Assembly (NCBI GenBank): GCA_027858735.1
Contig: JAQICC010000172.1
Span: forward strand, 8,201 to 72,200
DNA: 64,000 bases
Direction of reading: 5' to 3'
DNA from: Salinivirgaceae bacterium
GTDB taxonomy: Bacteria; Bacteroidota; Bacteroidia; Bacteroidales; SZUA-534
In this document: positions 1-64,000 of the stretch, piece after piece
How the letters are laid out: every line of letters begins with the position of its first letter
How positions within the stretch are numbered: the first letter of the stretch is position 1
Program-made: the position numbers and the translations under genes
The notes under the pieces: model-generated
Told to the model about the DNA's origin: nothing
Database searches by the model: none
Seen by the model: the letters and a program-made list of their open reading frames with translations, nothing else

Positions 1-1
1 T

Positions 2-61
2 GTCTATTATCTTAGCTTCAATAAATCAAGCGGCGTTACTGTTCGTTGCCTAAGGGATTAG
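2..61 (+). CDS. 3' end of a secreted protein (partial, start outside window) with a FISUMP-like C-terminal tail
   Basis: Frame 2 reads VYYLSFNKSSGVTVRCLRD, then TAG at 59-61. A ...VRC(L/V)(R/K)D ending is the usual C-terminus of Fibrobacter-succinogenes-major-paralogous-type domains. Only 19 codons are visible. Confidence 0.3.
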   Translation, partial: VYYLSFNKSSGVTVRCLRD

Positions 62-242
62 GCCTCTAGAATTGGGCAAGTTCAACATCAATGGCAATGG
101 TATTAAGAGTATGGTTTTGTGAAAAAATAGCAATTCAATTGATAACCATACCAAACTAAGCCTGCGGATAGTTTATAACACTCGCAATGTTTATGTGCAA
201 ATTTATTAAACATTTCATTTTGCTTAAAGCAAAGCCCCTAAT

Positions 243-1562
243 TTATATCATTATCACACTTTTCAAATGATTGATCGCATACAACGGCAAATCTACAATA
301 ATGTCATTATCACCAAACCAGGCCTGTGAAATTTTATAAGCTTTTGTAGGTTTAAATTGTTCCATGTATAGAAACATACTTTTCATTTTACCCTTTGCCC
401 CCGACTTAACTTCTACTGGAATTATTTTTTCATTCTGGACTATTAAATAATCTAATTCCGCACTACTGCCCCTTGCGTCGCGAGCCCAATAATACAAAAC
501 AGTTCTTTTTTTAGAATTTTCATAAGCTATCAGTTCTTGTCCAACAAGCTGTTCTGCTATAGCTCCTTTATAAACAGAAGTAAAATCTTCTTCCTTAATT
601 GTTTCCGATAGGATACCACTAATGGCATGCACCAAACCAATATCTAAAAACAATAGTTTAAAGAAATTATCTTTCACATTTGCTTCAAGTGGTAACCCCG
701 AACCATCAGAAAGCTTGATCCTATGAATAATCCCTGCTTGTTCTAACAATTCAACTGCCTCCTTCAGTTCCCTCGATTTTACAAGGCTATCAACTTTTGA
801 GTAAATATATTTGCCACCTATCATTTTAGGAATAGAATAAAAAACCTTGCGCAAGTGTGATATTTTTGCCTGTGTAGCATATTTTGAAAAATCATCAACA
901 AATGTTTCAATAATAGAATGTTGCATCTGCTGACATTTTAAAACGTCATGAGTTAAAACATACTCTTTTACCACCTCTGGCATACCTCCAATTATAGAAT
1001 ATCGTCTTAATAAATAAAGAAGCCTTTGGTGCAAATGGTCTGTAATTTTTTTCAAATTGGAATATTCTGACAAGTATTCCCTCAAAACCTCCTCTCCAAC
1101 AGCATCCAAAAACTCTCCAAATGACATTGGATTCATATATAAATATTGTATTCGTCCAACCGGCATCCTATAATCTGGAGAATTCAAAGCAAACTCTAAC
1201 AACGAACCAGCAGCCACAATATGCAAATCATGCATCTCTTCATAAAAATATCTCAAACTCAATATAGCCTTAGGGCAATCCTGGATTTCATCTAAGAACA
1301 CCAAAGTCTTACCTGGAACTACTTTTTTACTTGTATATAAAGTAATTTTCTCAATTATAATTCGAGGGTCAAATCCTTCAAATATCTCCTTATATTCCGG
1401 ATTTCGTTCAAAATTTAATAATACATAGGATTCAAATTCCTGTTTGCCAAATTCTTCAATAATATAACTTTTACCAATTTGCCTTGCCCCTCTAACCAAC
1501 AAAGGTTTTCTAGTATTGCCTAACTTCCAATTTATTAACTCTTTATAAATATCCCTTTTCAT
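243..1562 (-). CDS. AAA+ ATPase with DUF4143-type C-terminal domain
   Basis: ORF 243..1613. Walker A GARQIGKS, Walker B LVFLDEIQ, C-terminal ELDYLI...IPVEVKSG module. ATG at 1562 (MKRDIYKELINW) fits the family N-terminus better than the tracked TTG at 1613. Confidence 0.8.
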   Translation of the reverse strand: MKRDIYKELINWKLGNTRKPLLVRGARQIGKSYIIEEFGKQEFESYVLLNFERNPEYKEIFEGFDPRIIIEKITLYTSKKVVPGKTLVFLDEIQDCPKAILSLRYFYEEMHDLHIVAAGSLLEFALNSPDYRMPVGRIQYLYMNPMSFGEFLDAVGEEVLREYLSEYSNLKKITDHLHQRLLYLLRRYSIIGGMPEVVKEYVLTHDVLKCQQMQHSIIETFVDDFSKYATQAKISHLRKVFYSIPKMIGGKYIYSKVDSLVKSRELKEAVELLEQAGIIHRIKLSDGSGLPLEANVKDNFFKLLFLDIGLVHAISGILSETIKEEDFTSVYKGAIAEQLVGQELIAYENSKKRTVLYYWARDARGSSAELDYLIVQNEKIIPVEVKSGAKGKMKSMFLYMEQFKPTKAYKISQAWFGDNDIIVDLPLYAINHLKSVIMI

Positions 1563-1596
1563 ATAATCTTTAAAAGCAATCACGAACTTACGATTA

Positions 1597-1686
1597 TTTT
1601 GGCTAAATATCAAGGTTGTTTTGCTTTATTATTGGCTAAATATCAAGGTTGTTTGTAATAGTTTTTGGATAAAAATCAAGGTAATT
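1597..1686. repeat. Three direct repeats of about 24 bp (TTGGnTAAAnATCAAGGT core) spaced about 33 bp, upstream of the AAA ATPase
   Basis: ttttggctaaatatcaaggttgtt (1597-1620), attggctaaatatcaaggttgttt (1631-1654), tttggataaaaatcaaggtaattg (1663-1686). Confidence 0.7.
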
Positions 1687-1707
1687 GTTCTTTTGCACGC
1701 AAAAAAG

Positions 1708-2625
1708 TTAGCCTTCCACTTTTAAAACCCGGGCAGCATGCTTTAAAACTTTTAAACTAATAGGTACATTTCCAACCACTTCTCCATCCATTTCAATAGG
1801 ACAATCTATAACGGAACTTTTAATGGTACATTCACTTACTTCGTGATAAAATAGTTCACTAAAGTTTATCCTTTTACACCTTTTTAATTGAGGCATAAAA
1901 AACAAGAACTGAAGTATATTTACATTTCGGGCTATAACCATATTTGCTTTACCATCGTCTAATTTAGCTTCGGGTGAAATACCTAAGCCACTCCCAAAAT
2001 ACTTGCCATTATTTACGGCTATTAATAAAACACTTCCTGTAAAATTAATATCGGCTGCAGTTACCTCTACCGGGATACGCTTAAACAATAAAAACGAACG
2101 TAGAATATTATAAAAATAGGTAAAGTTACTCCCCCATGTTTTGCCACTACTATTCATAAACTTACAAACTAATCCACCCAAACCAATATCAAATGAATTA
2201 TCGTAATACCGCACCATAGCTTGTCCATTTTCGATAAAGCTAGCTTGAACAATATCGAGTGGTTTAACTTGGTTACGCTTTATGGTTTGGTACAAATGCT
2301 CCATGCTTTCAATTTTACCGGCCGATCGGGAAAAATCGTTACCGGAACCTCGTGGATATGCAATTAACACTACTTTGGCGCGCTGTTCAGGCAAGGCCAT
2401 CATGTAACCATTAACCACCTCGCTAAATGTACCATCACCCCCTACTCCAACAATATAGTCTAATCCATTGGCAAGCAATTCATTCACAATTTCAATCGCA
2501 TGACCGCCCCTGCGCGTAAACTTCAGAAAAACCTCGAACTCATTCTGAAAATATTTGGTAATATTTGCCCTGAAAGTATCGGGCTTGCTCAAATTTCCTC
2601 TAACTATAAAAGCAATTTTTTTCAA
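1708..2625 (-). CDS. Diacylglycerol kinase family lipid kinase (YegS-like)
   Basis: 305 aa with the GVGGDGTFSEV catalytic-domain motif and typical N-terminal MKKIAFIV strand. Confidence 0.8.
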   Translation of the reverse strand: MKKIAFIVRGNLSKPDTFRANITKYFQNEFEVFLKFTRRGGHAIEIVNELLANGLDYIVGVGGDGTFSEVVNGYMMALPEQRAKVVLIAYPRGSGNDFSRSAGKIESMEHLYQTIKRNQVKPLDIVQASFIENGQAMVRYYDNSFDIGLGGLVCKFMNSSGKTWGSNFTYFYNILRSFLLFKRIPVEVTAADINFTGSVLLIAVNNGKYFGSGLGISPEAKLDDGKANMVIARNVNILQFLFFMPQLKRCKRINFSELFYHEVSECTIKSSVIDCPIEMDGEVVGNVPISLKVLKHAARVLKVEG

Positions 2626-2762
2626 CTTGCTGAGTCTTTATACTTGATGATACAATTATCTGGCTTTGAGAATTTCAACTTCATTAGAACAAAAATAGAA
2701 AAAAAATATGTCTTACAATTTCGTTTAATTTCCAAAATAAATATGAATACTATTGTAAAACA

Positions 2763-2780
2763 TACCCTAAAAACCCTACA
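2763..2780 (-). promoter_or_regulatory. TAGGGT direct-repeat pair (TGTAGGGTTTTTAGGGTA on minus strand) in the dagK/acs divergent intergenic region
   Basis: Plus strand taccctaaaaaccctaca. Same hexamer as the GH16 upstream repeats but spaced 9 bp. Confidence 0.3.
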
Positions 2781-2843
2781 ACATAATACATTTACCAAAA
2801 AATTAATTATTGCTTTCTAAATTTACAGCAAAACGAAATTGAA

Positions 2844-4901
2844 ATGATACACAATAGTTTGATAGACCCTGGAAGTATTGCAATTATTGGGGGATCCGAT
2901 GATATTACCAAACCTGGAGGAAAATTATTAAAAAACTTAATTGATGGCAATTTCAGCGGAAAACTTTTTGTTGTAAATCCAAAATTAGATAGCGTTCAGG
3001 GGATTCCTTCATACCGCAGTGTTGAACGACTTCCACAAACCGATCTTGCTATAATTGCCATTGCCGCAAAATATTGTCCCGAAACCGTTAACCATTTAGC
3101 TGACAGAAAAGAAACGAGAGGATTTATTATTCTTTCGGCAGGTTTTAGCGAAGAAAGTGATGAAGGAGCACAGCTTGAAAAACAAATAGTTGATAAAATT
3201 TCGGAAGTTGGTGGTTCTTTGATTGGGCCAAATTGTATTGGCGTTTTAAATACAAATTACAGAGGAGTTTTCACCAGTCCTATCCCTAAACTTAAAAATA
3301 GCGGCTGCGATTTTATTTCGGGCTCAGGGGCAACAGCTGTTTTTATTATGGAGGCCGGAATACCAAATGGGTTAACCTTTTCAAGTGTTTACAGTGTTGG
3401 TAACAGTGCTCAACTTGGGGTTGAAGATGTGCTTAAACACCTTGATGAAACCTTTGACTCCGAACAGAGCTCTCGTGTTAAGCTGCTGTATTTAGAGAGC
3501 ATAAGTAAACCTGATATGCTTTTGAAACATGCGGCATCGTTAATTCGAAAAGGCTGCAAAATTGCGGCCATTAAAGCTGGCGGATCAGAAGCAGGAAGTC
3601 GTGCTGCATCATCGCATACCGGGGCCTTAGCAAACAACGATTTGGTTGTTGATGCTCTTTTCGAAAAAACTGGGATAGTACGTTGTCATAGTCGTGAAGA
3701 ATTAACACTGGTTGCCGGCATTTTTATGCATAAAGAATTAAAAGGTAAAAATATTGCCATTATCACCCATGCAGGTGGCCCCGCTGTAATGCTTACTGAT
3801 GCTCTTTCGAATAAGGGGCTAAACGTACCCAAAATTGAAAATCCAAAAGCAAAGAACCTTTTAGAAAAACTATACCCAGGTTCGTCGGTTGCAAACCCCA
3901 TTGATTTTTTAGCTACCGGCACAGCTGAACAACTCGAACATATTATTGATGCTTGCGAAAAGGATTTTGATGAAATTGATGCCATGTGTGTAATTTTCGG
4001 CAGCCCTGGCTTATTTAATGTTAACGATGTTTACAATGTGTTGCATGAGAAAATGAACACATGCAAAAAACCAATTTATCCCATATTGCCATCGGTTATA
4101 AACGTAAAAAAAGAAATTGACAATTTTATTGCAAAAGGGCGAATAAATTTTCCTGATGAAGTGGCCTTTGGAAATGCTTTGGCAATAATTGTTAGAACCA
4201 AGCCTCCTCAGGAACAAAATATTTTAATGCCTGAAATTAACAACAAAACCATTAGAGCAATAATTGATGAGGCAAAGAACGGCTATTTAACTCCCGAAAA
4301 AGTACAGCAGCTTTTAGATGCTGCACAAATTCCCAGAGCTAAAGAAGCCGTGGTTGAAACATTGGACCAGGGATTAAAAAAAGCAAATCAAATTGGGTAT
4401 CCTTTGGTAATGAAAGTTGTTGGCCCTGTTCATAAAACCGATGTTGGAGGAGTAACACTCAATGTAAAAAACAACAAAGAATTTATTGCTGAATTCAATA
4501 GAATGATTCAAATAAAAGACACGACATCCATACTCATACAGCCAATGTTATCGGGGCTTGAACTATTTATAGGAATAAAAAGAGAAGAGCCTTTTGGGCA
4601 TATGGTTTTTTGTGGGTTGGGGGGTATTTTTATAGAAGTACTTAAAGATGTTAAAAGTGCACTTGCTCCAATTAGTTCTGCTGAGGCTAATGAAATGATT
4701 AGCAATTTAAGATCATACGAATTAATAAAAGGAGTTCGTGGACAAGAACCGGTAAACCAAAGACTTTTTGCTGAAATTATATCCAAGGTTTCAAGCTTAT
4801 GCTTAGCTGCCCCGGAGATATTCGAAATGGATTTAAATCCACTATTAGGAAGGTCTGATAATGTAATCGCTGTTGACGCTAGAATAAGAATTGATAAATA
4901 A
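2844..4901 (+). CDS. ADP-forming acetate/acyl-CoA ligase family protein (CoA-binding + ATP-grasp)
   Basis: 685 aa. N-terminal CoA-binding IAIIGGSDDITKPGG, succinyl-CoA-ligase-like middle region, C-terminal ATP-grasp GYPLVMKVVGPVHKTDVGGV. Confidence 0.85.
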   Translation: MIHNSLIDPGSIAIIGGSDDITKPGGKLLKNLIDGNFSGKLFVVNPKLDSVQGIPSYRSVERLPQTDLAIIAIAAKYCPETVNHLADRKETRGFIILSAGFSEESDEGAQLEKQIVDKISEVGGSLIGPNCIGVLNTNYRGVFTSPIPKLKNSGCDFISGSGATAVFIMEAGIPNGLTFSSVYSVGNSAQLGVEDVLKHLDETFDSEQSSRVKLLYLESISKPDMLLKHAASLIRKGCKIAAIKAGGSEAGSRAASSHTGALANNDLVVDALFEKTGIVRCHSREELTLVAGIFMHKELKGKNIAIITHAGGPAVMLTDALSNKGLNVPKIENPKAKNLLEKLYPGSSVANPIDFLATGTAEQLEHIIDACEKDFDEIDAMCVIFGSPGLFNVNDVYNVLHEKMNTCKKPIYPILPSVINVKKEIDNFIAKGRINFPDEVAFGNALAIIVRTKPPQEQNILMPEINNKTIRAIIDEAKNGYLTPEKVQQLLDAAQIPRAKEAVVETLDQGLKKANQIGYPLVMKVVGPVHKTDVGGVTLNVKNNKEFIAEFNRMIQIKDTTSILIQPMLSGLELFIGIKREEPFGHMVFCGLGGIFIEVLKDVKSALAPISSAEANEMISNLRSYELIKGVRGQEPVNQRLFAEIISKVSSLCLAAPEIFEMDLNPLLGRSDNVIAVDARIRIDK

Positions 4902-5111
4902 TGTTAATCAAGAATTGAAACTAGATTAGTTTAGTTCATATTTTTTATGATGTATTGTTTCTTGATACTAGTTGCTGGTTTGCAGTCGTTTAAAAAGATT
5001 CTTAATGCAATAACAATAAACTTTCAACAATAAAAAATTTAAATTCTTGCGAACTTGTCTTAGCTGAAAATCAAAGAATATTTTTAACCCTCGCATAAAT
5101 AATAATACAAT

Positions 5112-5276
5112 ATGAAGAATTTGAAACAGTTGTCAACCAATGAAAAAATTATGATTGGTTTTATGATTATATTACTTCTTATAATCATTTCGCAATGGCA
5201 AAAAACATGGGACGGAATTAAAAAAGGCATGACTCCTTACCAGAACGAACAACCCGTAAAACAAATACGTGAATGA
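5112..5276 (+). CDS. Small hypothetical membrane protein (54 aa, not in ORF track)
   Basis: ATG 5112. MKNLKQLSTNEKIMIGFMIILLLIIISQWQKTWDGIKKGMTPYQNEQPVKQIRE, TGA at 5274-5276. One hydrophobic helix. No recognisable family. Confidence 0.35.
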   Translation: MKNLKQLSTNEKIMIGFMIILLLIIISQWQKTWDGIKKGMTPYQNEQPVKQIRE

Positions 5277-5292
5277 ACAATCCCCGAATAAT

Positions 5293-5445
5293 TAGTGCGT
5301 GCAAGAGAACTCGGTCTCTGATAAGAAATCTCCAAGAATGAGGCTTTCGCAGCATTGAAAATCAGGAGTCCCGAAATCTCGGGATGACTGGTTGAAATGC
5401 AAGAGTAACGAAATTATTGGAGTTTTCTTGCTGAGACTAATTAGG
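5293..5445 (+). ncRNA. Copy 1 of a repeated structured element (candidate ncRNA or MITE), unknown family
   Basis: About 80 percent identical to the reverse complement of 51508-51672. Long closing stem GTCTC..AAGAAA.CTCCAA / TTGGAG.TTTCTT..GAGAC. Internal hairpin cccgaaatctcggg is replaced by a different hairpin in copy 2. Starts 17 nt after the stop of the small ORF. Confidence 0.5.
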
Positions 5446-5538
5446 AAAGGTATAATAAACAACTTCCTATAAATCAAAAAAAAACAGTCCCTTAATAATT
5501 AAGTCCCGAATTTTTTGGGTTCATATAGTTTTGAATAA

Positions 5539-6231
5539 ATGAAAAAAGCAGATTTAGTTGTTTTAGTAACCATTGCATTAATAGTATTTGCCTTTATTAA
5601 CTTTTCGGCAATTCTAAATAGCTACCTTACTATTAATAAGAACCATGGTATGATTACCAGTTTCATTAAGTTTGGCCTACTTGCGACTTTTGGTGAAATG
5701 TTGGGCTTGCGGATAAAAACAGGTTATTATGTTCAGAAAGGATTTGGAATTATTCCTAAAATTATTGTTTGGGGTTTTATAGGTTTAACCATAAAAATGG
5801 CCTTTGTTATATTTGCAACTGGAACACCCCAATTTCTATGCTATTTAGGTATAAAGGATGCCGCTACTACATTTAATAGTGACTTTACACTAGCAAAACT
5901 TGGTGTATCGTTTGCCATTAGCTGTGCTATGAATATTATTTATGCCCCAGTAATGATGACTTTTCATAAAATTACAGACCTACACATAGCTTCAAATAAT
6001 GGAAAGCTTCGCAGTATTATAAAACCCATCGCTTTTTCTGAAATTTTTTCTAAGATAGACTGGAATATTCAGTGGCATTTTGTATTCAAAAAAACAATCC
6101 CACTATTCTGGATACCAGCACATACCGTTACATTTTTGTTGCCTTCAGAATTTCAAGTTTTATTTGCTGCAATATTAAGCATTGTGCTAGGTCTCATTTT
6201 AGCTTTAGCCACTTTGAAAAGTCAAAATTAA
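5539..6231 (+). CDS. Integral membrane protein, unknown function (weak Mpv17/PMP22-like C-terminus)
   Basis: 230 aa, about 6 hydrophobic segments. C-terminal FWIPAHTVTFLLPSEFQVLF resembles the Mpv17/PMP22 signature region. Weak call. Confidence 0.5.
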   Translation: MKKADLVVLVTIALIVFAFINFSAILNSYLTINKNHGMITSFIKFGLLATFGEMLGLRIKTGYYVQKGFGIIPKIIVWGFIGLTIKMAFVIFATGTPQFLCYLGIKDAATTFNSDFTLAKLGVSFAISCAMNIIYAPVMMTFHKITDLHIASNNGKLRSIIKPIAFSEIFSKIDWNIQWHFVFKKTIPLFWIPAHTVTFLLPSEFQVLFAAILSIVLGLILALATLKSQN

Positions 6232-6273
6232 TTCTATCTTTGTGATTACAATAACCTAAAAAAAACACCCGCG

Positions 6274-6795
6274 ATGAAAAATAAAATTGCAATTTTATTT
6301 GGTCCTGAAGGTGGCAATACCGAAAGGGTTACTCAACTAGTTGCTAATAAAATCGGAAATGACAAATGCACTGTTATTCCTGTAAATAAGGTAACTCCCG
6401 AAACAATTTCAGAGTTCAACAGTTTTATAATAGGTGGATCAACCATTGGAACCCACAATTGGTCGATAGCAAATAGCAGCCATGATTGGGATGTTTTTTT
6501 ACCTGAATTCAGAAAAATGGATTTTAGGGGTAAAAAGGTTGCCCTATTTGGTTTAGGTGATCATTTGGCCTATCCGAATAACTTTGTTGATGGCATGCGC
6601 ACTATTTATAACGTATTAGTTGAGAATAATGCTACAATTGTTGGACAATGCAAAACTGATGATTATGAGTTTAATGAATCGGAAGCTGTTGTAGATGGCA
6701 AATTTGTGGGTTTACCAATTGACGAAGATTTTGAAGATGACCTTACAGAAAATCGTATTGATAAATGGCTGAACACATTTATTAATAAACTATAA
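6274..6795 (+). CDS. fldA: Flavodoxin (long-chain type)
   Basis: 173 aa. N-terminal [15 protein letters not shown] phosphate-binding loop region and VALFGLGD motif. Confidence 0.8.
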
Positions 6796-6827
6796 CACGA
6801 ACTAAACCCGGAAGAAGAATTATATAT

Positions 6828-7691
6828 ATGAGACAACTAAAAATTACCAAACAGGTTACAAATCGCGATACTCAGTCGCTAGACAAGTACCTTCATGAAA
6901 TTGGTAAAGAAGATTTACTTACTGCTGATGAAGAGGTTGATTTAGCCAGGCTTATTAAGAAAGGCGATGCTGCTGCTTTAGATAAATTAATTAGAGCAAA
7001 TCTTAGGTTTGTGGTTTCTGTATCGAAACAATACCAAAACCAAGGACTTAGCCTGCCCGATTTAATAAATGAAGGTAACCTTGGTTTAATAAAAGCGGCT
7101 CAGCGTTTTGATGAAACGAGAGGCTTTAAATTTATTTCGTATGCTGTTTGGTGGATTCGTCAATCGATATTACAAGCCCTTGCTGAACAGGCGAGAATAG
7201 TGCGTTTGCCACTAAACAAAATTGGAAGCATAAATAAAATAAACAAAACACTATCGCGCCTTGAACAAGAATTTGAGCGCGAGCCTTCAGCTGAAGAAAT
7301 TGCAAAAACATTGGATATGCACCCCGATGATGTCAAAAAAGCCATGTTAACCAGCAACCGACATGTATCAATGGATGCACCCTTACAACAAGGTGAAGAA
7401 GGCAGTATGTATGAGGTAATGGCAAATAAAGATTTACCTCTACCCGATAAAACCCTAATTACAGATTCGCTGCGTAAAGAGATTGAACGAACGCTAACTA
7501 CTTTATCGCAACGCGAAGCTGATATTTTAAGGTTATACTTTGGATTGAATGGTACTGCTCCTCATACTTTAGAAGAAATTGGTGAAAAATTTGACTTAAC
7601 CCGCGAAAGGGTTCGTCAGATAAAAGAAAAGGCTATTCGAAAGCTTAAACAAACATCGCGTTGTAGAAATTTAAAAACTTACTTAGGATAA
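6828..7691 (+). CDS. rpoD: Primary RNA polymerase sigma factor (Bacteroidota sigma-A type)
   Basis: 287 aa. Region 2 [10 protein letters not shown], region 4.2 [27 protein letters not shown]. The size is typical of the Bacteroidota primary sigma. Confidence 0.9.
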
Positions 7692-7698
7692 AATACAA

Positions 7699-7727
7699 AC
7701 CCGATCAAAAATGATCGGGTTTTTTTA
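7699..7727 (+). terminator. Rho-independent terminator after rpoD
   Basis: acccgatca-aaaa-tgatcgggt hairpin followed by a T7 run. Confidence 0.8.
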
Positions 7728-7778
7728 TTCTCAACAAAAAGGTATTTCCTATCTTTGCCACTCTAAAAAAATATGTAT

Positions 7779-8432
7779 ATGAAAACCCCTATTATAGCCC
7801 CTTCAATTTTAGCCGCCGATTTCACCAATTTGGGACACGATATTGAAATGTTAAATAATAGTCAAGCCGATTGGATTCATGTGGATGTGATGGATGGTAT
7901 GTTTGTACCTAACATTTCATTTGGTATGCCGGTAATAAAAGCCGTAAATGGTATTGCAAAAAAACCTTTAGATGTACATTTAATGATTGAGAATCCAGAT
8001 CGTTATTTAGAGCAATTCAAGAAAGTAGGTGCTGAAATACTTACCGTACATTATGAAGCATGTCCGCATCTTCATAGAACCTTACAAGCTATAAAAGACT
8101 TAGGAATGAAAGCCGGGGTTTCTTTGAATCCGCACACCCCTATTAATGTATTGAACGATATTATTCATGACATTGATGTAGTACTCATAATGACGGTGAA
8201 TCCGGGCTTTGGCGGCCAGGTATTTATTGAGCATTCGTACAAAAAGATTGCCAAACTTAAGGAGTTAATTACCAAAACCAACTCAAAAACTCTCATTGAG
8301 GTTGATGGGGGTGTAACCACCGATAATTCCAAGAAACTTGTTGAAGCAGGTGTTGATATTTTAGTTGCAGGCAGTTCCGTTTTTGCTTCTGATAATCCAA
8401 GCAAAACAATTGAATTATTAAAATCAGTTTAA
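7779..8432 (+). CDS. rpe: Ribulose-phosphate 3-epimerase
   Basis: Motifs PSILAADF, MDGMFVPNISFG, MTVNPGFGGQ, VDGGV. The second ATG (7779) gives the canonical N-terminus. Confidence 0.9.
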   Translation: MKTPIIAPSILAADFTNLGHDIEMLNNSQADWIHVDVMDGMFVPNISFGMPVIKAVNGIAKKPLDVHLMIENPDRYLEQFKKVGAEILTVHYEACPHLHRTLQAIKDLGMKAGVSLNPHTPINVLNDIIHDIDVVLIMTVNPGFGGQVFIEHSYKKIAKLKELITKTNSKTLIEVDGGVTTDNSKKLVEAGVDILVAGSSVFASDNPSKTIELLKSV

Positions 8433-9116
8433 CCGTTTTATTGCAAATTTGAAGGCCAGATAATTCAAACCAATCAATACAATAGTTCCAATTCCAAAAT
8501 AGACATAATTACCCGTATCCATAAATTGGTATGCCCAAAAGGCAGGGAAAAATGCAAGTAAATTTTCCCAAAATGAATCAACAAACATTGCTAATGCAGG
8601 TATAAACAATACTATATTCGCTGCTTTTAAATAGGTTAGTCCCTCAATTTTATTTTTTGCAAGAGTTGAGATTATCAAAATAAGGATGGGTGCATTTAGA
8701 GCACACAAAAACGATAAGGCCAATGCTTTAGGTATGGCTACTGAAATAACTCCATTAAACAGGATTATTAGCAAACTACTTATAAAACCATATACGACAA
8801 GAACCCCGATACGAACATACATAAACCCAGAAAGTGAAACAGGAGTAACTTTTATTACCGGTAATAATTGTAAATCCTTCTCATCGAGAATGATAAATGA
8901 TAATATAAAACCTGGGAAAATGGCATTTAGTACTGCTAAAAAAGCCAGAATATGCATATAATACTCTTGCACAAGTGGTAAAATTTCTGCTAAAGCAGGT
9001 ATTCCCCATCTTATTACAGCCAACATAAGTAAAGGTATCCAAAGCATTATTAACAATGTTGGGTCGCGCCGTGTATTTTTTACATCGGCTTTAAAAATGG
9101 CTATGTAATTATTCAT
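8424..9116 (-). CDS. ABC-2 type exporter permease subunit
   Basis: 230 aa, 6 hydrophobic helices. Overlaps the upstream permease gene and sits in an operon with an ABC ATPase. Confidence 0.6.
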   Translation of the reverse strand: MNNYIAIFKADVKNTRRDPTLLIMLWIPLLMLAVIRWGIPALAEILPLVQEYYMHILAFLAVLNAIFPGFILSFIILDEKDLQLLPVIKVTPVSLSGFMYVRIGVLVVYGFISSLLIILFNGVISVAIPKALALSFLCALNAPILILIISTLAKNKIEGLTYLKAANIVLFIPALAMFVDSFWENLLAFFPAFWAYQFMDTGNYVYFGIGTIVLIGLNYLAFKFAIKRLN

Positions 9117-9813
9117 AAGTATCGGTTTTTATAATTCGCTTTTTATATGATTTTACTGCCCATTTATAAGCATAAAAGTTCCAGATAATCAAATATATCA
9201 AGGCGTAAATTATTTGCCAGATTTCTGTTATGCTTACTGAAGCTGAAAACAGGATTAAACAAGCCTGAGTTGGAATTAAATAAAACATCCAAGAGTTCAC
9301 TAAATCGAAATAGTGCAATAATGGTAAACAAGCCGGACCCAGCACAAGAGGCATTATTAAAATAAACTGATTAAAATTTTGCACAAACGACACTCCAACA
9401 ATCCCTACAAAAACAAAAAGCGAAGCCGACAACACTATAGCCAGTATTAATAGCAATGGTTGAAAATAAGCAGGTTGGGCTGAAACTATGATTGCCAAAC
9501 CACTAACCAATGCCAACAAAGTAAAAACAATAGCTTTTGAAAGTATATAATAATTTACAGGCAATGGTGTTACCGCAATAACCTCATGTGTGTGGGCATC
9601 TTTCTCAAACAATACCATTACCGAGGTAAATAAAAAACCATACATTACCGGATCAGTAAAAATCAGTACTGACACCACTTTTTCTAAACCTGTGGTGTCG
9701 ATAAAAATAAATGACATACAATAAAGCGCAGTTATAATGGCTGCTATGGTAACAATTCCATACTTAAAAATTAGGTAGGCATCCCATTTTACATTTTCTA
9801 TTAATAGCTTCAT
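9109..9813 (-). CDS. ABC-2 type exporter permease subunit
   Basis: 234 aa polytopic membrane protein, directly downstream of the ABC ATPase. Confidence 0.6.
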   Translation of the reverse strand: MKLLIENVKWDAYLIFKYGIVTIAAIITALYCMSFIFIDTTGLEKVVSVLIFTDPVMYGFLFTSVMVLFEKDAHTHEVIAVTPLPVNYYILSKAIVFTLLALVSGLAIIVSAQPAYFQPLLLILAIVLSASLFVFVGIVGVSFVQNFNQFILIMPLVLGPACLPLLHYFDLVNSWMFYLIPTQACLILFSASVSITEIWQIIYALIYLIIWNFYAYKWAVKSYKKRIIKTDTYE

Positions 9814-9818
9814 AATGA

Positions 9819-10679
9819 TTAATCGGTTAAAGTAAGTTGTTCGCCGGTTGTTTTAATAAAAACCTCATCTAACGAAGCTTCACGAGTATGCATGCTAATA
9901 ATTTTATTTGACTCCAGAATATTTCTAAATTCAAGGTTCTGTCCTAAATTTTCAAGCTCAAATTCAGCTAAATGAAAACCCGAATTTTGATACTCAACAT
10001 TTAGCAAAGGCTTTCCGAATTTAAGCTTTAAGGCTTTGGGTGAACCTTCTGCCATTATTTGCCCATTGGTTATAAAAGCAACTCGGTCACACAATTCATC
10101 AGCGTCGTGCATGTTATGGGTGGTTAAAAATATGGTTTTACCCTTTGCCTTTAAATCAAGAATAATGTCCTTTATATTTTTTGCGTTAACCGGATCAAGA
10201 CCTGAGGTTGGTTCATCAAAAAACAGGATTTCTGGATCGTGAAGCAAAGCACGTACAAAATTCAAGCGCATTTTCATACCCTTTGAATAATCTTGCGTTT
10301 TTTGATGTGCAGCATCAGTTAGGCCAACCTTATGAAGCAGTTCCATTAAATCGACATTTTTAACTTCATAAAAGGAAGCAAACAACTTAAGATTTTCTAA
10401 TCCAGTGAGCTTTGCATAATGATTTGGCAATTCGAACCCTACACCTATTTTATTGTAATACGAATTATTATAACTTTTTAAATCGTGCCCCATTACCTGA
10501 ATTTGGCCCTTATATTCAGACAGAAGCTTTATTAGTATTTTTTGGGTAGTACTTTTCCCTGCACCACTAGGTCCAAGAAATCCGTATATCTCACCCTTCT
10601 CAATTTTAAAGCTTATACCTTTAATCGTATCAATTTCTTGATTTGGGTATCGAAAGATTAAGTTTGCTACTTGTATCAT
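9819..10679 (-). CDS. ABC transporter ATP-binding protein
   Basis: Walker A GPSGAGKST, signature YSKGMKMRL, Walker B ILFFDEPTSGLD. Confidence 0.9.
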   Translation of the reverse strand: MIQVANLIFRYPNQEIDTIKGISFKIEKGEIYGFLGPSGAGKSTTQKILIKLLSEYKGQIQVMGHDLKSYNNSYYNKIGVGFELPNHYAKLTGLENLKLFASFYEVKNVDLMELLHKVGLTDAAHQKTQDYSKGMKMRLNFVRALLHDPEILFFDEPTSGLDPVNAKNIKDIILDLKAKGKTIFLTTHNMHDADELCDRVAFITNGQIMAEGSPKALKLKFGKPLLNVEYQNSGFHLAEFELENLGQNLEFRNILESNKIISMHTREASLDEVFIKTTGEQLTLTD

Positions 10680-10725
10680 GATTGTATTTTTTAATATTGT
10701 CTACCGGCTTGAAGCCGGCGGTCCA

Positions 10726-11382
10726 TTACTTAGCTTTTATTCCATTCTTTAACATAGCCATTGCCTGATCAATTATCTTTTCAATTTCAGTCTTAGGTAT
10801 ATTGATAATGGGCAATCCGCCTTTTACATTTTCTTCGAAATTAATGTTGTACCTAAATGCAATGTAATCATATAACCAAAGTTGGGTATGAAAAATCTGA
10901 AATGCTACCATTGTAGCATCAGTAATGGCCAGTTTCTTATTAAATTTAGGCATTTCAATTATGGCTTTTGTCTGTTCTACAACCATACCAAACATACCTT
11001 TAACAATATCTGATATTTCACTGGTATCCCGTTCATGCATAACACGAAATAAAAAGCCTCCAATTACCGGATACTCAAGATCGAATTGAATTTTATCAAG
11101 AAAATTTTGCTTAATTAATTTAAAGAAGCCCACTTTAGGGTTTTGAACCAAATCGTTCAGTTTCGATAAGCGTCGTTGGCTGGCGTCGTGTATTAAATAG
11201 GCATACAATTCCTTTTTACTGGAGAAATAACGATAAAACGAACCCTTTGCCAGTCCAAGTTTCTTAATTATTTCGGTAAGTGAAACACTGTTATATCCCT
11301 TTAATGCAAACTCCTCATAACACAACATGAGAATTTGTTCTTGCCGTTCAGGTTTTAAATTTTTGAATGTTTTTTGAGCCAT
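10726..11382 (-). CDS. TetR/AcrR family transcriptional regulator
   Basis: N-terminal HTH SLTEIIKKLGLAKGSFYRYFSSKKELY. First gene of the ABC exporter operon. Confidence 0.85.
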   Translation of the reverse strand: MAQKTFKNLKPERQEQILMLCYEEFALKGYNSVSLTEIIKKLGLAKGSFYRYFSSKKELYAYLIHDASQRRLSKLNDLVQNPKVGFFKLIKQNFLDKIQFDLEYPVIGGFLFRVMHERDTSEISDIVKGMFGMVVEQTKAIIEMPKFNKKLAITDATMVAFQIFHTQLWLYDYIAFRYNINFEENVKGGLPIINIPKTEIEKIIDQAMAMLKNGIKAK

Positions 11383-11395
11383 TAATATAATTTTA

Positions 11396-11419
11396 GCGAC
11401 TATTCAGTCGCCAAATATA
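11396..11419 (-). promoter_or_regulatory. Candidate TetR operator (GCGACT-n4-AGTCGC) abutting a -7 box (TATATTTG on minus strand)
   Basis: Perfect 6-4-6 palindrome at 11396-11411. caaatata at 11412-11419 is the reverse complement of a TAnnTTTG match. An extra GCGACT half-site lies at 11430-11435. Confidence 0.45.
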
Positions 11420-12010
11420 TAAATAAAAAGCGACTTGCGGGTCTCTTTTAATAAATATTTCAAGTTATTTATGTCTTAGGTAGGATATATAAACTAAAAA
11501 AACATTTAACCTGAGGTAGTATGTAGCAATGGTTCGGTAATGTTTTGTAAGTATTTAATTAGTAGCACAATAACCAGCCCAGCCTTTAAAGTTGGGGAAG
11601 TGTATATATGATTGATAAGAATGGTTTTAGTCAAAAAGGGTTTTATTTATTTTTAAAATCTACCGAAATGTTGATGTAGTAATTATAAGATAATTGAACA
11701 CTTGCTTTTTGAGCTTAATAAAAAACTTGGTTCTACTATCAATTTAGTGTGTGATTTTATAAGATGTACATATTTTGATTTTCAGATCAATAGCTCTCAG
11801 TCTTTAGTCCACAGTCAATATGCCGACTGAGAACTGCATATCCCGAAAAAATCATATCTTCAATTTGCATATTTTTTCGAGGCTCCTCGAAAATTAATTT
11901 GAATCATAGATTCAATAATTTTCGGTTCAGATTAAAAATAGAATTGAATGTGTAATGCAATCCAGAGTTATCAATCCCTAAACCCAATAATTTGGTATTA
12001 ATATGGTAAT

Positions 12011-12030
12011 TGTAGGGTTTAAATAGGGTA
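12011..12030 (+). promoter_or_regulatory. TAGGGT direct-repeat pair (11-bp phasing) upstream of GH16 gene 1
   Basis: tgTAGGGTttaaaTAGGGTa. Hexamers at 12013-12018 and 12024-12029, 38 bp upstream of the -7 box. Confidence 0.5.
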
Positions 12031-12061
12031 ACAAAAACCAACTTATCACCATGACACCGTA

Positions 12062-12069
12062 TAATTTTG
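12062..12069 (+). promoter_or_regulatory. Bacteroidota -7 promoter box (TAATTTTG)
   Basis: Matches the TAnnTTTG consensus, 31 nt upstream of ATG 12100. Confidence 0.45.
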
Positions 12070-12099
12070 TAACGAATTAATAATATAAAATTGAGCGTT

Positions 12100-13266
12100 A
12101 TGAAAAAGCAAATTTACCTTATTCTAATCTTATTCATTACAACAAACATTAGCGTTTTTGCCCAATGGGAGCTGATTTGGTCAGATGATTTCGATGAAAC
12201 CAGTCTTGATACAACTAAGTGGTTATATGCAACAGGCATAAATCCTCATAATAATGAACAACAATACTACACCGATTTAGAAGAAAATATTCGGGTTAAT
12301 GATGGATTATTGACCATTGAAGTGTTGGAAAAAGAAGTTGAAGGGAAAGACTATACCTCGGCCCGATTAAATTCAAAAGAAACCTGGTGCTATGGAAAAA
12401 TGGAAATTAAGGCTAAGTTAACCAAAGGGGTTGGTGTTTGGCCTGCCATTTGGATGTATCCTGAAAATGAGATATATGGTAATTGGCCCCGCAGTGGCGA
12501 AATTGATATTATGGAATATTGGAGTTGGGATAGTGTTGGCATTTATGGCAATGCTCATTGCGAAGAATTTAACCACATGAAACACGCCGAAAGACAAGGG
12601 CGTTTTGCCAATGCAACACCTTCTGAAGAATTTCATGTATATGGCCTTGAATGGTACAAAGACCAAATGACCTGGTTGGTTGATGGTAAAGTGTTTTTAA
12701 CTATATATAACGACAATACGATTGAATCTTATCCATTTGACCATCCGTTTAAATTTATTTTGAATGTTGCAGTTGAGAGTGTTGGCCCTGGAAATGAACA
12801 CACATGGATAAAAAGAACAATGGAGATTGATTACGTGAAAGTTTATAAAGGACCAGAAAATGGACCTGAAGCCGAGGTTCATAATATTCCTGGAACAATA
12901 AAAGCCGATGCCTTTTATAAATTTAAAGGTGCTAAAAAAGAAGCAAATACTATTCAGTATAACACCGACTTATTACTGCATAACACCGACTTTTTAAGCT
13001 ACAACACCAATTGTGAAAAACAAGGACTATATAATATAAAAATGGAAATAGCGAATACAGACACGCTTTGTTTATTAAATATTAAAAGTAAAAACCAAAA
13101 GACAACAGTTGAAGTTCCTGTAAACAAAACCAATGTTTTAACAAGCATTGATGCACAACTGTTTCTATCAAAAGGACTACAAACCATTGACATTTCAAGT
13201 TCCGGAAACCTAAAACTTTCCGATTTAAACATTGAATTTATTAGCGAAAAAGCTGTAAAAAATTAA
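12100..13266 (+). CDS. GH16 endo-beta-1,3-glucanase (laminarinase-like) with degenerate CBM6-like tail and no T9SS sorting domain
   Basis: Signal peptide then AQWELIWSDDF. Catalytic GEIDIMEY (ExDxxE), WPAIWM. The C-terminal 130 aa align with the CBM6 of the next paralog but lack its aromatic residues. ATG 12100 preferred over the tracked TTG 12091. Confidence 0.85.
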   Translation: MKKQIYLILILFITTNISVFAQWELIWSDDFDETSLDTTKWLYATGINPHNNEQQYYTDLEENIRVNDGLLTIEVLEKEVEGKDYTSARLNSKETWCYGKMEIKAKLTKGVGVWPAIWMYPENEIYGNWPRSGEIDIMEYWSWDSVGIYGNAHCEEFNHMKHAERQGRFANATPSEEFHVYGLEWYKDQMTWLVDGKVFLTIYNDNTIESYPFDHPFKFILNVAVESVGPGNEHTWIKRTMEIDYVKVYKGPENGPEAEVHNIPGTIKADAFYKFKGAKKEANTIQYNTDLLLHNTDFLSYNTNCEKQGLYNIKMEIANTDTLCLLNIKSKNQKTTVEVPVNKTNVLTSIDAQLFLSKGLQTIDISSSGNLKLSDLNIEFISEKAVKN

Positions 13267-13276
13267 CGGGTAGCGC

Positions 13277-14695
13277 ATGGATAAAAAAACTTTATTACTG
13301 GTAGTTCTATTTTTTGCCATCAGCAATGTACTTATGGCACAATGGAACCTTATATGGTCTGATGAATTTGATTATTCAGGTTTACCAGACACTGAGAAAT
13401 GGATATTTGAACATGGTCCAAATTGGTATAATGGTGAATTGCAATATTATACCAACGAACGAACCGAAAATTGCAGGGTTGAAAATGGTAATTTAATCAT
13501 TGAAGCTATTCATGAAGATTATGAAGATAAAAATTACACATCGGCTCGATTAAACTCTGTTGTAGGCTGGAAATATGGGCGTTATGAAATTCGTGCAAAA
13601 TTAACTCAAGGCAATAAACTTTGGCCCGCCATATGGATGTTCCCAGAGAGCGAGATTTATGGCACATGGCCAAAAAGTGGTGAGATTGACATTATGGAAT
13701 ATTGGAGTTGGGATCCAAACGCAATATATGGCACTATTCACACCGAGGCCTACAACCACCCTAACGGTACTGAAAAACAAGGACGGGTGGAAATAGCGGA
13801 CTTATCAAACGAATATCATGTTTTTACAGTTGAGTGGTACGAAGATCAAATTAGATGGTTTGTAGATGACAACATCTTTTATACGATCTATAACGAAGGT
13901 ACAACCCAAACCTACCCCTTCGATCATCCATTTCATTTCATATTAAACATTGCTGTAGAATCAGGCGCTCCTGGTGAAGAAGATTCATGGATTAAACCGA
14001 CAATGGAAATTGACTACGTTAGGGTTTATGAAGGCCCTCTGCAAGGACCTGAAAAAGAATACGCTCAAATGCCTGGTAAAGTTGAGGCCGAAAACTTTGT
14101 TAATGCGCAAGGTGTTAAAGTTGAAAATTGTAATGAAGGTGGTAAAAATGTCGGTTATATTGAACCGAATGACTTTATGGAGTATGATGTTAATGTGCTG
14201 GAAAGTAATGAATACACAATAGCATTTCGTGTTGCATCGGTTGCTGCAGGAAATGATTTTGATGTTTATTTAAACGATAATTTAATCTGTAATGTAGAAG
14301 TTACTAATACCAATGGTTGGCAATCATGGAAAACGGTTGAGGTGAATGCGTCACTTGAAAAAGGTAAACAACTTTTAAGGATAGTTAGTAATGGAAATTT
14401 TAATTTAAACTGGTTTGAAGTTAACGATAAAACAGTTGATATGAATAGAATAAATAATAAAACCGATTTTTTATTAGTGCCCAACCCCTCAAAAGGAACA
14501 GCTATTATTAAGATTAGTGAGGGTATGATATATAGAAAAGTTATTGTAGTTAATCAAATTGGTGAGACAATTTTAGACTCTTATGTAATGCAAAAGGACG
14601 AATTTAAACTTGAGAAACTAAACAAAGGGTTGTATGTGGTAATACTCTATGATCATTTTCAAAACCTTCAAGCAAAAAAGCTTATTGTTGAATAA
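13277..14695 (+). CDS. GH16 laminarinase-like glycoside hydrolase + CBM6 + T9SS C-terminal sorting domain
   Basis: GEIDIMEY, WPAIWM. CBM6-like MPGKVEAENF...NGWQSWKTV...NLNWFEV. C-terminal LVPNPSKGTAII...GLYVVILY...KLIVE sorting tail. Lies 10 nt after the previous gene, so probably co-transcribed. Confidence 0.9.
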   Translation: MDKKTLLLVVLFFAISNVLMAQWNLIWSDEFDYSGLPDTEKWIFEHGPNWYNGELQYYTNERTENCRVENGNLIIEAIHEDYEDKNYTSARLNSVVGWKYGRYEIRAKLTQGNKLWPAIWMFPESEIYGTWPKSGEIDIMEYWSWDPNAIYGTIHTEAYNHPNGTEKQGRVEIADLSNEYHVFTVEWYEDQIRWFVDDNIFYTIYNEGTTQTYPFDHPFHFILNIAVESGAPGEEDSWIKPTMEIDYVRVYEGPLQGPEKEYAQMPGKVEAENFVNAQGVKVENCNEGGKNVGYIEPNDFMEYDVNVLESNEYTIAFRVASVAAGNDFDVYLNDNLICNVEVTNTNGWQSWKTVEVNASLEKGKQLLRIVSNGNFNLNWFEVNDKTVDMNRINNKTDFLLVPNPSKGTAIIKISEGMIYRKVIVVNQIGETILDSYVMQKDEFKLEKLNKGLYVVILYDHFQNLQAKKLIVE

Positions 14696-14749
14696 AAAAG
14701 GTTTCATTTTTCCCCAACATAAATGCAATTATTCACCTATTTAGTAAAA

Positions 14750-14790
14750 AGTAGGGTTTAAGTAGGGTCGGCAGAAGGTACATGTAGGGC
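14750..14790 (+). promoter_or_regulatory. TAGGG(T/C) direct repeats (11- and 22-bp phasing) upstream of GH16 gene 3
   Basis: TAGGGT at 14752 and 14763, TAGGGC at 14785. -7-like TACTTTTC at 14802-14809. Confidence 0.5.
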
Positions 14791-14823
14791 TAGTACAGCA
14801 GTACTTTTCTCTTCACTCATCGT

Positions 14824-14877
14824 AAAAGTTAAAAGCAGGTGCTGAAATTCAATATCCTGTTTTTAACTTTTTTTACT
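14824..14877 (+). terminator. 16-bp AT-rich hairpin plus T-run between the candidate promoter and the start of GH16 gene 3 (terminator or attenuator)
   Basis: aaaagttaaaagcagg (14824-14839) pairs with cctgtttttaactttt (14856-14871), followed by ttttt. Confidence 0.45.
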
Positions 14878-14890
14878 TAAACTTAATAAT

Positions 14891-16420
14891 ATGAAACAAG
14901 CATTTAAGAAACACTCAGAAATTGACTTATGCTCCTCAAAATTATTTAGAGCTATAGTATTAAACAAATTGCTAAACGTAGCTAGTATAAAAAAATACAT
15001 GTTATTCTTATTTTGCACCTTAAGTACACTGATACTATCAGCTCAATGGGTTCAGGTATGGGGCGATGAGTTTAACTATAACGGAAATATTGATGCGTCA
15101 AAATGGTATTTTGAATCAGGTGCCAATTGGCCAAATGGAGAATTGCAATATTATACCGATAATAGATCAGATAACTGCAGAGTAAATGGAACGCATCTTA
15201 TAATTGAAGCCAAACAAGAATCGTACGGAGGTAAAAACTATACCAGTGCACGAATAAATTCAAGAGAAAGCTGGACCTATGGAAAATTTGAAATGAGTGC
15301 CCGGCTTACAAAAGGAAATGCCTTATGGCCCGCATTTTGGTTATTACCAGACGATATTTTAACCGGGGCACCTTGGCCTTATTGCGGTGAAATTGACATA
15401 ATGGAATATTGGAGTTGGGCTCCTTACACTATACGGGGTACCATTCATACTGATGCCTATAATCACATAGACCACACCGAAAAGCAAGGTGTTATAGACC
15501 TTAGTAATCATCCCGGTGATGATTTTCATACCTACAGTGCAATTTGGGGACCCGATCGCATTGATTGGTTTGTTGATGAGGTGTGGTTTTTTGGCTTCGA
15601 TAATGAAAATACGACTGAAACCTGGCCATTTAATAAACCATTTCATGTTTTATTAAACTTGGCAGTTGAAGGTTGGCTGCTTGAAGATTCTAACAATATA
15701 AACACCTGGACAAAACAAACCATGGAGGTTGATTATGTTAAGGTGTACCAGTGGGGAGTGCAGTCATCAACTCCTATTGGACAAACCGTGCATATTAAAG
15801 GAAGTAATGGAAAATATTTAAGTTCAGAGAATGGTACATCGGGTATTATTTGTAATAGAACTGCACCGGGCGGATGGGAAACTTTTGAAATAGTGAATGC
15901 TGGCAATAACCTTATTGCTTTAAAAGGGAACAATAATAAGTATGTTAGTTCAGAAAATGGACTTAGCGATATGTATTGCAATAGAAGCTCATTTGGCGAT
16001 TGGGAAAAATTTGAATGGATTGATCATGGCAATGGCGATTTTTCACTTAAAGCTACTAACAACCAATATGTTACTTCGAATAATGGCGCTTCGGCATTGA
16101 TATGTGATCGCACGACAATTCAGGGTTGGGAAAAATTCACCTATGAAAGTGCTAGCTCAAAATCAGCAGACATTAGTAATATTATCAAAAAAGAAAACAT
16201 TAGCCTTTATCCGAACCCGGCAAGCGATTACGTAATAATTGATGGTTTGAAGGATATGAACTTCATTAATTTGTATGATAGAGCCGGAAAATTAATTCTT
16301 CAAAAAAGCATAAGGAATACAAAGCAAACCATTGACTTAAAAAATATAAACTCTGGTATTTATTTCTTTAAAATATCAGGTTTCAATGGTAATAATGTGT
16401 ATAAACTAATCATTCAATAA
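14891..16420 (+). CDS. GH16 laminarinase-like hydrolase + three-fold beta-trefoil (fascin-like) domain + T9SS sorting domain
   Basis: GEIDIMEY, WPAFWL. Three repeats of G.KYVSSENG...CNR...GWEKF. C-terminal LYPNPASDYVII...GIYFFKI...YKLIIQ. The start is uncertain; an alternative ATG at 14999 sits closer to the signal peptide. Confidence 0.85.
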   Translation: MKQAFKKHSEIDLCSSKLFRAIVLNKLLNVASIKKYMLFLFCTLSTLILSAQWVQVWGDEFNYNGNIDASKWYFESGANWPNGELQYYTDNRSDNCRVNGTHLIIEAKQESYGGKNYTSARINSRESWTYGKFEMSARLTKGNALWPAFWLLPDDILTGAPWPYCGEIDIMEYWSWAPYTIRGTIHTDAYNHIDHTEKQGVIDLSNHPGDDFHTYSAIWGPDRIDWFVDEVWFFGFDNENTTETWPFNKPFHVLLNLAVEGWLLEDSNNINTWTKQTMEVDYVKVYQWGVQSSTPIGQTVHIKGSNGKYLSSENGTSGIICNRTAPGGWETFEIVNAGNNLIALKGNNNKYVSSENGLSDMYCNRSSFGDWEKFEWIDHGNGDFSLKATNNQYVTSNNGASALICDRTTIQGWEKFTYESASSKSADISNIIKKENISLYPNPASDYVIIDGLKDMNFINLYDRAGKLILQKSIRNTKQTIDLKNINSGIYFFKISGFNGNNVYKLIIQ

Positions 16421-16511
16421 AACATTAAACACCTATTTGTTAATGTAGAATATTAGCAAATTACAAAATAGAAAAATAAAATAGGGTTAGTTATTTAGTT
16501 TACTCCAGACA

Positions 16512-16547
16512 ATCACCCCTACTTAAACAAGTAGGGGTGATGTTTTT
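16512..16547 (+). terminator. Rho-independent terminator after GH16 gene 3
   Basis: atcacccctac-ttaaacaa-gtaggggtgat hairpin followed by tgttttt. Confidence 0.7.
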
Positions 16548-16655
16548 AGATACTGACAGTTTAACTTCAACAAGCCTCGCAAAACCTTTATAACAACCTT
16601 TACCTCTGCATCTTATCAATATATTAAAGAATACCAAATCTCGGTATCAAATACT

Positions 16656-16686
16656 TGTAGGGTTTTGGGAGATGATTTGTAGGGGG
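16656..16686 (+). promoter_or_regulatory. TAGGG(T/G) direct repeats (22-bp phasing) upstream of GH16 gene 4
   Basis: TAGGGT at 16658-16663, TAGGGG at 16680-16685. -7 box TAGTTTTG at 16717-16724 (37 bp). Confidence 0.5.
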
Positions 16687-16780
16687 CCAATTTTTTAGCT
16701 AACAGCCTTATAATTTTAGTTTTGTTTGAGACTATTTCAACATAAAATAATAGCTCCAGTGTTAACTAAAAATTGTAATT

Positions 16781-19700
16781 ATGAAAAAACTAACTTTAAA
16801 TTTATTTCTTGTACTAACTGCTTTAAGCAGCTTTTCACAATGGAATCTTGTATGGTCCGACGAATTTAATTACACAGGTGAACCCGATGTAAATAAATGG
16901 TCGTATGACCCAGGCCCAAACCCCTATAACAATGAAATGCAATATTATTCTACAAACCTTGAAAACACCAGGGTTGAAAATGGCAATCTTGTTATGGAAG
17001 TTAAGCAAGAAGCTATGGGTGAAAAGAATTATACTTCATCAAGAATAAATACCAAAACAAAAGCCAGTTGGACATACGGTAAAATGGAAGCTCGCATGAA
17101 GCTAACTGAAGGCGAGAAGCTTTGGCCTGCATTTTGGATGATGCCTGTTACCAATACCTACGGCACCTGGCCAGCAAGTGGCGAAATCGATATTATGGAA
17201 TATTGGAGTTGGGATGATGCTGCTACTTTTGGTAATTATCATTGTGCAAATTATTTCGCTAAATACGGTTTGCGAAAAGCAATTACGAACCCAAGCACCG
17301 ATTGGCATTTATTCGGTGTAGAATGGAGCGAGAGTAAAATTATTTTCTCAGTTGATAATGAGGCATATGCCACATACAATAATCCGGGTACAGGGAGCAA
17401 CGATTGGCCCTTTAATAAACCATTTTACATTATTTTTAACATTGCCGTTGAAGAGGGTGCAACAGGTAAAGATAGTACATGGACAAAAACAACGGTAGAA
17501 GTTGATTATGTGCGTGTTTATACTGCAGGTCCCGTAGTACCCGTAATTGGCATTGGACTAAATACTAACGAAACTGAAGTAACTAAATATGGCACAACAC
17601 AATTAGTTGCCAGCATAGAACCCGCAAATGCATCAAATAAAGATATTATCTGGACATCAAGCAACGAAGCCATCGCAAAAGTTAATACATCAGGTGTTGT
17701 AACTGGCATAGCAAACGGAACAGCTACCATAACAGCTACCACAAGTGATGGCAATAAAACTGCTAGTTGCACGGTTACGGTTGCAGGAACCGCACCTTGC
17801 AGTTTGCTCACCATTTTCAATGTTCCATTGAGTCAGCCACTACCAGTTATTGATAAAAGTTTTACAAATATTCATGTTTTAGGAAGCGATGGGCCAGATT
17901 TAAGTAACCTAACTTCATTTCAAGTTGCATGGGATGCTAATAACAGTGCACTTTACAATTTTGCCTTTAATACCAGCAACGGTAATCCTGGATGGTGGTT
18001 CGATTTAAATGCTAAAACCATGCAAACGTTTGACTCTCCAAACCCTTCATGCACAATAAGCGGCTCGGGCATTAATGGTTTAGATGGCGAATACTATGTA
18101 AACGTAGATAACAACAATTTTGTGATGGTTGAAAAGAACAGTTTATATGCCATTTATCTAAGTAATTCGAGTATTGCTCCGGATGGCTGTTCACAATCAA
18201 CCATTGACACCGAAGCACCAACTACACCAGCAAATATTACTTCAATACCCTCTTCAAATTCAGTTCAATTAAACTGGAATGCCAGTAGCGACAATATTGG
18301 AGTAGCTGCTTATAACATCTATGAAAGCTCGGTATTGATAGCCACTATTAATTCTACAAACTACACTGTTAACAGCTTGTCTGCGTCAACACAATATAGC
18401 TTTAGTATTCAGGCAATTGATGCAGCAGGTAATTTATCACAAAAAGCTAATATAACAGTTACTACTAATGAGGAAGTAGATCTTATTAAACCAACAACAC
18501 CATCTAATTTAACTGCTGAAGTTAGCACAAACTCAATAATTTTAAATTGGTCAGCTTCAAGCGATAATGTTGGTGTTAGCGGATACAATATTTATAATGG
18601 TTCAGCACTCATAACCAGTACGCTACAAACAAATACAAACGTTCATAATCTTGATCCTGGAACCATGTATACTTTTTATATAGAAGCCTTTGATGAAGCT
18701 GGCAACACTTCGCTAAAAGCAAGCAATACTTTTACCACAAAAACAAACACAGTGAATTTTCCTTTAAAAATTGAAGCTGAAGATTATTCTTCAATGTTAG
18801 GTATTAAAACTCAGGCTTGTTCTGAAGGTACTGAAAACGTTGGCTGGACAAATGCTGGCGATTATTTAAAATATACGCTTACAATACCCACAGAAGGTGA
18901 TTATTTGCTAAGCTATAGAGTTGCATCTCTTAATGGCGGTGGCAAATTAAATTTGAAAGCCGATTACAGCAATGATATATTGGCTGAACTAACTATTCCT
19001 AATACTGGAGGTTGGCAAGTTTGGACAACACAAAGTCATACCGCTCATCTCGCGGCAGGCACCTATAGCATAACTCTTGAAGTTATTATTGGCGGTTTTA
19101 ACCTTAACTATTTTACCATTGAACCCGAAAATACAACTCCTGTAAACCCTTTATTTATTGAAGCTGAAGACTATGTAGATTACTTTGGAATTGAAACTGA
19201 AAATTGTTCTGAGGGCACGCTGAACATAGGTTGGGTTGATATGGGAGATTGGATGGCTTACAATATAGACATACCTGAAGAAGGTTTATATAATATTGAT
19301 TTAAGAGTAGCCAGTAGTGTTAACGGTGGTAAAATAAGCATTGAAAACTTTGGAGGCAGCCCCATTTACAATACAATTGATGTACCCAATACTAATGGCT
19401 GGCAAAACTGGACAACCATTACAACCCAAGTTGATTTAAATGCAGGTAATCAAACCATTGCACTCACGGCTGCTCAGGGTGGTTGGAATTTAAACTGGCT
19501 ACAGTTAAGCAAAAACACGGCGAAAAATGCAACACTTTCCATAGAAAACGATCGAGCTAAAATTAAGTGTTATCCAACCATTGCCAGTTCCACTATAACC
19601 ATTGATAATATTAACAATTATGATGCGCTTAAACTCCATCTATTCTCGTCAATCGGCACGCTAATTAAAACAGCGTATTTAGAAAATGCATATACTAAAA

Positions 19701-19792
19701 CTTTAAACATTGAGCATTTGGAAACAGGTGTGTACTTCATAAAACTGGAAAGTGATTTGCCATTACAAACTTTCAAATTTATTAAACAATAA
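16781..19792 (+). CDS. Multidomain GH16 laminarinase-like hydrolase: GH16 + Big_2 + unknown domain + 2 FN3 + 2 CBM6 + T9SS sorting domain
   Basis: GEIDIMEY. Big_2 segment ...IIWTSSNEAIAKVNTSGVVTGIANGTATITA. Two FN3 repeats (PT(T)P.N(I/L)T...SSDN(I/V)GV(A/S)(A/G)YNIY). Two CBM6-like repeats (IEAEDY...GWQ.WTT...NLN(Y/W)). C-terminal GVYFIKL...FKFIKQ. Confidence 0.9.
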   Translation: MKKLTLNLFLVLTALSSFSQWNLVWSDEFNYTGEPDVNKWSYDPGPNPYNNEMQYYSTNLENTRVENGNLVMEVKQEAMGEKNYTSSRINTKTKASWTYGKMEARMKLTEGEKLWPAFWMMPVTNTYGTWPASGEIDIMEYWSWDDAATFGNYHCANYFAKYGLRKAITNPSTDWHLFGVEWSESKIIFSVDNEAYATYNNPGTGSNDWPFNKPFYIIFNIAVEEGATGKDSTWTKTTVEVDYVRVYTAGPVVPVIGIGLNTNETEVTKYGTTQLVASIEPANASNKDIIWTSSNEAIAKVNTSGVVTGIANGTATITATTSDGNKTASCTVTVAGTAPCSLLTIFNVPLSQPLPVIDKSFTNIHVLGSDGPDLSNLTSFQVAWDANNSALYNFAFNTSNGNPGWWFDLNAKTMQTFDSPNPSCTISGSGINGLDGEYYVNVDNNNFVMVEKNSLYAIYLSNSSIAPDGCSQSTIDTEAPTTPANITSIPSSNSVQLNWNASSDNIGVAAYNIYESSVLIATINSTNYTVNSLSASTQYSFSIQAIDAAGNLSQKANITVTTNEEVDLIKPTTPSNLTAEVSTNSIILNWSASSDNVGVSGYNIYNGSALITSTLQTNTNVHNLDPGTMYTFYIEAFDEAGNTSLKASNTFTTKTNTVNFPLKIEAEDYSSMLGIKTQACSEGTENVGWTNAGDYLKYTLTIPTEGDYLLSYRVASLNGGGKLNLKADYSNDILAELTIPNTGGWQVWTTQSHTAHLAAGTYSITLEVIIGGFNLNYFTIEPENTTPVNPLFIEAEDYVDYFGIETENCSEGTLNIGWVDMGDWMAYNIDIPEEGLYNIDLRVASSVNGGKISIENFGGSPIYNTIDVPNTNGWQNWTTITTQVDLNAGNQTIALTAAQGGWNLNWLQLSKNTAKNATLSIENDRAKIKCYPTIASSTITIDNINNYDALKLHLFSSIGTLIKTAYLENAYTKTLNIEHLETGVYFIKLESDLPLQTFKFIKQ

Positions 19793-19827
19793 CAAGCAAA
19801 ATTATTCTTACTACTAATGAATATATA

Positions 19828-19861
19828 CCATGAATAACTTTATAACCAAGGTTATTCATGG
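19828..19861 (+). terminator. Hairpin after GH16 gene 4 (probable terminator)
   Basis: ccatgaataac ... gttattcatgg 11-bp stem followed by ttt. Confidence 0.4.
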
Positions 19862-19902
19862 TTTAAACCTACAATCAAAATCATTAATTAAACTAAACAA
19901 TT

Positions 19903-21056
19903 ATGCACAAAAAGTTACATTTTTTTATTGCTTTAAGTTTTCTACTAATTAGGGTAGCAACCATAAATGCACAGGTATTAATTGCAGATTGGGATAGCAA
20001 ACAACCTCAAAATGCTTATCCTTGGGCTGGTACGCTCACTCAGAATTTTAACAATAACGATCCTTCAGGAATTAATACTAGTGCAAAAGTTCTTAAATAC
20101 GAGCGTGCCGGAAATGACGCTTGGAGCGAAGCTTTTGCCATTGAATTTGCTAACACCAAACTAGCATTAAACCCAGTAATGTCAGTAATGGCATATCTGC
20201 CAGCCACAACTAAAATAAAAGTCATATTAAAAGATGTAAATGATCAGGATGTGGGTTCAATAGAACAAGAATTTACAAGCGCTGGAAGTTGGGTAAATCT
20301 TGAGTTTGATTTTGCAGGCAAAATTTTGGCAGAACACAACTGTAAACAAATACTTATTTTTGCAGGTTTTGGAGAAACTAATACGGAGACTTATTATTTT
20401 GATAACATTAACTTTGTCTCTGGCTTTTCAACTCAAAGTGATGCGATTATTACGCTGGAAAAATTTAACGGTTATCCAACCGAATGGGATAGTTTTTCAG
20501 GCTATACCAGCGATGTTACCTCATGGACATCGGTTAACGGAGAATTTACTAACGATTCTATTCGCATAAATCGTTGGCCTGCAGATATGTGGGATGGATC
20601 ATACACCTATCCGCTACCTTCAAAAAATTCGGTTATTGAATTAGGTAATAATGCCGACTATAAAAAGAATGACACGCTGATTTTTTCAGGTATAGACGTA
20701 AGTAATTTTACAGATTACCGCATTATATTCACCACTGGGGGTATGGGAAATACCTCAGCGCCACAAGTGCATGTAAAAGCCGACAATGGTGCATGGACCT
20801 TATTGAGCTATACCAACAACAATATCGCAAACGATAAAATGTTGCAATATGAAGTAGCTACAGGCGTTGCATCGGCAAGTGAATTGGCCATAAAATTTAC
20901 CTGCGAAAATAATTACGATGCACAATGGCTTGATGACGTTGGCCTGGTTGGTTCCGCAATTCCGGTAAGCACTATTAATATTATGGCTGCCGCCGATTCA
21001 ACTTTCGTACTTGTGGGCGAAACCTTAACTTTTGATTATAACACAAGTCCTAACAA
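19903..21056 (+). pseudogene. 5' part of an IS-disrupted T9SS surface protein (signal peptide + CBM-like beta-sandwich region)
   Basis: ORF 19903..21108. The last 17 codons and the stop are read from the IS end. The native frame continues at 22808. Confidence 0.8.
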
Positions 21057-22799
21057 GTTACAGCTCAGCTACAAAAAAAAGCATTTTAGCATGGCTGATA
21101 GCAATTAGCCACCAGCGTCAAAAATTGTATGAGTTTCTTGAAGATGATTATTAAGGACTGGATAGGAATGCTTTTTTTTGCATAGCTAAATTTATCATAA
21201 ATTTTAGATATTCAAATACGTCAGCATCTCTTTTAATCATTGTATCAATGACTGATCTAATCACTGCAAAAATTTCAGCACCCCTCTCGGAACGAAAAGC
21301 TCCAGAAACTTTCTGTTTGACTTTTATGTTCCGGATCGCCCTTTCAGAGCCATTATTATCAAACGGGACATGAAAATAAAATAAGAAAGTAAAAACAGAA
21401 TTGCGATGTTTCTTCAATCTATTCTTAAAAGCAGATAGTTTGGGAATATTCTCAGGAATTTGCATTTCTATTAGTTTTTCAAAATCATCAAGAATATTAT
21501 CTCTGGCTTGATTCGATTTTGAATAGTGTTCAGGGCTCATGGATTTTTTTAACTTGATAGCTTTCTGTAATAATGCTTTCATTTGCACTGTCCATTTATC
21601 ATTGTAGAGTTCAATGAAGCTATTAAGTTCTCTTATGAGATGAGCCAGGCACAGTTGATGAAGAAACGCAGGAGTTTTAAGTTGTGTACTCAAAGAATCT
21701 GATACAAGCGTGGCTTGGGGAAATCCATTGGAAAATTCATTTTCAATTGTCACAAAGCCCCGGCTTGGAGCTATGGTTATGTATGTTTCAGTTAAGGTTT
21801 GCCAAACCCAAGCCCAGTACTTCTCCATTCGAACTTTTGCACCCGATTCATCACTTCCTACCGTCGATGCTTTTTCAATATCAGATTTTATTCCTTGATA
21901 AATAGGAAGTAAATAATCGGCCGTCCTGTCTAACATATTAAAAATAGTACCCTCACTCATTGATACATTGGTAATACTTCGTATTAGTTCTGGTATACGT
22001 CCATACGGGACATACTGCCGAGTGCTTAAATAAGCTACTAAAGTTGTTAGGTTACTACCGTATTGAACCGGAGCGGTTACTCCTGCTGGAAATTGGCCTT
22101 TGGACATATGGCCACATGGGCATTCTCTCTGAAAAATACGATGTTCAATGATGTTTGCCTGAATAGGTGGAATGTCTATCACTTGTCGCATGGCCTTTAA
22201 TGTCAGATTATCTGCATTATGTACACGCCCGCAATCAGGGCACTCTTCATTTGGAAAATGATTGATCACTTCATCTGGGTTCTTTGATTGTTGGAGCGTT
22301 TCGCCTTTGTGTCCATGCTGACCTCCTGATAGGCGATTACTCTTCTCTCGAAGACTTTTATTTTTGACCTGATACAAATCGCGAGATGGAGGAAAGGAAC
22401 TGTTACCACTATTCTTAGGAGACTTTAATATTCGCACTTCCTCCTTTAGGTCATTAACCTCTTTGATTAATTGATCTATCGTAGAATTAAGGTTGAAGAT
22501 AATATCTATCAACTCATCCTTGCTTAATTTTTTAAGTATCTCCCGATCTGCCATTGTCTTTTGTTTGTGACAAAGGTGCGGTATTATTATCTCCTATAGA
22601 AAACTAAAGCCATGCTATTTACCAACAGATGGAGCATAGGTTATTAACAAATTAGTCCAACATTTTTGTGTTTGAAATTTCATACCCCCTGACAGTCGAA
22701 TAGAATACCTGGAGGTCTTTTTATTTGCTAATATCTCAAGGAAATCAGGCTTTATGAAATCTTGAAAATATGTGCCCAAAATAGAAGTTGAGTAGTAAC
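21057..22799 (-). mobile_element. IS66-family insertion sequence (single-ORF, ISBst12-like organisation), 1743 bp
   Basis: 8-bp direct duplication CCTAACAA at 21049-21056 and 22800-22807. Imperfect terminal inverted repeats GTTACAGCTCAGCTAC / GTTACTACTCAACTTC. Contains one transposase ORF. Confidence 0.85.
21151..22554 (-). CDS. IS66 family transposase
   Basis: 467 aa. N-terminal coiled coil, zinc-finger CPDCGRVH, DDE region with GSDESGAKV, CLAHLIRE and NNGSERAIRNIKVKQKVSG motifs typical of IS66 TnpC. Confidence 0.9.
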   Translation of the reverse strand: MADREILKKLSKDELIDIIFNLNSTIDQLIKEVNDLKEEVRILKSPKNSGNSSFPPSRDLYQVKNKSLREKSNRLSGGQHGHKGETLQQSKNPDEVINHFPNEECPDCGRVHNADNLTLKAMRQVIDIPPIQANIIEHRIFQRECPCGHMSKGQFPAGVTAPVQYGSNLTTLVAYLSTRQYVPYGRIPELIRSITNVSMSEGTIFNMLDRTADYLLPIYQGIKSDIEKASTVGSDESGAKVRMEKYWAWVWQTLTETYITIAPSRGFVTIENEFSNGFPQATLVSDSLSTQLKTPAFLHQLCLAHLIRELNSFIELYNDKWTVQMKALLQKAIKLKKSMSPEHYSKSNQARDNILDDFEKLIEMQIPENIPKLSAFKNRLKKHRNSVFTFLFYFHVPFDNNGSERAIRNIKVKQKVSGAFRSERGAEIFAVIRSVIDTMIKRDADVFEYLKFMINLAMQKKAFLSSP

Positions 22800-25700
22800 C
22801 CTAACAAAGCTCTTGACACTACCGCAACATGGTCCGTTGTTGATGGTACCGGTTCAGCAACCATTAGTGCTAACGGTTTATTAAACCCAGTTTTACCAGG
22901 TACAGTGGTAGTAAAAGCCACTACGAATGACGGAAGTAACCTTTCCGAAGAAAAAACAATTACTATTTATGATGTTGCCACAAGTGTTGACGTAAAAGGA
23001 GCTGGTAATGCGATGGTTATTACAACTAATGGAGGTAGTCTGCAAATGAATGCTTCTGTAAGTCCGGCAACGGCTATACAAACCGTTGTTTGGAGCATTG
23101 ATGCAATTGATGCAGATACAGCAACCATTTCAACCAATGGCATGCTAAGTGCCATTAGAAACGGTACTGTAAACGTAACAGCAACCACTACTGATGGGAG
23201 CTCTTTAAGCGGAAATCAAAATATTAGCATAAGTAACCAAAGAGTAAAACCCACTGCTTTAATCATTGTTGATGCAGTAATAAATTCCAATGATTTGGCG
23301 GTGCAGTTAAGTATAGCCTCTTCCACTCCCTTAGATGCGGATAAAACCGTTAGTTGGAGTATAATTTCTGATGATAACGATACAGCAAGTATTACTTCCC
23401 AAGGATTGCTAACACCTATAAGAAATGGTACAATTACTGTTAAAGCCACTTCAACGGTTACTGGTGCTACTGATATTTCAACTACAAAGGAAATTAGCAT
23501 TTCAGGGCAAGTAATTGAGCCTGTATCAATAAACATTACATCGGCTTCTACCATTGAAACAAAAAATGGCACCATTGATTTAACAGCAAACGTTAACCCA
23601 ACTGATGCTGCCGACAAAAGCCTTACCTGGAGTATTTCAAGTAACGATGCTGATACCGTATCGCTTAGCGGAACCACACTTACAGCCATTAGAAATGGTA
23701 AAGTTACGGTTCGTGCAACTGCAAACCAGAACAATGCAATTATTGCAGAACAGGAAATTACAATCAGCAATCAAACATCGGAATTACAAAATATTAGCAT
23801 TAGTGGTAACGACATTGCTAGCAATGCAGGAACCTCACAAATGACTACTGTACTTACTCCGAATGATGCGGAGAACGTCGCAATAGTTTGGAGTTTAAGT
23901 ACAGCTGCTGATAGTGCTTTGGCTACTATTTCGGCGAATGGACTACTTGAAGCTTTTGCCAATGGAAGCATAACGGTAATAGCTACAGATGTTAATACGG
24001 GAATAACAACCACCAAAACCCTTGCAATATCAGGTCAGATATTAGTTTCGGAAATAAAACTAAGTACTGAAAACAATGCCACAGAAATAACTGCAAGCGG
24101 AGGCAAATTACAGGTTTTAGCCCAAGTTCTTCCGGCAAATGCACGAATAAAAACGTTTAGCTGGAGCATTGTTAAGGCTGGTGGAAATGCAAGTATCAGC
24201 AAGCAAGGTTTGGTTACAGCATTAACCAACGGAACCGTTTATGCAAAAGCAAGTGCTCTTGATAATAGCGGCATTAGCGATTCTATAATGATAACCATAA
24301 GTGGTCAAGTACCGGTTGAAAGTGTTTCAATTGTTCATGATAGTGCTCGTATTAGTGTCAACAATGGAACGCTTCGTCTTGCTGTAAACGTTGAACCGTA
24401 TAATGCCAGCGACACCACCTTAATTTGGATCATTGAAAGCCCCGATGCCGATTCCGCAAGTATTGATGCTGAAAGTGGGCTTATTAAAGCTATTCGTAAC
24501 GGAACCATAAGGGTAAGAGCAACTGCAAAAGTCAACACCAACTTATTTGACGAAGCAGTTGTGGTAATTACAAATCAGGTAATTGAACCAACCACACTCA
24601 CACTTAGCAGCTCAGGTAATGCAACCAGCATTGATGTAAATGATGGTACATTGGCTATATCAGCAACTGCAAATCCGAGTGATGCCCTAAGTTCTGTAGA
24701 ATGGGGAATTGCCAACGGTAAAACGGATATTGCAAGCATAAATTCCGATGGATTGGTTACCGCCTTCAGAAATGGTGTTATTTTTGTGCAAGCTACATCA
24801 ACCCTTGCTCCAACTATTAGTTCCCGATTTGAGCTTAGCATAACGAACCAAATAGTGGAACCAACCGAAATTGAGATTTCACCTGAAAATAATTCAAACA
24901 CCATTAATGTGAATGATGGTTCACTGGCTTTATCTGTTACGGTTGAACCTTTTGACGCAGTAAATAGTGTAACCTGGAGTATTGCTTCGCAGGATGCTGA
25001 TACAGCTATAATAAGTTCCGACGGCATAGTAACAGCTTTGCGAAATGGCAAGGTAATAGTAAACGCTATATCAACGGCTGACACCACAGTTTCAGCGACA
25101 TTTGAAGTTGCAATTACAGATCAGGTTATTGAACCAACGGCTATTTCCATATTGGGTGCCGATAGTATTTCAACTATTGATGTTAACAATGGAACCTTAG
25201 CGTTACTTATTAATACAACCCCTATTGATGCTGTAAAAACAGTAAAATGGAGCTTGGCTTCAAATAACTCCGATACTGCCTCAATAGACAGCAATGGTAT
25301 TGTTACATCCTTACTAAATGGAACCGTTTCTATTCAAGCTACTTCAAGTGTGGATTCAACAGTAGTTGATACCTTTGAAGTTAGCATTACAAATCAAATT
25401 ATTGAACCACTGGCAATTTCGGTCATAGGGAATGATAGTATAAGCGAAATTACAACCATGAGTGGAACACTTCAAATGTTAGCTCTTGTATTGCCATTGG
25501 AAGCAGATGCCTCTGTTACATGGAGCATTGATACCGATGATTTGGCAATTGCCACCATTAGTGAAACCGGCTTACTAACTGCAAAAGCAAATGGTAATGT
25601 AACAGTAAAAGCCATATCCAATTTGGTTGATAGCGTAAAAGGAGAAACCCAGATTACGATCAGTGGTCAAATGACAACAATTTTAGTTAGCGCTATTGAA

Positions 25701-26195
25701 ATATCTTCAGAAGGTAGCGTAACTGATATTTATGTAGATAGCACTTTGCAGTTATACGCAACAATAAATCCAGATAATGCAGCAAATAACAGTGTAAATT
25801 GGAGCGTAAGTAATGAAAATATTGCATCTGTTTCTAGCAAAGGATTGGTTACTGCCCTTACGGAAGGTAATGTTACGGTAACGGCAAGTGCTACCGATGG
25901 TGGCGAGGCCTTTGGAACTTTTGATGTAAGTATATCAATTCAACTTGTGCAAGCAGATTTTTCAGCCGATAATATTCAGGTTTATCCAAATCCTGTTGAA
26001 AATATGTTATACATAAGCAACTCTCATAAAATAACTTGCATTGAAATGTATGATATTAATGGACAGATTATTCTTACAAAACAGATCAATTTATATGACC
26101 AAATCTCAATTAACACTGAATTACTTGCTTCGGGTATATACTTTGTAAAAGTACACACTCAGAATAAAATAGTTGGATTTAAATTAGTGAAATAG
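22800..26195 (+). pseudogene. 3' part of the IS-disrupted surface protein: about 12 tandem Big_2 repeats + T9SS sorting domain
   Basis: Repeated unit ...V.WSI.S.D.DTA.I...GL(L/V)TA(I/L)RNGTV.V.AT... about every 88-90 aa. C-terminal VYPNPVENMLYI...GIYFVKV...GFKLVK. No credible start of its own (tracked TTG). Confidence 0.85.
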
Positions 26196-26374
26196 TTGTG
26201 AGTTAGAAGGTTGTAAGTCATTACAACTTAAAATTAAAACGCGGATAACGTCGACAAAACAGAACTTTGCAAATTTGGTTTGCAATTATTTTGTGGAAAT
26301 AGCGTAATCTGCGTTTTTTTATAACATAAAACACCGTAAAAGGTATACTATTTGATCATCGATTTAAATCACAA

Positions 26375-29300
26375 TCAATATCTAATAATAAAGGCACCCA
26401 AATCGGTTTCTGATTTTAAATCAAGCTTTTTACGTAGGCGCCATCGGGCTTTTTCAGTTCCTTTAAGCGAAATACTTAACAATTGGGCAATATCTTTCGA
26501 ACTCATGTTCATTCTTAAATAAGCACAAAATTGTAAATCTTTTGCATTAAGGTCTTCAAATTGCTCTTTAAGTCGGTTTAAAAAGTTATCATGAATTTCA
26601 TTAAAAAGCTTATCAAACTGGTTCCAGTCTTGCTGATTTTTAAGATTCATATCAATTTCGCGTTTAATGGTTGCAATTTTCTTTTGCAGGCCAGTATCCG
26701 ACTCATTCTCTAGCTCCGACAATTTCCCATTTAGTTGCGAAATAAGTTCGTTGGCACTTGTGGCTTTCATGGCTAACGAAGTAAGTTCAGCATTTTTACG
26801 ATCTACATCGTTTTGTTTTTGTTTAAGCTCTTTGGTTAGCAGCTCATTCTTCATTTTTATAATTTCCTTTTCTTGTTCAAGCCTATCCGCTTCAAGTTCC
26901 TTTTGCTTTAAAATAAGTCTATGCTTCTCTTTTTCTTCTGCTTCATTTTTTTTCTTTTCTGTAATAATTTGAAGTGTTTTTTGCTTAACCAATGCTTTTA
27001 GTTTGCTATTAAACAAACGTATATTTCGTAAACGATACAAAAACAACAAATAAACTATAAGTGAAACTAAAATTATAGACAATATAATAAACCACCAAGT
27101 TTGCCAAAAAGGTGGCTTTACAACTATATCTAAGGCATCTTGGGTAAATTCATCTTCATTATTATGATAAGCTCTGACTTTTAAAGTATAACCACCTGGT
27201 TTTAAATTTGTGAATGTAACTTTTGTTTGATTTTCGATTGCATGCCAGTTATCCTCAAAACCTTCAAGTATATATTGATAATTCACATTATTATCAAGAC
27301 CAAAACTTGGAGAATTAAACCCGAAACCAATCATTTTGTGCCTATACTCCAGTGTAATATTGTCTGTTTCAGCTAACGATTTTGTTAATAAATCACCTTT
27401 TCTTGGTGTTTGCTTATTGTTATATAAATAAAAGTCATGAATTACAACTGGTTGAATAAAACTATGCTTTTGTATTTTACTAGGTAAAAAACTAATAAAC
27501 CCACTATTTCCTCCAAAATATAAACGGTTTGATTTTGTTTTATAACAAGCCCTCTCGTTAAATTCATCCATGTAAATTCCATCAGCCTTGGTAAAAAGAT
27601 TATGTGTATTGGTTTCTTTATCAAATTTTACTAAGCCCTCATTACTTCCAAGCCAGAACATACCAAATTCATCATTTATAATTGACTTAATGTATAGGGG
27701 CAAATGGTAAAGCTGACTGTATTGTTCAAATTTAATGAGGCTATCTTCTTCCACTAATTTATCAAGGCCTCCGGTTGAACCAATCCACAGTTCTTTTTGA
27801 TAATCTTCAAAAATGGTATATATATTATTTGAACTTAAGGTGTTTGGATTGCTTTTCTCTGCAAAAAAACTTTTAACATTTTCGCCATCAAACATATACA
27901 ATCCATAATAACTGGCAATCCAAATTCTGTTTTTTGAGTCAACCAGTACTTGCGAGCACCAAGGAATATCAAATAGCTCAGATGGAAATTTCCCTTGATT
28001 TTCTTTATTATAAACAATATCGTTTAGCTTATTATAAATATTTATTCCAAGCTTACTATGAGTAAGTATAAACAGCAAACTATCATTATTGCATAGCGAT
28101 TTTAAGTTATTTGAATTTAGTCGCTTGTTTTCTATGTGCAGCTTTGCCTCAATACGGTTTTCTAATGTAGAATATCTTATTAATCCATCATTCCAAGTTG
28201 CCATCCAAACCGTTTCAGAATTTTCAGGTTTTATGTCTAATATAAAATTGCCAAAAGTTGTGTTAAAAGACCGCACAGTCTTAAAACCGCCAGTGTACTC
28301 ATCAAATTCATCCACACCTCCACCATCTGTACCTATTAAAACGTGTCCATCATTATTCTCACTGAAAGAAGTTACATTATTATTTTTAAGGGTATTAATT
28401 TCATTTTGAATTCTACTATATTGCGAGAATTGATGGGTTTGATAATTAAAATAACTCATGCCTCCTCCGTGAGAAGCTAGCCAAATATTTTCGTTAGCGT
28501 CTTCATAAACATCAGTTATACTATTTGAAGGCAAACTAAATGAATCGTATTCATTTGCTTTATAAGTTGAAAAACTATTTTCTGACGGATTATGCAAAAT
28601 AAGTCCTCCGTTTATAGTGCCTATCCAAATGTTATTTCTTGAATCTTGTATTATTTTAGTAATAATATTACTTGATAAAACAGAGCCACTATCGTTTGAA
28701 GCCATATAATGATCAAGTATGGTAAAACTAATTGGATCAATAACATAAACACCCTTATTCCAGGTGCCAACCCACAATTTACCTTCGCGTGTAAGGCAAA
28801 ATGTTTTTATTTGTTGCGGTAAATTCGCAATCTCAATCTTATTAAATTCTTTTTTATTAAGGTCATATTTTAATATACCATTACCATCGCTTCCTGCTAA
28901 AACTCCTATATGCTTATCAGCGACAAAACAATTCACTATTTCAGTAGTTGTCACATTTATTTTAACTGCTATCAAGGCATTTTTATCGGCATCAAAAACA
29001 AATACCCCTTTATTTGAACCAACCCATAGTGTTTGATTATAATCTGTATATAAAGCATGAATGCTATATTCTAAGGCACCTTGTTTAATTGCAACAAAGT
29101 CTTCTTTAAAATGGTTATATTTTAATACGCCAAACTTATTTGTGCCAATCCACATAATACTATCGGCACTAGCCATGCAGTTAATAATAGCCATATTATA
29201 AATATTGCTATCATCGGTAATTTTCAAAAAACTATGTGCATTATATTTATTTAAACCCAGTTCCGTACCTATCCATAAATATCCATATTTATCCTGCACC

Positions 29301-29431
29301 AGGGTTTCGATAGTGTTACTTGATAATCCGTTTTGAACAGAATAAGATTGAAATTTTATGTTATTTTGTTGTGAATATAGAAAGTTGATAAGGAATATTA
29401 AGAAAGTAAGTAATACTAATTTGCACCTCAT
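26375..29431 (-). CDS. Transmembrane one-component sensor-regulator: periplasmic beta-propeller repeats + Y_Y_Y domain, TM helix, coiled coil, LuxR/GerE-type HTH
   Basis: 1018 aa. Signal/TM at the N-terminus, repeated ..LWIGT..G(L/V)..Y propeller motifs, YQYILEGFEDNWH...GGYTLKVRA (Y_Y_Y), TM WWFIILSIILVSLIVYLLFLY, about 170 aa of heptad-rich K/E sequence, C-terminal LNAKDLQFCAYLRMNMSSKDIAQLLSISLKGTEKARWRLRKKL. Confidence 0.85.
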   Translation of the reverse strand: MRCKLVLLTFLIFLINFLYSQQNNIKFQSYSVQNGLSSNTIETLVQDKYGYLWIGTELGLNKYNAHSFLKITDDSNIYNMAIINCMASADSIMWIGTNKFGVLKYNHFKEDFVAIKQGALEYSIHALYTDYNQTLWVGSNKGVFVFDADKNALIAVKINVTTTEIVNCFVADKHIGVLAGSDGNGILKYDLNKKEFNKIEIANLPQQIKTFCLTREGKLWVGTWNKGVYVIDPISFTILDHYMASNDSGSVLSSNIITKIIQDSRNNIWIGTINGGLILHNPSENSFSTYKANEYDSFSLPSNSITDVYEDANENIWLASHGGGMSYFNYQTHQFSQYSRIQNEINTLKNNNVTSFSENNDGHVLIGTDGGGVDEFDEYTGGFKTVRSFNTTFGNFILDIKPENSETVWMATWNDGLIRYSTLENRIEAKLHIENKRLNSNNLKSLCNNDSLLFILTHSKLGINIYNKLNDIVYNKENQGKFPSELFDIPWCSQVLVDSKNRIWIASYYGLYMFDGENVKSFFAEKSNPNTLSSNNIYTIFEDYQKELWIGSTGGLDKLVEEDSLIKFEQYSQLYHLPLYIKSIINDEFGMFWLGSNEGLVKFDKETNTHNLFTKADGIYMDEFNERACYKTKSNRLYFGGNSGFISFLPSKIQKHSFIQPVVIHDFYLYNNKQTPRKGDLLTKSLAETDNITLEYRHKMIGFGFNSPSFGLDNNVNYQYILEGFEDNWHAIENQTKVTFTNLKPGGYTLKVRAYHNNEDEFTQDALDIVVKPPFWQTWWFIILSIILVSLIVYLLFLYRLRNIRLFNSKLKALVKQKTLQIITEKKKNEAEEKEKHRLILKQKELEADRLEQEKEIIKMKNELLTKELKQKQNDVDRKNAELTSLAMKATSANELISQLNGKLSELENESDTGLQKKIATIKREIDMNLKNQQDWNQFDKLFNEIHDNFLNRLKEQFEDLNAKDLQFCAYLRMNMSSKDIAQLLSISLKGTEKARWRLRKKLDLKSETDLGAFIIRY

Positions 29432-29472
29432 AATTAATTTGTTTGTTTGACATATATATTATAGTAGATTAA

Positions 29473-29489
29473 CTACCCCCAAAACCCTC
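29473..29489 (-). promoter_or_regulatory. GH16-type motif (GAGGGTTTTGGGGGTAG on minus strand) upstream of the sensor-regulator gene
   Basis: Shares the 11-mer AGGGTTTTGGG with 16659-16669. Lies 42-58 nt upstream of the regulator ATG (29431) on the same strand. Confidence 0.4.
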
Positions 29490-29557
29490 TTTAACAGTTA
29501 TAGTTTCTAAATATAATAAAAAAATCAGTTGCTTAATGTTACAATTCGGGTAAAAAA

Positions 29558-29869
29558 ATGGATGAACAAACCGTTGAAAACCTGATGACAAATGTTGAAG
29601 ACATTATTGTTGGGAAGTTGGACGATACTCCACAACAATTAATGAATATAATGACTACTCAACGAATTCGACATATTCCAATCATCGAAAATGAGAATAT
29701 TGTAGGTATTGTATCCATTGGTGATTTAATTAAACTTGCTTTAGAAAACTCAGAGGTGGAAAGCCGAAAATTGCGCGAGTTTATTAAAAACCCGTTTATC
29801 AATTCCCTTCATTTACTTCCGACAAACACAGGGCCGCGGCGCCGTGAATGCCCGGATCATCAAATCTAG
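29558..29869 (+). CDS. Single-CBS-domain protein, possibly a truncated remnant
   Basis: ...IMTTQRIRHIPIIENENIVGIVSIGDLIK is one CBS motif. Usual CBS proteins carry a pair. The last 71 nt overlap the convergent ROK kinase gene. Confidence 0.45.
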   Translation: MDEQTVENLMTNVEDIIVGKLDDTPQQLMNIMTTQRIRHIPIIENENIVGIVSIGDLIKLALENSEVESRKLREFIKNPFINSLHLLPTNTGPRRRECPDHQI

Positions 29870-30656
29870 CTTCTTCCACTTTAAATTCTTTTCTCACAAG
29901 TTCCACAGGAAAGTCGCCAATAACCATTTGTATTCCATTTCTGAAAAAATCAAATGACTTGGCTATGCTGCCACCAATAACAACCTTTTGGGGAGCCAAG
30001 CTGTACATTATATTAAGTATAAGGTTGCCTAAATGATTTCCAAATTCTTCAAAAATTGCCAACGCTTCGCCTTCACCATTTTGAGCTCCAATAAATAACT
30101 CCTTGCCGGTTGTTTGATGTTTTGATGCAAAAAATTTACTACTGCAATAATCTTCATACGTCGCATCTAAATAAGGAATGCATCCAAATTCACCTGCTCC
30201 TCCATATAATCCTGAATGTAGTTTTCCGTTAACCACTACTCCACCTCCTAAACCGGTACCTAAAGTTAGCCCTACAATATCATTTGCCATTGCATCACTA
30301 TTAAAATAATAACACCCTAAGGCAAAGCAATTTGCATCGTTATTTACAAATACAGGCACCTTATAAATATCGTTTAGTTTTTTTATTAAATTAACACCTT
30401 GTAAAATGGGAATATTATTAATCAATTTAATCTCACCATCCGTATCAATATACCCAGGTACTCCAATGCCTATCGCTTGAACATCCTTATTGTAAACCTT
30501 ATTGATTACCTTACATAATCTCGATATTATTTCAGAAACTGAATTATTAGCGCCTGTATCAACGGTGCTTTTATTAACCAATTTATTATTGATTAAACAA
30601 CCTGCAGCAATTGAAGTTCCGCCAATATCAATTCCCATTACTATTGTATTTAACAT
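29799..30656 (-). CDS. ROK family sugar kinase (glucokinase / N-acetylglucosamine kinase type)
   Basis: GIDIGGTSIAAG ATP-binding N-terminus and GGAGEFG ROK signature. No DNA-binding N-terminal domain. Confidence 0.8.
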   Translation of the reverse strand: MLNTIVMGIDIGGTSIAAGCLINNKLVNKSTVDTGANNSVSEIISRLCKVINKVYNKDVQAIGIGVPGYIDTDGEIKLINNIPILQGVNLIKKLNDIYKVPVFVNNDANCFALGCYYFNSDAMANDIVGLTLGTGLGGGVVVNGKLHSGLYGGAGEFGCIPYLDATYEDYCSSKFFASKHQTTGKELFIGAQNGEGEALAIFEEFGNHLGNLILNIMYSLAPQKVVIGGSIAKSFDFFRNGIQMVIGDFPVELVRKEFKVEEARFDDPGIHGAAALCLSEVNEGN

Positions 30657-30666
30657 ATATTATTTA

Positions 30667-31887
30667 TTAAGACGTTCTAATTTTATGGCCTTGTAGAGCA
30701 TAATATAAAATATACAAAAAGCATGGAACGGTAATCCAATATGCATTTTGAGCACCAAAGCTATCTTTCATAAATCCGTAAATCAAAGGTATTAGAGCAC
30801 CACCTACGATGGCAATTACCATTAAAGATGAACCCGCTTTTGTAAACTTACCCAAATCGGTCATTGCCAATGGCCAAATTGCCGGCCACATAAGTGAGCA
30901 TCCTAAAGCCATAAACACAATAAAATAAATGGAAATTGTGGCCGGTGTAAACACAACCATTAGCGATCCTAAAATGGCTATGTATGAGAATATTTTTAGA
31001 GCCAATGCCTGAGTTATATACTTCGGAATTAGTATAATACCGCTAATATAACCTATTACCAATCCTATTGGTGCTATCCATGCATAGAGCTCAGGATTAG
31101 GTAAGTTGAGCGTTTCAGCATAATCAATAAGCGTTCCCAATGAAACGGTTTCAACCCCTACATAAATAAAAAGTGCCAAAACACCCAGCAATAGATGTGG
31201 AAATTGCCAAATTGAAGTTTTATTGGCGGCATACGGACAATCATCTGCACTATCTTCCTCTTCGCCTTTGGCTTTTACTTCCGGTAATGGAGCCAATAGC
31301 GCCAATACTCCTAAAAATATAAATACCACAATTATTATATAAAAAGGCAAATTTATATCCATTAGCTGAACATCATTTACACTTTTACCAATAACCAATG
31401 CTAAGAACAAAGGTGCAATAGGCCATGCCAATTTATTTGCAATACCCATAAAACTCATTCGCTTTGCAGCACTTTCAATGGGTCCTAAAATAGTGATATA
31501 AGGGTTTACCGATGCTTGTAGGAAGGTATTTCCCATGCCACTTATAAATGAGGCTACCAGAAACAGTATGAGGCTTTCATTTTTTGCTGATGGAATAAAC
31601 AGATAAAACCCAATAGCAAACATTAAAAACGATAAAGCCATGGTTTTTTTATACCCTATTTTACCAATAACTAACGATGCCGGATAACCAAATACCAAAA
31701 AGGCAGAAAATGTCGCTGCCAAAACCATATACGACTCCCCTGACGATATATTTAATGACTGCTTTAATAAGGGAATTAAATAACTGTTAATTCCCAATGC
31801 AAAACCAATTGCAAAAAACATTACACCCACAATCATTAAGGGATACACGTAACGTTTGTTGCTCTTTGAAATTATTGTACTATCCAT
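30667..31887 (-). CDS. MFS sugar transporter (FucP/GluP-like; NagP-like by context)
   Basis: 406 aa, 12 predicted helices, in an operon with amino-sugar catabolic genes. Confidence 0.75.
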   Translation of the reverse strand: MDSTIISKSNKRYVYPLMIVGVMFFAIGFALGINSYLIPLLKQSLNISSGESYMVLAATFSAFLVFGYPASLVIGKIGYKKTMALSFLMFAIGFYLFIPSAKNESLILFLVASFISGMGNTFLQASVNPYITILGPIESAAKRMSFMGIANKLAWPIAPLFLALVIGKSVNDVQLMDINLPFYIIIVVFIFLGVLALLAPLPEVKAKGEEEDSADDCPYAANKTSIWQFPHLLLGVLALFIYVGVETVSLGTLIDYAETLNLPNPELYAWIAPIGLVIGYISGIILIPKYITQALALKIFSYIAILGSLMVVFTPATISIYFIVFMALGCSLMWPAIWPLAMTDLGKFTKAGSSLMVIAIVGGALIPLIYGFMKDSFGAQNAYWITVPCFLYILYYALQGHKIRTS

Positions 31888-31930
31888 ATCAATTAAATTT
31901 TTAACTTATTACTTTCAATTTAAAAATACC

Positions 31931-34252
31931 CTAAAAACCTTCCATACTCTTTTCAAGCGTTCTGGCCTGTCCTAAAAATTCTTTCAATTTCATTTCTTTA
32001 TGAAAAATCATTCCATGGGTAGCTCTTATTTTCGGGCTTACATGTTCATAAAAGAAATCTTTCCCTAAAATTAATTGTACTTTCTTGAATTGTTCTACCC
32101 ATACTTTTTGCGACAAATCATTAAATGGCCCATCGTAATCGGGACTTGGAAATGAGGCTTTAACCTGACTGATATAGCAATCTTTAAAAGAACGATCTAA
32201 TACAGCCATGGAATTTAATGAAACGGGAGTGTAAACATTAGCATCGTATGGTTGGAATTTAAACCAAACATTGCGATAACCAATAATGCGTAAATGAGAC
32301 AAATCTGCTTCTTTATTCCATTGACGAAGGGCTTCAGCAATAGCCTGCAAAACCTTATAGTGTGTGTCGGGCTCTGAACCTTCTGGGTCTAACGCCAGGC
32401 TGACTACTGTAGGCTTTATGCGACGCAGCAGGTTCAATACAGGTTCAACATCGCGTTGGCGTTCTGGTTCTTGCGTAAAAATATCGCCTGTATAAAACCC
32501 CAGACGCAAATGTTCAATATTTTTAACTTGCACCCCATAATGCGCCCAAACCAATTCTTCTTCAAACTCACGTAGCATTCCTTTTAAAGTTTGAATTTCA
32601 GGTGAGTTTTTCTCGCCATCATAACTTTGTTCAATTAATAGAATATTTTCATCCAAAATAGTCTTTAATTCATCGATTGATTTAAGTTTATAAATATCGA
32701 CTAAAGCACGTGTAATGCGATGACACACACCCCTTAGCTTGCCATACTCATCCTTGTCTGCAATTTTATCAAGATAATGTGCTACATCTTTGTCCCATTT
32801 AAATTGGTATCCCTTAACGAAAAAATCGGAATGATGTACCATTTGAATTTGTTCTTTACTTAACAGGCTTTTAACCGAATCAAGCAAAAATTTCATCATA
32901 TGATTGGTAACAGCTGTAAAACCACTTGTTAACACAGAAAAGTGGAAATTATTTGATGCTTCGCGCAACTGGGTAGTAATATTTGGAAAAATACCCAATT
33001 GTATATCATCGTGATGTGGTCCGGTGTGAAGATACGTTTGTTCTTTTTCTTTACGCAGTCCTAATTCAATTTTTTGCTTGGTAGACCTTACCACTTCATT
33101 TACCCGTTCAAGATTCAGGTTAGGAATTAATGAACAATAAGGGTCGTTTTGCAAATCGCTTAATTCAAGCTTATGTGCATATTTGTCAATTCGCTGACAA
33201 AGCTCAAATATAGCCTTTGTAGTTTTTTCAAAGTTCCACTCTCCCTCACGATAGTAAGAATCAATACTATCGGTAAGTTCGATTGCAGCGCCCTCGGTTA
33301 TATAAAAACGTGCGTTTTTTTGGCGTTTAAGCACTGTTGCAGGATAGAGATTATTAGGCTCACTTTCCAGTGCATTTTTTATTATTGGAGCTTTTGCCTC
33401 GCCTGCAGCAAAAATAATGGAAACACCTTCTGTATTAAATGTTATCGTATCCAAACCAATAGTAATTACCAATCGGTTTCTCGATACTTCAATTCCACCT
33501 AAATCGCCAGCCGAAGCTGCTTGGGTTTCAAAGTTTGTAGCCGTTAAGCGTGTAGTTGAATTATGATCGCTGCCCCGCGTATTAAATGCAATATGACCGT
33601 CAGGCCCAATACCCCCCAAAAAGAAACCAATACCCCCTTTTTCTCTAATTTTTTCTTCATAACGTGTGCACCAATTGTCAATATTAAAAATCGATTCTTG
33701 CTGAATTTTTTCATGAGGTGTTTGTGCATCGCGGTTTCTTAGTGTTAAATCAATATTATTATCAGGAAAAACTACGGAAAAATGCAATGCGTTAGCCAAT
33801 TCAATTTCCTCGCAATTAATAAGCAAAGCATTGGCTGGATTTAAACCAAAACCTTCTATATAAAACTTATTTATATAGTTGAAAAAGCTGTTATGCTGTG
33901 CAGGATTAATCGGATAAAATTCATCTATTTGAACAAAATGCAAATTTTGCAGTTCTGGTTTTTTATCCAATAACAACCCATTGTCGTTCATTAATTTCTG
34001 AGTTTCAACAGTATCCCAAGTGTTTAAAATATGTTGTGTCCATTTAATAAAATGCTCAGGTGTTTTGCCTGTTGGAAGGCTAATTACGCCATTAGGATTT
34101 TCAGATACCCATTCTAAAAACCTAAGTGCTGTTAATAAACCTAAATTTGGAAAATTTGGCACAACAACATAAGGTATTTTTGTTGTATGTCGCTTACGAC
34201 CCGATTGGTTAAAAAATTTCTGCTCAACACTCGTCATTCGTGAAAATTCCAT
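31931..34252 (-). CDS. Glucosamine-6-phosphate deaminase/isomerase domain fused to an LmbE/PIG-L-like deacetylase domain
   Basis: N-terminal NagB motifs ISLPTGKTPE and LGGIGPDGHIAFN. The C-terminal half carries GPHHDDIQLG, the LmbE/PIG-L metal-site motif. 773 aa. Confidence 0.75.
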   Translation of the reverse strand: MEFSRMTSVEQKFFNQSGRKRHTTKIPYVVVPNFPNLGLLTALRFLEWVSENPNGVISLPTGKTPEHFIKWTQHILNTWDTVETQKLMNDNGLLLDKKPELQNLHFVQIDEFYPINPAQHNSFFNYINKFYIEGFGLNPANALLINCEEIELANALHFSVVFPDNNIDLTLRNRDAQTPHEKIQQESIFNIDNWCTRYEEKIREKGGIGFFLGGIGPDGHIAFNTRGSDHNSTTRLTATNFETQAASAGDLGGIEVSRNRLVITIGLDTITFNTEGVSIIFAAGEAKAPIIKNALESEPNNLYPATVLKRQKNARFYITEGAAIELTDSIDSYYREGEWNFEKTTKAIFELCQRIDKYAHKLELSDLQNDPYCSLIPNLNLERVNEVVRSTKQKIELGLRKEKEQTYLHTGPHHDDIQLGIFPNITTQLREASNNFHFSVLTSGFTAVTNHMMKFLLDSVKSLLSKEQIQMVHHSDFFVKGYQFKWDKDVAHYLDKIADKDEYGKLRGVCHRITRALVDIYKLKSIDELKTILDENILLIEQSYDGEKNSPEIQTLKGMLREFEEELVWAHYGVQVKNIEHLRLGFYTGDIFTQEPERQRDVEPVLNLLRRIKPTVVSLALDPEGSEPDTHYKVLQAIAEALRQWNKEADLSHLRIIGYRNVWFKFQPYDANVYTPVSLNSMAVLDRSFKDCYISQVKASFPSPDYDGPFNDLSQKVWVEQFKKVQLILGKDFFYEHVSPKIRATHGMIFHKEMKLKEFLGQARTLEKSMEGF

Positions 34253-34324
34253 CTTCTTTTATTTAAGTTATTATTTTGGTATCAGAGCCATAAACCTCCT
34301 ACTAGCTTTGGTGGTAAAAAAGCT

Positions 34325-35548
34325 TTAATTGTTTTCCAGAATATTCTCAAGCAATACCGTTGCCGATCCAATTATTCCAATTTCATCGCTAAGTGGTGAA
34401 ATCACTATTCTGGTGTCTTCGCGTAATTTCGGTAAGCAATATTTATAAAGGGTATGTTCAATAGGTGTTGTTATGTAGTCTTTAGCCTTAGCCAACACTC
34501 CGCCTAATACAACAATTTCAGGATTAAGTATTTGTATTAGATTTGCAACGCCTTGACCTAAGGCCTCGCCTACATTATTAATTAGGGTAACAGAAAGCTG
34601 ATCGCCTAGATGAGCCGCACTAATAATATCGGTTGGCATTAATGGCTCTTTTCTATGTTTATATATTGAACTCAATTTAGAATTTGTATTATGCTCTAAA
34701 GCTTCGCATGCTAAGCGAACCAGAGCCTGTCCAGATGCCATTGTTTCGATACATCCAATTTTACCACAATTACAAAGTACCCCTTTATTATTAATAGGTA
34801 TGTGGCCAAATTCTCCTGCAAAACCTGAGTTCCCCTTATATAATTTACCGTTAAGTATCATGCCTAGGCCAAGTCCCCAGTCAATTTGTAAAACTAGAGC
34901 ATTGTCATAACCCTTTGCTGCACCATAGCGCATTTCGGCTAAAGTTCGTGCTTTTGTATCGTTCTCAATAAATACAGGACACTTGAATTTCTTAGTAATA
35001 GCGTCTACTAATGGAGCATCTTGTTCGTATAAATAGGTATAGTTTATCCCATTTTTTGAGTCAATTAGTCCCGGCATATTAATGCCGACACCCATAATTT
35101 TATCTTTATCAATTTTCGACTTTGTAAGTAATTTCTGGGTGTGCTTATAAATTTCATCAATTAATGTACCCCTTTCGTTAAAAGAAATAGCTGACAGCTG
35201 CACATCATTAACCTTTTGCATAGCAGCATTAAAAAGTGCAATTCTTAAAAACTTGAGTCCCATATCGATACCGATAATATAAACTGAGTTTTTCTTTAAA
35301 CCATAAGTATTTGGCTTTCTACCACCTATCGATTCACCTTTTCCCTTGTTTTCTATAAAACCTTCATCAATTAATTCTTGAATATAGGCATTTGATTTGG
35401 GAGCACTAATTTTTAAAATATTTGAGAAATCGGCACTTGATAACATACCCTGACGATAAAGATACTTAATCATTCTTTTTTTGTTTAAGAATGTTTTAAG
35501 TTCTAATCCCGATAATGAACTCATATATTCTGTATCCCAATAATTCAT
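34325..35548 (-). CDS. ROK family transcriptional regulator (NagC/Mlc-like)
   Basis: N-terminal winged HTH (ISAPKSNAYIQELIDEGFI) plus a ROK domain with GFAGEFGH and the zinc motif CNCGKIGCIE. Confidence 0.85.
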   Translation of the reverse strand: MNYWDTEYMSSLSGLELKTFLNKKRMIKYLYRQGMLSSADFSNILKISAPKSNAYIQELIDEGFIENKGKGESIGGRKPNTYGLKKNSVYIIGIDMGLKFLRIALFNAAMQKVNDVQLSAISFNERGTLIDEIYKHTQKLLTKSKIDKDKIMGVGINMPGLIDSKNGINYTYLYEQDAPLVDAITKKFKCPVFIENDTKARTLAEMRYGAAKGYDNALVLQIDWGLGLGMILNGKLYKGNSGFAGEFGHIPINNKGVLCNCGKIGCIETMASGQALVRLACEALEHNTNSKLSSIYKHRKEPLMPTDIISAAHLGDQLSVTLINNVGEALGQGVANLIQILNPEIVVLGGVLAKAKDYITTPIEHTLYKYCLPKLREDTRIVISPLSDEIGIIGSATVLLENILENN

Positions 35549-35579
35549 ATTTAAATATACTTAGCTTAAAATGAAGCTA

Positions 35580-35587
35580 CAAACATA
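35580..35587 (-). promoter_or_regulatory. -7 promoter box (TATGTTTG on minus strand) for the amino-sugar operon
   Basis: caaacata is the reverse complement of a TAnnTTTG match, 32 nt upstream of ATG 35548. Confidence 0.35.
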
Positions 35588-36108
35588 TTAAATATTTTTC
35601 AGTGTTAAACAATACTTTTTAATATATTTTATAAAGTAGTATTTCTTTTTTACTTATTTTACTATAAATCTAAGTTTGATACATCTTTTGTGCAACCCCC
35701 ATTAGATTCAAAGAAATATAATAACGAGCAAGAGCCTTATGAAATAATGGATAGTCATTTGGGCGATATTAATGTGTTTCGTATTGATTTTAAAGGCAAG
35801 AATGATATCTACAAACCTGAATTTTGGAGTATATTACCACTCAACGATTTGTTTCATGCTATTCCGATATTTCGATGTAATTTAATTCTTAATAATTACT
35901 TAAACCAATAACTATGAAGACATTGTTTTATTGATGCTTGCTTTGTTTTGTTTTGAAGCAACACGATGGCCATTGCCCAAAATGAACATGTAACGGGTTT
36001 TAAATCGGTATTCTCAATGATAGTCTGTATTGCGGCGCTTTTTTTACTAACATACAGCAACGAATATAAACATTTAAATAACTAACATTAAATTAGATAC
36101 ACTTGTAT

Positions 36109-36246
36109 ATGAAGAAACGTACAATGTTTAAATCAGAACTTGGGATTACTAACTATGCCATTATTCGTTCTGTATTTGATACTTGTACAAAGCGAAATAT
36201 TCCCGTTTTACAGGCTTGTAAAATTATAAATCAATATCCTGAGTAG
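36109..36246 (+). pseudogene. C-terminal fragment of an IS66-family transposase
   Basis: FKSELGITNYAIIRSVFDTCTKRNIPVLQACKIINQ aligns with FRSERGAEIFAVIRSVIDTMIKRDADVFEYLKFMIN of the intact IS66 transposase at 21151..22554. Confidence 0.7.
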
Positions 36247-36252
36247 TGACCT

Positions 36253-36643
36253 TTTTTAGTAATATCAGCGGTCATAAGTGGAGCTGATGGGTGGACTTCT
36301 ATAGAATTATTTGAGAAAGCTAAATTAGTATGGCTTCAACAATTTTTACCATATAAAATGGAATACCATCACATGATGTTTTAGGTAAGTTATTTGCTCG
36401 TTAAACGCTAAAGAGTTTACAGATTGATTTACAAACTGGGTCAATTCAATAGCTGATTTAACAAAAAGTGAAGTTATTGCTATTGATGGTAAAACCATAC
36501 GTAATTCAAATGACGATACAAGTTCTAAATCTGCAATTCATTTAGTATCTGCCTATGCTAGCGAGAATAGAATTTGTTTAGGACAAGAAGCTGTGCACGA
36601 AAAAAGCAATGAGATTACAGCTATACCCAAATTAGCAATTTAA
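36253..36643 (+). pseudogene. ISAs1-family (H-repeat) transposase remnant with a frameshift and an in-frame stop
   Basis: Reads ...LVISAVISGADGWTSIELFEKAKLVWLQQFLPYK / NGIPSHDVLGKLFARLNAKEFTD*FTNWVNSIADLTKSEVIAIDGKTIRNSNDDTSSKSAIHLVSAYASENRICLGQEAVHEKSNEITAIPKL. This is the conserved ISAs1 core. It is truncated at both ends. Confidence 0.75.
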
Positions 36644-36801
36644 CACGCTATAAAACTGTTCAGCTAGCATATCATTCTTTGTCGTGGCAGTTTAAAACTA
36701 AAGAATAAAGATTGGAAATCGGAAGAACAGTTTGCGCAGCTATAGTTTCGGAGACCAAAGCCAGAGCATTGAATTTTCTGTATTGCTTTAAAACCTTCCT
36801 T

Positions 36802-37284
36802 TTATACCTGCTTACTTAAATAGTTTAATAATGTTGGCTGATGTAGAATGGGTGAATACGACTGATAATCAATACCTACGCTAAATATATATTTAGTCAG
36901 CAATATTTTTACAGAATCAACCAAGTTTTCAGCATCCCAAGGTTTTTCAATGTAATTTTCAATTCCGGCTGTATTTATAGCTCGAATAGTATCTTGATGA
37001 GTAGCTTGCCCGGTAAGTAACATTTTTTTAGTTTGAGGGAAGCGCACATCGGTATCAACTTCGGCTAAAAACTCAACGCCGTTTTTGCCCGGCATAATAT
37101 GGTCCGATATAATAACTGCTACATGGTCACCTTCCCCTTCAATATCATCGAGCAACGCTAGGGCTTCATGAGCCGATTCGCATTCCTCTAACGCAACATA
37201 TTTCTCAAATACTTGCAGGTCTTTTGAAATGGTAGATAATACTTCTCTTTGATCATCTACGTATATTATTGTTAGTTTATCCAT
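36802..37284 (-). CDS. Response regulator (receiver domain only, short C-terminal extension)
   Basis: IIYVDDQ, phospho-acceptor context VIISDHIMPGKNG, KPW motif (IEKPWD). Confidence 0.8.
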   Translation of the reverse strand: MDKLTIIYVDDQREVLSTISKDLQVFEKYVALEECESAHEALALLDDIEGEGDHVAVIISDHIMPGKNGVEFLAEVDTDVRFPQTKKMLLTGQATHQDTIRAINTAGIENYIEKPWDAENLVDSVKILLTKYIFSVGIDYQSYSPILHQPTLLNYLSKQV

Positions 37285-37310
37285 GTTGCTATTTTTTTGA
37301 TGTTTATTAC

Positions 37311-38666
37311 TTATACCGGTATTTGTATGGTAAATTTAGTATTTCCTTTTTTACTGTCAACTTTAATTTTGCCATTATAACTATCTATCAATCGCTGTAC
37401 AATTGAAAGTCCAAGTCCTAATCCGAATGACAATCCCCCTTTTTTTGTAGTGAAGTTTGGCTGGAAAATTTTCATTTTCAATTCATCCGATATTCCCGGG
37501 CCATTATCGCTTATTTCAATGGTAATTCTTTTAGCACTACTTTTTGTTTTAACCTCAAGTGTTGGGTTTTCTGTATTGCTATTTAGCATACTTTCACAGC
37601 CATTTTTTATAATATTTACCCAAATTTGAATGAGTTCACCATTATTGGCTAAAATTTCAGGCAGTTCTCCAAGCTGAACATCTACTTTAACTTCACGTAT
37701 TGCATTCTTTAGCAGCGTTAAAGCTTCATTTATAGTATTGTTAATATTCAACTTGTACCGTTCTTGGTCAGATGCACTTAACTGCTTAATTGATTTTAGT
37801 ACATGTACTGCATGAGTCGATGCAATTATCATATCGTGTAACCCCACTCCCAATTCCCAAACTTGCTGTTTTTTTACTGAAATTTCATCTAAATTACTAA
37901 GCTTGCTGAATTCTTTAATTTTATCATCGCTATACCCAAGCTTTGAAAAACGTTTTGCTACTGAGCCGGAAAGTTTAAATTTTTTTTCAATGTTTTTTTT
38001 CCCTTCACGAATGCTTTGGCTCGAGGCTGTTTGCCCACCATTAAATCCGTTTTCAAAATCGATAAACACCTCGTTGCTTTCGGTAATTTTCAAATACTTT
38101 TGCACCTCTCTTGCAATCCATTCAGAATTGCCATTTAGTACACCAATGGCATTGTTTAATTCATGAGCCAACCCAGCAGCCATTTGGCCAAGAGTAGAGA
38201 GCTTTTCGCTATGATATAACTTTTTCAAGGCCTCCTCCTTTTCAATCATTATGTCCTTTGAAAAGCGCTGCCTTACCGATAGTTCATTAACAATAAGGGG
38301 TAAAAAATCATTACGATAACTGCTATCAGGAACCGACTGCAAATCGGCATACTCAATATATGCAATCTTACAATCTTCAAGAGCTACCACATTGGCATAC
38401 ACTAAATGAGCATCAGAGAAAAAACTATGCACCCCAACAAACATATCTTTTGCCGAACGAAACACCTCATTCTGAATACCCGATTCGCTTAACAAATATC
38501 CTGCTACAGCTCCTTCAAGCACAATAAATAAGCGGTTATTTACCTCATTTTGACGAATAAGATATTCATCCTTTTTAAGGGAGAATTGTTTTTCGTTATC
38601 GCTAAAATATTTTGACTTTATATTTTTAAGCGTTTCTGATTTAAGATCTTGAATAGGGTTTTTCAA
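37311..38666 (-). CDS. Cytoplasmic histidine kinase with N-terminal cyclic-nucleotide-binding-like domain
   Basis: N-terminal FSLKKDEYLIRQNEVNNRLFIVLEGAVAGY (cNMP/CRP-like beta-roll). H-box LGQMAAGLAHELNNAIG. N/G boxes NIIKNGCESM, DNGPGI, GLGLGLSI. No TM segments. Confidence 0.75.
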   Translation of the reverse strand: MKNPIQDLKSETLKNIKSKYFSDNEKQFSLKKDEYLIRQNEVNNRLFIVLEGAVAGYLLSESGIQNEVFRSAKDMFVGVHSFFSDAHLVYANVVALEDCKIAYIEYADLQSVPDSSYRNDFLPLIVNELSVRQRFSKDIMIEKEEALKKLYHSEKLSTLGQMAAGLAHELNNAIGVLNGNSEWIAREVQKYLKITESNEVFIDFENGFNGGQTASSQSIREGKKNIEKKFKLSGSVAKRFSKLGYSDDKIKEFSKLSNLDEISVKKQQVWELGVGLHDMIIASTHAVHVLKSIKQLSASDQERYKLNINNTINEALTLLKNAIREVKVDVQLGELPEILANNGELIQIWVNIIKNGCESMLNSNTENPTLEVKTKSSAKRITIEISDNGPGISDELKMKIFQPNFTTKKGGLSFGLGLGLSIVQRLIDSYNGKIKVDSKKGNTKFTIQIPV

Positions 38667-38674
38667 AACTGCAT

Positions 38675-40090
38675 TTATTTAATAAAGTTTACCAAATTTA
38701 AAACATAAATGGTTAAAAAGCTTAGCAATAATCCTACAGCCCCAATAATAACTCCAACTTTTGCCATTTCACTGGTATTAACCGCACCTGTGCCATGCGC
38801 CAGTGCGTTAGGAGGCGTACTAATTGGCAACGACATGCCCATTGATGCTGCCAATGCTGCAACAATAATTAGGCTACTCAACCCACCATATCCGGCCAAA
38901 CTTGCAACTGATGTGCCTAATGCTGCTAAAATTGGCATTAAAAGGTTGGCAGATGCTGTGTGTGACATAAAGTTGGCCATTACAAGTGTTAACAATGCTG
39001 CTCCCCCAATTATTAAAAGCGGTGAAAAGTTTTCGAATGGAATACTGCTAATTAAGTTTTTGGCAAGTCCACTTTTTTCCATAGCAAGGCCAAGTGCAAT
39101 ACCCCCGGAAACCAACCAAAGTACATCCCAACTAATTTTTTTAAGGTCTTCTTTATTAATGATGCCTGTAATGGAAAATACAGCTACCGGAATCATGGCA
39201 ACAATGTATGAATTCATTCCATGCAAAAAGTCTGTAAGCCATAATAGTATTGTTATAGCAAAAGTTGCATATACAATATATGCCTTCTGATTTTTTATAA
39301 ATTTTCCTTTAATGTTTAGGGTAACTTTTGGTGTTGTGGCCGGATATAAAAAAGATAACAATCCCCATGCAAAGGCTAATAATATGACAACAAAGGGTAC
39401 ACCAAAACTCATCCATTCGCCAAAGCTAAGTGCCTCGCTACCTGTTAAATATTTTAAGGCAATGGCATTGGGTGGAGTTCCAATTGGAGTACCTATACCT
39501 CCAATATTTGCGGCTACCGGAACACTCAAAGCAAGCGCCACTCTACCCTTATCGTTTTGATCGTACAATGCTAAAACTGGGGTTAAAATGGCAAGCATCA
39601 TGGCTGTAGTTGCCGTGTTGCTCATAAACATCGATAATATTGCGGTAATTAGCATTAAGCCCAACATTACAAATTTGGGTTTATCGCCAAAAGGCTTAAT
39701 AATAATTCGAGCTAAGTTCAAATCAAGTCGGTATTTTGTTGCAGCCATTGCCAGAAAGAACCCGCCGGTAAATAGCATAATTATGGGCGAGGCAAAGGTT
39801 GAAAATATGGATTTGTAATTGAGCAATGTTCCAAACCCAGGATTACCTACATCGTTGCGAAAAAGGATAAATCCTTTGTTGGAGAGCATTATAAGCTCAA
39901 TTACAATAATAAGAACCGAAGTAGCATAAATTGGAATAGGTTCGAGTACCCAAAATAATGCTGCCAATACGAAAAGTGCTATAACACGTTTTTCAACTAT
40001 GGTTAAACCGGTAATTCCAAAACTTTCTGTAGGAATTAATAATATTAGTATTGAAACGGCAACTGAGACAAGAATTTTTACAAGACGCAT
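38675..40090 (-). CDS. SLC13/DASS family anion:sodium symporter
   Basis: 471 aa polytopic protein with duplicated hairpin motifs ...SNTATTAMM... and ...SHTASANLLMPI... typical of DASS permeases. Confidence 0.8.
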   Translation of the reverse strand: MRLVKILVSVAVSILILLIPTESFGITGLTIVEKRVIALFVLAALFWVLEPIPIYATSVLIIVIELIMLSNKGFILFRNDVGNPGFGTLLNYKSIFSTFASPIIMLFTGGFFLAMAATKYRLDLNLARIIIKPFGDKPKFVMLGLMLITAILSMFMSNTATTAMMLAILTPVLALYDQNDKGRVALALSVPVAANIGGIGTPIGTPPNAIALKYLTGSEALSFGEWMSFGVPFVVILLAFAWGLLSFLYPATTPKVTLNIKGKFIKNQKAYIVYATFAITILLWLTDFLHGMNSYIVAMIPVAVFSITGIINKEDLKKISWDVLWLVSGGIALGLAMEKSGLAKNLISSIPFENFSPLLIIGGAALLTLVMANFMSHTASANLLMPILAALGTSVASLAGYGGLSSLIIVAALAASMGMSLPISTPPNALAHGTGAVNTSEMAKVGVIIGAVGLLLSFLTIYVLNLVNFIK

Positions 40091-40119
40091 ATCAAGAATA
40101 TCTATAAAATTTGAAAGTG

Positions 40120-40127
40120 CAAAGTTA
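40120..40127 (-). promoter_or_regulatory. -7 promoter box (TAACTTTG on minus strand) for the DASS-kinase-regulator operon
   Basis: caaagtta, 30 nt upstream of ATG 40090. Confidence 0.4.
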
Positions 40128-40387
40128 CTAATTTGGTACTTTTGCAGGGTTGTATCAATAATTTAATTCAAACAAACGAAACAAAACAATTGTTTTTGTG
40201 CTTGACATGCCTTGAAAACCGAGAATCAATCGTTTGAAATTTTAATCATTGGTAGGAAAGAAATATTCATTTCTAGATATAATCTATACTCCTATAATCA
40301 CCATTTACCAATATTATTTCCTCATTCACCTTAAAATATTTTTTTAATTTAGATTGAATTTAAATTGCAGCATAAAATTCAACTAAA

Positions 40388-40951
40388 ATGGAAAACAAAA
40401 ATCATGTATGCCCACCATGGGTAGGAAAATTAATGGTAAATCCGTTACGAAAACTTTTTACCAACCCCGAATCGATTCTTTCAAAATTTATTGAATCTGG
40501 TTATAAGATTATTGAAATTGGACCTGGTATGGGATTCTTTAGCCTACCTATGGCAAAACAAACGGGTAGTAATGGAATGGTATATTGTGTAGATATTCAG
40601 GAAGACATGCTTAATAATCTTGAAAAAAGAGCAGTAAAAGCAGGGGTTAACGAGCAAATAACAACGCTTTTAAGTTCTGAGAACTCTTTGGAAATAAAGC
40701 ATCTAGAAAATAAAATAGATTTTGGACTTTTGTTTGCAGTAGTGCACGAAATACCAAATAAAGAATTGCTTTTTCAAGAATTGGCTTTTGTGTTAAAACA
40801 GGGAAGTAAAATACTATTTGCTGAACCCAAAGGGCATGTACTACTTATAAATTGGAGCAGAAGTTTGGAATTTGCCATAAAGGCTGGTTTTAAAGTTGAA
40901 AATGCTGAAAAAATTAACGGAAGTCATTCAGCGTTGTTGATAAAATTATAA
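40388..40951 (+). CDS. Class I SAM-dependent methyltransferase
   Basis: Motif I IIEIGPGMGFFS and acidic loop VYCVDIQ. Confidence 0.75.
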   Translation: MENKNHVCPPWVGKLMVNPLRKLFTNPESILSKFIESGYKIIEIGPGMGFFSLPMAKQTGSNGMVYCVDIQEDMLNNLEKRAVKAGVNEQITTLLSSENSLEIKHLENKIDFGLLFAVVHEIPNKELLFQELAFVLKQGSKILFAEPKGHVLLINWSRSLEFAIKAGFKVENAEKINGSHSALLIKL

Positions 40952-40959
40952 TAAAAGTG

Positions 40960-41007
40960 CATTTCCGAGTAAAGCGGTTCGTTACCATACCGCTCTACTC
41001 GGAAATG
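40960..41007 (+). terminator. Long hairpin after the methyltransferase gene (terminator or REP-like)
   Basis: catttccgagtaaagcgg ... ccgctctactcggaaatg, an 18-bp imperfect stem. Confidence 0.35.
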
Positions 41008-41150
41008 GCTTAATAATTTGTTACTTGTAACAAATAGTGGAAATATGATTTAGTTAAGGCAGGAAGCTTTCACACTAAGGAACCGTCAAGAAATAAACTG
41101 CCCAGTTAGTCTTAATATTTTTATGCTCCCTTTCTTGCTTGACAGTTCCT

Positions 41151-41282
41151 AAGAGGGTGTCTTAAAAATCTTTGTGTTATAAATTTAAAATGTGTTACTC
41201 AGAGGTTCTCAAAGTTTGCACCAAATTACACAGAGTGAAAACTGTTTTGCTTAAAGTAAACCAATATTTTTAGCACCCTCTT
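41151..41282. repeat. REP/MITE-like Bacteroidota repeat (CTTTGTGTTATAA ... CACAGAG core) with AAGAGGGTG terminal inverted repeats
   Basis: aagagggtg at 41151 and caccctctt at 41274-41282. The core is shared with 43770-43925. Confidence 0.6.
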
Positions 41283-41355
41283 TTGGTGTAAATATTCGTA
41301 ATTAAAACACATTTCTAATGGAGGTTAGTATGAATTTAAATGGTATTATTTCAGC

Positions 41356-43620
41356 CTATATCCCTTTATTAAATTGAACCTTAGTTGTTGGATGAAAGCA
41401 ATGCTCTATTTCGTGTGCTGCATTCTCATGACCTGCTATATGGTTTTTAAACAGCGAAATAATCTGAGATTTATCGAGAGTGCTTTTTGTTTTAGTTTGA
41501 ATGTTTCTTAAATCAATAAAAAAGCTTGAAAAAGTGTTGGGTATTTGGCTAACAATATCAGTATTCAAAAAGTTAGCATCATTATAAATACTATGAAGGT
41601 TTCCTTTTGATTTTTCAATAAACAGTGTGCCGTTTTTTAAATTTGTTATACTTGATCGCTTTTCACATTGTGAAATACATATACCATCAATTATGGTCTT
41701 TTTACAACCCGTTACCTGATGAAAAAAACACTGCCTACTAGTCATAAGCATAATAGGATGATAAATACTGTAGAATAGTTTGAAGTTTTCGGGCTTTTTA
41801 ATACTCCTTATCTGTTGTTTGTTAATTTCGTTTGAAATAAATGCCCCAGCACAAGAAAAGTTTTCTTTTAAACTTTGTAAGCTATATGAATTAACTATGT
41901 TGAGAAATGGGCCTGCTATCCATTCAATTCCTTTTTCATAAGCTTTGTAAGCAATACCAGTATTATTTGTTACAATACGTTTGGGTTTTACATGATTAAT
42001 AAATTGTACAGCAGCTCTATAATCTTCACCTATTAAAATTGAAGGAAACCAAGGAATTAGTTTTTCGTTTTTAATAAACAAGTCAACCAACTCGGCAACT
42101 TTATTTGTAAAGCAATTGGGTAGTTGAAAATAAACATCAGCAGTGGTATTATTACAGAGATTCAGATCTTTTTCAGATGATATTAGAATTGAAAGACTGG
42201 GTTTGGTAATTTTATTGGTATGCTTTTTTAAAACAGGTACCTCAATTGGCTCAATATTTTCCTTTGAACCGTTCAAAATAAATAATATTCTGTTTTTTAA
42301 AGATGTGAGTTCTTTAAAGGGTATAAAAACATTATTTTCCAAATGCTCTAATTCCAGCTGCTCAATAAAATATTCAGTATTATTTATTGCCTTAAGTCTT
42401 TTTAACAAGCTATCGTAATCTAAACTAGAGGTTTGGGTTTTTGTTAGTTTAGTTTCTGAATATAGAACAAAGGAATTGTCAGGTGTATTAATTAAAACTT
42501 TTAGCTGCGTGTCAGATTGCCCCGAAATAGTAATTAATAAAGGAACCTTTTCACTACTTAAACCATCTATTTTAGTTCTAACATTAGAAATAATTTCGCT
42601 TCTTTCATCGTAAATTTCTTTTTTTGCGATTTCAAGATTTTCATCAGATACGCCTCCACTTATTTCCGCTAAATGAATTGCCGAATGATCACGAGGATTA
42701 TCAATAAACATGTTTTTATCGATATCGCCCTTTAAAAAAGAATTTGAAAAATCACGGTTGAATACTTTGTAAAGAATACTATTATCGGAATCTAAATTGG
42801 TTTTGTTGTAAATGCTTTGAATCTGTTTTTTATAAGCATCTACTATCGTATATACATAGTGAAATTTTTTTATTCGCCCTTCAATTTTTATCGAGTCAAC
42901 CTTGGCATTATATAGCTCTGGTAGATTTAAATATGCTGAATTATCTTTAAGGTTTAACGGAAAGTTATTGCCCTCAGGTGTTGTTACGTATTCATCGCGG
43001 CAAGGTTGGCTGCATCGGCCACGGTTGCCTGAGTTTCCACTTTGTACCGAGCTTATATAACAAAGCCCTGAGAAAGATATACAATATGAACCATGCACAA
43101 ATACTTCGGTTAAAACCTTGTTTTTATGAGCTGTTGAGCTTAAGGTTTTTATTTCATGCAAATTTAACTCACGCGATAAATTAACTCGTGTGGCATTAAG
43201 TTTACTAAAAAATTGTATGTGGCCTTCATTATGAGCTGTAACTTGGGTAGATGCATGTATTTTAAGACTTTTGAAATACTTTGACAACAAATAAAACATA
43301 CCCAAATCTTGAACAATTACGCCATCGATACTTGTATTAACCAGTTTATTCAGTAAGGTAAAAAGGGCAGGTATTTCATTCTCAATTATTAGGGTATTTA
43401 GAGTAAGAAAAACTTCGCAATTGTTATTATGGGCTAGTCTCAATATTCCCTGCAAATTATCAAAAGAGATATTTGCAGCTCGGTTTCGAGCATTAAATTT
43501 ATCAAGTCCACAGTATATGGCATCAGCACCAGCAATTATAGCAGCTTTTATGGAATCAACGTCTCCACCGGGAGCTAACAATTCCATACTATGATTCATA
43601 TTTTTATACTCTTTCTCCAC
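41356..43620 (-). CDS. Peptidase U32 family protein with long C-terminal extension
   Basis: MELLAPGGDVDSIKAAIIAGADAIYCG and EVFVHGSYCISFSGLCYIS motifs. The true start may be an internal ATG (MNHSMELL...). Confidence 0.8.
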   Translation of the reverse strand: MEKEYKNMNHSMELLAPGGDVDSIKAAIIAGADAIYCGLDKFNARNRAANISFDNLQGILRLAHNNNCEVFLTLNTLIIENEIPALFTLLNKLVNTSIDGVIVQDLGMFYLLSKYFKSLKIHASTQVTAHNEGHIQFFSKLNATRVNLSRELNLHEIKTLSSTAHKNKVLTEVFVHGSYCISFSGLCYISSVQSGNSGNRGRCSQPCRDEYVTTPEGNNFPLNLKDNSAYLNLPELYNAKVDSIKIEGRIKKFHYVYTIVDAYKKQIQSIYNKTNLDSDNSILYKVFNRDFSNSFLKGDIDKNMFIDNPRDHSAIHLAEISGGVSDENLEIAKKEIYDERSEIISNVRTKIDGLSSEKVPLLITISGQSDTQLKVLINTPDNSFVLYSETKLTKTQTSSLDYDSLLKRLKAINNTEYFIEQLELEHLENNVFIPFKELTSLKNRILFILNGSKENIEPIEVPVLKKHTNKITKPSLSILISSEKDLNLCNNTTADVYFQLPNCFTNKVAELVDLFIKNEKLIPWFPSILIGEDYRAAVQFINHVKPKRIVTNNTGIAYKAYEKGIEWIAGPFLNIVNSYSLQSLKENFSCAGAFISNEINKQQIRSIKKPENFKLFYSIYHPIMLMTSRQCFFHQVTGCKKTIIDGICISQCEKRSSITNLKNGTLFIEKSKGNLHSIYNDANFLNTDIVSQIPNTFSSFFIDLRNIQTKTKSTLDKSQIISLFKNHIAGHENAAHEIEHCFHPTTKVQFNKGI

Positions 43621-43769
43621 ACTCGTTTACAAGGCTGCGAAGATGCAAAATATATTTGGAATGAAGTTTTTATTTATGAATTACCTAATGTTGGCTGTTA
43701 GGCCTTGACTGCTAGTGATATATTCTTTTAACCTGATGATTTAAGGAGTTAAATGAGGGGCTATAAAAA

Positions 43770-43925
43770 GCCTTTGTGTGTCTCTTTTTTTACACTCTGT
43801 GAACCTTTGTGTTATAATTTTTTTAAAAAACTGTTACACAGAGTTTCACAAAGAAGGTACGAAGTCGCACAGAGGTAAAAACAATTTTTGTTTCTAGTTT
43901 TATGTGCTTTTTAGACACCCCTTTT
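43770..43925. repeat. Second copy of the REP/MITE-like repeat, same orientation as 41151-41282
   Basis: cctttgtgttataattttttt...ctgttacacagagtttcacaaag...gcacagaggtaaaaac parallels the first copy. Confidence 0.6.
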
Positions 43926-44071
43926 TACCCAATGGTAAAAGTTTTATAACGCCAGGTTCCCCGCATCTTGCTTTGTATAATTATCTCTTTCCATTTTGTT
44001 ACCTCATCAGCTTGCTGCGAGGTTGTTCTTTATTTTTTCAGCTCATTAATATAATTTAGGTAGCGGATAAT

Positions 44072-44800
44072 TTATACCCTTTTCATGGTTCTTTTAAACG
44101 CCACAATTGCCAATAAAAATAAAACAATACAATAGGCTAAAACAACATAAAAATCTATAGCAATATCTGTAAATTTCGAACCCGATAGTAGAGCCTTTGT
44201 GGCATCAACGGCATGGGCAAAGGGCAGCGCATAGCCAATGGTCTCAAATATTCCACCTATCATTTTTAAATCCATCCAGGCACCACAAAAAAGGCTAATA
44301 ACCGTAATTAATAGTGAGCCTACCCCCGATACTTGATTTACAGTAAGCATTGAACCCAATAGTACGCCAAGGCTAATGCAGGTTAAAGCAATTAACAAAA
44401 AAAGTAATAAAGCAGCCATTAAATTTGAGAATGAAGCTCCAAGTATAGTTCCTGCTCCAATACAAATAAGAATTTGGAAAAAAGCTAGAGGTAAAAATGG
44501 TAAAATGTAAGCTTTAATATAATCCGATGCCTTAAGTGGAGTAGAAAAAAGCCGTATTAAAAATGCACTTTTCTTGTCTTTTGCAAGTAAAATAGAGGAG
44601 AACATTATTAAGAAGGAAAAGCTAAATATTATAATCCCGGGAGTTAAATATTGAGGTTTAAAAATATCGATTGCTATGTTTTTTTGAATGGAGGAAAACA
44701 GAACTAACAAAAATACGGGCATCACTAAACCTAGTAAAATAGAAACAGGATCGCGGTAAATCTCCTTTAAATTTCGACTGGCTAAACTATAGAATTTCAT
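44072..44800 (-). CDS. ABC-2 type transporter permease
   Basis: 242 aa, 6 helices. 4-nt overlap with the upstream ATPase gene. Confidence 0.7.
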   Translation of the reverse strand: MKFYSLASRNLKEIYRDPVSILLGLVMPVFLLVLFSSIQKNIAIDIFKPQYLTPGIIIFSFSFLIMFSSILLAKDKKSAFLIRLFSTPLKASDYIKAYILPFLPLAFFQILICIGAGTILGASFSNLMAALLLFLLIALTCISLGVLLGSMLTVNQVSGVGSLLITVISLFCGAWMDLKMIGGIFETIGYALPFAHAVDATKALLSGSKFTDIAIDFYVVLAYCIVLFLLAIVAFKRTMKRV

Positions 44801-45723
44801 GAATTAGCCTCCTTTGCTGTTAAACGAAGAAAAACATCATCAAGCGACGGTTCTTTCATTTGAATATTATTTATTATCACCTTGTTTTGTCGAAGAATAT
44901 CAATAAGAGAATAAAAATCAAGATCTTGGCTTCTAACTTCTAAGGTGTTACCTTTTATAGCTGCGTCAAGATCTTTGCTTTTAAGGATTTCAATAATTTC
45001 AGTAGAAATATTATCTCCCGATATTTTAAGTATTTGTAAATTGGAGTGTCTATTCTTTAATTCTTGTGAAGTGCCCATTTCTATTATATTGCCTTCATCC
45101 ATTATCGCTATTTTATCTGCCAGTGCATCGGCTTCCTCCAAATAGTGTGTGGTGAGCAATATAGTTTTTTCTTTTTTTAATTTTTCAATGTAATTCCAAA
45201 CCGATTTTCGTGCATGAGGGTCAAGACCTAGAGTCGGTTCATCAAGAAAAAGTATTTGTGGATCAGACATTAAAGCCATGGCAATGCTAAGCCTTCGCTG
45301 CAAACCTCCCGAAAGCTTTCTCGATTGGTCTCTTCTATCTTCAAGCTCCATTAATTCCATAAGGTTTTGTGCCCGTTTTTTCGATTCTTCCTTTTTTAAA
45401 CCAAAGATACCACCCATTAAAAGAAGGTTTTCTTTGGTGTTTAAATGTTCAGCAATAGCCGTTTCTTGTGGCGACACACCAATTATCTCCTTTATTTTTT
45501 GAGGATCGTGATCGATGTTGAAATCCATTACTGATGCAATTCCAGATGTAGGTTGCAATAAACAAGACAACATTTTAATGGTGGTTGTTTTGCCTGCCCC
45601 ATTGGTGCCAAGTAGAGAGAAAATTTCACCTTGTTTAATTTCAATATTTAATTTATTAACCGCAATTCTATTCCCAAAAGTTTTGCATAGCTGATTTGTT
45701 TTTATGGCAATTTTGTTGTCCAT
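44797..45723 (-). CDS. ABC transporter ATP-binding protein
   Basis: Walker A GTNGAGKTT, signature LSGGLQRRL, Walker B ILFLDEPTLGLD. Confidence 0.9.
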   Translation of the reverse strand: MDNKIAIKTNQLCKTFGNRIAVNKLNIEIKQGEIFSLLGTNGAGKTTTIKMLSCLLQPTSGIASVMDFNIDHDPQKIKEIIGVSPQETAIAEHLNTKENLLLMGGIFGLKKEESKKRAQNLMELMELEDRRDQSRKLSGGLQRRLSIAMALMSDPQILFLDEPTLGLDPHARKSVWNYIEKLKKEKTILLTTHYLEEADALADKIAIMDEGNIIEMGTSQELKNRHSNLQILKISGDNISTEIIEILKSKDLDAAIKGNTLEVRSQDLDFYSLIDILRQNKVIINNIQMKEPSLDDVFLRLTAKEANS

Positions 45724-45770
45724 GTGGTTGTTTTTTTATTTTTTGACTTGATTTAATATCATTTTAAAGT

Positions 45771-46523
45771 TTATTTATCGAGCCATGCTTTAAAATCATT
45801 CACACGTTCGCGGCTAACAATAATATCTGTATCAATTTCGGGCTTTAGCTTAAGTTTCAGTCGACTGTTGAAATACCTGTGTATTTGATTAATTGCAGGT
45901 AAGCTGACTATAAATTTACGATTTATTCTAAAAAATGCCAAAGGGTCAACTTCCTTATCAAGTTGTTCAATAGTGTAATCGAGCATATAGCGTTTGCCAT
46001 TCTGCATAAAAGCAAAAACCACACCTTCGTCGTTTATAAAGTAAGCAATATCCGCGGTATTTATATGCTTTAGTTGTTCGCCTATTTTTACCAAAAAGCG
46101 TTGCTTGTGAGGTTTAAGCATATGGTTAAGCAGTACTTTATATATGGAGTTATCGGTTTCAGGTTTTGGTGATAGTTTCTCGAATTTATGAATGGCAGCT
46201 TCCAAATCAGCATAATCAATAGGTTTTAGCAAATAGTCAACACTATTTACTTTAAAGGCCTGAATGGCATACTGGTCGTAAGCAGTTGTGAATATTATAG
46301 GTGCATCTATATTGATTTCCTTAAAAATTTCAAAGCTTGTACCATCAGTAAGTTGGATATCCATGAAAACCAGATCGGGTTTGGGGTTGCTTTTAAACCA
46401 ATTAACACCCTGCTTAACCGATTCAATAATGTTTAAAACTTCAATTTCAGCAGAATATTTTTCTAATAATTTAACGAGTCTTTCGCCTGTTAAGGGTTCA
46501 TCTTCAAATATCAATACCTTCAT
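45771..46523 (-). CDS. LytR/AlgR (LytTR) family response regulator
   Basis: Receiver domain (VLIFEDE, FMDIQLTDG) plus C-terminal LytTR DNA-binding domain (FFRINRKFIVSL). Confidence 0.85.
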   Translation of the reverse strand: MKVLIFEDEPLTGERLVKLLEKYSAEIEVLNIIESVKQGVNWFKSNPKPDLVFMDIQLTDGTSFEIFKEINIDAPIIFTTAYDQYAIQAFKVNSVDYLLKPIDYADLEAAIHKFEKLSPKPETDNSIYKVLLNHMLKPHKQRFLVKIGEQLKHINTADIAYFINDEGVVFAFMQNGKRYMLDYTIEQLDKEVDPLAFFRINRKFIVSLPAINQIHRYFNSRLKLKLKPEIDTDIIVSRERVNDFKAWLDK

Positions 46524-47577
46524 AATCGCTTAAATTATATTTTGGTAAAACAACCGTAAAACTATCTTTGTCTTTGTTTATCTCAATCTTTTTATTTGCC
46601 AAAAGTTCATACCTAAGTTTAATATTTTCTAATCCAATACCTGAGCTTTCCCCAATGTTTACCTTGCTATCTAAATTATTTGTTATAATAAAATTGTTTT
46701 CGTCTTCAGAAATAGAAATGTTTAACGGATTTTCGCTTGAAAACTTATTGTGTTTTATAGCGTTTTCTACGAGCATCTGTAAAGTGTTAGGAGGTATATA
46801 GCTATTTGTTTTGCTTGCTTCTGATAGTTCAATTTTAAAACTTATGCGGTCTTTAAACCGTATGTTCATTAGGAAAATATATGAATCTAAAAACTTCAAC
46901 TCCTTCTCAAGCTCTACCAGGCTGTTGTTATCTTTATCGAGCATATACCTGTACATTTTTGAAAGTTGGGTTACATACTCGGCCGATAAATCGGCATCTT
47001 TATACACCAGAGTGGTTAATACACTTAAACTGTTAAAGAAAAAGTGTGGGTCTATCTGGTTTTTTAACACTTCGTATTTCGACTGAATGTTTTCCTTTTT
47101 TAACTGTTCATTGAGTATTTTTTCTTCCTGTAGATTCCGGTAATAATAGATATAACCCTGTATTACTATTAAAATTAAATAAAACTGAAAAGTGCCGAAA
47201 TTCATTTCATACATTATAAAAGGAATTCCACCTGGCCACTCATAGTTTTGTTTAAAAACAATAAAATCAAGAATATAATATATCGAACTATGGGATAACG
47301 AAACAAAAATACCATAGAAGAAGAATACTAATATTAACAGAGGTGTTCTTTTCGGTAATGAAATTTTCTGTAAATATTTTTTATCTAAAACTGTATAAAT
47401 TAGGGCTCCAAGTTTCCACATTAGTATGCAGAATGCAATAAAGCTAACATATGCAATTTTATCTCGAGTATTAGGTAGTATAAAACTGCTTGAAAGAGAA
47501 GGATCATAAAAGCTATACAAAAAGTATAAACCACTGAAAATTACAATTCGGGTAATATATTTGATGAAGGTTTGCAT
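46504..47577 (-). CDS. LytS-type membrane sensor histidine kinase
   Basis: Four N-terminal TM helices, His_kinase box IDPHFFFNSLSVL, ATPase N-box ENAIKHN. Overlaps the regulator gene by 20 nt. Confidence 0.8.
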   Translation of the reverse strand: MQTFIKYITRIVIFSGLYFLYSFYDPSLSSSFILPNTRDKIAYVSFIAFCILMWKLGALIYTVLDKKYLQKISLPKRTPLLILVFFFYGIFVSLSHSSIYYILDFIVFKQNYEWPGGIPFIMYEMNFGTFQFYLILIVIQGYIYYYRNLQEEKILNEQLKKENIQSKYEVLKNQIDPHFFFNSLSVLTTLVYKDADLSAEYVTQLSKMYRYMLDKDNNSLVELEKELKFLDSYIFLMNIRFKDRISFKIELSEASKTNSYIPPNTLQMLVENAIKHNKFSSENPLNISISEDENNFIITNNLDSKVNIGESSGIGLENIKLRYELLANKKIEINKDKDSFTVVLPKYNLSDYEGIDI

Positions 47578-47760
47578 TTTTGATTCTTTTTAAATAACGT
47601 TATACTAAACAAATAAAGCCAGATTAAAAATATTAGAGCCTTATTTCTATTTAAAATTGCACAAATATATGTTAATAGCAAAAAGTAATTTTGTGGATTG
47701 TTGAATTACTAAGTTGAAATGTAACTTGATCAAGTAATATGCCTTATACCATGAATTAAC

Positions 47761-48564
47761 TTATCCAAAATTTGGACCTAAGCGGCTGAAAATCATTTTT
47801 GGTTGCCATTCTACATTAATTCCATAAACCATTCGTGTACCTCGAGAAGGAATTTCAACAAAACCGTTTTGTGTTAAGTATTTAATACCAGCTTTATTTT
47901 CTAAAGGTAAAACTGCCTTATCAGTGGTGTTATATTTTACTTTCATAAGTTCTTCACCGGTAATTTTATCTTCAGCAATTATTACTCCTTCTCCTAAATT
48001 AGGAAGAAAATAGCCTTTAACTTGATTTTTATCAAGGTATACCAATGCATTATTTAAACGTAGTTTCAGTAAAGCTTCACGATTTTCGGCAGTTGCTTTT
48101 AAATCGAGAGCAAGTAGTGGTTTTATATGATTTATGCTGAATGGTTTAATATTCGCTGATTGCTTAAACTCTTGAAATTCTTTATCTTTTTTAAGATAAG
48201 CATAAGGCGATATATTTTTAAACCCAAGTCTTTCATAAACAGAAGCACCCATTTCGGTGGCGCTTAAAAGACATGTAAAAATACCTTTACTTTTAGCATG
48301 CTTAATTAGTTGGTCAACAATGGCATTGCCAATTCCTTTTCTTCTATGATTATGAGCTACAATTATATGAGCAATCCAACAAGTGTTTTGAAATAAAATT
48401 GCAGAACCAACGCCTGCAATATCGTTGTCAATTTCAACTTTTAGTGGAATGCAAAAATCTGATTCTGTGTAAAGCTTGAAATCAATAAGAATATCAGACC
48501 AGCCTTCGGGTTGAAGCGATTTGATTTTAGTAAGATCGTTTGGTGTAATGATTTCGAATTGCAT
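47761..48564 (-). CDS. GNAT family N-acetyltransferase
   Basis: Acetyl-CoA loop HRRKGIGNAIVDQL. 267 aa. Confidence 0.75.
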   Translation of the reverse strand: MQFEIITPNDLTKIKSLQPEGWSDILIDFKLYTESDFCIPLKVEIDNDIAGVGSAILFQNTCWIAHIIVAHNHRRKGIGNAIVDQLIKHAKSKGIFTCLLSATEMGASVYERLGFKNISPYAYLKKDKEFQEFKQSANIKPFSINHIKPLLALDLKATAENREALLKLRLNNALVYLDKNQVKGYFLPNLGEGVIIAEDKITGEELMKVKYNTTDKAVLPLENKAGIKYLTQNGFVEIPSRGTRMVYGINVEWQPKMIFSRLGPNFG

Positions 48565-48600
48565 TTCTTTTGATTGATTATTGCTGTTTGTTGTGTGAAG

Positions 48601-48901
48601 CTATTCTTCACTCTTATTTTCAGTGTCCATACCTTGATGTAACACTCTAGCTATTTCAGTTACGTCATCTTTAGCTTTTTTATAATAAATTCTATGTGAT
48701 TTAACAATAGATGATCTATATCCCTTTAATATAATCAACAGGTTGACCGACTTTGAAATTTGCAGCTATAAATTCTATTTTACTTAGAATCAAAGTGTAA
48801 TATCTATCTGCCTATTCTTTTGACCATTTGTTAAAAGTATAAAACCAAATTTTATCTAAATCTATTAGTGCCTATGCACTTATTCTAAAATTTAATTTCA
48901 T
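48601..48901 (-). pseudogene. ParE/RelE-type toxin pseudogene (two in-frame TAG codons plus one frameshift)
   Basis: Minus strand reads MKLNFRISA*ALIDLDKIWFYTFNKWSKE*ADRYYTLILSKIEFIAANFKVGQPVDYIKG, then a frameshift, then YRSSIVKSHRIYYKKAKDDVTEIARVLHQGMDTENKSEE*. The 301-nt length is not a multiple of 3. Confidence 0.7.
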
Positions 48902-49080
48902 AAGTATTTTTCATGTAATGATTTTAGATGTTTTTTTGGATCAAAATTTTCAACCATTCCTGATCTTTCACCTTCTTCTATTGCAGCTCTTAGTTTTTTG
49001 ATTTTTAATTCCGTTCATAGCTAAATATTGTCTTAGGGTTAAAATTAATGTTTTATTTATGTAATCCAAGCGATATTTTG
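48898..49080 (-). pseudogene. ParD-type antitoxin remnant
   Basis: LKIKKLRAAIEEGERSGMVENFDPKKHLKSLHEKYL* with its stop overlapping the toxin ATG (TTATGA). The N-terminal part is only recoverable across a frameshift (..YINKTLILTLRQYLAMNG..). Confidence 0.55.
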
Positions 49081-49185
49081 CGGGGTTTCTAGGTACAAAT
49101 TAGGTTTCAATCCGCTCGTAAACCGCATTGGGCATATTGTGGGTTATAGCCAGTGGCCTTATAATCTGTCATCAAAATATAAAAT

Positions 49186-51375
49186 CTAACTTTCGTTATT
49201 GAAATACACATGCATTAACTCTAATAATTTTTTCTTTGAAATTGGTTTCGATATATAATCATTACATCCCGACTCTATAGACTTTTCTCTATCTCCAACA
49301 AGACTATATGCTGTTTGAGCAATAATGATAATATTTTTATTGAACTGACGAATTAGTCGAGTGGCTTCATATCCATCAATAATTGGCATTTTAATATCCA
49401 TCAGAATTAAATCAATGTCAGGATTATTGCGGCAAATTTCAACTACCTCTACACCTGTACTTGCTTTTAAAATCTCACTGGTGAATTTCTCAAGTTCGAT
49501 TTCAATTAGCATTGCCGAGGCTTTGTCATCTTCGGCAATAAGTATTTTCAGATTTTTAATTTGATTCTCATCCTTCAAATCAATATCAATTTTAACAAAA
49601 GTGTTCTTAGCGATCATTTCAGTATTGTAAGGAATTGTGAAATAAAATACGGAACCTTGACCTACTTCACTTGCAACCCAAATTTCACCACCAAGTAATC
49701 CTACATAAGCTTTTGAAATGGCCAAGCCCAGACCTGCACCCTGCTGTGCCATTTTATCTTCAATATCAACTTGAATAAATCTTTCAAATATAACTTCCTG
49801 CTTGGCGATTGGGATCCCAATACCTGTATCTTTTACAAAAATTTCGAGATGCTTTTCTTTTACTTCATACCCAAATTCTATTGAACCTTGCAAAGTAAAC
49901 TTAATTGCATTTTTCAACAAATTGACAAGAACTGATGCTAATTTCTCACCGTCTGTTTTAATAATAACTTTTTTTGAAGGCACGGGAATTTTACATACAA
50001 ATTGTATACCCTTATCTATAATTTCTGATTTGAAGAAAATATGAATGTAATCGATTATTTCATTAATGTCCAACTCTTCAGAATTCACTTGCAATATCCC
50101 AGATTCTATTTTTGACATATCGATAATATCATCAATAATATTGAGCATTCTGTTTCCTGATTTTTCAATAACTTGAATATATTGCTGCTGTTGATCAATC
50201 AATAAATCAGGTTCTTTGAGTAAGTCAGCAAAGCCTAGAATGCCGTTCATTGGGGTGCGGATTTCATGGCTCATATTAGCAAGAAATGCTGACTTTAAAC
50301 GCTCGCTTTCTTCTGCTTTTTCTTTAGCTTCAATTAGTTTTCTATTTATTTGTTTGTACTCATTATTTTTTTCTACCAGTTTTCTTTCATAAACCTTTCT
50401 TCTTGTAATATTTACACCAATACTGGCAACACCAATTACTTCATTTGAATCGGAATGCAAAACTGTATTATACCATGATATATGTAATTGTTCTCCACTT
50501 TTTGACAAAATCATAATCTCATAATTCTTTTCAAGGCTTTTTGAATTTATACTATTTGAAAAAACTTGATGTATTTCATCTTTTATATCCTTTGGAATAA
50601 ATATTTCGAACCAATTTTTACCCATTATTTCCTTTTGTGCATATCCCGTAATCTGCAATAAATAATTATTACAATATTTAATACTTCCATCTTTATTTAA
50701 TAATAGTGACAGTATATTACCACTTTCCAAAACCTGTGTCAATCTACGTTCTGATTCATCCAATTTTAATTTAGCCCATCTATTTTTTTTGTTTTTATAT
50801 TGTCTCAACATAATAACGCCGAGTAACATTGTAGATGGCGAATAAATAAAAATAAGAGGTAGGGCAATAGTTTTAAGAGTAGATAAAATTTTATCAGATG
50901 GCAAGAGGAATGTACATAAAGCCATTGCAATATGTACTAGAATTCCCAATGTTAATAGTTCCAAATAAGGTTTCTTTGTTTTCCAATTTGGCCTGAAACT
51001 TCTCCATAACAAACCTATTGTTCCCGAAGAAATAATTACAGCAATGCCCATCCATCTTCCATCTCCACCAATTAGCAATCTAATTATGCTTGTAATTGCC
51101 ATTGTTATTATTGTTGGAATTGGGCCAAAAAATAATCCTGCTATGGTAATCATAACAGAACGAGTATCGAAAACGATACCTGGCACCCATGACCATGGAG
51201 TAAACATTAATACAACACCAATACCGCTCAATATTAATCCAATTTTTATTTTTGCGCCTATACTTTTAGAGTTTTCATTGTTAATCCAGAAGTTCTCATA
51301 TAGCAGTGCAAAGGCCAATAAGATGGCTGTGTTTTGTAACAACTCTATTATAATTGAATCTTTCATTAAATTCAA
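49186..51375 (-). CDS. Hybrid sensor histidine kinase/response regulator with 5TMR-LYT membrane domain and PAS domain
   Basis: N-terminal polytopic LLQNTAILLAFALLYE... domain, PAS region, H-box SHEIRTPMNGILG, GAGLGLAISK, C-terminal receiver ILIAEDD...ILMDIKMPIIDG. Confidence 0.85.
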   Translation of the reverse strand: MNLMKDSIIIELLQNTAILLAFALLYENFWINNENSKSIGAKIKIGLILSGIGVVLMFTPWSWVPGIVFDTRSVMITIAGLFFGPIPTIITMAITSIIRLLIGGDGRWMGIAVIISSGTIGLLWRSFRPNWKTKKPYLELLTLGILVHIAMALCTFLLPSDKILSTLKTIALPLIFIYSPSTMLLGVIMLRQYKNKKNRWAKLKLDESERRLTQVLESGNILSLLLNKDGSIKYCNNYLLQITGYAQKEIMGKNWFEIFIPKDIKDEIHQVFSNSINSKSLEKNYEIMILSKSGEQLHISWYNTVLHSDSNEVIGVASIGVNITRRKVYERKLVEKNNEYKQINRKLIEAKEKAEESERLKSAFLANMSHEIRTPMNGILGFADLLKEPDLLIDQQQQYIQVIEKSGNRMLNIIDDIIDMSKIESGILQVNSEELDINEIIDYIHIFFKSEIIDKGIQFVCKIPVPSKKVIIKTDGEKLASVLVNLLKNAIKFTLQGSIEFGYEVKEKHLEIFVKDTGIGIPIAKQEVIFERFIQVDIEDKMAQQGAGLGLAISKAYVGLLGGEIWVASEVGQGSVFYFTIPYNTEMIAKNTFVKIDIDLKDENQIKNLKILIAEDDKASAMLIEIELEKFTSEILKASTGVEVVEICRNNPDIDLILMDIKMPIIDGYEATRLIRQFNKNIIIIAQTAYSLVGDREKSIESGCNDYISKPISKKKLLELMHVYFNNES

Positions 51376-51507
51376 TAATTATTAAGGTTTATATCTAAAG
51401 TATTCTCAAAAATTTATTATTTGAAATTAAACAAATTATTTGAATATCTATTTGTCTGTTTTTTTACACAAATAATATGGCTTACCTATAGGCTCCTGCT
51501 AAAATGT

Positions 51508-51672
51508 CCTAAATAGTCTCCGTAAGAAAACTCCAATAATTTCGTTACTCTAGCATTTTAATCAGTCAATTACAAAAGTAAACTCCTGATTTTCAATACT
51601 GCGAATACCGATAACTATCGTGTACATTCTTGGAGCTTTCTTTTCAGAGACAGAGTTTTCTTGCACGCACTA
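51508..51672 (-). ncRNA. Copy 2 of the repeated structured element (candidate ncRNA or MITE)
   Basis: Its reverse complement aligns with 5293-5445. It carries an extra hairpin cgatagttatcg and a different central hairpin. It starts 26 nt after the stop of the S9 peptidase gene, on the same strand. Confidence 0.5.
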
Positions 51673-51697
51673 TATAATGTATTGGAATAATGGATTT

Positions 51698-53794
51698 CTA
51701 TTTCAAATATTTATCCAACCAATCAAAAAACTCACGTTGCCACAAAATGGCATTTTGGGGTTGACTTACGAAATGTGTTTCTTCTGGAAAATACAAAAGC
51801 TTGCTTGGTATACCTTGCAACTGAGCGGCATTAAACGCTTGTAGTGATTCCGTGTAAGGTATTCTAAAATCTTTTCCTCCCGTTATAATTAAAATAGGAG
51901 TATCCCAATTTTGAACAAATTTATGAGGCGAATTGGCATATGATTTTTGGGCTACTTCATTATCAACCTCCCAAGGCATCCCACCCATATCGTGATTCAC
52001 AAAAAATGTTTCTTCTGTAGCAACAGCAAAACTTTCAAGGTTATACATTCCACAATGTGAAATAAAAGCTTTAAACCTTTTTTCATGATGCCCTGCTAAA
52101 TAAAAAGTTGAATAGCCACCATAACTTGCTCCCACACAACCCAATTTATTTTCATCAATAAAAGGCTCTGTTTTTAAGGCATCAATGGCCGATAGGTAAT
52201 CTTTAATATTCTGTCCTGCATAATCGGTTGAAATTTGCGCATTCCATTCCCGACCAAAAGAAGGCAACCCTCTTCGATTTGGAGCTACAATAATATAATC
52301 GTTAGCTGCCATGATGGCGAAATTCCAACGGTACGAGAAAAATTGACTCACAGCCGATTGTGGTCCACCCTGACAATATAATAATGCCGGATACTTTTTA
52401 TTGGCATCAAAATTTGGTGGATATATCACCCAAACAAGCATATCCTTACCATCAGTAGTTTTAATCCATCGCTCTTCGGTATGCCCAAGATTAATGCTAT
52501 CGTAAATGTTTTTATTTATAAATGTTACCTGAGTGTCTTTGCCTGAAGCTTCATTAATAACAAATATTTCAGCAGCCATTTGATGCGTGGTTTTTGAGCC
52601 AATAATATTACCACTTGCCATTGAGAATCCTTGATAGTCGTGCTGACCTTTGGTTATTTGGGTAAATTCTTTAGATGCGATGGTAACTTTATATATTTGA
52701 GAGGTAGCCTTTATTCCACTCATAAAATAAATCACTTTGCCATCGCTATTCCATACGTAATCATATGCGTTCTGATCCCAACTCTCATTCAAATAATGCT
52801 TTTTACCACTTGCTAAATCCAGCACCATTAGTCGTTCTTTGTCAGCTTCATAACCTGGTGTTTCCATGCTCATCCATGCAATTTTATTTCCATCGGGCGA
52901 AAACACTGGATACTTATCATAACCTTTATTATCTTTTGTAATATTTTTAGTCTCTTTGGTTTCAATATCGTACAAGTATATGTCGGAATTTGTACTAACT
53001 GCATATTTTCTACCATATAATTTTTTACAGGTGTAAGCAATGGTTTTACCACTAGGGCTCCAGCTTATTTCAGATTCGTCAAAATAAGGTGATAAAGGAG
53101 CATCCCACTTTTCACCCTCCATAATATCAACTCCCTCTTTTACTTTTGAATCAATAACCTCAGCAACAAAAATGTGAGAGAATTTATAATCTGTCCAATC
53201 ATTCCAATGACGGTACATTAAATCATCCATTACCCTAGCATTAGCTTCAGGTAAATCAGCATGTTTTTCAAGAACTGTGGTTTCCAGCTTTACATCTTTC
53301 AAATAAAACATCTTTGAACCATCGGGCGATATACGGAAGGCATTTACGCCCCCTTCAATTTCAGAAAAAGGCATTCTAGCAGAACCGTCGTAGTTCATTA
53401 CCCAAACCTGATAATCACCATAGCGATTCGAAAGAAAAGCAATACGACCGTCGGGCATCCAGGTTGGTGACACATCCATAAACCTATCCTCGGTTAATAG
53501 ATTGGGTTCACCACCTTTGGCCGGTATAACATAAACATTCGATGTTTTTTTTAGGGTTTTTGCATCATACCTGCTCACACTGTAAACAATAAATTCGCCA
53601 TCAGGAGATAATTCAGCATTACCAAGCCTCCCAAATTTCCATAAAATTTCGGGGGTTAGTTTTGCATCTTTAATTTCTTTTTCGGTAAGTTCGCCGCTAA
53701 AATCTGATACTACTTCAAGTTCGGTTGTTTTTTCAGTGTTGCACGATACCAGAACCATAAACCCAAGTAATACTAACAAAAATAAATTCTTCAT
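51698..53794 (-). CDS. S9 family serine peptidase with N-terminal PD40/WD40-like beta-propeller (secreted)
   Basis: Signal peptide with lipobox-like LVSC, propeller repeats (SPDG...), catalytic GASYGGY, C-terminal peptidase_S9 domain. Confidence 0.85.
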   Translation of the reverse strand: MKNLFLLVLLGFMVLVSCNTEKTTELEVVSDFSGELTEKEIKDAKLTPEILWKFGRLGNAELSPDGEFIVYSVSRYDAKTLKKTSNVYVIPAKGGEPNLLTEDRFMDVSPTWMPDGRIAFLSNRYGDYQVWVMNYDGSARMPFSEIEGGVNAFRISPDGSKMFYLKDVKLETTVLEKHADLPEANARVMDDLMYRHWNDWTDYKFSHIFVAEVIDSKVKEGVDIMEGEKWDAPLSPYFDESEISWSPSGKTIAYTCKKLYGRKYAVSTNSDIYLYDIETKETKNITKDNKGYDKYPVFSPDGNKIAWMSMETPGYEADKERLMVLDLASGKKHYLNESWDQNAYDYVWNSDGKVIYFMSGIKATSQIYKVTIASKEFTQITKGQHDYQGFSMASGNIIGSKTTHQMAAEIFVINEASGKDTQVTFINKNIYDSINLGHTEERWIKTTDGKDMLVWVIYPPNFDANKKYPALLYCQGGPQSAVSQFFSYRWNFAIMAANDYIIVAPNRRGLPSFGREWNAQISTDYAGQNIKDYLSAIDALKTEPFIDENKLGCVGASYGGYSTFYLAGHHEKRFKAFISHCGMYNLESFAVATEETFFVNHDMGGMPWEVDNEVAQKSYANSPHKFVQNWDTPILIITGGKDFRIPYTESLQAFNAAQLQGIPSKLLYFPEETHFVSQPQNAILWQREFFDWLDKYLK

Positions 53795-53832
53795 TTTATT
53801 CGATTTAGTTTAATTATAACATCATTTAAGTT

Positions 53833-53840
53833 CAAAGATA
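53833..53840 (-). promoter_or_regulatory. -7 promoter box (TATCTTTG on minus strand) for the S9 peptidase gene
   Basis: caaagata, 39 nt upstream of ATG 53794. Confidence 0.4.
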
Positions 53841-53888
53841 ACAAGGAATATATGCACAGCTGAATATTTTTTTGCAGTTATAAAGCAC

Positions 53889-53924
53889 AAAAAAAGCCCT
53901 GAATTAAAATCCAGAGCTTTTTTT
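53889..53924 (-). terminator. Bidirectional A-run/hairpin/T-run terminator after the prolyl oligopeptidase gene
   Basis: aaaaaaagccctgaattaaaatccagagcttttttt. A 40-nt block is shared with 56495-56533. Confidence 0.6.
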
Positions 53925-53970
53925 GTTTTTTCTACATTCACAATTTTTGTTTCATGCTCCTTACATAAAC

Positions 53971-56136
53971 CTAATCCTTTAGGTTATAATCCGGATGGCC
54001 GGTTTGCCAAAGGGCAAAGGATATTGCATCGGCTAATTGTTTATAAACTTTGTTCTCATCAGCCTGTAAACCATGGCCCCCTTCAAAATCGACTGAAAAT
54101 AAAATGGGCTTATCCGATTTATTATAGGCCTGCATTTTCGCGGCAAACTTTCCTGGCTGCCATACCTGTACCCTATTGTCATTCATGCCAGCTGTCAGAT
54201 AAATTGCAGGATAGTTAACATTCTTTTTTATACTTTGATAGGCATCCATTTCTAACAAATATAAAAACTCCAGAGAATCATTTGCATTTCCAAATTCATA
54301 TACATTATCCTGCCCATTGGGGCCAAACTGAACCCGTGTAGTATTTAGAATCCCCACCTCAATAATAGCCGCCGCATACAAATCGGGTCTTTCAGTTATA
54401 GCTCTTCCAATTAGTATACCCCCAGCACTACCACTCCATATGGCATGTTTTTCAGGTGAAGTATACCCATTTTTTATCAAGTACTCTGAACAAGCTATAA
54501 AATCTTTCCAGGTATTGGGCTTTGTTTTTTTATACCCCCCCATATACCAGGCATCACCTTTTTCACCACCACCACGTACATGAGCGGATGCATAAATCCC
54601 ACCTGCTCTAATCCAACTTAATAAATAGATATCAAGAAAAGGGGAATCATTTGAACCATATGCACCATAACCAGTCATTAAAAGTCTGTTTTTACCATCT
54701 AGCTTCGTTCCTTTCTTATATATAATTGATAATGGTACTTTAACTCCATCGTGCGATACTACTTCGATTTCTTCTACAATCGTATTTTCAGTCGCCTTAA
54801 ATTTTTTAATAGGATATATGTTTTCTTCAACAAATAATTCTTTTTCAAAATCATACCTGTAACTTTCCAAATTAGAAGTCCATCCTTTTATTCGAATCCA
54901 GATTTTTTTGCTATAATCTCCATAAGTGGTTAGTTTTAAGGTTCCTGCAACTTTAGGTATTGTAACTTGTTTGGCAATTAAATCCGTTTTACAGAACAAC
55001 TGAGCATCAACACCATTTTTTGTTTTAACATAGAATAAACCCTTTTCACTTAACAAAAAGTCAGTAATTACTGCCATTGTATCCTCAGGTACTACTATTT
55101 CAGGGTTTGAAAAATCAGGATTTATTAGCGAAGTTTTACAAATTTTATAATTCGGTGCATTAAAGGCTGATGTAAAGTATAGTGAGTCGTTTTTAACAAA
55201 GAATTGGTCTATTTTATCTTTTTGTTTGAATAAAGGTTTCCAATCGATTACTCCATCAATAGTATTTATATTTGTAAAATAAAAATCATTGAATCTTCTT
55301 GGACCAGAAATTCCTCCAAATAAGTAGTTGTTTTCTTTATAAATAGTAGGGAAATCTTCCTCATTAATATTAAGTGCTGGATTATTCCTTTTTGAAAGCA
55401 ATACCTTTTTTTTTGATGCCCTATTATTAAATTTATATAAGACTGACTCTGAATTTAGCAAAGAATTTTCTGAGGTATTATCAATAACTGGGATATTCAA
55501 ATAAATGATACCTGAATTATCAGGCAACCACAATATACCACCAAACTCGGATGGCCAGCAATGATCTATTGTATCTGTCATTATTAGCTCTGTGGCAACA
55601 TCTAAAAAAATCACTTTCGAAAACTCTTCATCGTTTTTGGTCAAACCAATCGCAATTTTTGATCCATCTTCATTTGGGTTTATGTAATTAATTAGGTAAT
55701 TATTGCTTGTTTTTGGCATAAAATATGAAGGATCATACAATAGCTTTTCCTCACCTTCAAAACCATTTCTAAAAAATAATTTTCCAACCGATTCATTGTT
55801 AACGTATTTAAGATAAAAACACCTATTATTATTTGCTACTTTAAGCATGGAAGTTTCAGGAGTTGTATCTTCCTTTATTGTAAGCTTCTCCACTATTTGG
55901 CTCCAACCCGAAATATTCCGAACAATACTTTTCGAATAACTATCCTGCTTTTTATACCAGACTAATAAAGTAGTATCATCAAGGTTTTCTAAAAAACGGT
56001 AAGGATCATTTAACTCATATCCAAAAGAACTCTCCGCAACCTTGCTTTCTGGTAATAACAAATAATTATACTTATGTTTTGTTGTACAACCTATTGCTAA
56101 AATAGTAATTAATACAAATTTGTAGTAGAATTTCAT
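53971..56136 (-). CDS. Prolyl oligopeptidase family (S9A) lipoprotein
   Basis: Lipobox LAIGC. N-terminal DPYRFLEN motif, beta-propeller, catalytic SGSAGGIL and C-terminal GGHG. Confidence 0.85.
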   Translation of the reverse strand: MKFYYKFVLITILAIGCTTKHKYNYLLLPESKVAESSFGYELNDPYRFLENLDDTTLLVWYKKQDSYSKSIVRNISGWSQIVEKLTIKEDTTPETSMLKVANNNRCFYLKYVNNESVGKLFFRNGFEGEEKLLYDPSYFMPKTSNNYLINYINPNEDGSKIAIGLTKNDEEFSKVIFLDVATELIMTDTIDHCWPSEFGGILWLPDNSGIIYLNIPVIDNTSENSLLNSESVLYKFNNRASKKKVLLSKRNNPALNINEEDFPTIYKENNYLFGGISGPRRFNDFYFTNINTIDGVIDWKPLFKQKDKIDQFFVKNDSLYFTSAFNAPNYKICKTSLINPDFSNPEIVVPEDTMAVITDFLLSEKGLFYVKTKNGVDAQLFCKTDLIAKQVTIPKVAGTLKLTTYGDYSKKIWIRIKGWTSNLESYRYDFEKELFVEENIYPIKKFKATENTIVEEIEVVSHDGVKVPLSIIYKKGTKLDGKNRLLMTGYGAYGSNDSPFLDIYLLSWIRAGGIYASAHVRGGGEKGDAWYMGGYKKTKPNTWKDFIACSEYLIKNGYTSPEKHAIWSGSAGGILIGRAITERPDLYAAAIIEVGILNTTRVQFGPNGQDNVYEFGNANDSLEFLYLLEMDAYQSIKKNVNYPAIYLTAGMNDNRVQVWQPGKFAAKMQAYNKSDKPILFSVDFEGGHGLQADENKVYKQLADAISFALWQTGHPDYNLKD

Positions 56137-56203
56137 TTTTCTGGTTTTAAATATCTAATAAAAAAATGGGTTATAATAAAAAATTATTAACAACCCAAAA
56201 AAA

Positions 56204-56344
56204 TCATGAATGTGTACCGCCAGTTCCTGTTTTGACACGATTATGACCACCATCTGTAGCAGTACCTCCTACTATTTTTTGAAGACCAGCAGTGTTTAAT
56301 ACGATGTGCTTTTTGACGTCTAGTTTTGAACGATTCTTTCTCAC
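56204..56344 (-). CDS. Small GG-leader peptide (bacteriocin/RiPP-precursor-like, 46 aa, not in ORF track)
   Basis: GTG 56344. (M)RKNRSKLDVKKHIVLNTAGLQKIVGG-TATDGGHNRVKTGTGGTHS, TGA at 56204-56206. The leader fits the Bacteroidota KL.L.K..I..L....L..(I/V).GG pattern. It lies 67 nt upstream of, and co-oriented with, the S9A gene, after the upstream terminator. There is no in-frame ATG, so the start is uncertain. Confidence 0.45.
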   Translation of the reverse strand: MRKNRSKLDVKKHIVLNTAGLQKIVGGTATDGGHNRVKTGTGGTHS

Positions 56345-56502
56345 TTTTTTCCTATACTATTAATTTAAAATTTGAGTTGTAAATATAAAATCATTTAATA
56401 TTTATTACCACACATTTTATATTAATATTTATAAACTTAGGCCTTACTCAGAAATAAACATGAAATCTAAATGATGAAACATTTTTAAAAACTTTAAAGC
56501 AC

Positions 56503-56534
56503 AAAAAAAGCCCTGAATTAAAATTCAGAGCTTT
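56503..56534 (-). terminator. A-run/hairpin terminator after the oxidoreductase gene
   Basis: aaaaaaagccctgaattaaaattcagagcttt. On the minus strand the hairpin is followed by T7. Confidence 0.55.
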
Positions 56535-56836
56535 CATAATAACAAATATTTTCAGTTTTTAGGTAAGCCGTCTTTGGTCTTCAGTACGTAGTCTTTAGTC
56601 TTCAGTAACTTGCCGACTGTTTACTTTTTACAATATCTCACCTAAAAAACTCTTTATAAAGTTATCTTCCACAAAATTCCTAGCCTGAACTATGCATAAA
56701 TTTGGAAAAATATGCATAAAGGTCAGGATAGTCCCGACTTAAATGCAGTTAAACTTTTTTCAAAAGTTTTTACTAAATCTTAGTCGCTGTCGGAGACAGG
56801 GATTATTCGTGAATAATCCGGGTTAGACTTATATAA

Positions 56837-57811
56837 TTATTCAAATGGATATTTTAATCCAATTTTATTTCTAATTTCATCCATTAGCATCATCATTTTT
56901 TTGGTGCGTGATAGAGGCATTATGCTATTTTCCTTTTTTCTAGCAAGTAAATCGCTATTTACAGCTTCCGTTTCACAGTTGTAACCCATAGTGTCTGTTT
57001 TATCATTAAATACTTCCACAGAATCGCCTATGGTTAGCGTTGCCTTTTTGCTCATCCAAAAATCAGATATTTCAATAAACCCTTTGCTACCGCATATAAA
57101 GGCATTGTTTTTTAATCTATTTTTTATACTGCACGCCATTTGGCCTTGTACGCCATTTTTATATTTTATTTGAATAGTTAAAGTTTCGTCTACACCTGTT
57201 GAGGCAAATTTTGAATTAATATCAAGTCTTTCAATATCAGATTTGGCGAACATTTCAATTATTGTGAGAGGGTAAATGCCTATATCAAGAAGTGCACCAC
57301 CTGCTAAATGAGGGCTAAACAAACGCTCTGAAAATTCAGGAGCAGCCGGAAAACCGAAACTTGCTTGAATCACTTCTATATTACCAATTTTACCCTCGTT
57401 AATCCATTCAAATGTTTTATTAATAGCGGGTAAAAAAGCAGTCCACATGGCTTCCATGTAGTAGAGGTTTTTTGTTTTTGCTAATTTTTCCAATTCTTCA
57501 AATTCTTGAGCGTTTACGGTAGCAGGTTTTTCACACAACACATGTTTTCCATTTTCCAGACATAGTTTTGCATGCTCAAAATGAAAGTTATGTGTGGTAG
57601 CAATATATATAATAGCAACGTCGGGGTCTGATACTAAATCCCTATAGTTTCCATATGCCTTAGTAATATTAAAGCGCTTTGCAAACTCTTCTGATCGTAC
57701 TTTTGATCGGGCTCCGACTGCAATTACTTCACCCTTTTCTACAAGTTTAAAATCGGCAACAAATTTATCTGCTATCCAGCCGGCTCCTAAAATTCCCCAT
57801 TTAATTGTCAT
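56837..57811 (-). CDS. Gfo/Idh/MocA family oxidoreductase
   Basis: Rossmann N-terminus KWGILGAGWIADKF and LCEKP motif. ATG 57811 (MTIKWGILG) preferred over the tracked 57859. Confidence 0.85.
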   Translation of the reverse strand: MTIKWGILGAGWIADKFVADFKLVEKGEVIAVGARSKVRSEEFAKRFNITKAYGNYRDLVSDPDVAIIYIATTHNFHFEHAKLCLENGKHVLCEKPATVNAQEFEELEKLAKTKNLYYMEAMWTAFLPAINKTFEWINEGKIGNIEVIQASFGFPAAPEFSERLFSPHLAGGALLDIGIYPLTIIEMFAKSDIERLDINSKFASTGVDETLTIQIKYKNGVQGQMACSIKNRLKNNAFICGSKGFIEISDFWMSKKATLTIGDSVEVFNDKTDTMGYNCETEAVNSDLLARKKENSIMPLSRTKKMMMLMDEIRNKIGLKYPFE

Positions 57812-57897
57812 AATTGTTTTTTTAATTTGCAATGTAAAATACAAAAAAAGCCTCACCATAAAAAGGCAAGGCTTTGAAATATAAATTTATCGATATC

Positions 57898-60177
57898 TTA
57901 TAATAAGCTGTAAACAACAGTTACACCACTCATTACCACCGATACCATAGTCATTAATTTAATTAAAATGTTTAATGAAGGACCAGATGTATCTTTAAAT
58001 GGATCACCTACAGTATCGCCAACAACACTTGCGTGATGCGTGCTGGAACCTTTTCCTCCGAAATTTCCTTTTTCAACATGTTTTTTTGCATTATCCCAGG
58101 CACCACCCGAGTTGTTTAGCATGACAGCCAGCGTAAAACCAGTTACAAGACCCCCCATAAGAAGACCAATAACTCCGGCCACACCTAATATCAAACCAAC
58201 AGCTATGGGTACGGCAATTGCCAGAATAGAAGGTGCTAACATTTCTTTCTGTGCTCCTTTGGTCGAAATTGCAACACATTTTGCATATTCGGGAGTTCCA
58301 GTGCCTTCAAGAATTCCGGGAATTTCTTTAAACTGTCGACGAACTTCGTCTACCATTGATCCTGCTGCACGACCTACAGCTTTCATAGTCATTGCACTAA
58401 AAACAAATGACATCATGGCTCCAAGAAATAAACCGGCAAGTAATAATGGGTTAAATACGTTTAATTGGTAGCCATCAATAAAATGTTCCATTCTTAGTTC
58501 TTGGATTGTATCAACACCTACTTTTGCTAAAAATTCAAAACCTTTTTCACCAGGCTCAAGTAATTTACCCAGCCAAAGTTTAACTTCTTCCATATAAGCA
58601 ACCATTAAAGCCATGGATGTTAATGCTGCCGATCCTATGGCAAACCCTTTTCCAGTAGCAGCTGTTGTATTACCCAGCATATCTAAATTATCGGTACGCT
58701 CACGCACCTCTTTAGGTAGTTCAGCCATTTCTGCATTTCCACCTGCGTTATCAGCAATAGGCCCAAATGCATCGGTTGCTAAAGTAATACCTAAGGTTGA
58801 AAGCATGCCAACAGCAGCAAACCCAATGCCATACACGCCTTGACTAAATTCGGTAAATCCGCCCGCAAAGCCATATGCAGCAATAATACCAACTACAATT
58901 GTTACCACAGGAATCCATGTTGAATACATACCCACAGCAATACCATCAATAATTGCTGTAGCGGGGCCTTGTTGTGCTTGTCTTGCAATTCCCTGAGTAG
59001 GCTTGTATCCATCAGATGTAAAATATTCAGTACCCTGGCCAATAATAATACCGGCTAATAGACCAGCAACGACAGATCCGAAGATACCCCATTCAAACCA
59101 TCCAAAATAGGCCATTATAGCAACTGCCGCAAGAATTAAAACAGAACTTCCTGCAGTACCTACCAATAGTGAATTTAGTAGGTTTTTTGGAGAGGCATTA
59201 TCTTTTGTACGAACCATGAAAATTCCTATAATTGAGAAAATAATACCAATTGCCGCAACAATCATGGGTGCCAAAATAATTCTTTCATTAAATACTCCAT
59301 CAGTCATTGAAATAGCTGCACCCAATGCTGCTGTGGCTAAAATTGAGCCAGCATATGATTCGTAGAGGTCAGCACCCATACCGGCAACATCACCAACATT
59401 ATCACCAACATTATCGGCAATAGTTGCAGGGTTGCGTGGGTCATCTTCAGGAATACCAGCTTCAACTTTACCTACAAGGTCAGCCCCTACATCGGCAGCT
59501 TTAGTAAATATACCTCCACCAACACGTGCAAACAAAGCTTGGGTTGAAGCACCCATTCCAAATGTTAACATAGTTGTGGTAATGTGAATCATTTTAGTAT
59601 GCATGAATTCGGCGTTTAAAGCAAAATCAGCAGACCATGTTCCTGAACTAGTAAGGCCAATTTCTTCGGCAATTTTTAATCCTAAGCCAAATATATTGGT
59701 GTCATAAATATAATTTAGTGCCCAATACCAAATTGCAATGTCGAGCAAGCCAAAACCTACAACAACCAATCCCATTACTGCGCCTGAACGAAAAGCTACT
59801 TGTAGCCCTTTGTTTAACGATTGAGATGCGCCATGAGCTGTTCTGGCTGATGCAAAAGTGGCCGTTTTCATACCTAAATAGCCACAGAGTCCGGAGAAGA
59901 ATCCACCCGTTAAAAAAGCAATAGGAACAAATGGGTTTTGTACCCCCAAAAATGCCAAGATTACGAAAACAACGAATAAAATGGCAAATACGATACCTAC
60001 CACTCTGTATTGGCTTTTTAAATAGGCCATAGCTCCTTCGCGCACATATTGTGCTATTTCTTTCATGCGATCGGTTCCCTCAGAGCTTTTTATCATTTTT
60101 TTGAAAAAATAATACGCAAATACTAATGCGATTATAGAACACACTGGAATTACCCAAAAAATACTACTATTGTCCAT
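57898..60177 (-). CDS. hppA: Membrane-integral ion-translocating pyrophosphatase (K+-dependent subtype by the GNTTAA motif)
   Basis: 759 aa. GDNVGDVAGMGADL, DNAGG. GNTTAATGKGFAIGSAAL carries Ala rather than Lys at the position reported to separate K+-dependent from K+-independent enzymes. Confidence 0.9.
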   Translation of the reverse strand: MDNSSIFWVIPVCSIIALVFAYYFFKKMIKSSEGTDRMKEIAQYVREGAMAYLKSQYRVVGIVFAILFVVFVILAFLGVQNPFVPIAFLTGGFFSGLCGYLGMKTATFASARTAHGASQSLNKGLQVAFRSGAVMGLVVVGFGLLDIAIWYWALNYIYDTNIFGLGLKIAEEIGLTSSGTWSADFALNAEFMHTKMIHITTTMLTFGMGASTQALFARVGGGIFTKAADVGADLVGKVEAGIPEDDPRNPATIADNVGDNVGDVAGMGADLYESYAGSILATAALGAAISMTDGVFNERIILAPMIVAAIGIIFSIIGIFMVRTKDNASPKNLLNSLLVGTAGSSVLILAAVAIMAYFGWFEWGIFGSVVAGLLAGIIIGQGTEYFTSDGYKPTQGIARQAQQGPATAIIDGIAVGMYSTWIPVVTIVVGIIAAYGFAGGFTEFSQGVYGIGFAAVGMLSTLGITLATDAFGPIADNAGGNAEMAELPKEVRERTDNLDMLGNTTAATGKGFAIGSAALTSMALMVAYMEEVKLWLGKLLEPGEKGFEFLAKVGVDTIQELRMEHFIDGYQLNVFNPLLLAGLFLGAMMSFVFSAMTMKAVGRAAGSMVDEVRRQFKEIPGILEGTGTPEYAKCVAISTKGAQKEMLAPSILAIAVPIAVGLILGVAGVIGLLMGGLVTGFTLAVMLNNSGGAWDNAKKHVEKGNFGGKGSSTHHASVVGDTVGDPFKDTSGPSLNILIKLMTMVSVVMSGVTVVYSLL

Positions 60178-60212
60178 TTTGTTATTAAGTTATATTATAG
60201 AAAAATTTGTGT

Positions 60213-60989
60213 TTAATTGAAACCCATGGTATTGGCTGACCGCCACCATGCATAATGTTTATTCTCAAAATCTCCAATTGATGGGAATGGAAAATAAACC
60301 AATTCATCTTTTTCGCCCACGAAAAATCCGTTCTTAATAGTTCTGTAAAATAAATCTTTGTTAAAGAAGCGGATAATAGTTTTCTTAGTTTTTTCTTTTT
60401 CCTCTTTCAATATCATAAGACAATCGCGCAAATGCTGAATATTTTGGTAGGGAAGGTTACTTATTTTAGCCGATTGAGGGTCGTGCGCTAAATCATCCAT
60501 AACAAGCTCAACAAAAACTAAGCGAGGCACGGTAACTTTTTCGGATCCATCAGTAATTGCTTTTGCGAACTCTTTAGGCGCCAAAGTACTTGCAATTCGT
60601 GGTGTTACAGGGCATAACTCTTGATACAAATGCAAAGCATTTTGATCGGTCTCTTTGTATTCGCCTTTCTCTAACCCAAGAACTCTTCCATCATCGGTAA
60701 CCAAATATAACTTCAAAAGAGCGCTCAATGGAATTGTTTCCAAAACCCTGTAAATTGAAAGGTAAACAGAACTTTTGGGTTTCCCTCCCTCCTGAGGAAC
60801 ACATCTTTTTTCAATGTAATCTTGAGGTAAAATGTCGGAAACTGCCTCGCTGTCTACTTCAAAAAACATTGCTTGACCTCGGGTACGTTTTTTAGTACCT
60901 GTGGCCAGATAAGATCCAAAGTCTTCCGGAGGTAGCATTGAAGAAATTAATGCTTCAGGAGTTAGAGTTAAATATAAATATCTTTTCAT
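60213..60989 (-). CDS. Hypothetical cytoplasmic protein
   Basis: 258-aa ORF with good coding appearance and no motif I can name. Lies 35 nt downstream of hppA on the same strand. Confidence 0.5.
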   Translation of the reverse strand: MKRYLYLTLTPEALISSMLPPEDFGSYLATGTKKRTRGQAMFFEVDSEAVSDILPQDYIEKRCVPQEGGKPKSSVYLSIYRVLETIPLSALLKLYLVTDDGRVLGLEKGEYKETDQNALHLYQELCPVTPRIASTLAPKEFAKAITDGSEKVTVPRLVFVELVMDDLAHDPQSAKISNLPYQNIQHLRDCLMILKEEKEKTKKTIIRFFNKDLFYRTIKNGFFVGEKDELVYFPFPSIGDFENKHYAWWRSANTMGFN

Positions 60990-61320
60990 AATATATGGAT
61001 TTATAATTATATAAAAGTTTAATTTCTATTTATTGTTGGCCTAACAATATATGAAAAAATAAAATTAAAGTCGATGTATGAATATCTATTATTCATGTAC
61101 TAATGTTTCAATTTATTAGCAATATTCAAAAATAATCTACGAATTCCAAGTAATTCAGGCGTTTAAAATCTAATTTAGAATGTTCCTAAATTGGATATGA
61201 AAACTTTATAAAATACGAAACTAAGAAAAATGTAGCACCTTAATACATGTTGGAAGGTACTTTTTTGTAATTTAGGAGAAGTATTCTATTAGAAAAGTTG
61301 TAAACTTAAAGTTACTAATC

Positions 61321-62208
61321 GTGAAAAAAAGACCTGTTTATTATGTTTTCGCTGTCATTACTATTGTTATGATCGTGAATTGTACCAGTAATAAAAAAAC
61401 TTCAAATACCGATGAAGATGCAATGAATGTTGAGTTTGAAAAACCAAAAGCCAACAAGTTTGAGCGTATGTTTAGTGCACCTTCGCCAGAGGAATTGATG
61501 ATGCTTTTTGAGGATACTGGACTTGAATTTAATTCCGACGTTTTAAATGATCCTAAAAATATTTCGAATTATATAAGTTTAAAATCATTAAGCTGTAATT
61601 TAGGTGTTTATGTAACCGATGCAGCTTATTTAAACATGTTTGAACAATATTCAAAAATGGCAAGTTGCCTTGAAAGCATATTTAAAATTACCGATAAGCT
61701 TAATTTATCCGGAGTCTTATTAAAATTTGATTTTGAAAAGGTTTTTCGAGAGATGGATAATCCTGATTCGTTAATAATACTATCGGAAGGGGTGTACCAT
61801 GCAGTTACCGAATATATGGTTGAAAATGAAAATGAGCAAATGCTTTGTTTAATTTCACATGGTTCAATTGTTGAGTTGCTACATCTTACCATTGAATCGG
61901 TAAATGAGTTTAATGCTGATGATCCTGTACTTCAGCATATTTCTGATCAGTATATGCAGCTTGATAATTTAATGGAATTTGCTCAACAATATGCTGGTAA
62001 TGCAGATATAGAAGAAATGATTTCGCAATTAGCACTAATACAAGAAGTTTGGGGGATAGTTGAGCATGAAGAAACCGCGACCGTAGTTTCAAATAATAAA
62101 GATGGTGAACTTAGTATTAGTGGAGGAAAGAAGCATAGATTTACTAAAGAACAGTTTATAAAACTAAAAAATACTGTTAATCAAATTAGAACAAAAATTA
62201 CTTCATAA
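61321..62208 (+). CDS. Hypothetical lipoprotein
   Basis: GTG start. Signal MKKRPVYYVFAVITIVMIVNC (lipobox). The acidic helical remainder matches no recognisable family. Confidence 0.5.
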   Translation: MKKRPVYYVFAVITIVMIVNCTSNKKTSNTDEDAMNVEFEKPKANKFERMFSAPSPEELMMLFEDTGLEFNSDVLNDPKNISNYISLKSLSCNLGVYVTDAAYLNMFEQYSKMASCLESIFKITDKLNLSGVLLKFDFEKVFREMDNPDSLIILSEGVYHAVTEYMVENENEQMLCLISHGSIVELLHLTIESVNEFNADDPVLQHISDQYMQLDNLMEFAQQYAGNADIEEMISQLALIQEVWGIVEHEETATVVSNNKDGELSISGGKKHRFTKEQFIKLKNTVNQIRTKITS

Positions 62209-62297
62209 ATAGAATATAATATATGGACAAATTTAATATATAAAGGGTCTGGGCAACCGTATTTAAAAGCTTCGTCTATGAAAAAAAATATGTTCTT

Positions 62298-62352
62298 CAC
62301 GAATTGCACGAACCTGTCTGCCTAGCCAGCAGGCAGGTTCGTGCAATTCGTG
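62298..62352. repeat. REP-like perfect-stem hairpin (CACGAATTGCACGAACC...), probable terminator of the lipoprotein gene
   Basis: cacgaattgcacgaacctgtctgcc / ggcaggttcgtgcaattcgtg, about a 21-bp stem followed by a T-rich tract. Confidence 0.6.
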
Positions 62353-62432
62353 GCCTGTTTTTGTTTTTATATTTTTAAATGCGGTTGCCGTGGCATTTTT
62401 GGTGCAAGGTATTGATACTTCAAATAAATGAT

Positions 62433-62440
62433 TACTTTTG
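62433..62440 (+). promoter_or_regulatory. -7 promoter box (TACTTTTG) preceding the TPP riboswitch
   Basis: TAnnTTTG match about 12-20 nt upstream of the riboswitch start. Confidence 0.4.
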
Positions 62441-62451
62441 CAACGAAATTC

Positions 62452-62530
62452 ACAATGGGGGTGCCTATCAATACGGGCTGAGAACATACCCTTTGAACCT
62501 GATACGGATAATGCCGATACAGGGAATAAG
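62452..62530 (+). ncRNA. TPP (THI-box) riboswitch
   Basis: aaTGGGGTGCCtatcaatacGGGCTGAGAacatACCCtttgaACCTGATacGGATAATGCCgatacAGGGAAt matches the conserved GGGGUGC / CUGAGA / ACCUGAU.GGAUAAUGCC / AGGGAA cores. Lies 62 nt upstream of the TonB receptor start. Confidence 0.85.
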
Positions 62531-62591
62531 ACTTTTTCTCCCATTGCAATAAATGTTTAATCATCGGTAAATGCCGATAAAAATTATTGTA

Positions 62592-64000
62592 ATGAAAAAA
62601 ATCAGTTTAATTACGGTGTTTACCGTATTATGTTTTTGGGTTAATGCCCAGTTTAATTTGTCGGGTAAAATTGCCGATGCAGAAGGAAATGCTTTAATAG
62701 GGGCAAGTGTACAAATTAAGGGCACTTTTTTAGGAGTAAGTTCTAATAGTTTTGGAATGTATACCGTTTCCAATTTAAATGCAGGAACATATCAGGTAGT
62801 TGCGAGTTATTTAGGCTACGAAACGCAAGTACAAAAGGTGCAACTAGAGAACGATTTGGAGCTTAATATCAAACTTGAGACTAGGAGTTTGATGTCGGAT
62901 GAGGTAATTGTTGCGGCATCGCGAGCCAAAGAGAATACACCAGTTGCTCAAACTACATTGCAAAAAGAAGATGTTGAAAGAATGAATATACTAGGTGATA
63001 TTCCTTATCAATTGGAATTGACGCCTTCTGTGGTTGCATCATCTGAGACAGGAATAGGTTCGGGATATTCAAGTATGAGAATTCGAGGAACAAGTATTTA
63101 CAGAATTAATGTAACCGTAAATGGTATGCCTTTAAATGATCCAGAATCACAGGGAGTTTACTGGGTTAACATGCCTGATTTTACTACATCGGTAAATAGT
63201 ATTCAAATTCAGCGTGGGGTGGGAACCTCCACAAATGGATCTGCTGCTTTTGGGGCGTCTGTTAATTTTCAAACATTAACTATTGAGCCAAAGCCTTATG
63301 CAAACATTTCATCATCGATAGGTTCTTTTAATACCTTTAAAGAGAACATTGCTGCTGGTACAGGTTTGATAAATAATAAGTTTGCCTTTGATGTAAGAGC
63401 TAGTAGGCTTAATTCCGATGGTTATATTAAGCGTGGTTTTTCTGATCATAGCTCGTTGTACTTTTCAGGATCGTATTATGGAGAAAAGGATTTATTAAAA
63501 GCAGTTGTAATGCTGGGGAAACAAAAAACAGGTATTACTTGGTGGGGAGTGCCTGGCGATATGATTGATTCCATCCGTAATTTTAATCCTGCTGGTCAAT
63601 ATTTTGACGATGATGGTAACGAACAATTTTATGATGGACAAACAGACAACTATTTGCAGAACCATTATCAATTGCTGTATTCACGTGAAATTAATAAACA
63701 TTTAAATGTGAATGCAAGCCTGCATGCAACTACTGGGAAAGGGTATTTCGAACAATATAAATACTACAATAAAAATAAAGAAATTGATGATTACGGTGAA
63801 CCTACTAATTATCCGTTAACTGATGGTTATTTAGCATATGGTTTAGGCCAAATTGGTCTTAATAGCTCCACTTTGCAGAATGGAAATCAGATTTATATTT
63901 TTGAAGATACTATTATAAAAGGTTCTGATATAATTCGTCAGAAATGGTTAGATAATGTTTTTTATGGTGCAACTGCAAGTTTAAATTATCATAATAATAA
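62592..64000 (+). CDS. TonB-dependent receptor (CarboxypepD_reg domain + plug + barrel), partial, continues beyond the window
   Basis: Not in the ORF track because it has no stop. MKKISLITVFTVLCFWVNAQ signal, LSGKIADAEGNALIGASVQIKG, plug IRGTSIYRINVTVNGMPLNDPESQGVYW. Open to the window end. Confidence 0.85.
   Translation, partial: MKKISLITVFTVLCFWVNAQFNLSGKIADAEGNALIGASVQIKGTFLGVSSNSFGMYTVSNLNAGTYQVVASYLGYETQVQKVQLENDLELNIKLETRSLMSDEVIVAASRAKENTPVAQTTLQKEDVERMNILGDIPYQLELTPSVVASSETGIGSGYSSMRIRGTSIYRINVTVNGMPLNDPESQGVYWVNMPDFTTSVNSIQIQRGVGTSTNGSAAFGASVNFQTLTIEPKPYANISSSIGSFNTFKENIAAGTGLINNKFAFDVRASRLNSDGYIKRGFSDHSSLYFSGSYYGEKDLLKAVVMLGKQKTGITWWGVPGDMIDSIRNFNPAGQYFDDDGNEQFYDGQTDNYLQNHYQLLYSREINKHLNVNASLHATTGKGYFEQYKYYNKNKEIDDYGEPTNYPLTDGYLAYGLGQIGLNSSTLQNGNQIYIFEDTIIKGSDIIRQKWLDNVFYGATASLNYHNN

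Follow-up and report, generated by a model that had tools for sequence, protein, structure and literature searches.

Phased GTAGGGT repeats ahead of GH16 genes as a candidate operator of a BguR-type regulator in a Salinivirgaceae bacterium

Repeat units at the GH16 promoters

In a cluster of GH16 genes from a Salinivirgaceae bacterium, the same short word stands repeatedly ahead of three transcription units, which raises the question of whether these repeats form a regulatory site and which protein would bind it. We analyzed the window, i.e., the whole stretch of 64,000 nucleotides (64 kb) taken from contig JAQICC010000172.1. All seven copies listed in a preliminary description are present, with TAGGGT at 12013, 12024, 14752, 14763, and 16658, TAGGGC at 14785, and TAGGGG at 16680, and the copies at the three promoters are indeed direct repeats 11 or 22 bp apart. 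TAGGGT alone is not enriched (26 copies found in the 64-kb window versus 22.1 expected), and what stands out is the pairing and location of the word rather than its frequency. The pattern TAGGG-N6-TAGGG was found twice in the 64 kb versus 0.04 times expected, and none of 100 shuffles reached two or more. Co-oriented TAGGG pairs with a gap of 2 to 30 nt gave five matches (1.58 expected) at four intergenic places, three of which are GH16 promoters. The fourth pair (2765-2778, minus strand, spacing of 9), ahead of an unrelated lipid-kinase gene, is outside the geometry of the GH16 promoters. There are exactly four copies of the extended core GTAGGGTTT in the window, each of them intergenic and oriented toward the downstream gene. 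Allowing up to three mismatches, GTAGGGT-N4-GTAGGGT gave six matches versus 1.83 expected and also revealed ATATGGT at 12001 as a degenerate third unit. The recurrence of TAGGGT ahead of the three GH16 transcription units is thus genuine.

Ahead of GH16 gene 1 (12100-13266, plus strand, as are all features of this cluster described here), the candidate operator at 12001..12029 consists of three 11-bp-phased units, namely, the degenerate ATATGGT at 12001, GTAGGGT at 12012, and ATAGGGT with its TAGGGT at 12024. The two TAGGG words start 49 and 38 nt ahead of a −7 box at 12062..12069 (TAATTTTG), which matches the Bacteroidota-type consensus TAnnTTTG perfectly and lies 38 nt ahead of the gene 1 ATG. 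Gene 2 (13277-14695; GH16, CBM6, and a T9SS C-terminal domain [T9SS-CTD]) starts 10 nt behind the end of gene 1 at 13266, as had been described, and the two genes (12100..14695) presumably form one operon. Gene 4 (16781..19792; GH16, Big_2, fn3, two CBM6/35 domains, and T9SS-CTD) is a separate transcription unit, because a strong intrinsic terminator (16512-16541; 13-bp stem followed by a T-run) lies between genes 3 and 4. The arms of this terminator happen to include GTAGGGG. The candidate operator of gene 4 at 16657..16685 comprises GTAGGGT at 16657, the degenerate GGAGATG at 16668, and GTAGGGG at 16679; its TAGGG words start 59 and 37 nt ahead of another perfect −7 box (16717..16724, TAGTTTTG), itself 64 nt ahead of the gene 4 ATG. 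Unit spacing is therefore 22 bp for gene 4, against 11 bp for genes 1 and 3 and for all foreign loci described below.

Gene 3 (14891..16420; GH16, DUF7910, and T9SS-CTD) is the poorer fit. Its candidate operator at 14751..14790 contains GTAGGGT at 14751 and 14762, the degenerate AGAAGGT at 14773, and GTAGGGC at 14784, and its candidate −7 box at 14802..14809 (TACTTTTC), which is uncertain, has one mismatch to TAnnTTTG and is not among the perfect matches. The distances of 38, 39, and 37 nt given in the preliminary description are arithmetically right, and the boxes at 12062 and 16717 are perfect, but the one at 14802 is not; moreover, the proximal-pair geometry claimed for gene 3, with the box 39 nt after the TAGGGT at 14763, overlooked the third copy at 14785, just 17 nt ahead of the box. 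The called ATG at 14891 gives gene 3 a 36-residue N-terminal extension that is missing in its paralogues and in the GH16 protein of a foreign locus (L093), and from this comparison the start codon was probably miscalled, the real one lying near 14987-14999.

A GH16 domain is present in all four genes, and genes 2 to 4 also encode a T9SS C-terminal domain. The four paralogues are pairwise only 44 to 50% identical at the protein level, and the units and the −7 box are the sole sequence that their promoters have in common (alignment A1), which indicates that the motif was maintained rather than inherited from a recent duplication.

A candidate regulator in the window

As a possible binder, the helix-turn-helix (HTH) domain of the protein encoded at 26375..29431 (minus strand; 1,018 aa) had been proposed. 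This protein begins with a stretch read by eye as a signal peptide (MRCKLVLLTFLIFLINFLYSQQ), followed by Reg_prop β-propellers (E = 6.4e-39, seven stretches, as in a periplasmic tandem β-propeller), a Y_Y_Y domain (residues 710-770; E = 6.5e-14), one hydrophobic membrane segment, a long helical linker, and, at the C terminus, a GerE/LuxR-type HTH. The membrane segment (WWFIILSIILVSLIVYLLFLY) directly follows Y_Y_Y and was read by eye from the BLASTP alignment as a single transmembrane (TM) helix. Taken alone, the regulator matches HTH models weakly (GerE, E = 0.02; MctR HTH region, 3.8e-4); a profile of eight homologous C termini matches LuxR/NarL-type HTH structures (EsrB at 4e-5, EvgA, VraR, and NarL), seven of the eight match Pfam GerE, and the C-terminal domains of the window regulator and of the foreign-locus regulators can be aligned (alignment A2). 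A full-length search is dominated by HTCS-like proteins of 26 to 31% identity. HTCS identity was ruled out for the window protein itself, in which domain searches found no HisKA, HATPase_c, or receiver domain, even at E ≤ 1, and no AraC output domain.

The predicted domain architecture assigns the protein to the BguR type of one-component systems. BguR (β-glucan utilization regulator) of Formosa agariphila is described in a 2026 preprint (bioRxiv 10.64898/2026.01.10.698779) as an activator of the laminarin polysaccharide utilization locus (PUL), established genetically and needed both for growth on laminarin and for a 70- to 110-fold induction of the PUL. The activator reading proposed earlier for the repeats thereby gains support. 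Between the regulator gene and the nearest site there are 9.7 kb, including an IS66 transposase gene (21151-22554), and the regulator gene is on the opposite strand; the four GH16 genes belong to the same cluster at distances of 6.6 to 17 kb and do not adjoin it. Neither SusC nor SusD was found in the 64-kb window.

Conservation of the arrays and proposed mode of action

A blind motif scan with an 18-mer against 185,579 genomes found a locus (L072) that encodes a 923-aa protein homologous to the window regulator (BLASTP, 2e-21); the array there begins 5 nt past the stop codon of this gene and lies upstream of a T9SS-CTD gene and a SusC-like gene. Altogether, five unrelated loci (L072, L093, L098, L099, and L100) contain 11-bp-phased GTAGGGT units whose proximal member is 37 nt ahead of a −7 box, and each of these arrays directly adjoins a homologue of the 26375..29431 protein. 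Both the reading of the GH16 repeats as an activator site and the choice of candidate binder are strengthened by this recurrence. The regulators of L098, L099, and L100 are marine and 52 to 38% identical to that of L072, and these three loci share the gene order regulator, array, T9SS-CTD gene, SusC, SusD. One of them continues into GH30, which marks it as a laminarin-type PUL, and all three are counted as marine laminarin-type PULs. In all of these loci the units start 80, 69, 48, and 37 nt ahead of the box, and the gene 1 units align with the proximal pair (alignment A1). Among full-length homologues, the one closest to the window regulator (P0122, 34% identity) is encoded in L093, on a contig of differing G+C content, directly after a GH16+T9SS gene. 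The promoter of this GH16+T9SS gene carries TAGGGGG, GTAGGGT, and GTCGGGT, and 37 nt behind the last of these units stands a perfect box (TAGATTTG).

Loci of the marine homologues (L072 and L098 to L101) have GTAGGGT units identical to those of the window. More distant homologues speak against the operator reading: no GTAGGGT units were found in L094 and L095 by pattern search with up to three mismatches and by model R1 (see below), or in L105 by R1 and in two intergenic stretches that were read; L094 and L104 have variant units only. The motif is specific and is not a general feature of GH16 or T9SS cargo promoters: it is absent at the T9SS cargo promoter at 22788 in the window and at others in L093, no R1 match was found at the GH16 loci L002 and L005 of unrelated organisms, and L002 has no co-oriented TAGGG pair.

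Model R1 was built from the five foreign promoters only, without window sequence. Its best match in 128 kb of window sequence is the gene 4 promoter (E = 9e-5) and its second-best the gene 1 promoter (E = 0.05), while the gene 3 promoter ranks 14th (E = 1.2), with the first pair alone aligned. The frequency of perfect TAnnTTTG boxes in the window is 7.9e-4 per position, yet four of eight promoters have one at 37 to 38 nt and the other four have a one-mismatch box at 37 to 39 nt, a placement whose probability by chance is below 1e-6 (our own binomial arithmetic). That the repeats arose by chance, or are a neutral leftover of the tandem duplication behind the GH16 paralogues, is hardly credible even though the hexamer alone is at background frequency and the genes are tandem paralogues. 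The pair statistics contradict chance, the paralogues and their promoters have diverged as described above, and the element recurs in unrelated genomes with an unchanged distance to the −7 box, so that a model trained across those loci detects the window sites. This cross-genome conservation effectively refutes both versions of the explanation.

A σA promoter of Bacteroidota has a TAnnTTTG −7 box and a −33 TTTG/TTG about 19 to 20 nt upstream of it. Inspection by eye found no TTG at −33 in the promoters of genes 1 and 4, L072, L093, L099, and L100, L098 being the only compared promoter that has one, which is consistent with activator dependence. The missing −33 TTG and the fixed distance of the −7 box could also mean that the units are core promoter, whether as an UP-like element or as a −35-like element for an alternative or ECF σ factor. 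We regard this as very unlikely, given that the roughly 30 nt between the proximal unit and the −7 box are too many for a σ −35/−10 pair, that the units come in arrays of two to five copies reaching 80 nt upstream, and that BguR-like genes or their GH16 targets are the only neighbors of such units, which occur at none of the other window promoters. Still further from the evidence is an origin as iterons or mobile-element ends. In a Prevotella locus (L076), inverted arrays of the same 11-bp unit surround a replication module, with five and four tandem GTAGGGTTTAN units adjoining a BT4734-N/VapE-like primase-helicase gene, and the window does contain the IS66 transposase gene. Such an origin is scarcely conceivable for the window sites, however, as these have just two or three units and no inverted arrays, lie at promoter distance from three separate genes with no replication or recombination gene nearby, and are 4.4 kb or more from IS66.

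We consider it likely, judging from sequence comparison, that a membrane-spanning one-component activator of the BguR type uses the phased (G)TAGGG(T) units as its operator, with the 26375..29431 protein as the likeliest binder. The periplasmic β-propeller/Y_Y_Y sensor would bind oligosaccharides, presumably of laminarin-type β-glucan, and the signal would pass through the single membrane helix and the helical linker without a phosphorelay. The C-terminal GerE-type HTH domains would then sit on head-to-tail half-sites one helical turn (11 bp) apart, the proximal half-site starting 37 to 38 nt before the TAnnTTTG −7 box and just upstream of the expected −33 element. From there the regulator may contact RNA polymerase and recruit it to promoters lacking the −33 TTG, turning on three transcription units (gene 1-gene 2, gene 3, and gene 4) and with them four mostly T9SS-secreted GH16 β-1,3-glucanases. 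Activator function and laminarin dependence are taken here from the preprint, for BguR as the founder of the family.

Dimers of GerE-type HTH domains as a rule bind inverted repeats, and binding to direct repeats would call for a putative head-to-tail arrangement. OmpR/PhoB-type boxes have head-to-tail half-sites every 10 to 11 bp, a layout that the arrays share. A different transcription factor, such as an OmpR/PhoB-type winged-helix response regulator, might be the binder, with the BguR-like genes coregulated or indirectly involved; the 6+5 direct-repeat layout is textbook PhoB/PhoP-type geometry (e.g., the 11-nt direct repeat units of Streptomyces PhoP [PMC2275107]), and the BguR-like gene of the window is distant from its sites. 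We hold this to be improbable, since the array lies immediately beside a BguR-like gene in five independent loci, none of which has an OmpR-type gene next to the array, and since L094 and L104, whose regulators are more distant homologues, have variant units, a covariation to be expected where the neighboring regulator is the binder. In the source genome, the true binder could be a paralogue encoded elsewhere.

Beyond the BguR-type operator itself, a wider reading has in our judgment about an even chance of being right, namely, that there is a phylum-wide operator grammar of BguR-type regulators and that the regulon of the source organism has escaped from the PUL context. In this grammar, 11-bp units sharing a GTAG core may stand in tandem as pairs, the proximal member lying 37 nt before the −7 box and possibly replacing the absent −33 element. 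The unit may vary by lineage, from GTAGGGT in the window and marine Flavobacteriia to TGTCGTAGTAT in a Lewinellaceae MAG and GCGTAG/CGTAAC in L094. One regulator may then govern a dispersed regulon of T9SS-secreted GH16 enzymes without SusCD, which, if true, contradicts the statement of the preprint that bguR homologues are found exclusively inside β-glucan PULs.

Comparison with known systems

The system in the window is well supported as a further example of the just-described BguR type rather than an unknown code. The preprint (bioRxiv 10.64898/2026.01.10.698779) describes, in the intergenic stretch from bguR homologues to the first structural gene, a conserved motif as a putative binding site (logo in its Fig. 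3C), the DNA site being predicted only, so the word "undescribed" used for the repeats at first no longer holds fully. From its position and context, the GTAGGGT motif would be that BguR motif. The regulators share a signal peptide, a tandem β-propeller, Y_Y_Y, one TM helix, a helical linker, and a GerE HTH without phosphorelay; both are associated with β-1,3-glucan-degrading genes and with a motif conserved in the promoter ahead of the first structural gene. The window protein differs in its longer linker, in a gene that does not adjoin its presumed targets, and in its sequence, being 23% identical to the L072 regulator over a 324-residue C-terminal stretch (best BLASTP alignment), although its C-terminal 110 aa are 31 to 38% identical to those of four marine regulators. 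Its presumed targets are three separate promoters of mostly T9SS-secreted GH16 genes, without SusC/SusD in the 64 kb, and these promoters have proximal units only (−37/−48/−59), unlike the marine loci with their distal pair (−69/−80). The presumed control of dispersed T9SS GH16 genes without SusCD is what is new, and the novelty is modest; it suggests that free laminarinases secreted by the T9SS, outside PULs of the SusCD type, are likewise driven by regulators of the BguR type. Little is understood of how environmental Bacteroidota regulate glycan degradation, and an explicit, testable operator is now offered (unit sequence, 11-bp phasing, and 37- to 38-nt offset from the −7 box). Its conservation extends from marine Flavobacteriia to a distant lineage of 34% G+C, and its site rules would allow regulons for β-glucan turnover to be predicted straight from metagenomes.

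Bacteroides HTCS proteins have a homologous periplasmic sensor (Reg_prop propellers and Y_Y_Y) and likewise control glycan-degrading genes, whereas the window protein lacks HisKA, HATPase, receiver, and AraC output and ends in a GerE-type HTH. SusR of Bacteroides, which the preprint names as the sole comparable architecture, is by description also a one-component activator that is membrane associated and serves glycan utilization, but it differs in sensor and substrate (α-glucan). The window regulator shares its logic, by analogy and not homology, with ToxR/CadC, transmembrane activators whose cytoplasmic DNA-binding domain acts on direct repeats upstream of the promoter without phosphorylation; in these, the winged-helix (OmpR-type) domain is N terminal and the periplasmic sensor C terminal, while the window topology is reversed and its HTH is GerE type. 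MalT has a LuxR-type HTH that is able to use direct repeats. The boxes of PhoB/PhoP and MalT resemble the arrays as short head-to-tail half-sites with one-turn spacing, at or just upstream of −35 in activator-dependent promoters, and differ from them in the proteins and half-site sequences and, for the Pho boxes, also in the fold of the protein.

Phased repeats at the GH16 promoters

Every copy of the repeat listed in the preliminary description was found again in the window sequence, with TAGGGT at 12013, 12024, 14752, 14763 and 16658, TAGGGC at 14785, and TAGGGG at 16680. The copies lie upstream of genes 1 (12100-13266), 3 (14891-16420) and 4 (16781-19792), all on the plus strand, and the unit consensus in the window is (G/A)TAGGG(T/C/G). 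Although the hexamer alone occurs at background frequency (26 observed versus 22 expected in the window), the arrangement of the units does not: TAGGG-N6-TAGGG was found twice versus 0.04 expected, and co-oriented TAGGG pairs 2 to 30 nt apart occupy just four places in the window (1.58 expected). Each of the four lies between genes, and three of them are GH16 promoters; within the window, the proposed link of the repeat pairs to these promoters, above background, held. Allowing up to three mismatches in a pattern of two units gave 6 matches versus 1.83 expected and added a degenerate third unit at 12001.

The fourth co-oriented pair, at 2764-2779 (minus; GTAGGGTTTTTAGGGT), has its units 9 rather than 11 apart and stands where a YegS-like lipid kinase gene (1708-2625, minus) and an acetate-CoA-ligase-like gene (2844, plus) diverge. 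It lacks a -7 box at +37 and is not matched by R1, a promoter model built from foreign loci, and it is probably unrelated or due to chance. The spacer between genes 3 and 4, which holds a terminator with a 13-bp stem, carries more TAGGG copies (16482-16541), one at 16482 (plus) and one in each arm of the hairpin (GTAGGGG; 16517 minus, 16532 plus). These may be coincidental or additional low-affinity sites.

The repeats precede four GH16 enzymes, with T9SS sorting domains in genes 2 to 4; gene 2 (13277-14695) follows directly behind gene 1, with 10 nt between them, as had been noted. A TAnnTTTG-type -7 box at a fixed distance of about 38 bp had been claimed for every GH16 unit. This stood for genes 1 and 4, with perfect boxes at 12062 and 16717, 38 and 37 nt past the proximal unit, but not fully for gene 3, where the “box” (TACTTTTC) has one mismatch. 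A further unit lies 17 nt before TACTTTTC, and the called start of gene 3 (14891) places 36 residues in front of the signal peptide that are found neither in the paralogues nor in the GH16 protein of the foreign GH16/T9SS locus L093; with both, the protein aligns from about residue 38 on. Judged from these alignments, the true start is probably ATA 14987 or ATG 14999. Together, the box mismatch, the unit at 17 nt and the start extension make gene 3 the least certain promoter.

The GH16 paralogues share 44 to 50% protein identity, and their aligned promoters have nothing in common except the units and the -7 box, so the repeats are not a duplication relic; chance or duplication as the origin of the pattern is highly improbable. 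An Rfam search matched no RNA family in the GH16 leaders; elsewhere in the window, a TPP riboswitch was identified at 62447-62542 (plus; RF00059, 56.7 bits). A σ70 promoter scan is uninformative for Bacteroidota.

Related arrays in other genomes

The best non-self protein matches to gene 1 share just 44 to 55% identity, and the protein collection searched held no close GH16 orthologues. Two contigs with GH16 loci from unrelated organisms, L002 (40.6% G+C) and L005, contained no copy of the motif. Scanning metagenomes with the 18-mer GTAGGGTTTAARTAGGGT, in a collection without the window's contig, yielded 32 matches, all of them due to chance or to degenerate telomere-like TTTAGGG arrays. Exact 18-mer matches within such arrays, presumably of eukaryotic origin, occur in contigs L007, L012, L016, L023, L026, L028 and L034, and they call for caution in motif scans using this 18-mer.

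When each species was represented by one genome, the scan gave 55 matches, none of them from the window's source genome. The decisive one is L072, a single-cell genome of an uncultured marine Bacteroidetes, in which the array TTGTAGGGTTTTTGTAGGGTT begins 5 nt past the stop codon of a gene for a 923-amino-acid protein homologous to the candidate regulator of the window (26375..29431, minus; BLASTP 2e-21, strongest in the C-terminal helix-turn-helix [HTH]); a T9SS-CTD gene and a gene of SusC type come after the array. Three loci hold homologues of the L072 regulator at 52, 38 and 39% identity and have a common gene order, namely regulator, a 170- to 210-bp intergenic region, T9SS-CTD protein, SusC and SusD, and each intergenic region holds an array of 11-bp-phased units. 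One of these loci runs on into GH30, which marks it as a laminarin-type polysaccharide utilization locus (PUL). A homology search with the window regulator itself found one homologue of the same architecture (34% identity), at L093, directly after a GH16+T9SS gene whose promoter reads TAGGGGG, GTAGGGT, GTCGGGT, then TAGATTTG 37 nt on. The L093 contig has 37 to 40% G+C and thus probably comes from another organism.

The pair also occurs in genome-scan matches L045, L089, L046, L083 and L038, with no regulator gene seen in the examined stretches; the sequences of L045 and L089 lack a -7 box at +37, and all five pairs may be due to chance. Three further matches (L048, L069 and L092) look coding. 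In L045 (Mucilaginibacter sp. L3T2-6), TTGTAGGGTTTTTGTAGGGTT stands after a terminator at 5900-5920, with a SusC/SusD-like pair on one side and, on the other, a GH18+DUF7910 gene that shares DUF7910 with window gene 3; no regulator is visible within the 8 kb examined. The same 11-bp unit also occurs in Prevotella sp. ne3005 (L076), where two inverted arrays of GTAGGGTTTAN, each of 4 to 5 tandem copies (2450-2545 and 2754-2810), flank a 240-bp core beside a BT4734-N/VapE-like primase-helicase gene and a Dcm/EcoRII restriction-modification pair. These resemble iterons from the replication origin of a mobile element; that the window repeats are likewise iterons is barely conceivable.

To compare the geometry, we counted from the T of TAGGG to the T of the TAnnTTTG box, using alignments and sequence reading. 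Units begin 80, 69, 48 and 37 nt before the box in marine loci L098, L099 and L100, and 79, 68, 48 and 37 nt before it in L072; each marine array thus has one tandem pair and a second one at an offset of 32 bp, which is about three helical turns. The proximal positions are kept in L093 (61, 48 and 37 nt) and in the window, with units at 60 (weak), 49 and 38 nt for gene 1, at 59, 48 (degenerate) and 37 nt for gene 4, and at 50 and 39 nt plus the extra unit at 17 for gene 3. Perfect boxes, with a frequency of 7.9e-4 per position, stand at 37 to 38 nt in four of the eight promoters and one-mismatch boxes at 37 to 39 nt in the other four, a placement whose chance probability is far below 1e-6 (binomial arithmetic by hand). 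By eye, most of these promoters lack a TTG at the expected -33 position, as expected for activator-dependent promoters. A core-promoter element or one read by an extracytoplasmic function (ECF) or other alternative σ factor would also recur at fixed positions, but the 30-nt gap from unit to -7 box led us to reject the σ factor reading, and either form is very unlikely.

The R1 model, built by sequence from the proximal 63 nt of five foreign promoters with the window excluded, was applied to the entire window without filters. It ranked the gene 4 promoter first (E = 9e-5) and the gene 1 promoter second (E = 0.05), with the gene 3 pair at rank 14 (E = 1.2). Its third-best match (E = 0.06), at 197-242 (minus), consists of one TTAGGGG unit and, behind it, a perfect TAAATTTG box, just downstream of gene 243-1613 and directed at a gene past the left window edge. 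R1 had no match in L002 and L005, nor beside the more distant regulator homologues L094 and L095. Thus, the repeats themselves are confirmed, and their interpretation as same-face direct repeats forming a putative activator site for the GH16 genes is supported by the geometry, the foreign loci and R1.

The candidate regulator and its proposed action

The window regulator (1,018 amino acids) has a signal peptide, seven Reg_prop stretches, a Y_Y_Y domain, one hydrophobic segment and then a long helical linker; no kinase or receiver domain was found in it. Its C-terminal domain could be aligned with the corresponding domain of every regulator in the comparison. The profile of this domain matches solved LuxR/NarL-type HTH domains (EsrB at 4e-5, EvgA, VraR and NarL), and Pfam GerE was matched in seven of the eight members of the set.

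We propose that β-glucan oligosaccharides would be bound by the periplasmic sensor and that the membrane helix and the linker would pass the signal on, with no phosphorelay involved. The GerE-type domains would then sit on head-to-tail half-sites on one helix face, just upstream of the -33 position, and bring RNA polymerase to all three GH16 promoters. The cis-element, its geometry, its association with the regulator family and the regulator's architecture come from our analysis and the activator role from a preprint (bioRxiv 10.64898/2026.01.10.698779); the remainder we infer. Weak points are the imperfect fit of gene 3 and the location of the regulator gene, 9.7 kb from the nearest repeat site with an IS66 element between. 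In addition, GerE domains usually prefer inverted repeats, which counts against the proposed direct-repeat binding. Binding by a different factor, e.g., an OmpR-type regulator, is unlikely. The TetR gene divergent from gene 1 (10726-11382) was rejected as the regulator; it heads an ABC-transporter operon, no evidence ties it to the repeats, and TetR proteins have palindromic operators.

The regulator gene is set off from the GH16 cluster by the IS66-family transposase gene (21151-22554, minus), at which a related JGI contig (L001) breaks; insertion of this element may have split the regulator off from its targets. Adjoining the regulator gene is a GlcNAc-type utilization cluster (29799-35548, minus) with a ROK kinase, a NagP-like MFS transporter, a large NagB-like deaminase and a NagC/Mlc-like ROK regulator; the GTAGGGT array is absent from all of these genes.

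Among more distant regulator homologues, L095, by pattern search and R1, and L105, by R1 and the reading of two intergenic stretches, showed no GTAGGGT units. In a Lewinellaceae MAG (GCA_020636095.1; L104, 5335-5389), a homologue with 25% identity precedes SusC/SusD, and the intergenic units GTAGGAT, GTAGTAT, (gap), GTAGTAT and GTAGGGC, spaced 11, 21 and 11 and mostly preceded by TGTC, have the layout of the marine arrays with a variant half-site. In L094 (12338-12426), a homologue with 30% identity precedes a GDSL-lipase/CBM/T9SS gene, with two pairs of units offset by 32 bp (GCGTAG in two copies, spacing 10; CGTAAC; CGTACT) and a perfect TAATTTTG box 35 nt past the last unit, which suggests lineage-specific half-sites within one grammar. 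In L095 (1600-1690), a homologue with 27% identity and a divergent recognition helix lies in a GH10/GH43/GH11 xylanase cluster, with CTATGT-type direct repeats upstream of the GH10 gene; therefore, the wider family may not be restricted to β-glucans.

Comparison with the BguR system

A literature search for the motif string found nothing, and the BguR preprint was the only relevant work found. BguR of Formosa agariphila has exactly the architecture of the window regulator; deleting bguR abolished growth on laminarin and the 70- to 110-fold induction of the laminarin PUL, and homologues are reported to occur widely across Bacteroidota and, within a set of 53 marine genomes, exclusively with β-glucan PULs (10.64898/2026.01.10.698779). 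For the stretch that separates bguR homologues from the first structural gene, the preprint reports an XSTREME motif (E = 2.4e-85), given as a figure and not spelled out in the text or supplement; its primers reach just 33 nt past the bguR stop codon. Since our arrays lie in this very stretch in four marine loci, they are, judged by position, very probably the same element. The code had been called undescribed, which no longer applies, since this kind of regulator and a motif at a like position are already reported. The window system is a new member of the BguR kind, unusual for its proposed regulon of T9SS GH16 genes, which is dispersed and lacks SusCD, and it gives explicit operator rules.

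Follow-up and report, generated by a model that had tools for sequence, protein, structure and literature searches.

Does the short open reading frame (ORF) in front of a prolyl oligopeptidase gene in a Salinivirgaceae bacterium encode a secreted peptide that belongs with the peptidase, or is it fortuitous or decayed? The window, i.e., the whole stretch of 64,000 nucleotides that was analysed, carries this ORF at 56204..56344 on the minus strand. It comprises 46 codons and a stop, starts with GTG, and corresponds to a 46-aa protein of the gene caller (P0002). Its leader VRKNRSKLDVKKHIVLNTAGLQKIVGG (27 aa, 56264..56344, minus strand) has a GG end at residues 26-27. The core TATDGGHNRVKTGTGGTHS follows (19 aa, 56207..56263, minus strand) and contains six Ser/Thr, five Gly, no Cys, and no Pro, and the translated peptide is free of Pro throughout. 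A preliminary description had reported the GTG-started ORF, its GG-ended leader, its Cys-free 19-aa core, and its place 67 nt before the peptidase gene, all of which are present in the sequence. The weak points that it listed, namely the GTG-only start, the Pro-free core, and the exported enzyme, are real as well, and matter for whether this copy has remained functional.

The GTG is the sole start of the ORF after an in-frame TAG at 56357-56359, and is preceded by an A-rich stretch. Where relatives have ATG AAA AAA, this locus has AGG AAA AAA GTG. The AGG codon (56351..56353, minus strand) may therefore mark a lost start codon, so that the ORF is startable solely from the GTG three codons downstream. 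The reading frame stays open for 46 codons in DNA of about 28-30% G+C. By a rough estimate, a random frame of this composition would be open for that length in only about 2% of cases.

The gene behind the small ORF (53971..56136, minus strand) has its ATG 67 nt further on, on the same strand, and encodes an S9A prolyl oligopeptidase of 721 aa. Pfam identifies Peptidase_S9 (PF00326, E=5.3e-44) and Peptidase_S9_N (PF02897, E=7.6e-22). The protein has the β-propeller N-domain, the α/β hydrolase domain, and the Ser-Asp-His triad of MEROPS S9A. An alignment of 66 sequences shows no variation at Ser570, Asp653, and His688, and from the GxSxGG, D, and GGH motifs these residues are read here as the probable catalytic triad. 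Judged by eye, the N-terminus MKFYYKFVLITILAIGC looks like a lipoprotein signal, and all S9As of the clade described below start with signal-like sequences (also by eye). The enzyme is 52% identical to its nearest relative, and its named database homologues come from Kordia, Aquimarina, Sinomicrobium, Polaribacter, and Tenacibaculum. A complex prediction of S9A and peptide scored 0.02, against a mark of 0.32.

Models of known families do not recognise the window's peptide. Pfam and NCBIfam contain no model that matches it. The GG-leader models that had been suggested as a check did not bear out the expectation, as TIGR04149 (GG_sam_targ_CFB) and NF038153 (lant_leader_L1a) leave the peptide unmatched at E<=10. 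At E<=1, NF038153 weakly matches 5 of 11 family members (best E 2.9e-4) and TIGR04149 weakly matches 3 of 11 (best E 2.2e-4). The scores seen for these matches, 13.0-19.8 bits, are below the respective cut-offs of 22 and 25. Searches with the single peptide sequence found only the peptide itself in its own genome and in a word index of 5.8 billion proteins. In 32 other genomes of its own family, they gave three matches (E 0.7-1.4) that lie inside long frames and were taken as noise.

Models made from relatives reach further. In a leave-one-out profile, the small ORF scores 11.8 bits (E 0.027) and ranks second among the 2,439 frames of the window. A leader model of 30 positions, based on 145 other members of the family and excluding the window's peptide, gives it 8.6 bits (E 0.25) and rank 1. 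The alignment spans positions 2-30 of this model, which is the whole leader, and ends exactly at the GG. An E of 1.3e-10 was obtained with a model that included the peptide itself. Across the 11 sequences of alignment A2, K7 and G26 of the leader are at least 90% conserved, and L8, K12, and G27 are invariant. On sequence alone, the case for the small ORF is marginal. It could then be a chance ORF, i.e., an AT-rich intergenic stretch that is open by accident and contains a Lys-rich segment ending in GG. The absence of a curated model that matches the peptide is in line with this, and so is an unrelated frame at 27839-27934 on the plus strand, which scores equally in the same profile (12.1 versus 11.8 bits). 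The case for the small ORF is made because its position and strand match those of the peptides of relatives.

A FastTree phylogeny of 72 S9A proteins places the window's enzyme in a clade of 15 rows with a support of 98. Thirteen of these 15 S9A genes, the window's counted, are preceded at a distance of 0-101 nt by a GG-leader ORF on their own strand, which is intact in 11 cases and broken in 2. The window's ORF, co-oriented and 67 nt away, is placed like the others. None of the 57 other S9A genes in the tree set has such an ORF. Eight of the 13 upstream peptides were detected by a model that had been trained on the five others. The broken genes carry an in-frame stop (L030) and a frameshift (L063), and no peptide gene was detected in the clade members G820 and G1121. 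The earlier proposal of a GG-leader RiPP-type precursor paired with an S9A enzyme is supported by this distribution, and the recurrence of a GG-leader ORF upstream of related S9A genes, which had been named as a check, is found. A chance ORF would have to share position and strand with the peptides of 12 other clade members and align over the entire leader up to the GG, and its core composition, operator-like motif, and post-stop hairpin would have to agree with the family by accident. A rough inference puts at about 0.5% the probability that either of the two top-scoring frames, out of 2,439, would land on this strand within this 300-nt stretch. A chance origin is therefore considered highly improbable.

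The peptide belongs to a large family. Searched with a profile of 11 peptides, 1.84 billion proteins yield 428 cluster representatives at E<=1e-3, nearly all of 43-81 aa. In five genomes, the five profile matches at E<=1.7e-11 are exactly the S9A-adjacent peptides. The 16 weaker matches in these genomes are other GG peptides, mostly rich in Cys, and none has an S9A gene within 1.5 kb. Most family cores are Cys-poor. The 128 parsed family cores have a median length of 24 aa and contain T, G, and D at about 13% each, with Thr the commonest and Ser/Thr present in 127. At least one Pro occurs in 11 of the 13 S9A-linked cores and in 97 of the 128 parsed cores, and Pro is absent from the remaining 2 and 31, respectively. 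The window's core resembles the family in composition, and its VKTGT- and GTGG-like stretches are also found in P0132 and P0194. A role of the small ORF as a regulatory upstream ORF of the S9A gene was rejected, since a secreted product is favoured by the conservation of the GG end, the variability of the core, and the size of the family (428 members).

The cassette consists of an operator-like region, the peptide gene, and the S9A gene within a duplicated 40-nt terminator. Copy A (56495..56534, minus strand) lies 3' of the upstream neighbour, a GFO/IDH/MocA oxidoreductase gene, and forms the left cassette edge. Copy B (53881..53920, minus strand) lies 3' of the S9A gene and forms the right edge. 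The two are identical at 39 of 40 positions, and a 31-nt pattern search found them to be the sole copies in the 6-Mb genome. Terminators on both sides of the pair had been described before, and both are present. A two-gene unit had been deduced from them. The genes are co-oriented between the terminators, and a hairpin (56168-56196) with a U-run (56155-56167) lies between them. This terminator- or attenuator-like element (56155..56196, minus strand) is directly 3' of the peptide stop, so that the genes do not simply form one uninterrupted unit. Its folding energy is -11.8 kcal/mol (z -1.9), and 9 of 200 shuffles are as good. Five of the 10 relatives studied have a strong hairpin at the equivalent site, directly followed by a U-run in four (folds read by eye).

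The operator-like motif AAGTTTATAAATATT (56424..56438, minus strand) precedes the GTG by about 85-92 nt. Most of the 10 relatives have, at a comparable distance, a palindrome with ATTTATAAAT or a close variant at its centre. As TTTATAAA occurs 16 times in the 64-kb window, the window's copy of the motif alone is weak evidence. A sigma-70 promoter scan, with a model not meant for Bacteroidota, found sites no commoner than in shuffles. Downstream of the cassette, the neighbouring gene encodes an exported Dpp5 equivalog (E=6e-295). Contigs assembled from four DNA runs equal the window sequence and show no variants.

The gene context was surveyed in 10 relatives with 128 ORFs. An HTH_18 regulator adjoins the peptide gene in all 10. 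These regulators are about 560-635 aa long with a C-terminal HTH_18 domain, and all 10 begin with a signal-like sequence and have one strong hydrophobic helix that immediately precedes the HTH. A split LanB (Lant_dehydr_N and Lant_dehydr_C) is encoded beside the pair in six of the 10, and these LanBs are 35-46% identical to each other. LANC_like proteins are absent from all 10 contexts. C39 exporters occur in the context of three relatives, tandem S9A genes in two, and Rce1-like (CPBP) membrane proteins near the pair in two. CPBP (Rce1-like) proteins are often bacteriocin immunity proteins.

LanB is absent within 9 kb of the pair in four of the 10 relatives. Together with the CPBP proteins and the outward-facing sensor domain of the regulator, which suits signalling, this would fit an unmodified exported bacteriocin or signal that needs only C39. 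LanB would then be irrelevant, and the S9A would degrade the peptide in the periplasm, either for producer protection or as a signal-off step. An exported S9A meets the peptide only after export, which also agrees with such a role. The distribution of LanB argues against it. LanB directly adjoins six of the 10 pairs, and each of five tested genomes without an adjacent LanB has one LanB elsewhere. LanB is present in every one of the 11 genomes whose peptide is intact, versus 34 of 401 genomes of family f8; the 34 include all seven of the sample that hold an intact peptide-S9A pair. They do not include G934, which carries the frameshifted peptide L063, or G820 and G1121. The Ser/Thr in nearly every family core, with Thr the commonest, is a further point against it. 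An unmodified product is consequently judged improbable.

Modification and export would have to be supplied from elsewhere in the window's genome. The earlier statement that an exporter or modifying partner is missing holds for the window, which has no C39, LanB, or LanC, but does not hold for the genome or for the clusters of relatives. The genome has one Lant_dehydr_N, one Lant_dehydr_C, and one C39 exporter, together with LanC and HlyD, all on contig C84. The C39-ABC protein (729 aa) is unlinked to the window and is the genome's sole C39 match, so that C39 is absent from the window. LanB and LanC, which define a class I lanthipeptide cluster, thus occur together on contig C84, outside the window. 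The window's peptide combines a GG leader with a C39 exporter in the same genome. The LanB of contig C84 is accompanied by a LanC and by a LanA of its own (51 aa, with Cys), and is 34-35% identical to the LanBs beside S9A pairs. A full-length regulator homologue was not found in the genome, where matches are confined to the level of the HTH domain, and the adjacent TPR-AraC regulator of the full module is absent from the window.

The origin of the cassette was traced through the S9A enzyme. The window's S9A nests among f8 sequences (FastTree), and a search of 32 further genomes of the window's own family gave no S9A with more than 29% identity. Close S9As occur in two of 401 genomes of a class-level sample, the window's own counted, and the S9A search of the genome contigs found a sole relative of 28% identity. 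The peptide-S9A module occurs mainly in family f8, and the cassette was most likely acquired horizontally from an f8-like donor. Its G+C content (0.28-0.40) does not stand apart from that of the flanks, and composition therefore provides no hint of transfer. In the same-genus genome G002, the pyrophosphatase-oxidoreductase order is preserved but the DNA downstream is different, so that an empty site could not be shown.

Taken together, the small ORF is probably a divergent member of a conserved Bacteroidota precursor family, and with the S9A gene it would make up a pared-down copy, obtained by horizontal transfer, of a LanB-type RiPP or peptide-signalling module. What was observed is the gene content of this module and the co-occurrence of its parts, from which we infer each biochemical step. 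The regulator of the full module would consist of a signal peptide, an outward-facing TPR domain of about 360 aa, one transmembrane helix, and, on the cytoplasmic side, an AraC HTH. The peptide gene stands behind a palindromic operator and is accompanied by one or two exported S9A prolyl oligopeptidases, often by a split LanB without LanC, and sometimes by a C39 ABC exporter and HlyD. The leader would first direct LanB to the Thr/Ser residues of the core, which is rich in Thr/Gly/Asp and mostly poor in Cys, for dehydration. The C39 exporter would then cleave after the GG and export the core. The exported S9A would finally cut the short core, typically beside a Pro-Thr motif, which may mature or destroy the peptide, and the TPR domain of the regulator may sense it. 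The S9A may serve maturation, quenching, or immunity. The window's copy, if functional, would need the LanB, C39 exporter, and HlyD of contig C84, would be translated from the GTG, and would act in the absence of its cognate regulator.

The marginal leader score, the AGG codon, the Pro-free core, and the missing regulator make decay a serious rival. The pair would then be a relic, i.e., a transferred S9A gene with the remains of a precursor gene that is no longer expressed or processed, and the S9A would now be an ordinary periplasmic oligopeptidase beside the Dpp5 gene. The exported Dpp5 equivalog encoded downstream is consistent with this, as are the leave-one-out scores of 8.6-11.8 bits for the leader. 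Decay has also occurred in the two relatives with broken peptide genes, one of which (L063) lies in a genome without LanB in the 401-genome search. Against a relic stand the frame still open at such low G+C, the retained GG end and K-L-x-V-K-K block, the A-rich region before the GTG, and the post-stop hairpin retained as in half of the relatives. The divergence of the S9A from its nearest relative (52% identity) also counts against it, as do the Pro-free cores elsewhere in the family, including S9A-linked ones. A relic is thus a real but lesser possibility.

The preferred reading of a divergent precursor with its peptidase resembles several known systems in part. Bacteroidota class I lanthipeptide clusters of the pinensin type likewise have an LxLxK-type leader block, a GG end, a split LanB (glutamylation and elimination proteins), and a C39 exporter, according to PMC7268733. 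The model NF038153, which weakly matches five of 11 family members, is itself one for class I lanthipeptides. In contrast, S9A-linked cores are mostly Cys-poor, LanC is missing from the 10 contexts, and an exported S9A and a membrane TPR-AraC regulator are constant partners. The window's core has no Cys and cannot form a lanthionine, and is therefore not strictly a lanthipeptide.

A prolyl oligopeptidase reportedly takes part in class III lanthipeptide maturation in the FlaP study. The LanPB group is comparable, with an S9 prolyl oligopeptidase encoded with a lanthipeptide-type precursor and taken to cut it (PMC7268733, available part). In the class III (LanKC) systems of FlaP and LanPB, which are from Actinobacteria and Firmicutes, it is the leader that the peptidase takes off. 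At the present locus, in contrast, the GG leader is one for C39, and the S9A has a signal peptide and would act on the core after export. The RiPP macrocyclases POPB, PCY1, and OphP are eukaryotic, intracellular, and strictly proline-directed. They too are prolyl oligopeptidases acting on a short ribosomal peptide, as described in the available part of PMC12235650. The present locus differs in that there is no sign of cyclisation and the window's core lacks proline; a Pro at the cleavage site, as in proline-directed processing of the FlaP or POPB type, is thus missing from the window's peptide. The NisRK and SpaRK systems of lantibiotic autoinduction similarly have a sensor gene beside the gene of the exported peptide, with a conserved operator upstream. 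Their sensors are two-component systems, whereas the putative sensor here is a one-component membrane TPR-AraC protein, which the window lacks.

A further-reaching reading, which is rather unlikely at present, is an undescribed Gram-negative signalling circuit. A LanC-less split LanB would dehydrate the peptide, C39 would export it, the S9A would cut it in the periplasm, and the TPR-AraC sensor would respond to the product and drive the peptide's own palindromic operator. In that case, the window's signal-protease pair would be an orphan that lacks its sensor and resides in another bacterial family. No cluster that joins a LanC-less LanB to an S9A and a TPR-AraC regulator is described in the available parts of PMC7268733, PMC13056109, PMC10734526, PMC10352776, PMC12328550, and PMC8960859 or in full-text searches; the Pedobacter lanthipeptide work (Caetano et al. 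2020, Bothwell et al. 2021) and the supplementary tables of PMC7268733 may bear on novelty. Closest to it comes an unrelated MNIO lipopeptide cluster that includes a secreted prolyl oligopeptidase (PMC13056109). The survey in PMC7268733 began from LanC-like proteins and would therefore not have picked up LanC-less clusters. RiPP mining from LanC or from known precursor models would in general miss this family, because the peptides are too short and divergent and the clusters lack LanC.

For annotation, the small ORF is best treated as encoding a candidate precursor, linked to the lanthipeptide machinery of contig C84 and possibly decaying. To our knowledge, the natural substrates of bacterial prolyl oligopeptidases are poorly known. 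If the proposed module is real, it would provide these enzymes with a dedicated substrate, and would point to a peptide-based regulatory loop in marine flavobacteria.

The window carries a 46-codon GG-leader ORF on the minus strand (56204-56344), and its GTG start and GG leader are present as claimed in the preliminary description. The GTG is the sole possible start after an in-frame TAG, and the GG at residues 26-27 is followed by a 19-residue core, TATDGGHNRVKTGTGGTHS. The S9A prolyl oligopeptidase gene (53971-56136, minus strand) starts 67 nt downstream and encodes 721 aa matching Peptidase_S9 (E=5.3e-44) and Peptidase_S9_N (E=7.6e-22), with Ser570, Asp653 and His688 invariant among 66 homologues. 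The S9A N-terminus, ending LAIGC, looks by eye like a lipoprotein signal. Upstream of this two-gene cassette are a GFO/IDH/MocA oxidoreductase and a membrane pyrophosphatase, and the downstream flank comprises a Dpp5 dipeptidyl-peptidase and a hybrid histidine kinase. The Dpp5 equivalog (NF053518, E=6e-295; 51698-53794, minus strand) is directly downstream of the cassette, and therefore two S9-family peptidase genes occur in a row; the hybrid kinase that follows them is of the 5TM-LYT/PAS type.

Two copies of a 40-nt terminator hairpin, identical at 39/40 positions, bracket the pair at 56495-56534 and 53881-53920. A 31-nt pattern search found no third copy elsewhere in the 6-Mb genome. The duplicate on either side of the cassette looks like an insertion scar, and no empty site was found in a relative. 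A hairpin with a U-run (56155-56196; -11.8 kcal/mol, z -1.9) lies immediately after the peptide stop codon. No variants were found in the DNA contigs that contain the peptide-S9A stretch. At 56586-56690, several unrelated metagenome contigs match the window over 35-46 nt only and then diverge; this DNA contains two copies of a short direct repeat, CTGAAGACYAAAGAC, and probably represents a short repeat dispersed through the community.

Single-sequence searches with the window peptide in its own genome, in 32 other genomes of its family and in a 5.8-billion-protein index return nothing but the peptide itself. The proposed HMM check with a TIGR04149-type GG-leader model gives no match, nor does any other Pfam or NCBIfam model, NF038153 included. 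At E<=1e-30 the S9A protein has 370 homologues in the databases, with identities reaching 57%, and the named ones belong to Kordia, Aquimarina, Sinomicrobium, Polaribacter, and Tenacibaculum, with more than one copy in several of these genomes. No S9A orthologue occurs among the 32 other genomes of the window's family, where the best match is 29% identical.

Two sets of 401 genomes, one drawn from the phylum and the other from a second family, f8, supplied the S9A loci, and the DNA upstream of each gene was inspected. A FastTree of 72 S9A proteins, excluding partial matches of <500 aligned residues (L013, L016-L019, L023, L026), places the window's S9A inside a 15-row clade with support 98. 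The preliminary description had proposed conservation of the small ORF upstream of related S9A genes as a check, and this is what the clade displays: a same-strand GG-leader ORF lies 0-101 nt upstream in 13 of the 15 rows, versus none of the 57 rows outside it (24 of family f25, 20 other f8, and 13 distant paralogues, 12 of these from the window's own family). Of the 13 ORFs, eleven are intact; L030 carries an in-frame stop and L063 a frameshift. No peptide was detected in the two remaining rows, and one of them, L069, has only ~200 nt of upstream sequence to inspect. That the window ORF is a product of chance is extremely improbable. As the window's S9A nests among f8 sequences (tree neighbour L057, 52% identity), horizontal acquisition is the simplest reading. 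The locus with the in-frame stop (L030/L118, genome G271) has a second leader-like fragment ~730 nt upstream of S9A and a second, tandem S9A gene that is split into 601-aa and 130-aa pieces; this cluster appears to be decaying despite an intact LanB.

A larger module is built around the peptide-S9A pair. Contexts reaching ~9 kb to either side of it were examined in 10 relatives, with 128 ORFs in total. In all ten, the peptide has next to it a protein of 558-635 aa that carries an AraC-type HTH_18 at its C-terminus. A split LanB (Lant_dehydr_N of ~740-790 aa and Lant_dehydr_C of ~285 aa) is present in six contexts, a C39 ABC exporter in three (one split by an inserted gene, two accompanied by HlyD), and a tandem pair of S9A genes in two. 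LANC_like was absent from all ten within the ~9 kb on each side. In all ten regulators the N-terminus is signal-like and a single strong hydrophobic helix immediately precedes the HTH, so that ~360 residues, with TPR matches in some, are predicted to lie outside the cytoplasm. In most relatives, a palindrome with ATTTATAAAT (or a near variant) at its centre and locus-specific arms of 6-10 bp lies ~70-100 nt ahead of the peptide start (L028, L057-L060, and others); it probably serves as operator for the neighbouring membrane AraC regulator. The window has an operator-like motif, AAGTTTATAAATATT, at 56424-56438; taken alone, this is weak evidence, as the window contains 16 occurrences of TTTATAAA. 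A strong hairpin comes right after the peptide stop in 5/10 relatives, with a U-run directly next in four (folds read by eye). In one relative, G779, the C39 exporter downstream of S9A (L113:11099-14416) is split into a C39 and membrane part of 339 aa and an ATPase part of 404 aa by a 334-aa HTH_38 gene in the opposite orientation. A second copy of this gene lies ~3 kb further on, and the interruption looks like an insertion sequence. Rce1-like (CPBP) membrane protease homologues, which are often bacteriocin immunity proteins, occur near the pair in two relatives (L116:4950-5696, L118:14437-15420).

Lant_dehydr_N is present in 34 of the 401 f8 genomes. All seven genomes with an intact pair, each from a different genus, belong to these 34. 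G934, in which the peptide is frameshifted, does not, and neither do the two clade genomes with no peptide detected (G820 and G1121). LanB in 7/7 pair genomes against a background of ~8% is hard to ascribe to chance, though kinship inflates any formal test. Five genomes in which the pair has no LanB within 9 kb were tested, and each has exactly one LanB elsewhere.

Lant_dehydr_N, Lant_dehydr_C, and the C39 exporter each occur once in the window's genome, outside the window on contig C84, where they are part of a complete class I lanthipeptide cluster (L122:6485-16519, minus strand). Its gene order is LanA, LanC, OmpA-family gene, LanB-N, LanB-C, C39 ABC exporter, PD-(D/E)XK gene, and HlyD. Modification and export machinery is therefore available to the window peptide in trans. 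This machinery already has a substrate of its own, a 51-aa LanA with a GG leader and 4 Cys (16364-16519, minus strand). The C84 LanB shares only 34-35% identity with the LanBs that neighbour S9A pairs; among themselves, the latter share 35-46%. An unmodified peptide, with S9A acting as a degrader, is an improbable alternative.

Searching 1.84 billion proteins with a profile built from the 11 intact peptides yields 428 cluster representatives at E<=1e-3, nearly all 43-81 aa long, and 8 at E<=1e-10. The family leader is roughly MKKxxxxEKKLSLKKFQIAKIxNPxxIxGG. The cores are variable, with a median of 24 residues and ~13% each of Thr, Gly, and Asp; among 128 parsed cores, Ser/Thr is present in 127, Pro in 97 (often as a Pro-Thr motif), acidic runs in 37, and at least two Cys in 19. 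Five strong matches (E<=1.7e-11) in five genomes are exactly the S9A-adjacent peptides, while 16 weaker matches in the same genomes are other GG peptides, mostly Cys-rich, with no S9A within 1.5 kb. Genome G996 (L112 region; loci L092-L107) has at least 15 further GG-leader peptide genes, mostly Cys-rich. Two of these genes lie 3-5 kb from its only LanB, on the contig that also carries the S9A pair, 51 kb away.

The own-genome E=1.3e-10 of the window peptide comes from a model that included the window sequence. When that sequence is left out, the ORF scores 11.8 bits (E 0.027, rank 2 of 2,439 frames) against a profile of the other 10 peptides and 8.6 bits (E 0.25, rank 1 of 2,439 frames) against a leader model built on 145 other family members; the latter alignment covers the entire leader and ends at GG. 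As these scores are marginal, family membership rests on position and strand, S9A clade, core composition, operator-like motif, and hairpin, and not on sequence score. An AGG (56351-56353) aligns with the relatives' ATG, so that the ORF can start only at the GTG three codons on; the hydrophobic block FQIAKI of the family is HIVLNT in the window leader, the core has no proline, and the genome has no full-length regulator homologue. These features point to a relic, an eroded peptide gene. However, Pro-free cores are a real minority of the family (2/13 linked and 31/128 parsed cores), and the frame is open over 46 codons at ~28-30% G+C, where a random frame would be open ~2% of the time by a rough estimate. 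It has also been kept although the S9A is only 52% identical to its nearest relative in the tree. A relic is the less likely but serious alternative; the window ORF is probably a genuine member of the module, still able to work with the C84 machinery.

PMC7268733 describes Bacteroidota class I lanthipeptides with the same leader type, a split LanB, and C39 export; for class III lanthipeptides, prolyl oligopeptidases (LanPB) are given there as known partners. As the starting point of that survey was LanC-like proteins, LanC-less clusters would have escaped it. Lacking Cys, the window peptide falls outside the strict definition of a lanthipeptide. FlaP is reportedly the prolyl oligopeptidase of a class III lanthipeptide system. 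The full-text literature searched yielded no description of a Cys-poor GG-leader peptide combined with an exported S9A, a membrane TPR-AraC regulator, and a split LanB without LanC.

The gene order is conserved and LanB co-occurs with the pair, and the leader may guide LanB to dehydrate Thr and Ser residues. LanB, the C39 exporter, and HlyD are all present in the window's genome; the exporter would cut after the GG and export the core. The S9A N-termini appear signal-like, and an exported S9A could then cut the short core, since prolyl oligopeptidases act on peptides of ~30 residues or fewer and the median core is within this size. The regulator, with its predicted membrane topology, may read the product, or the removal of the product, through its outward-facing domain. 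The role of S9A in this family may be maturation, quenching or immunity.
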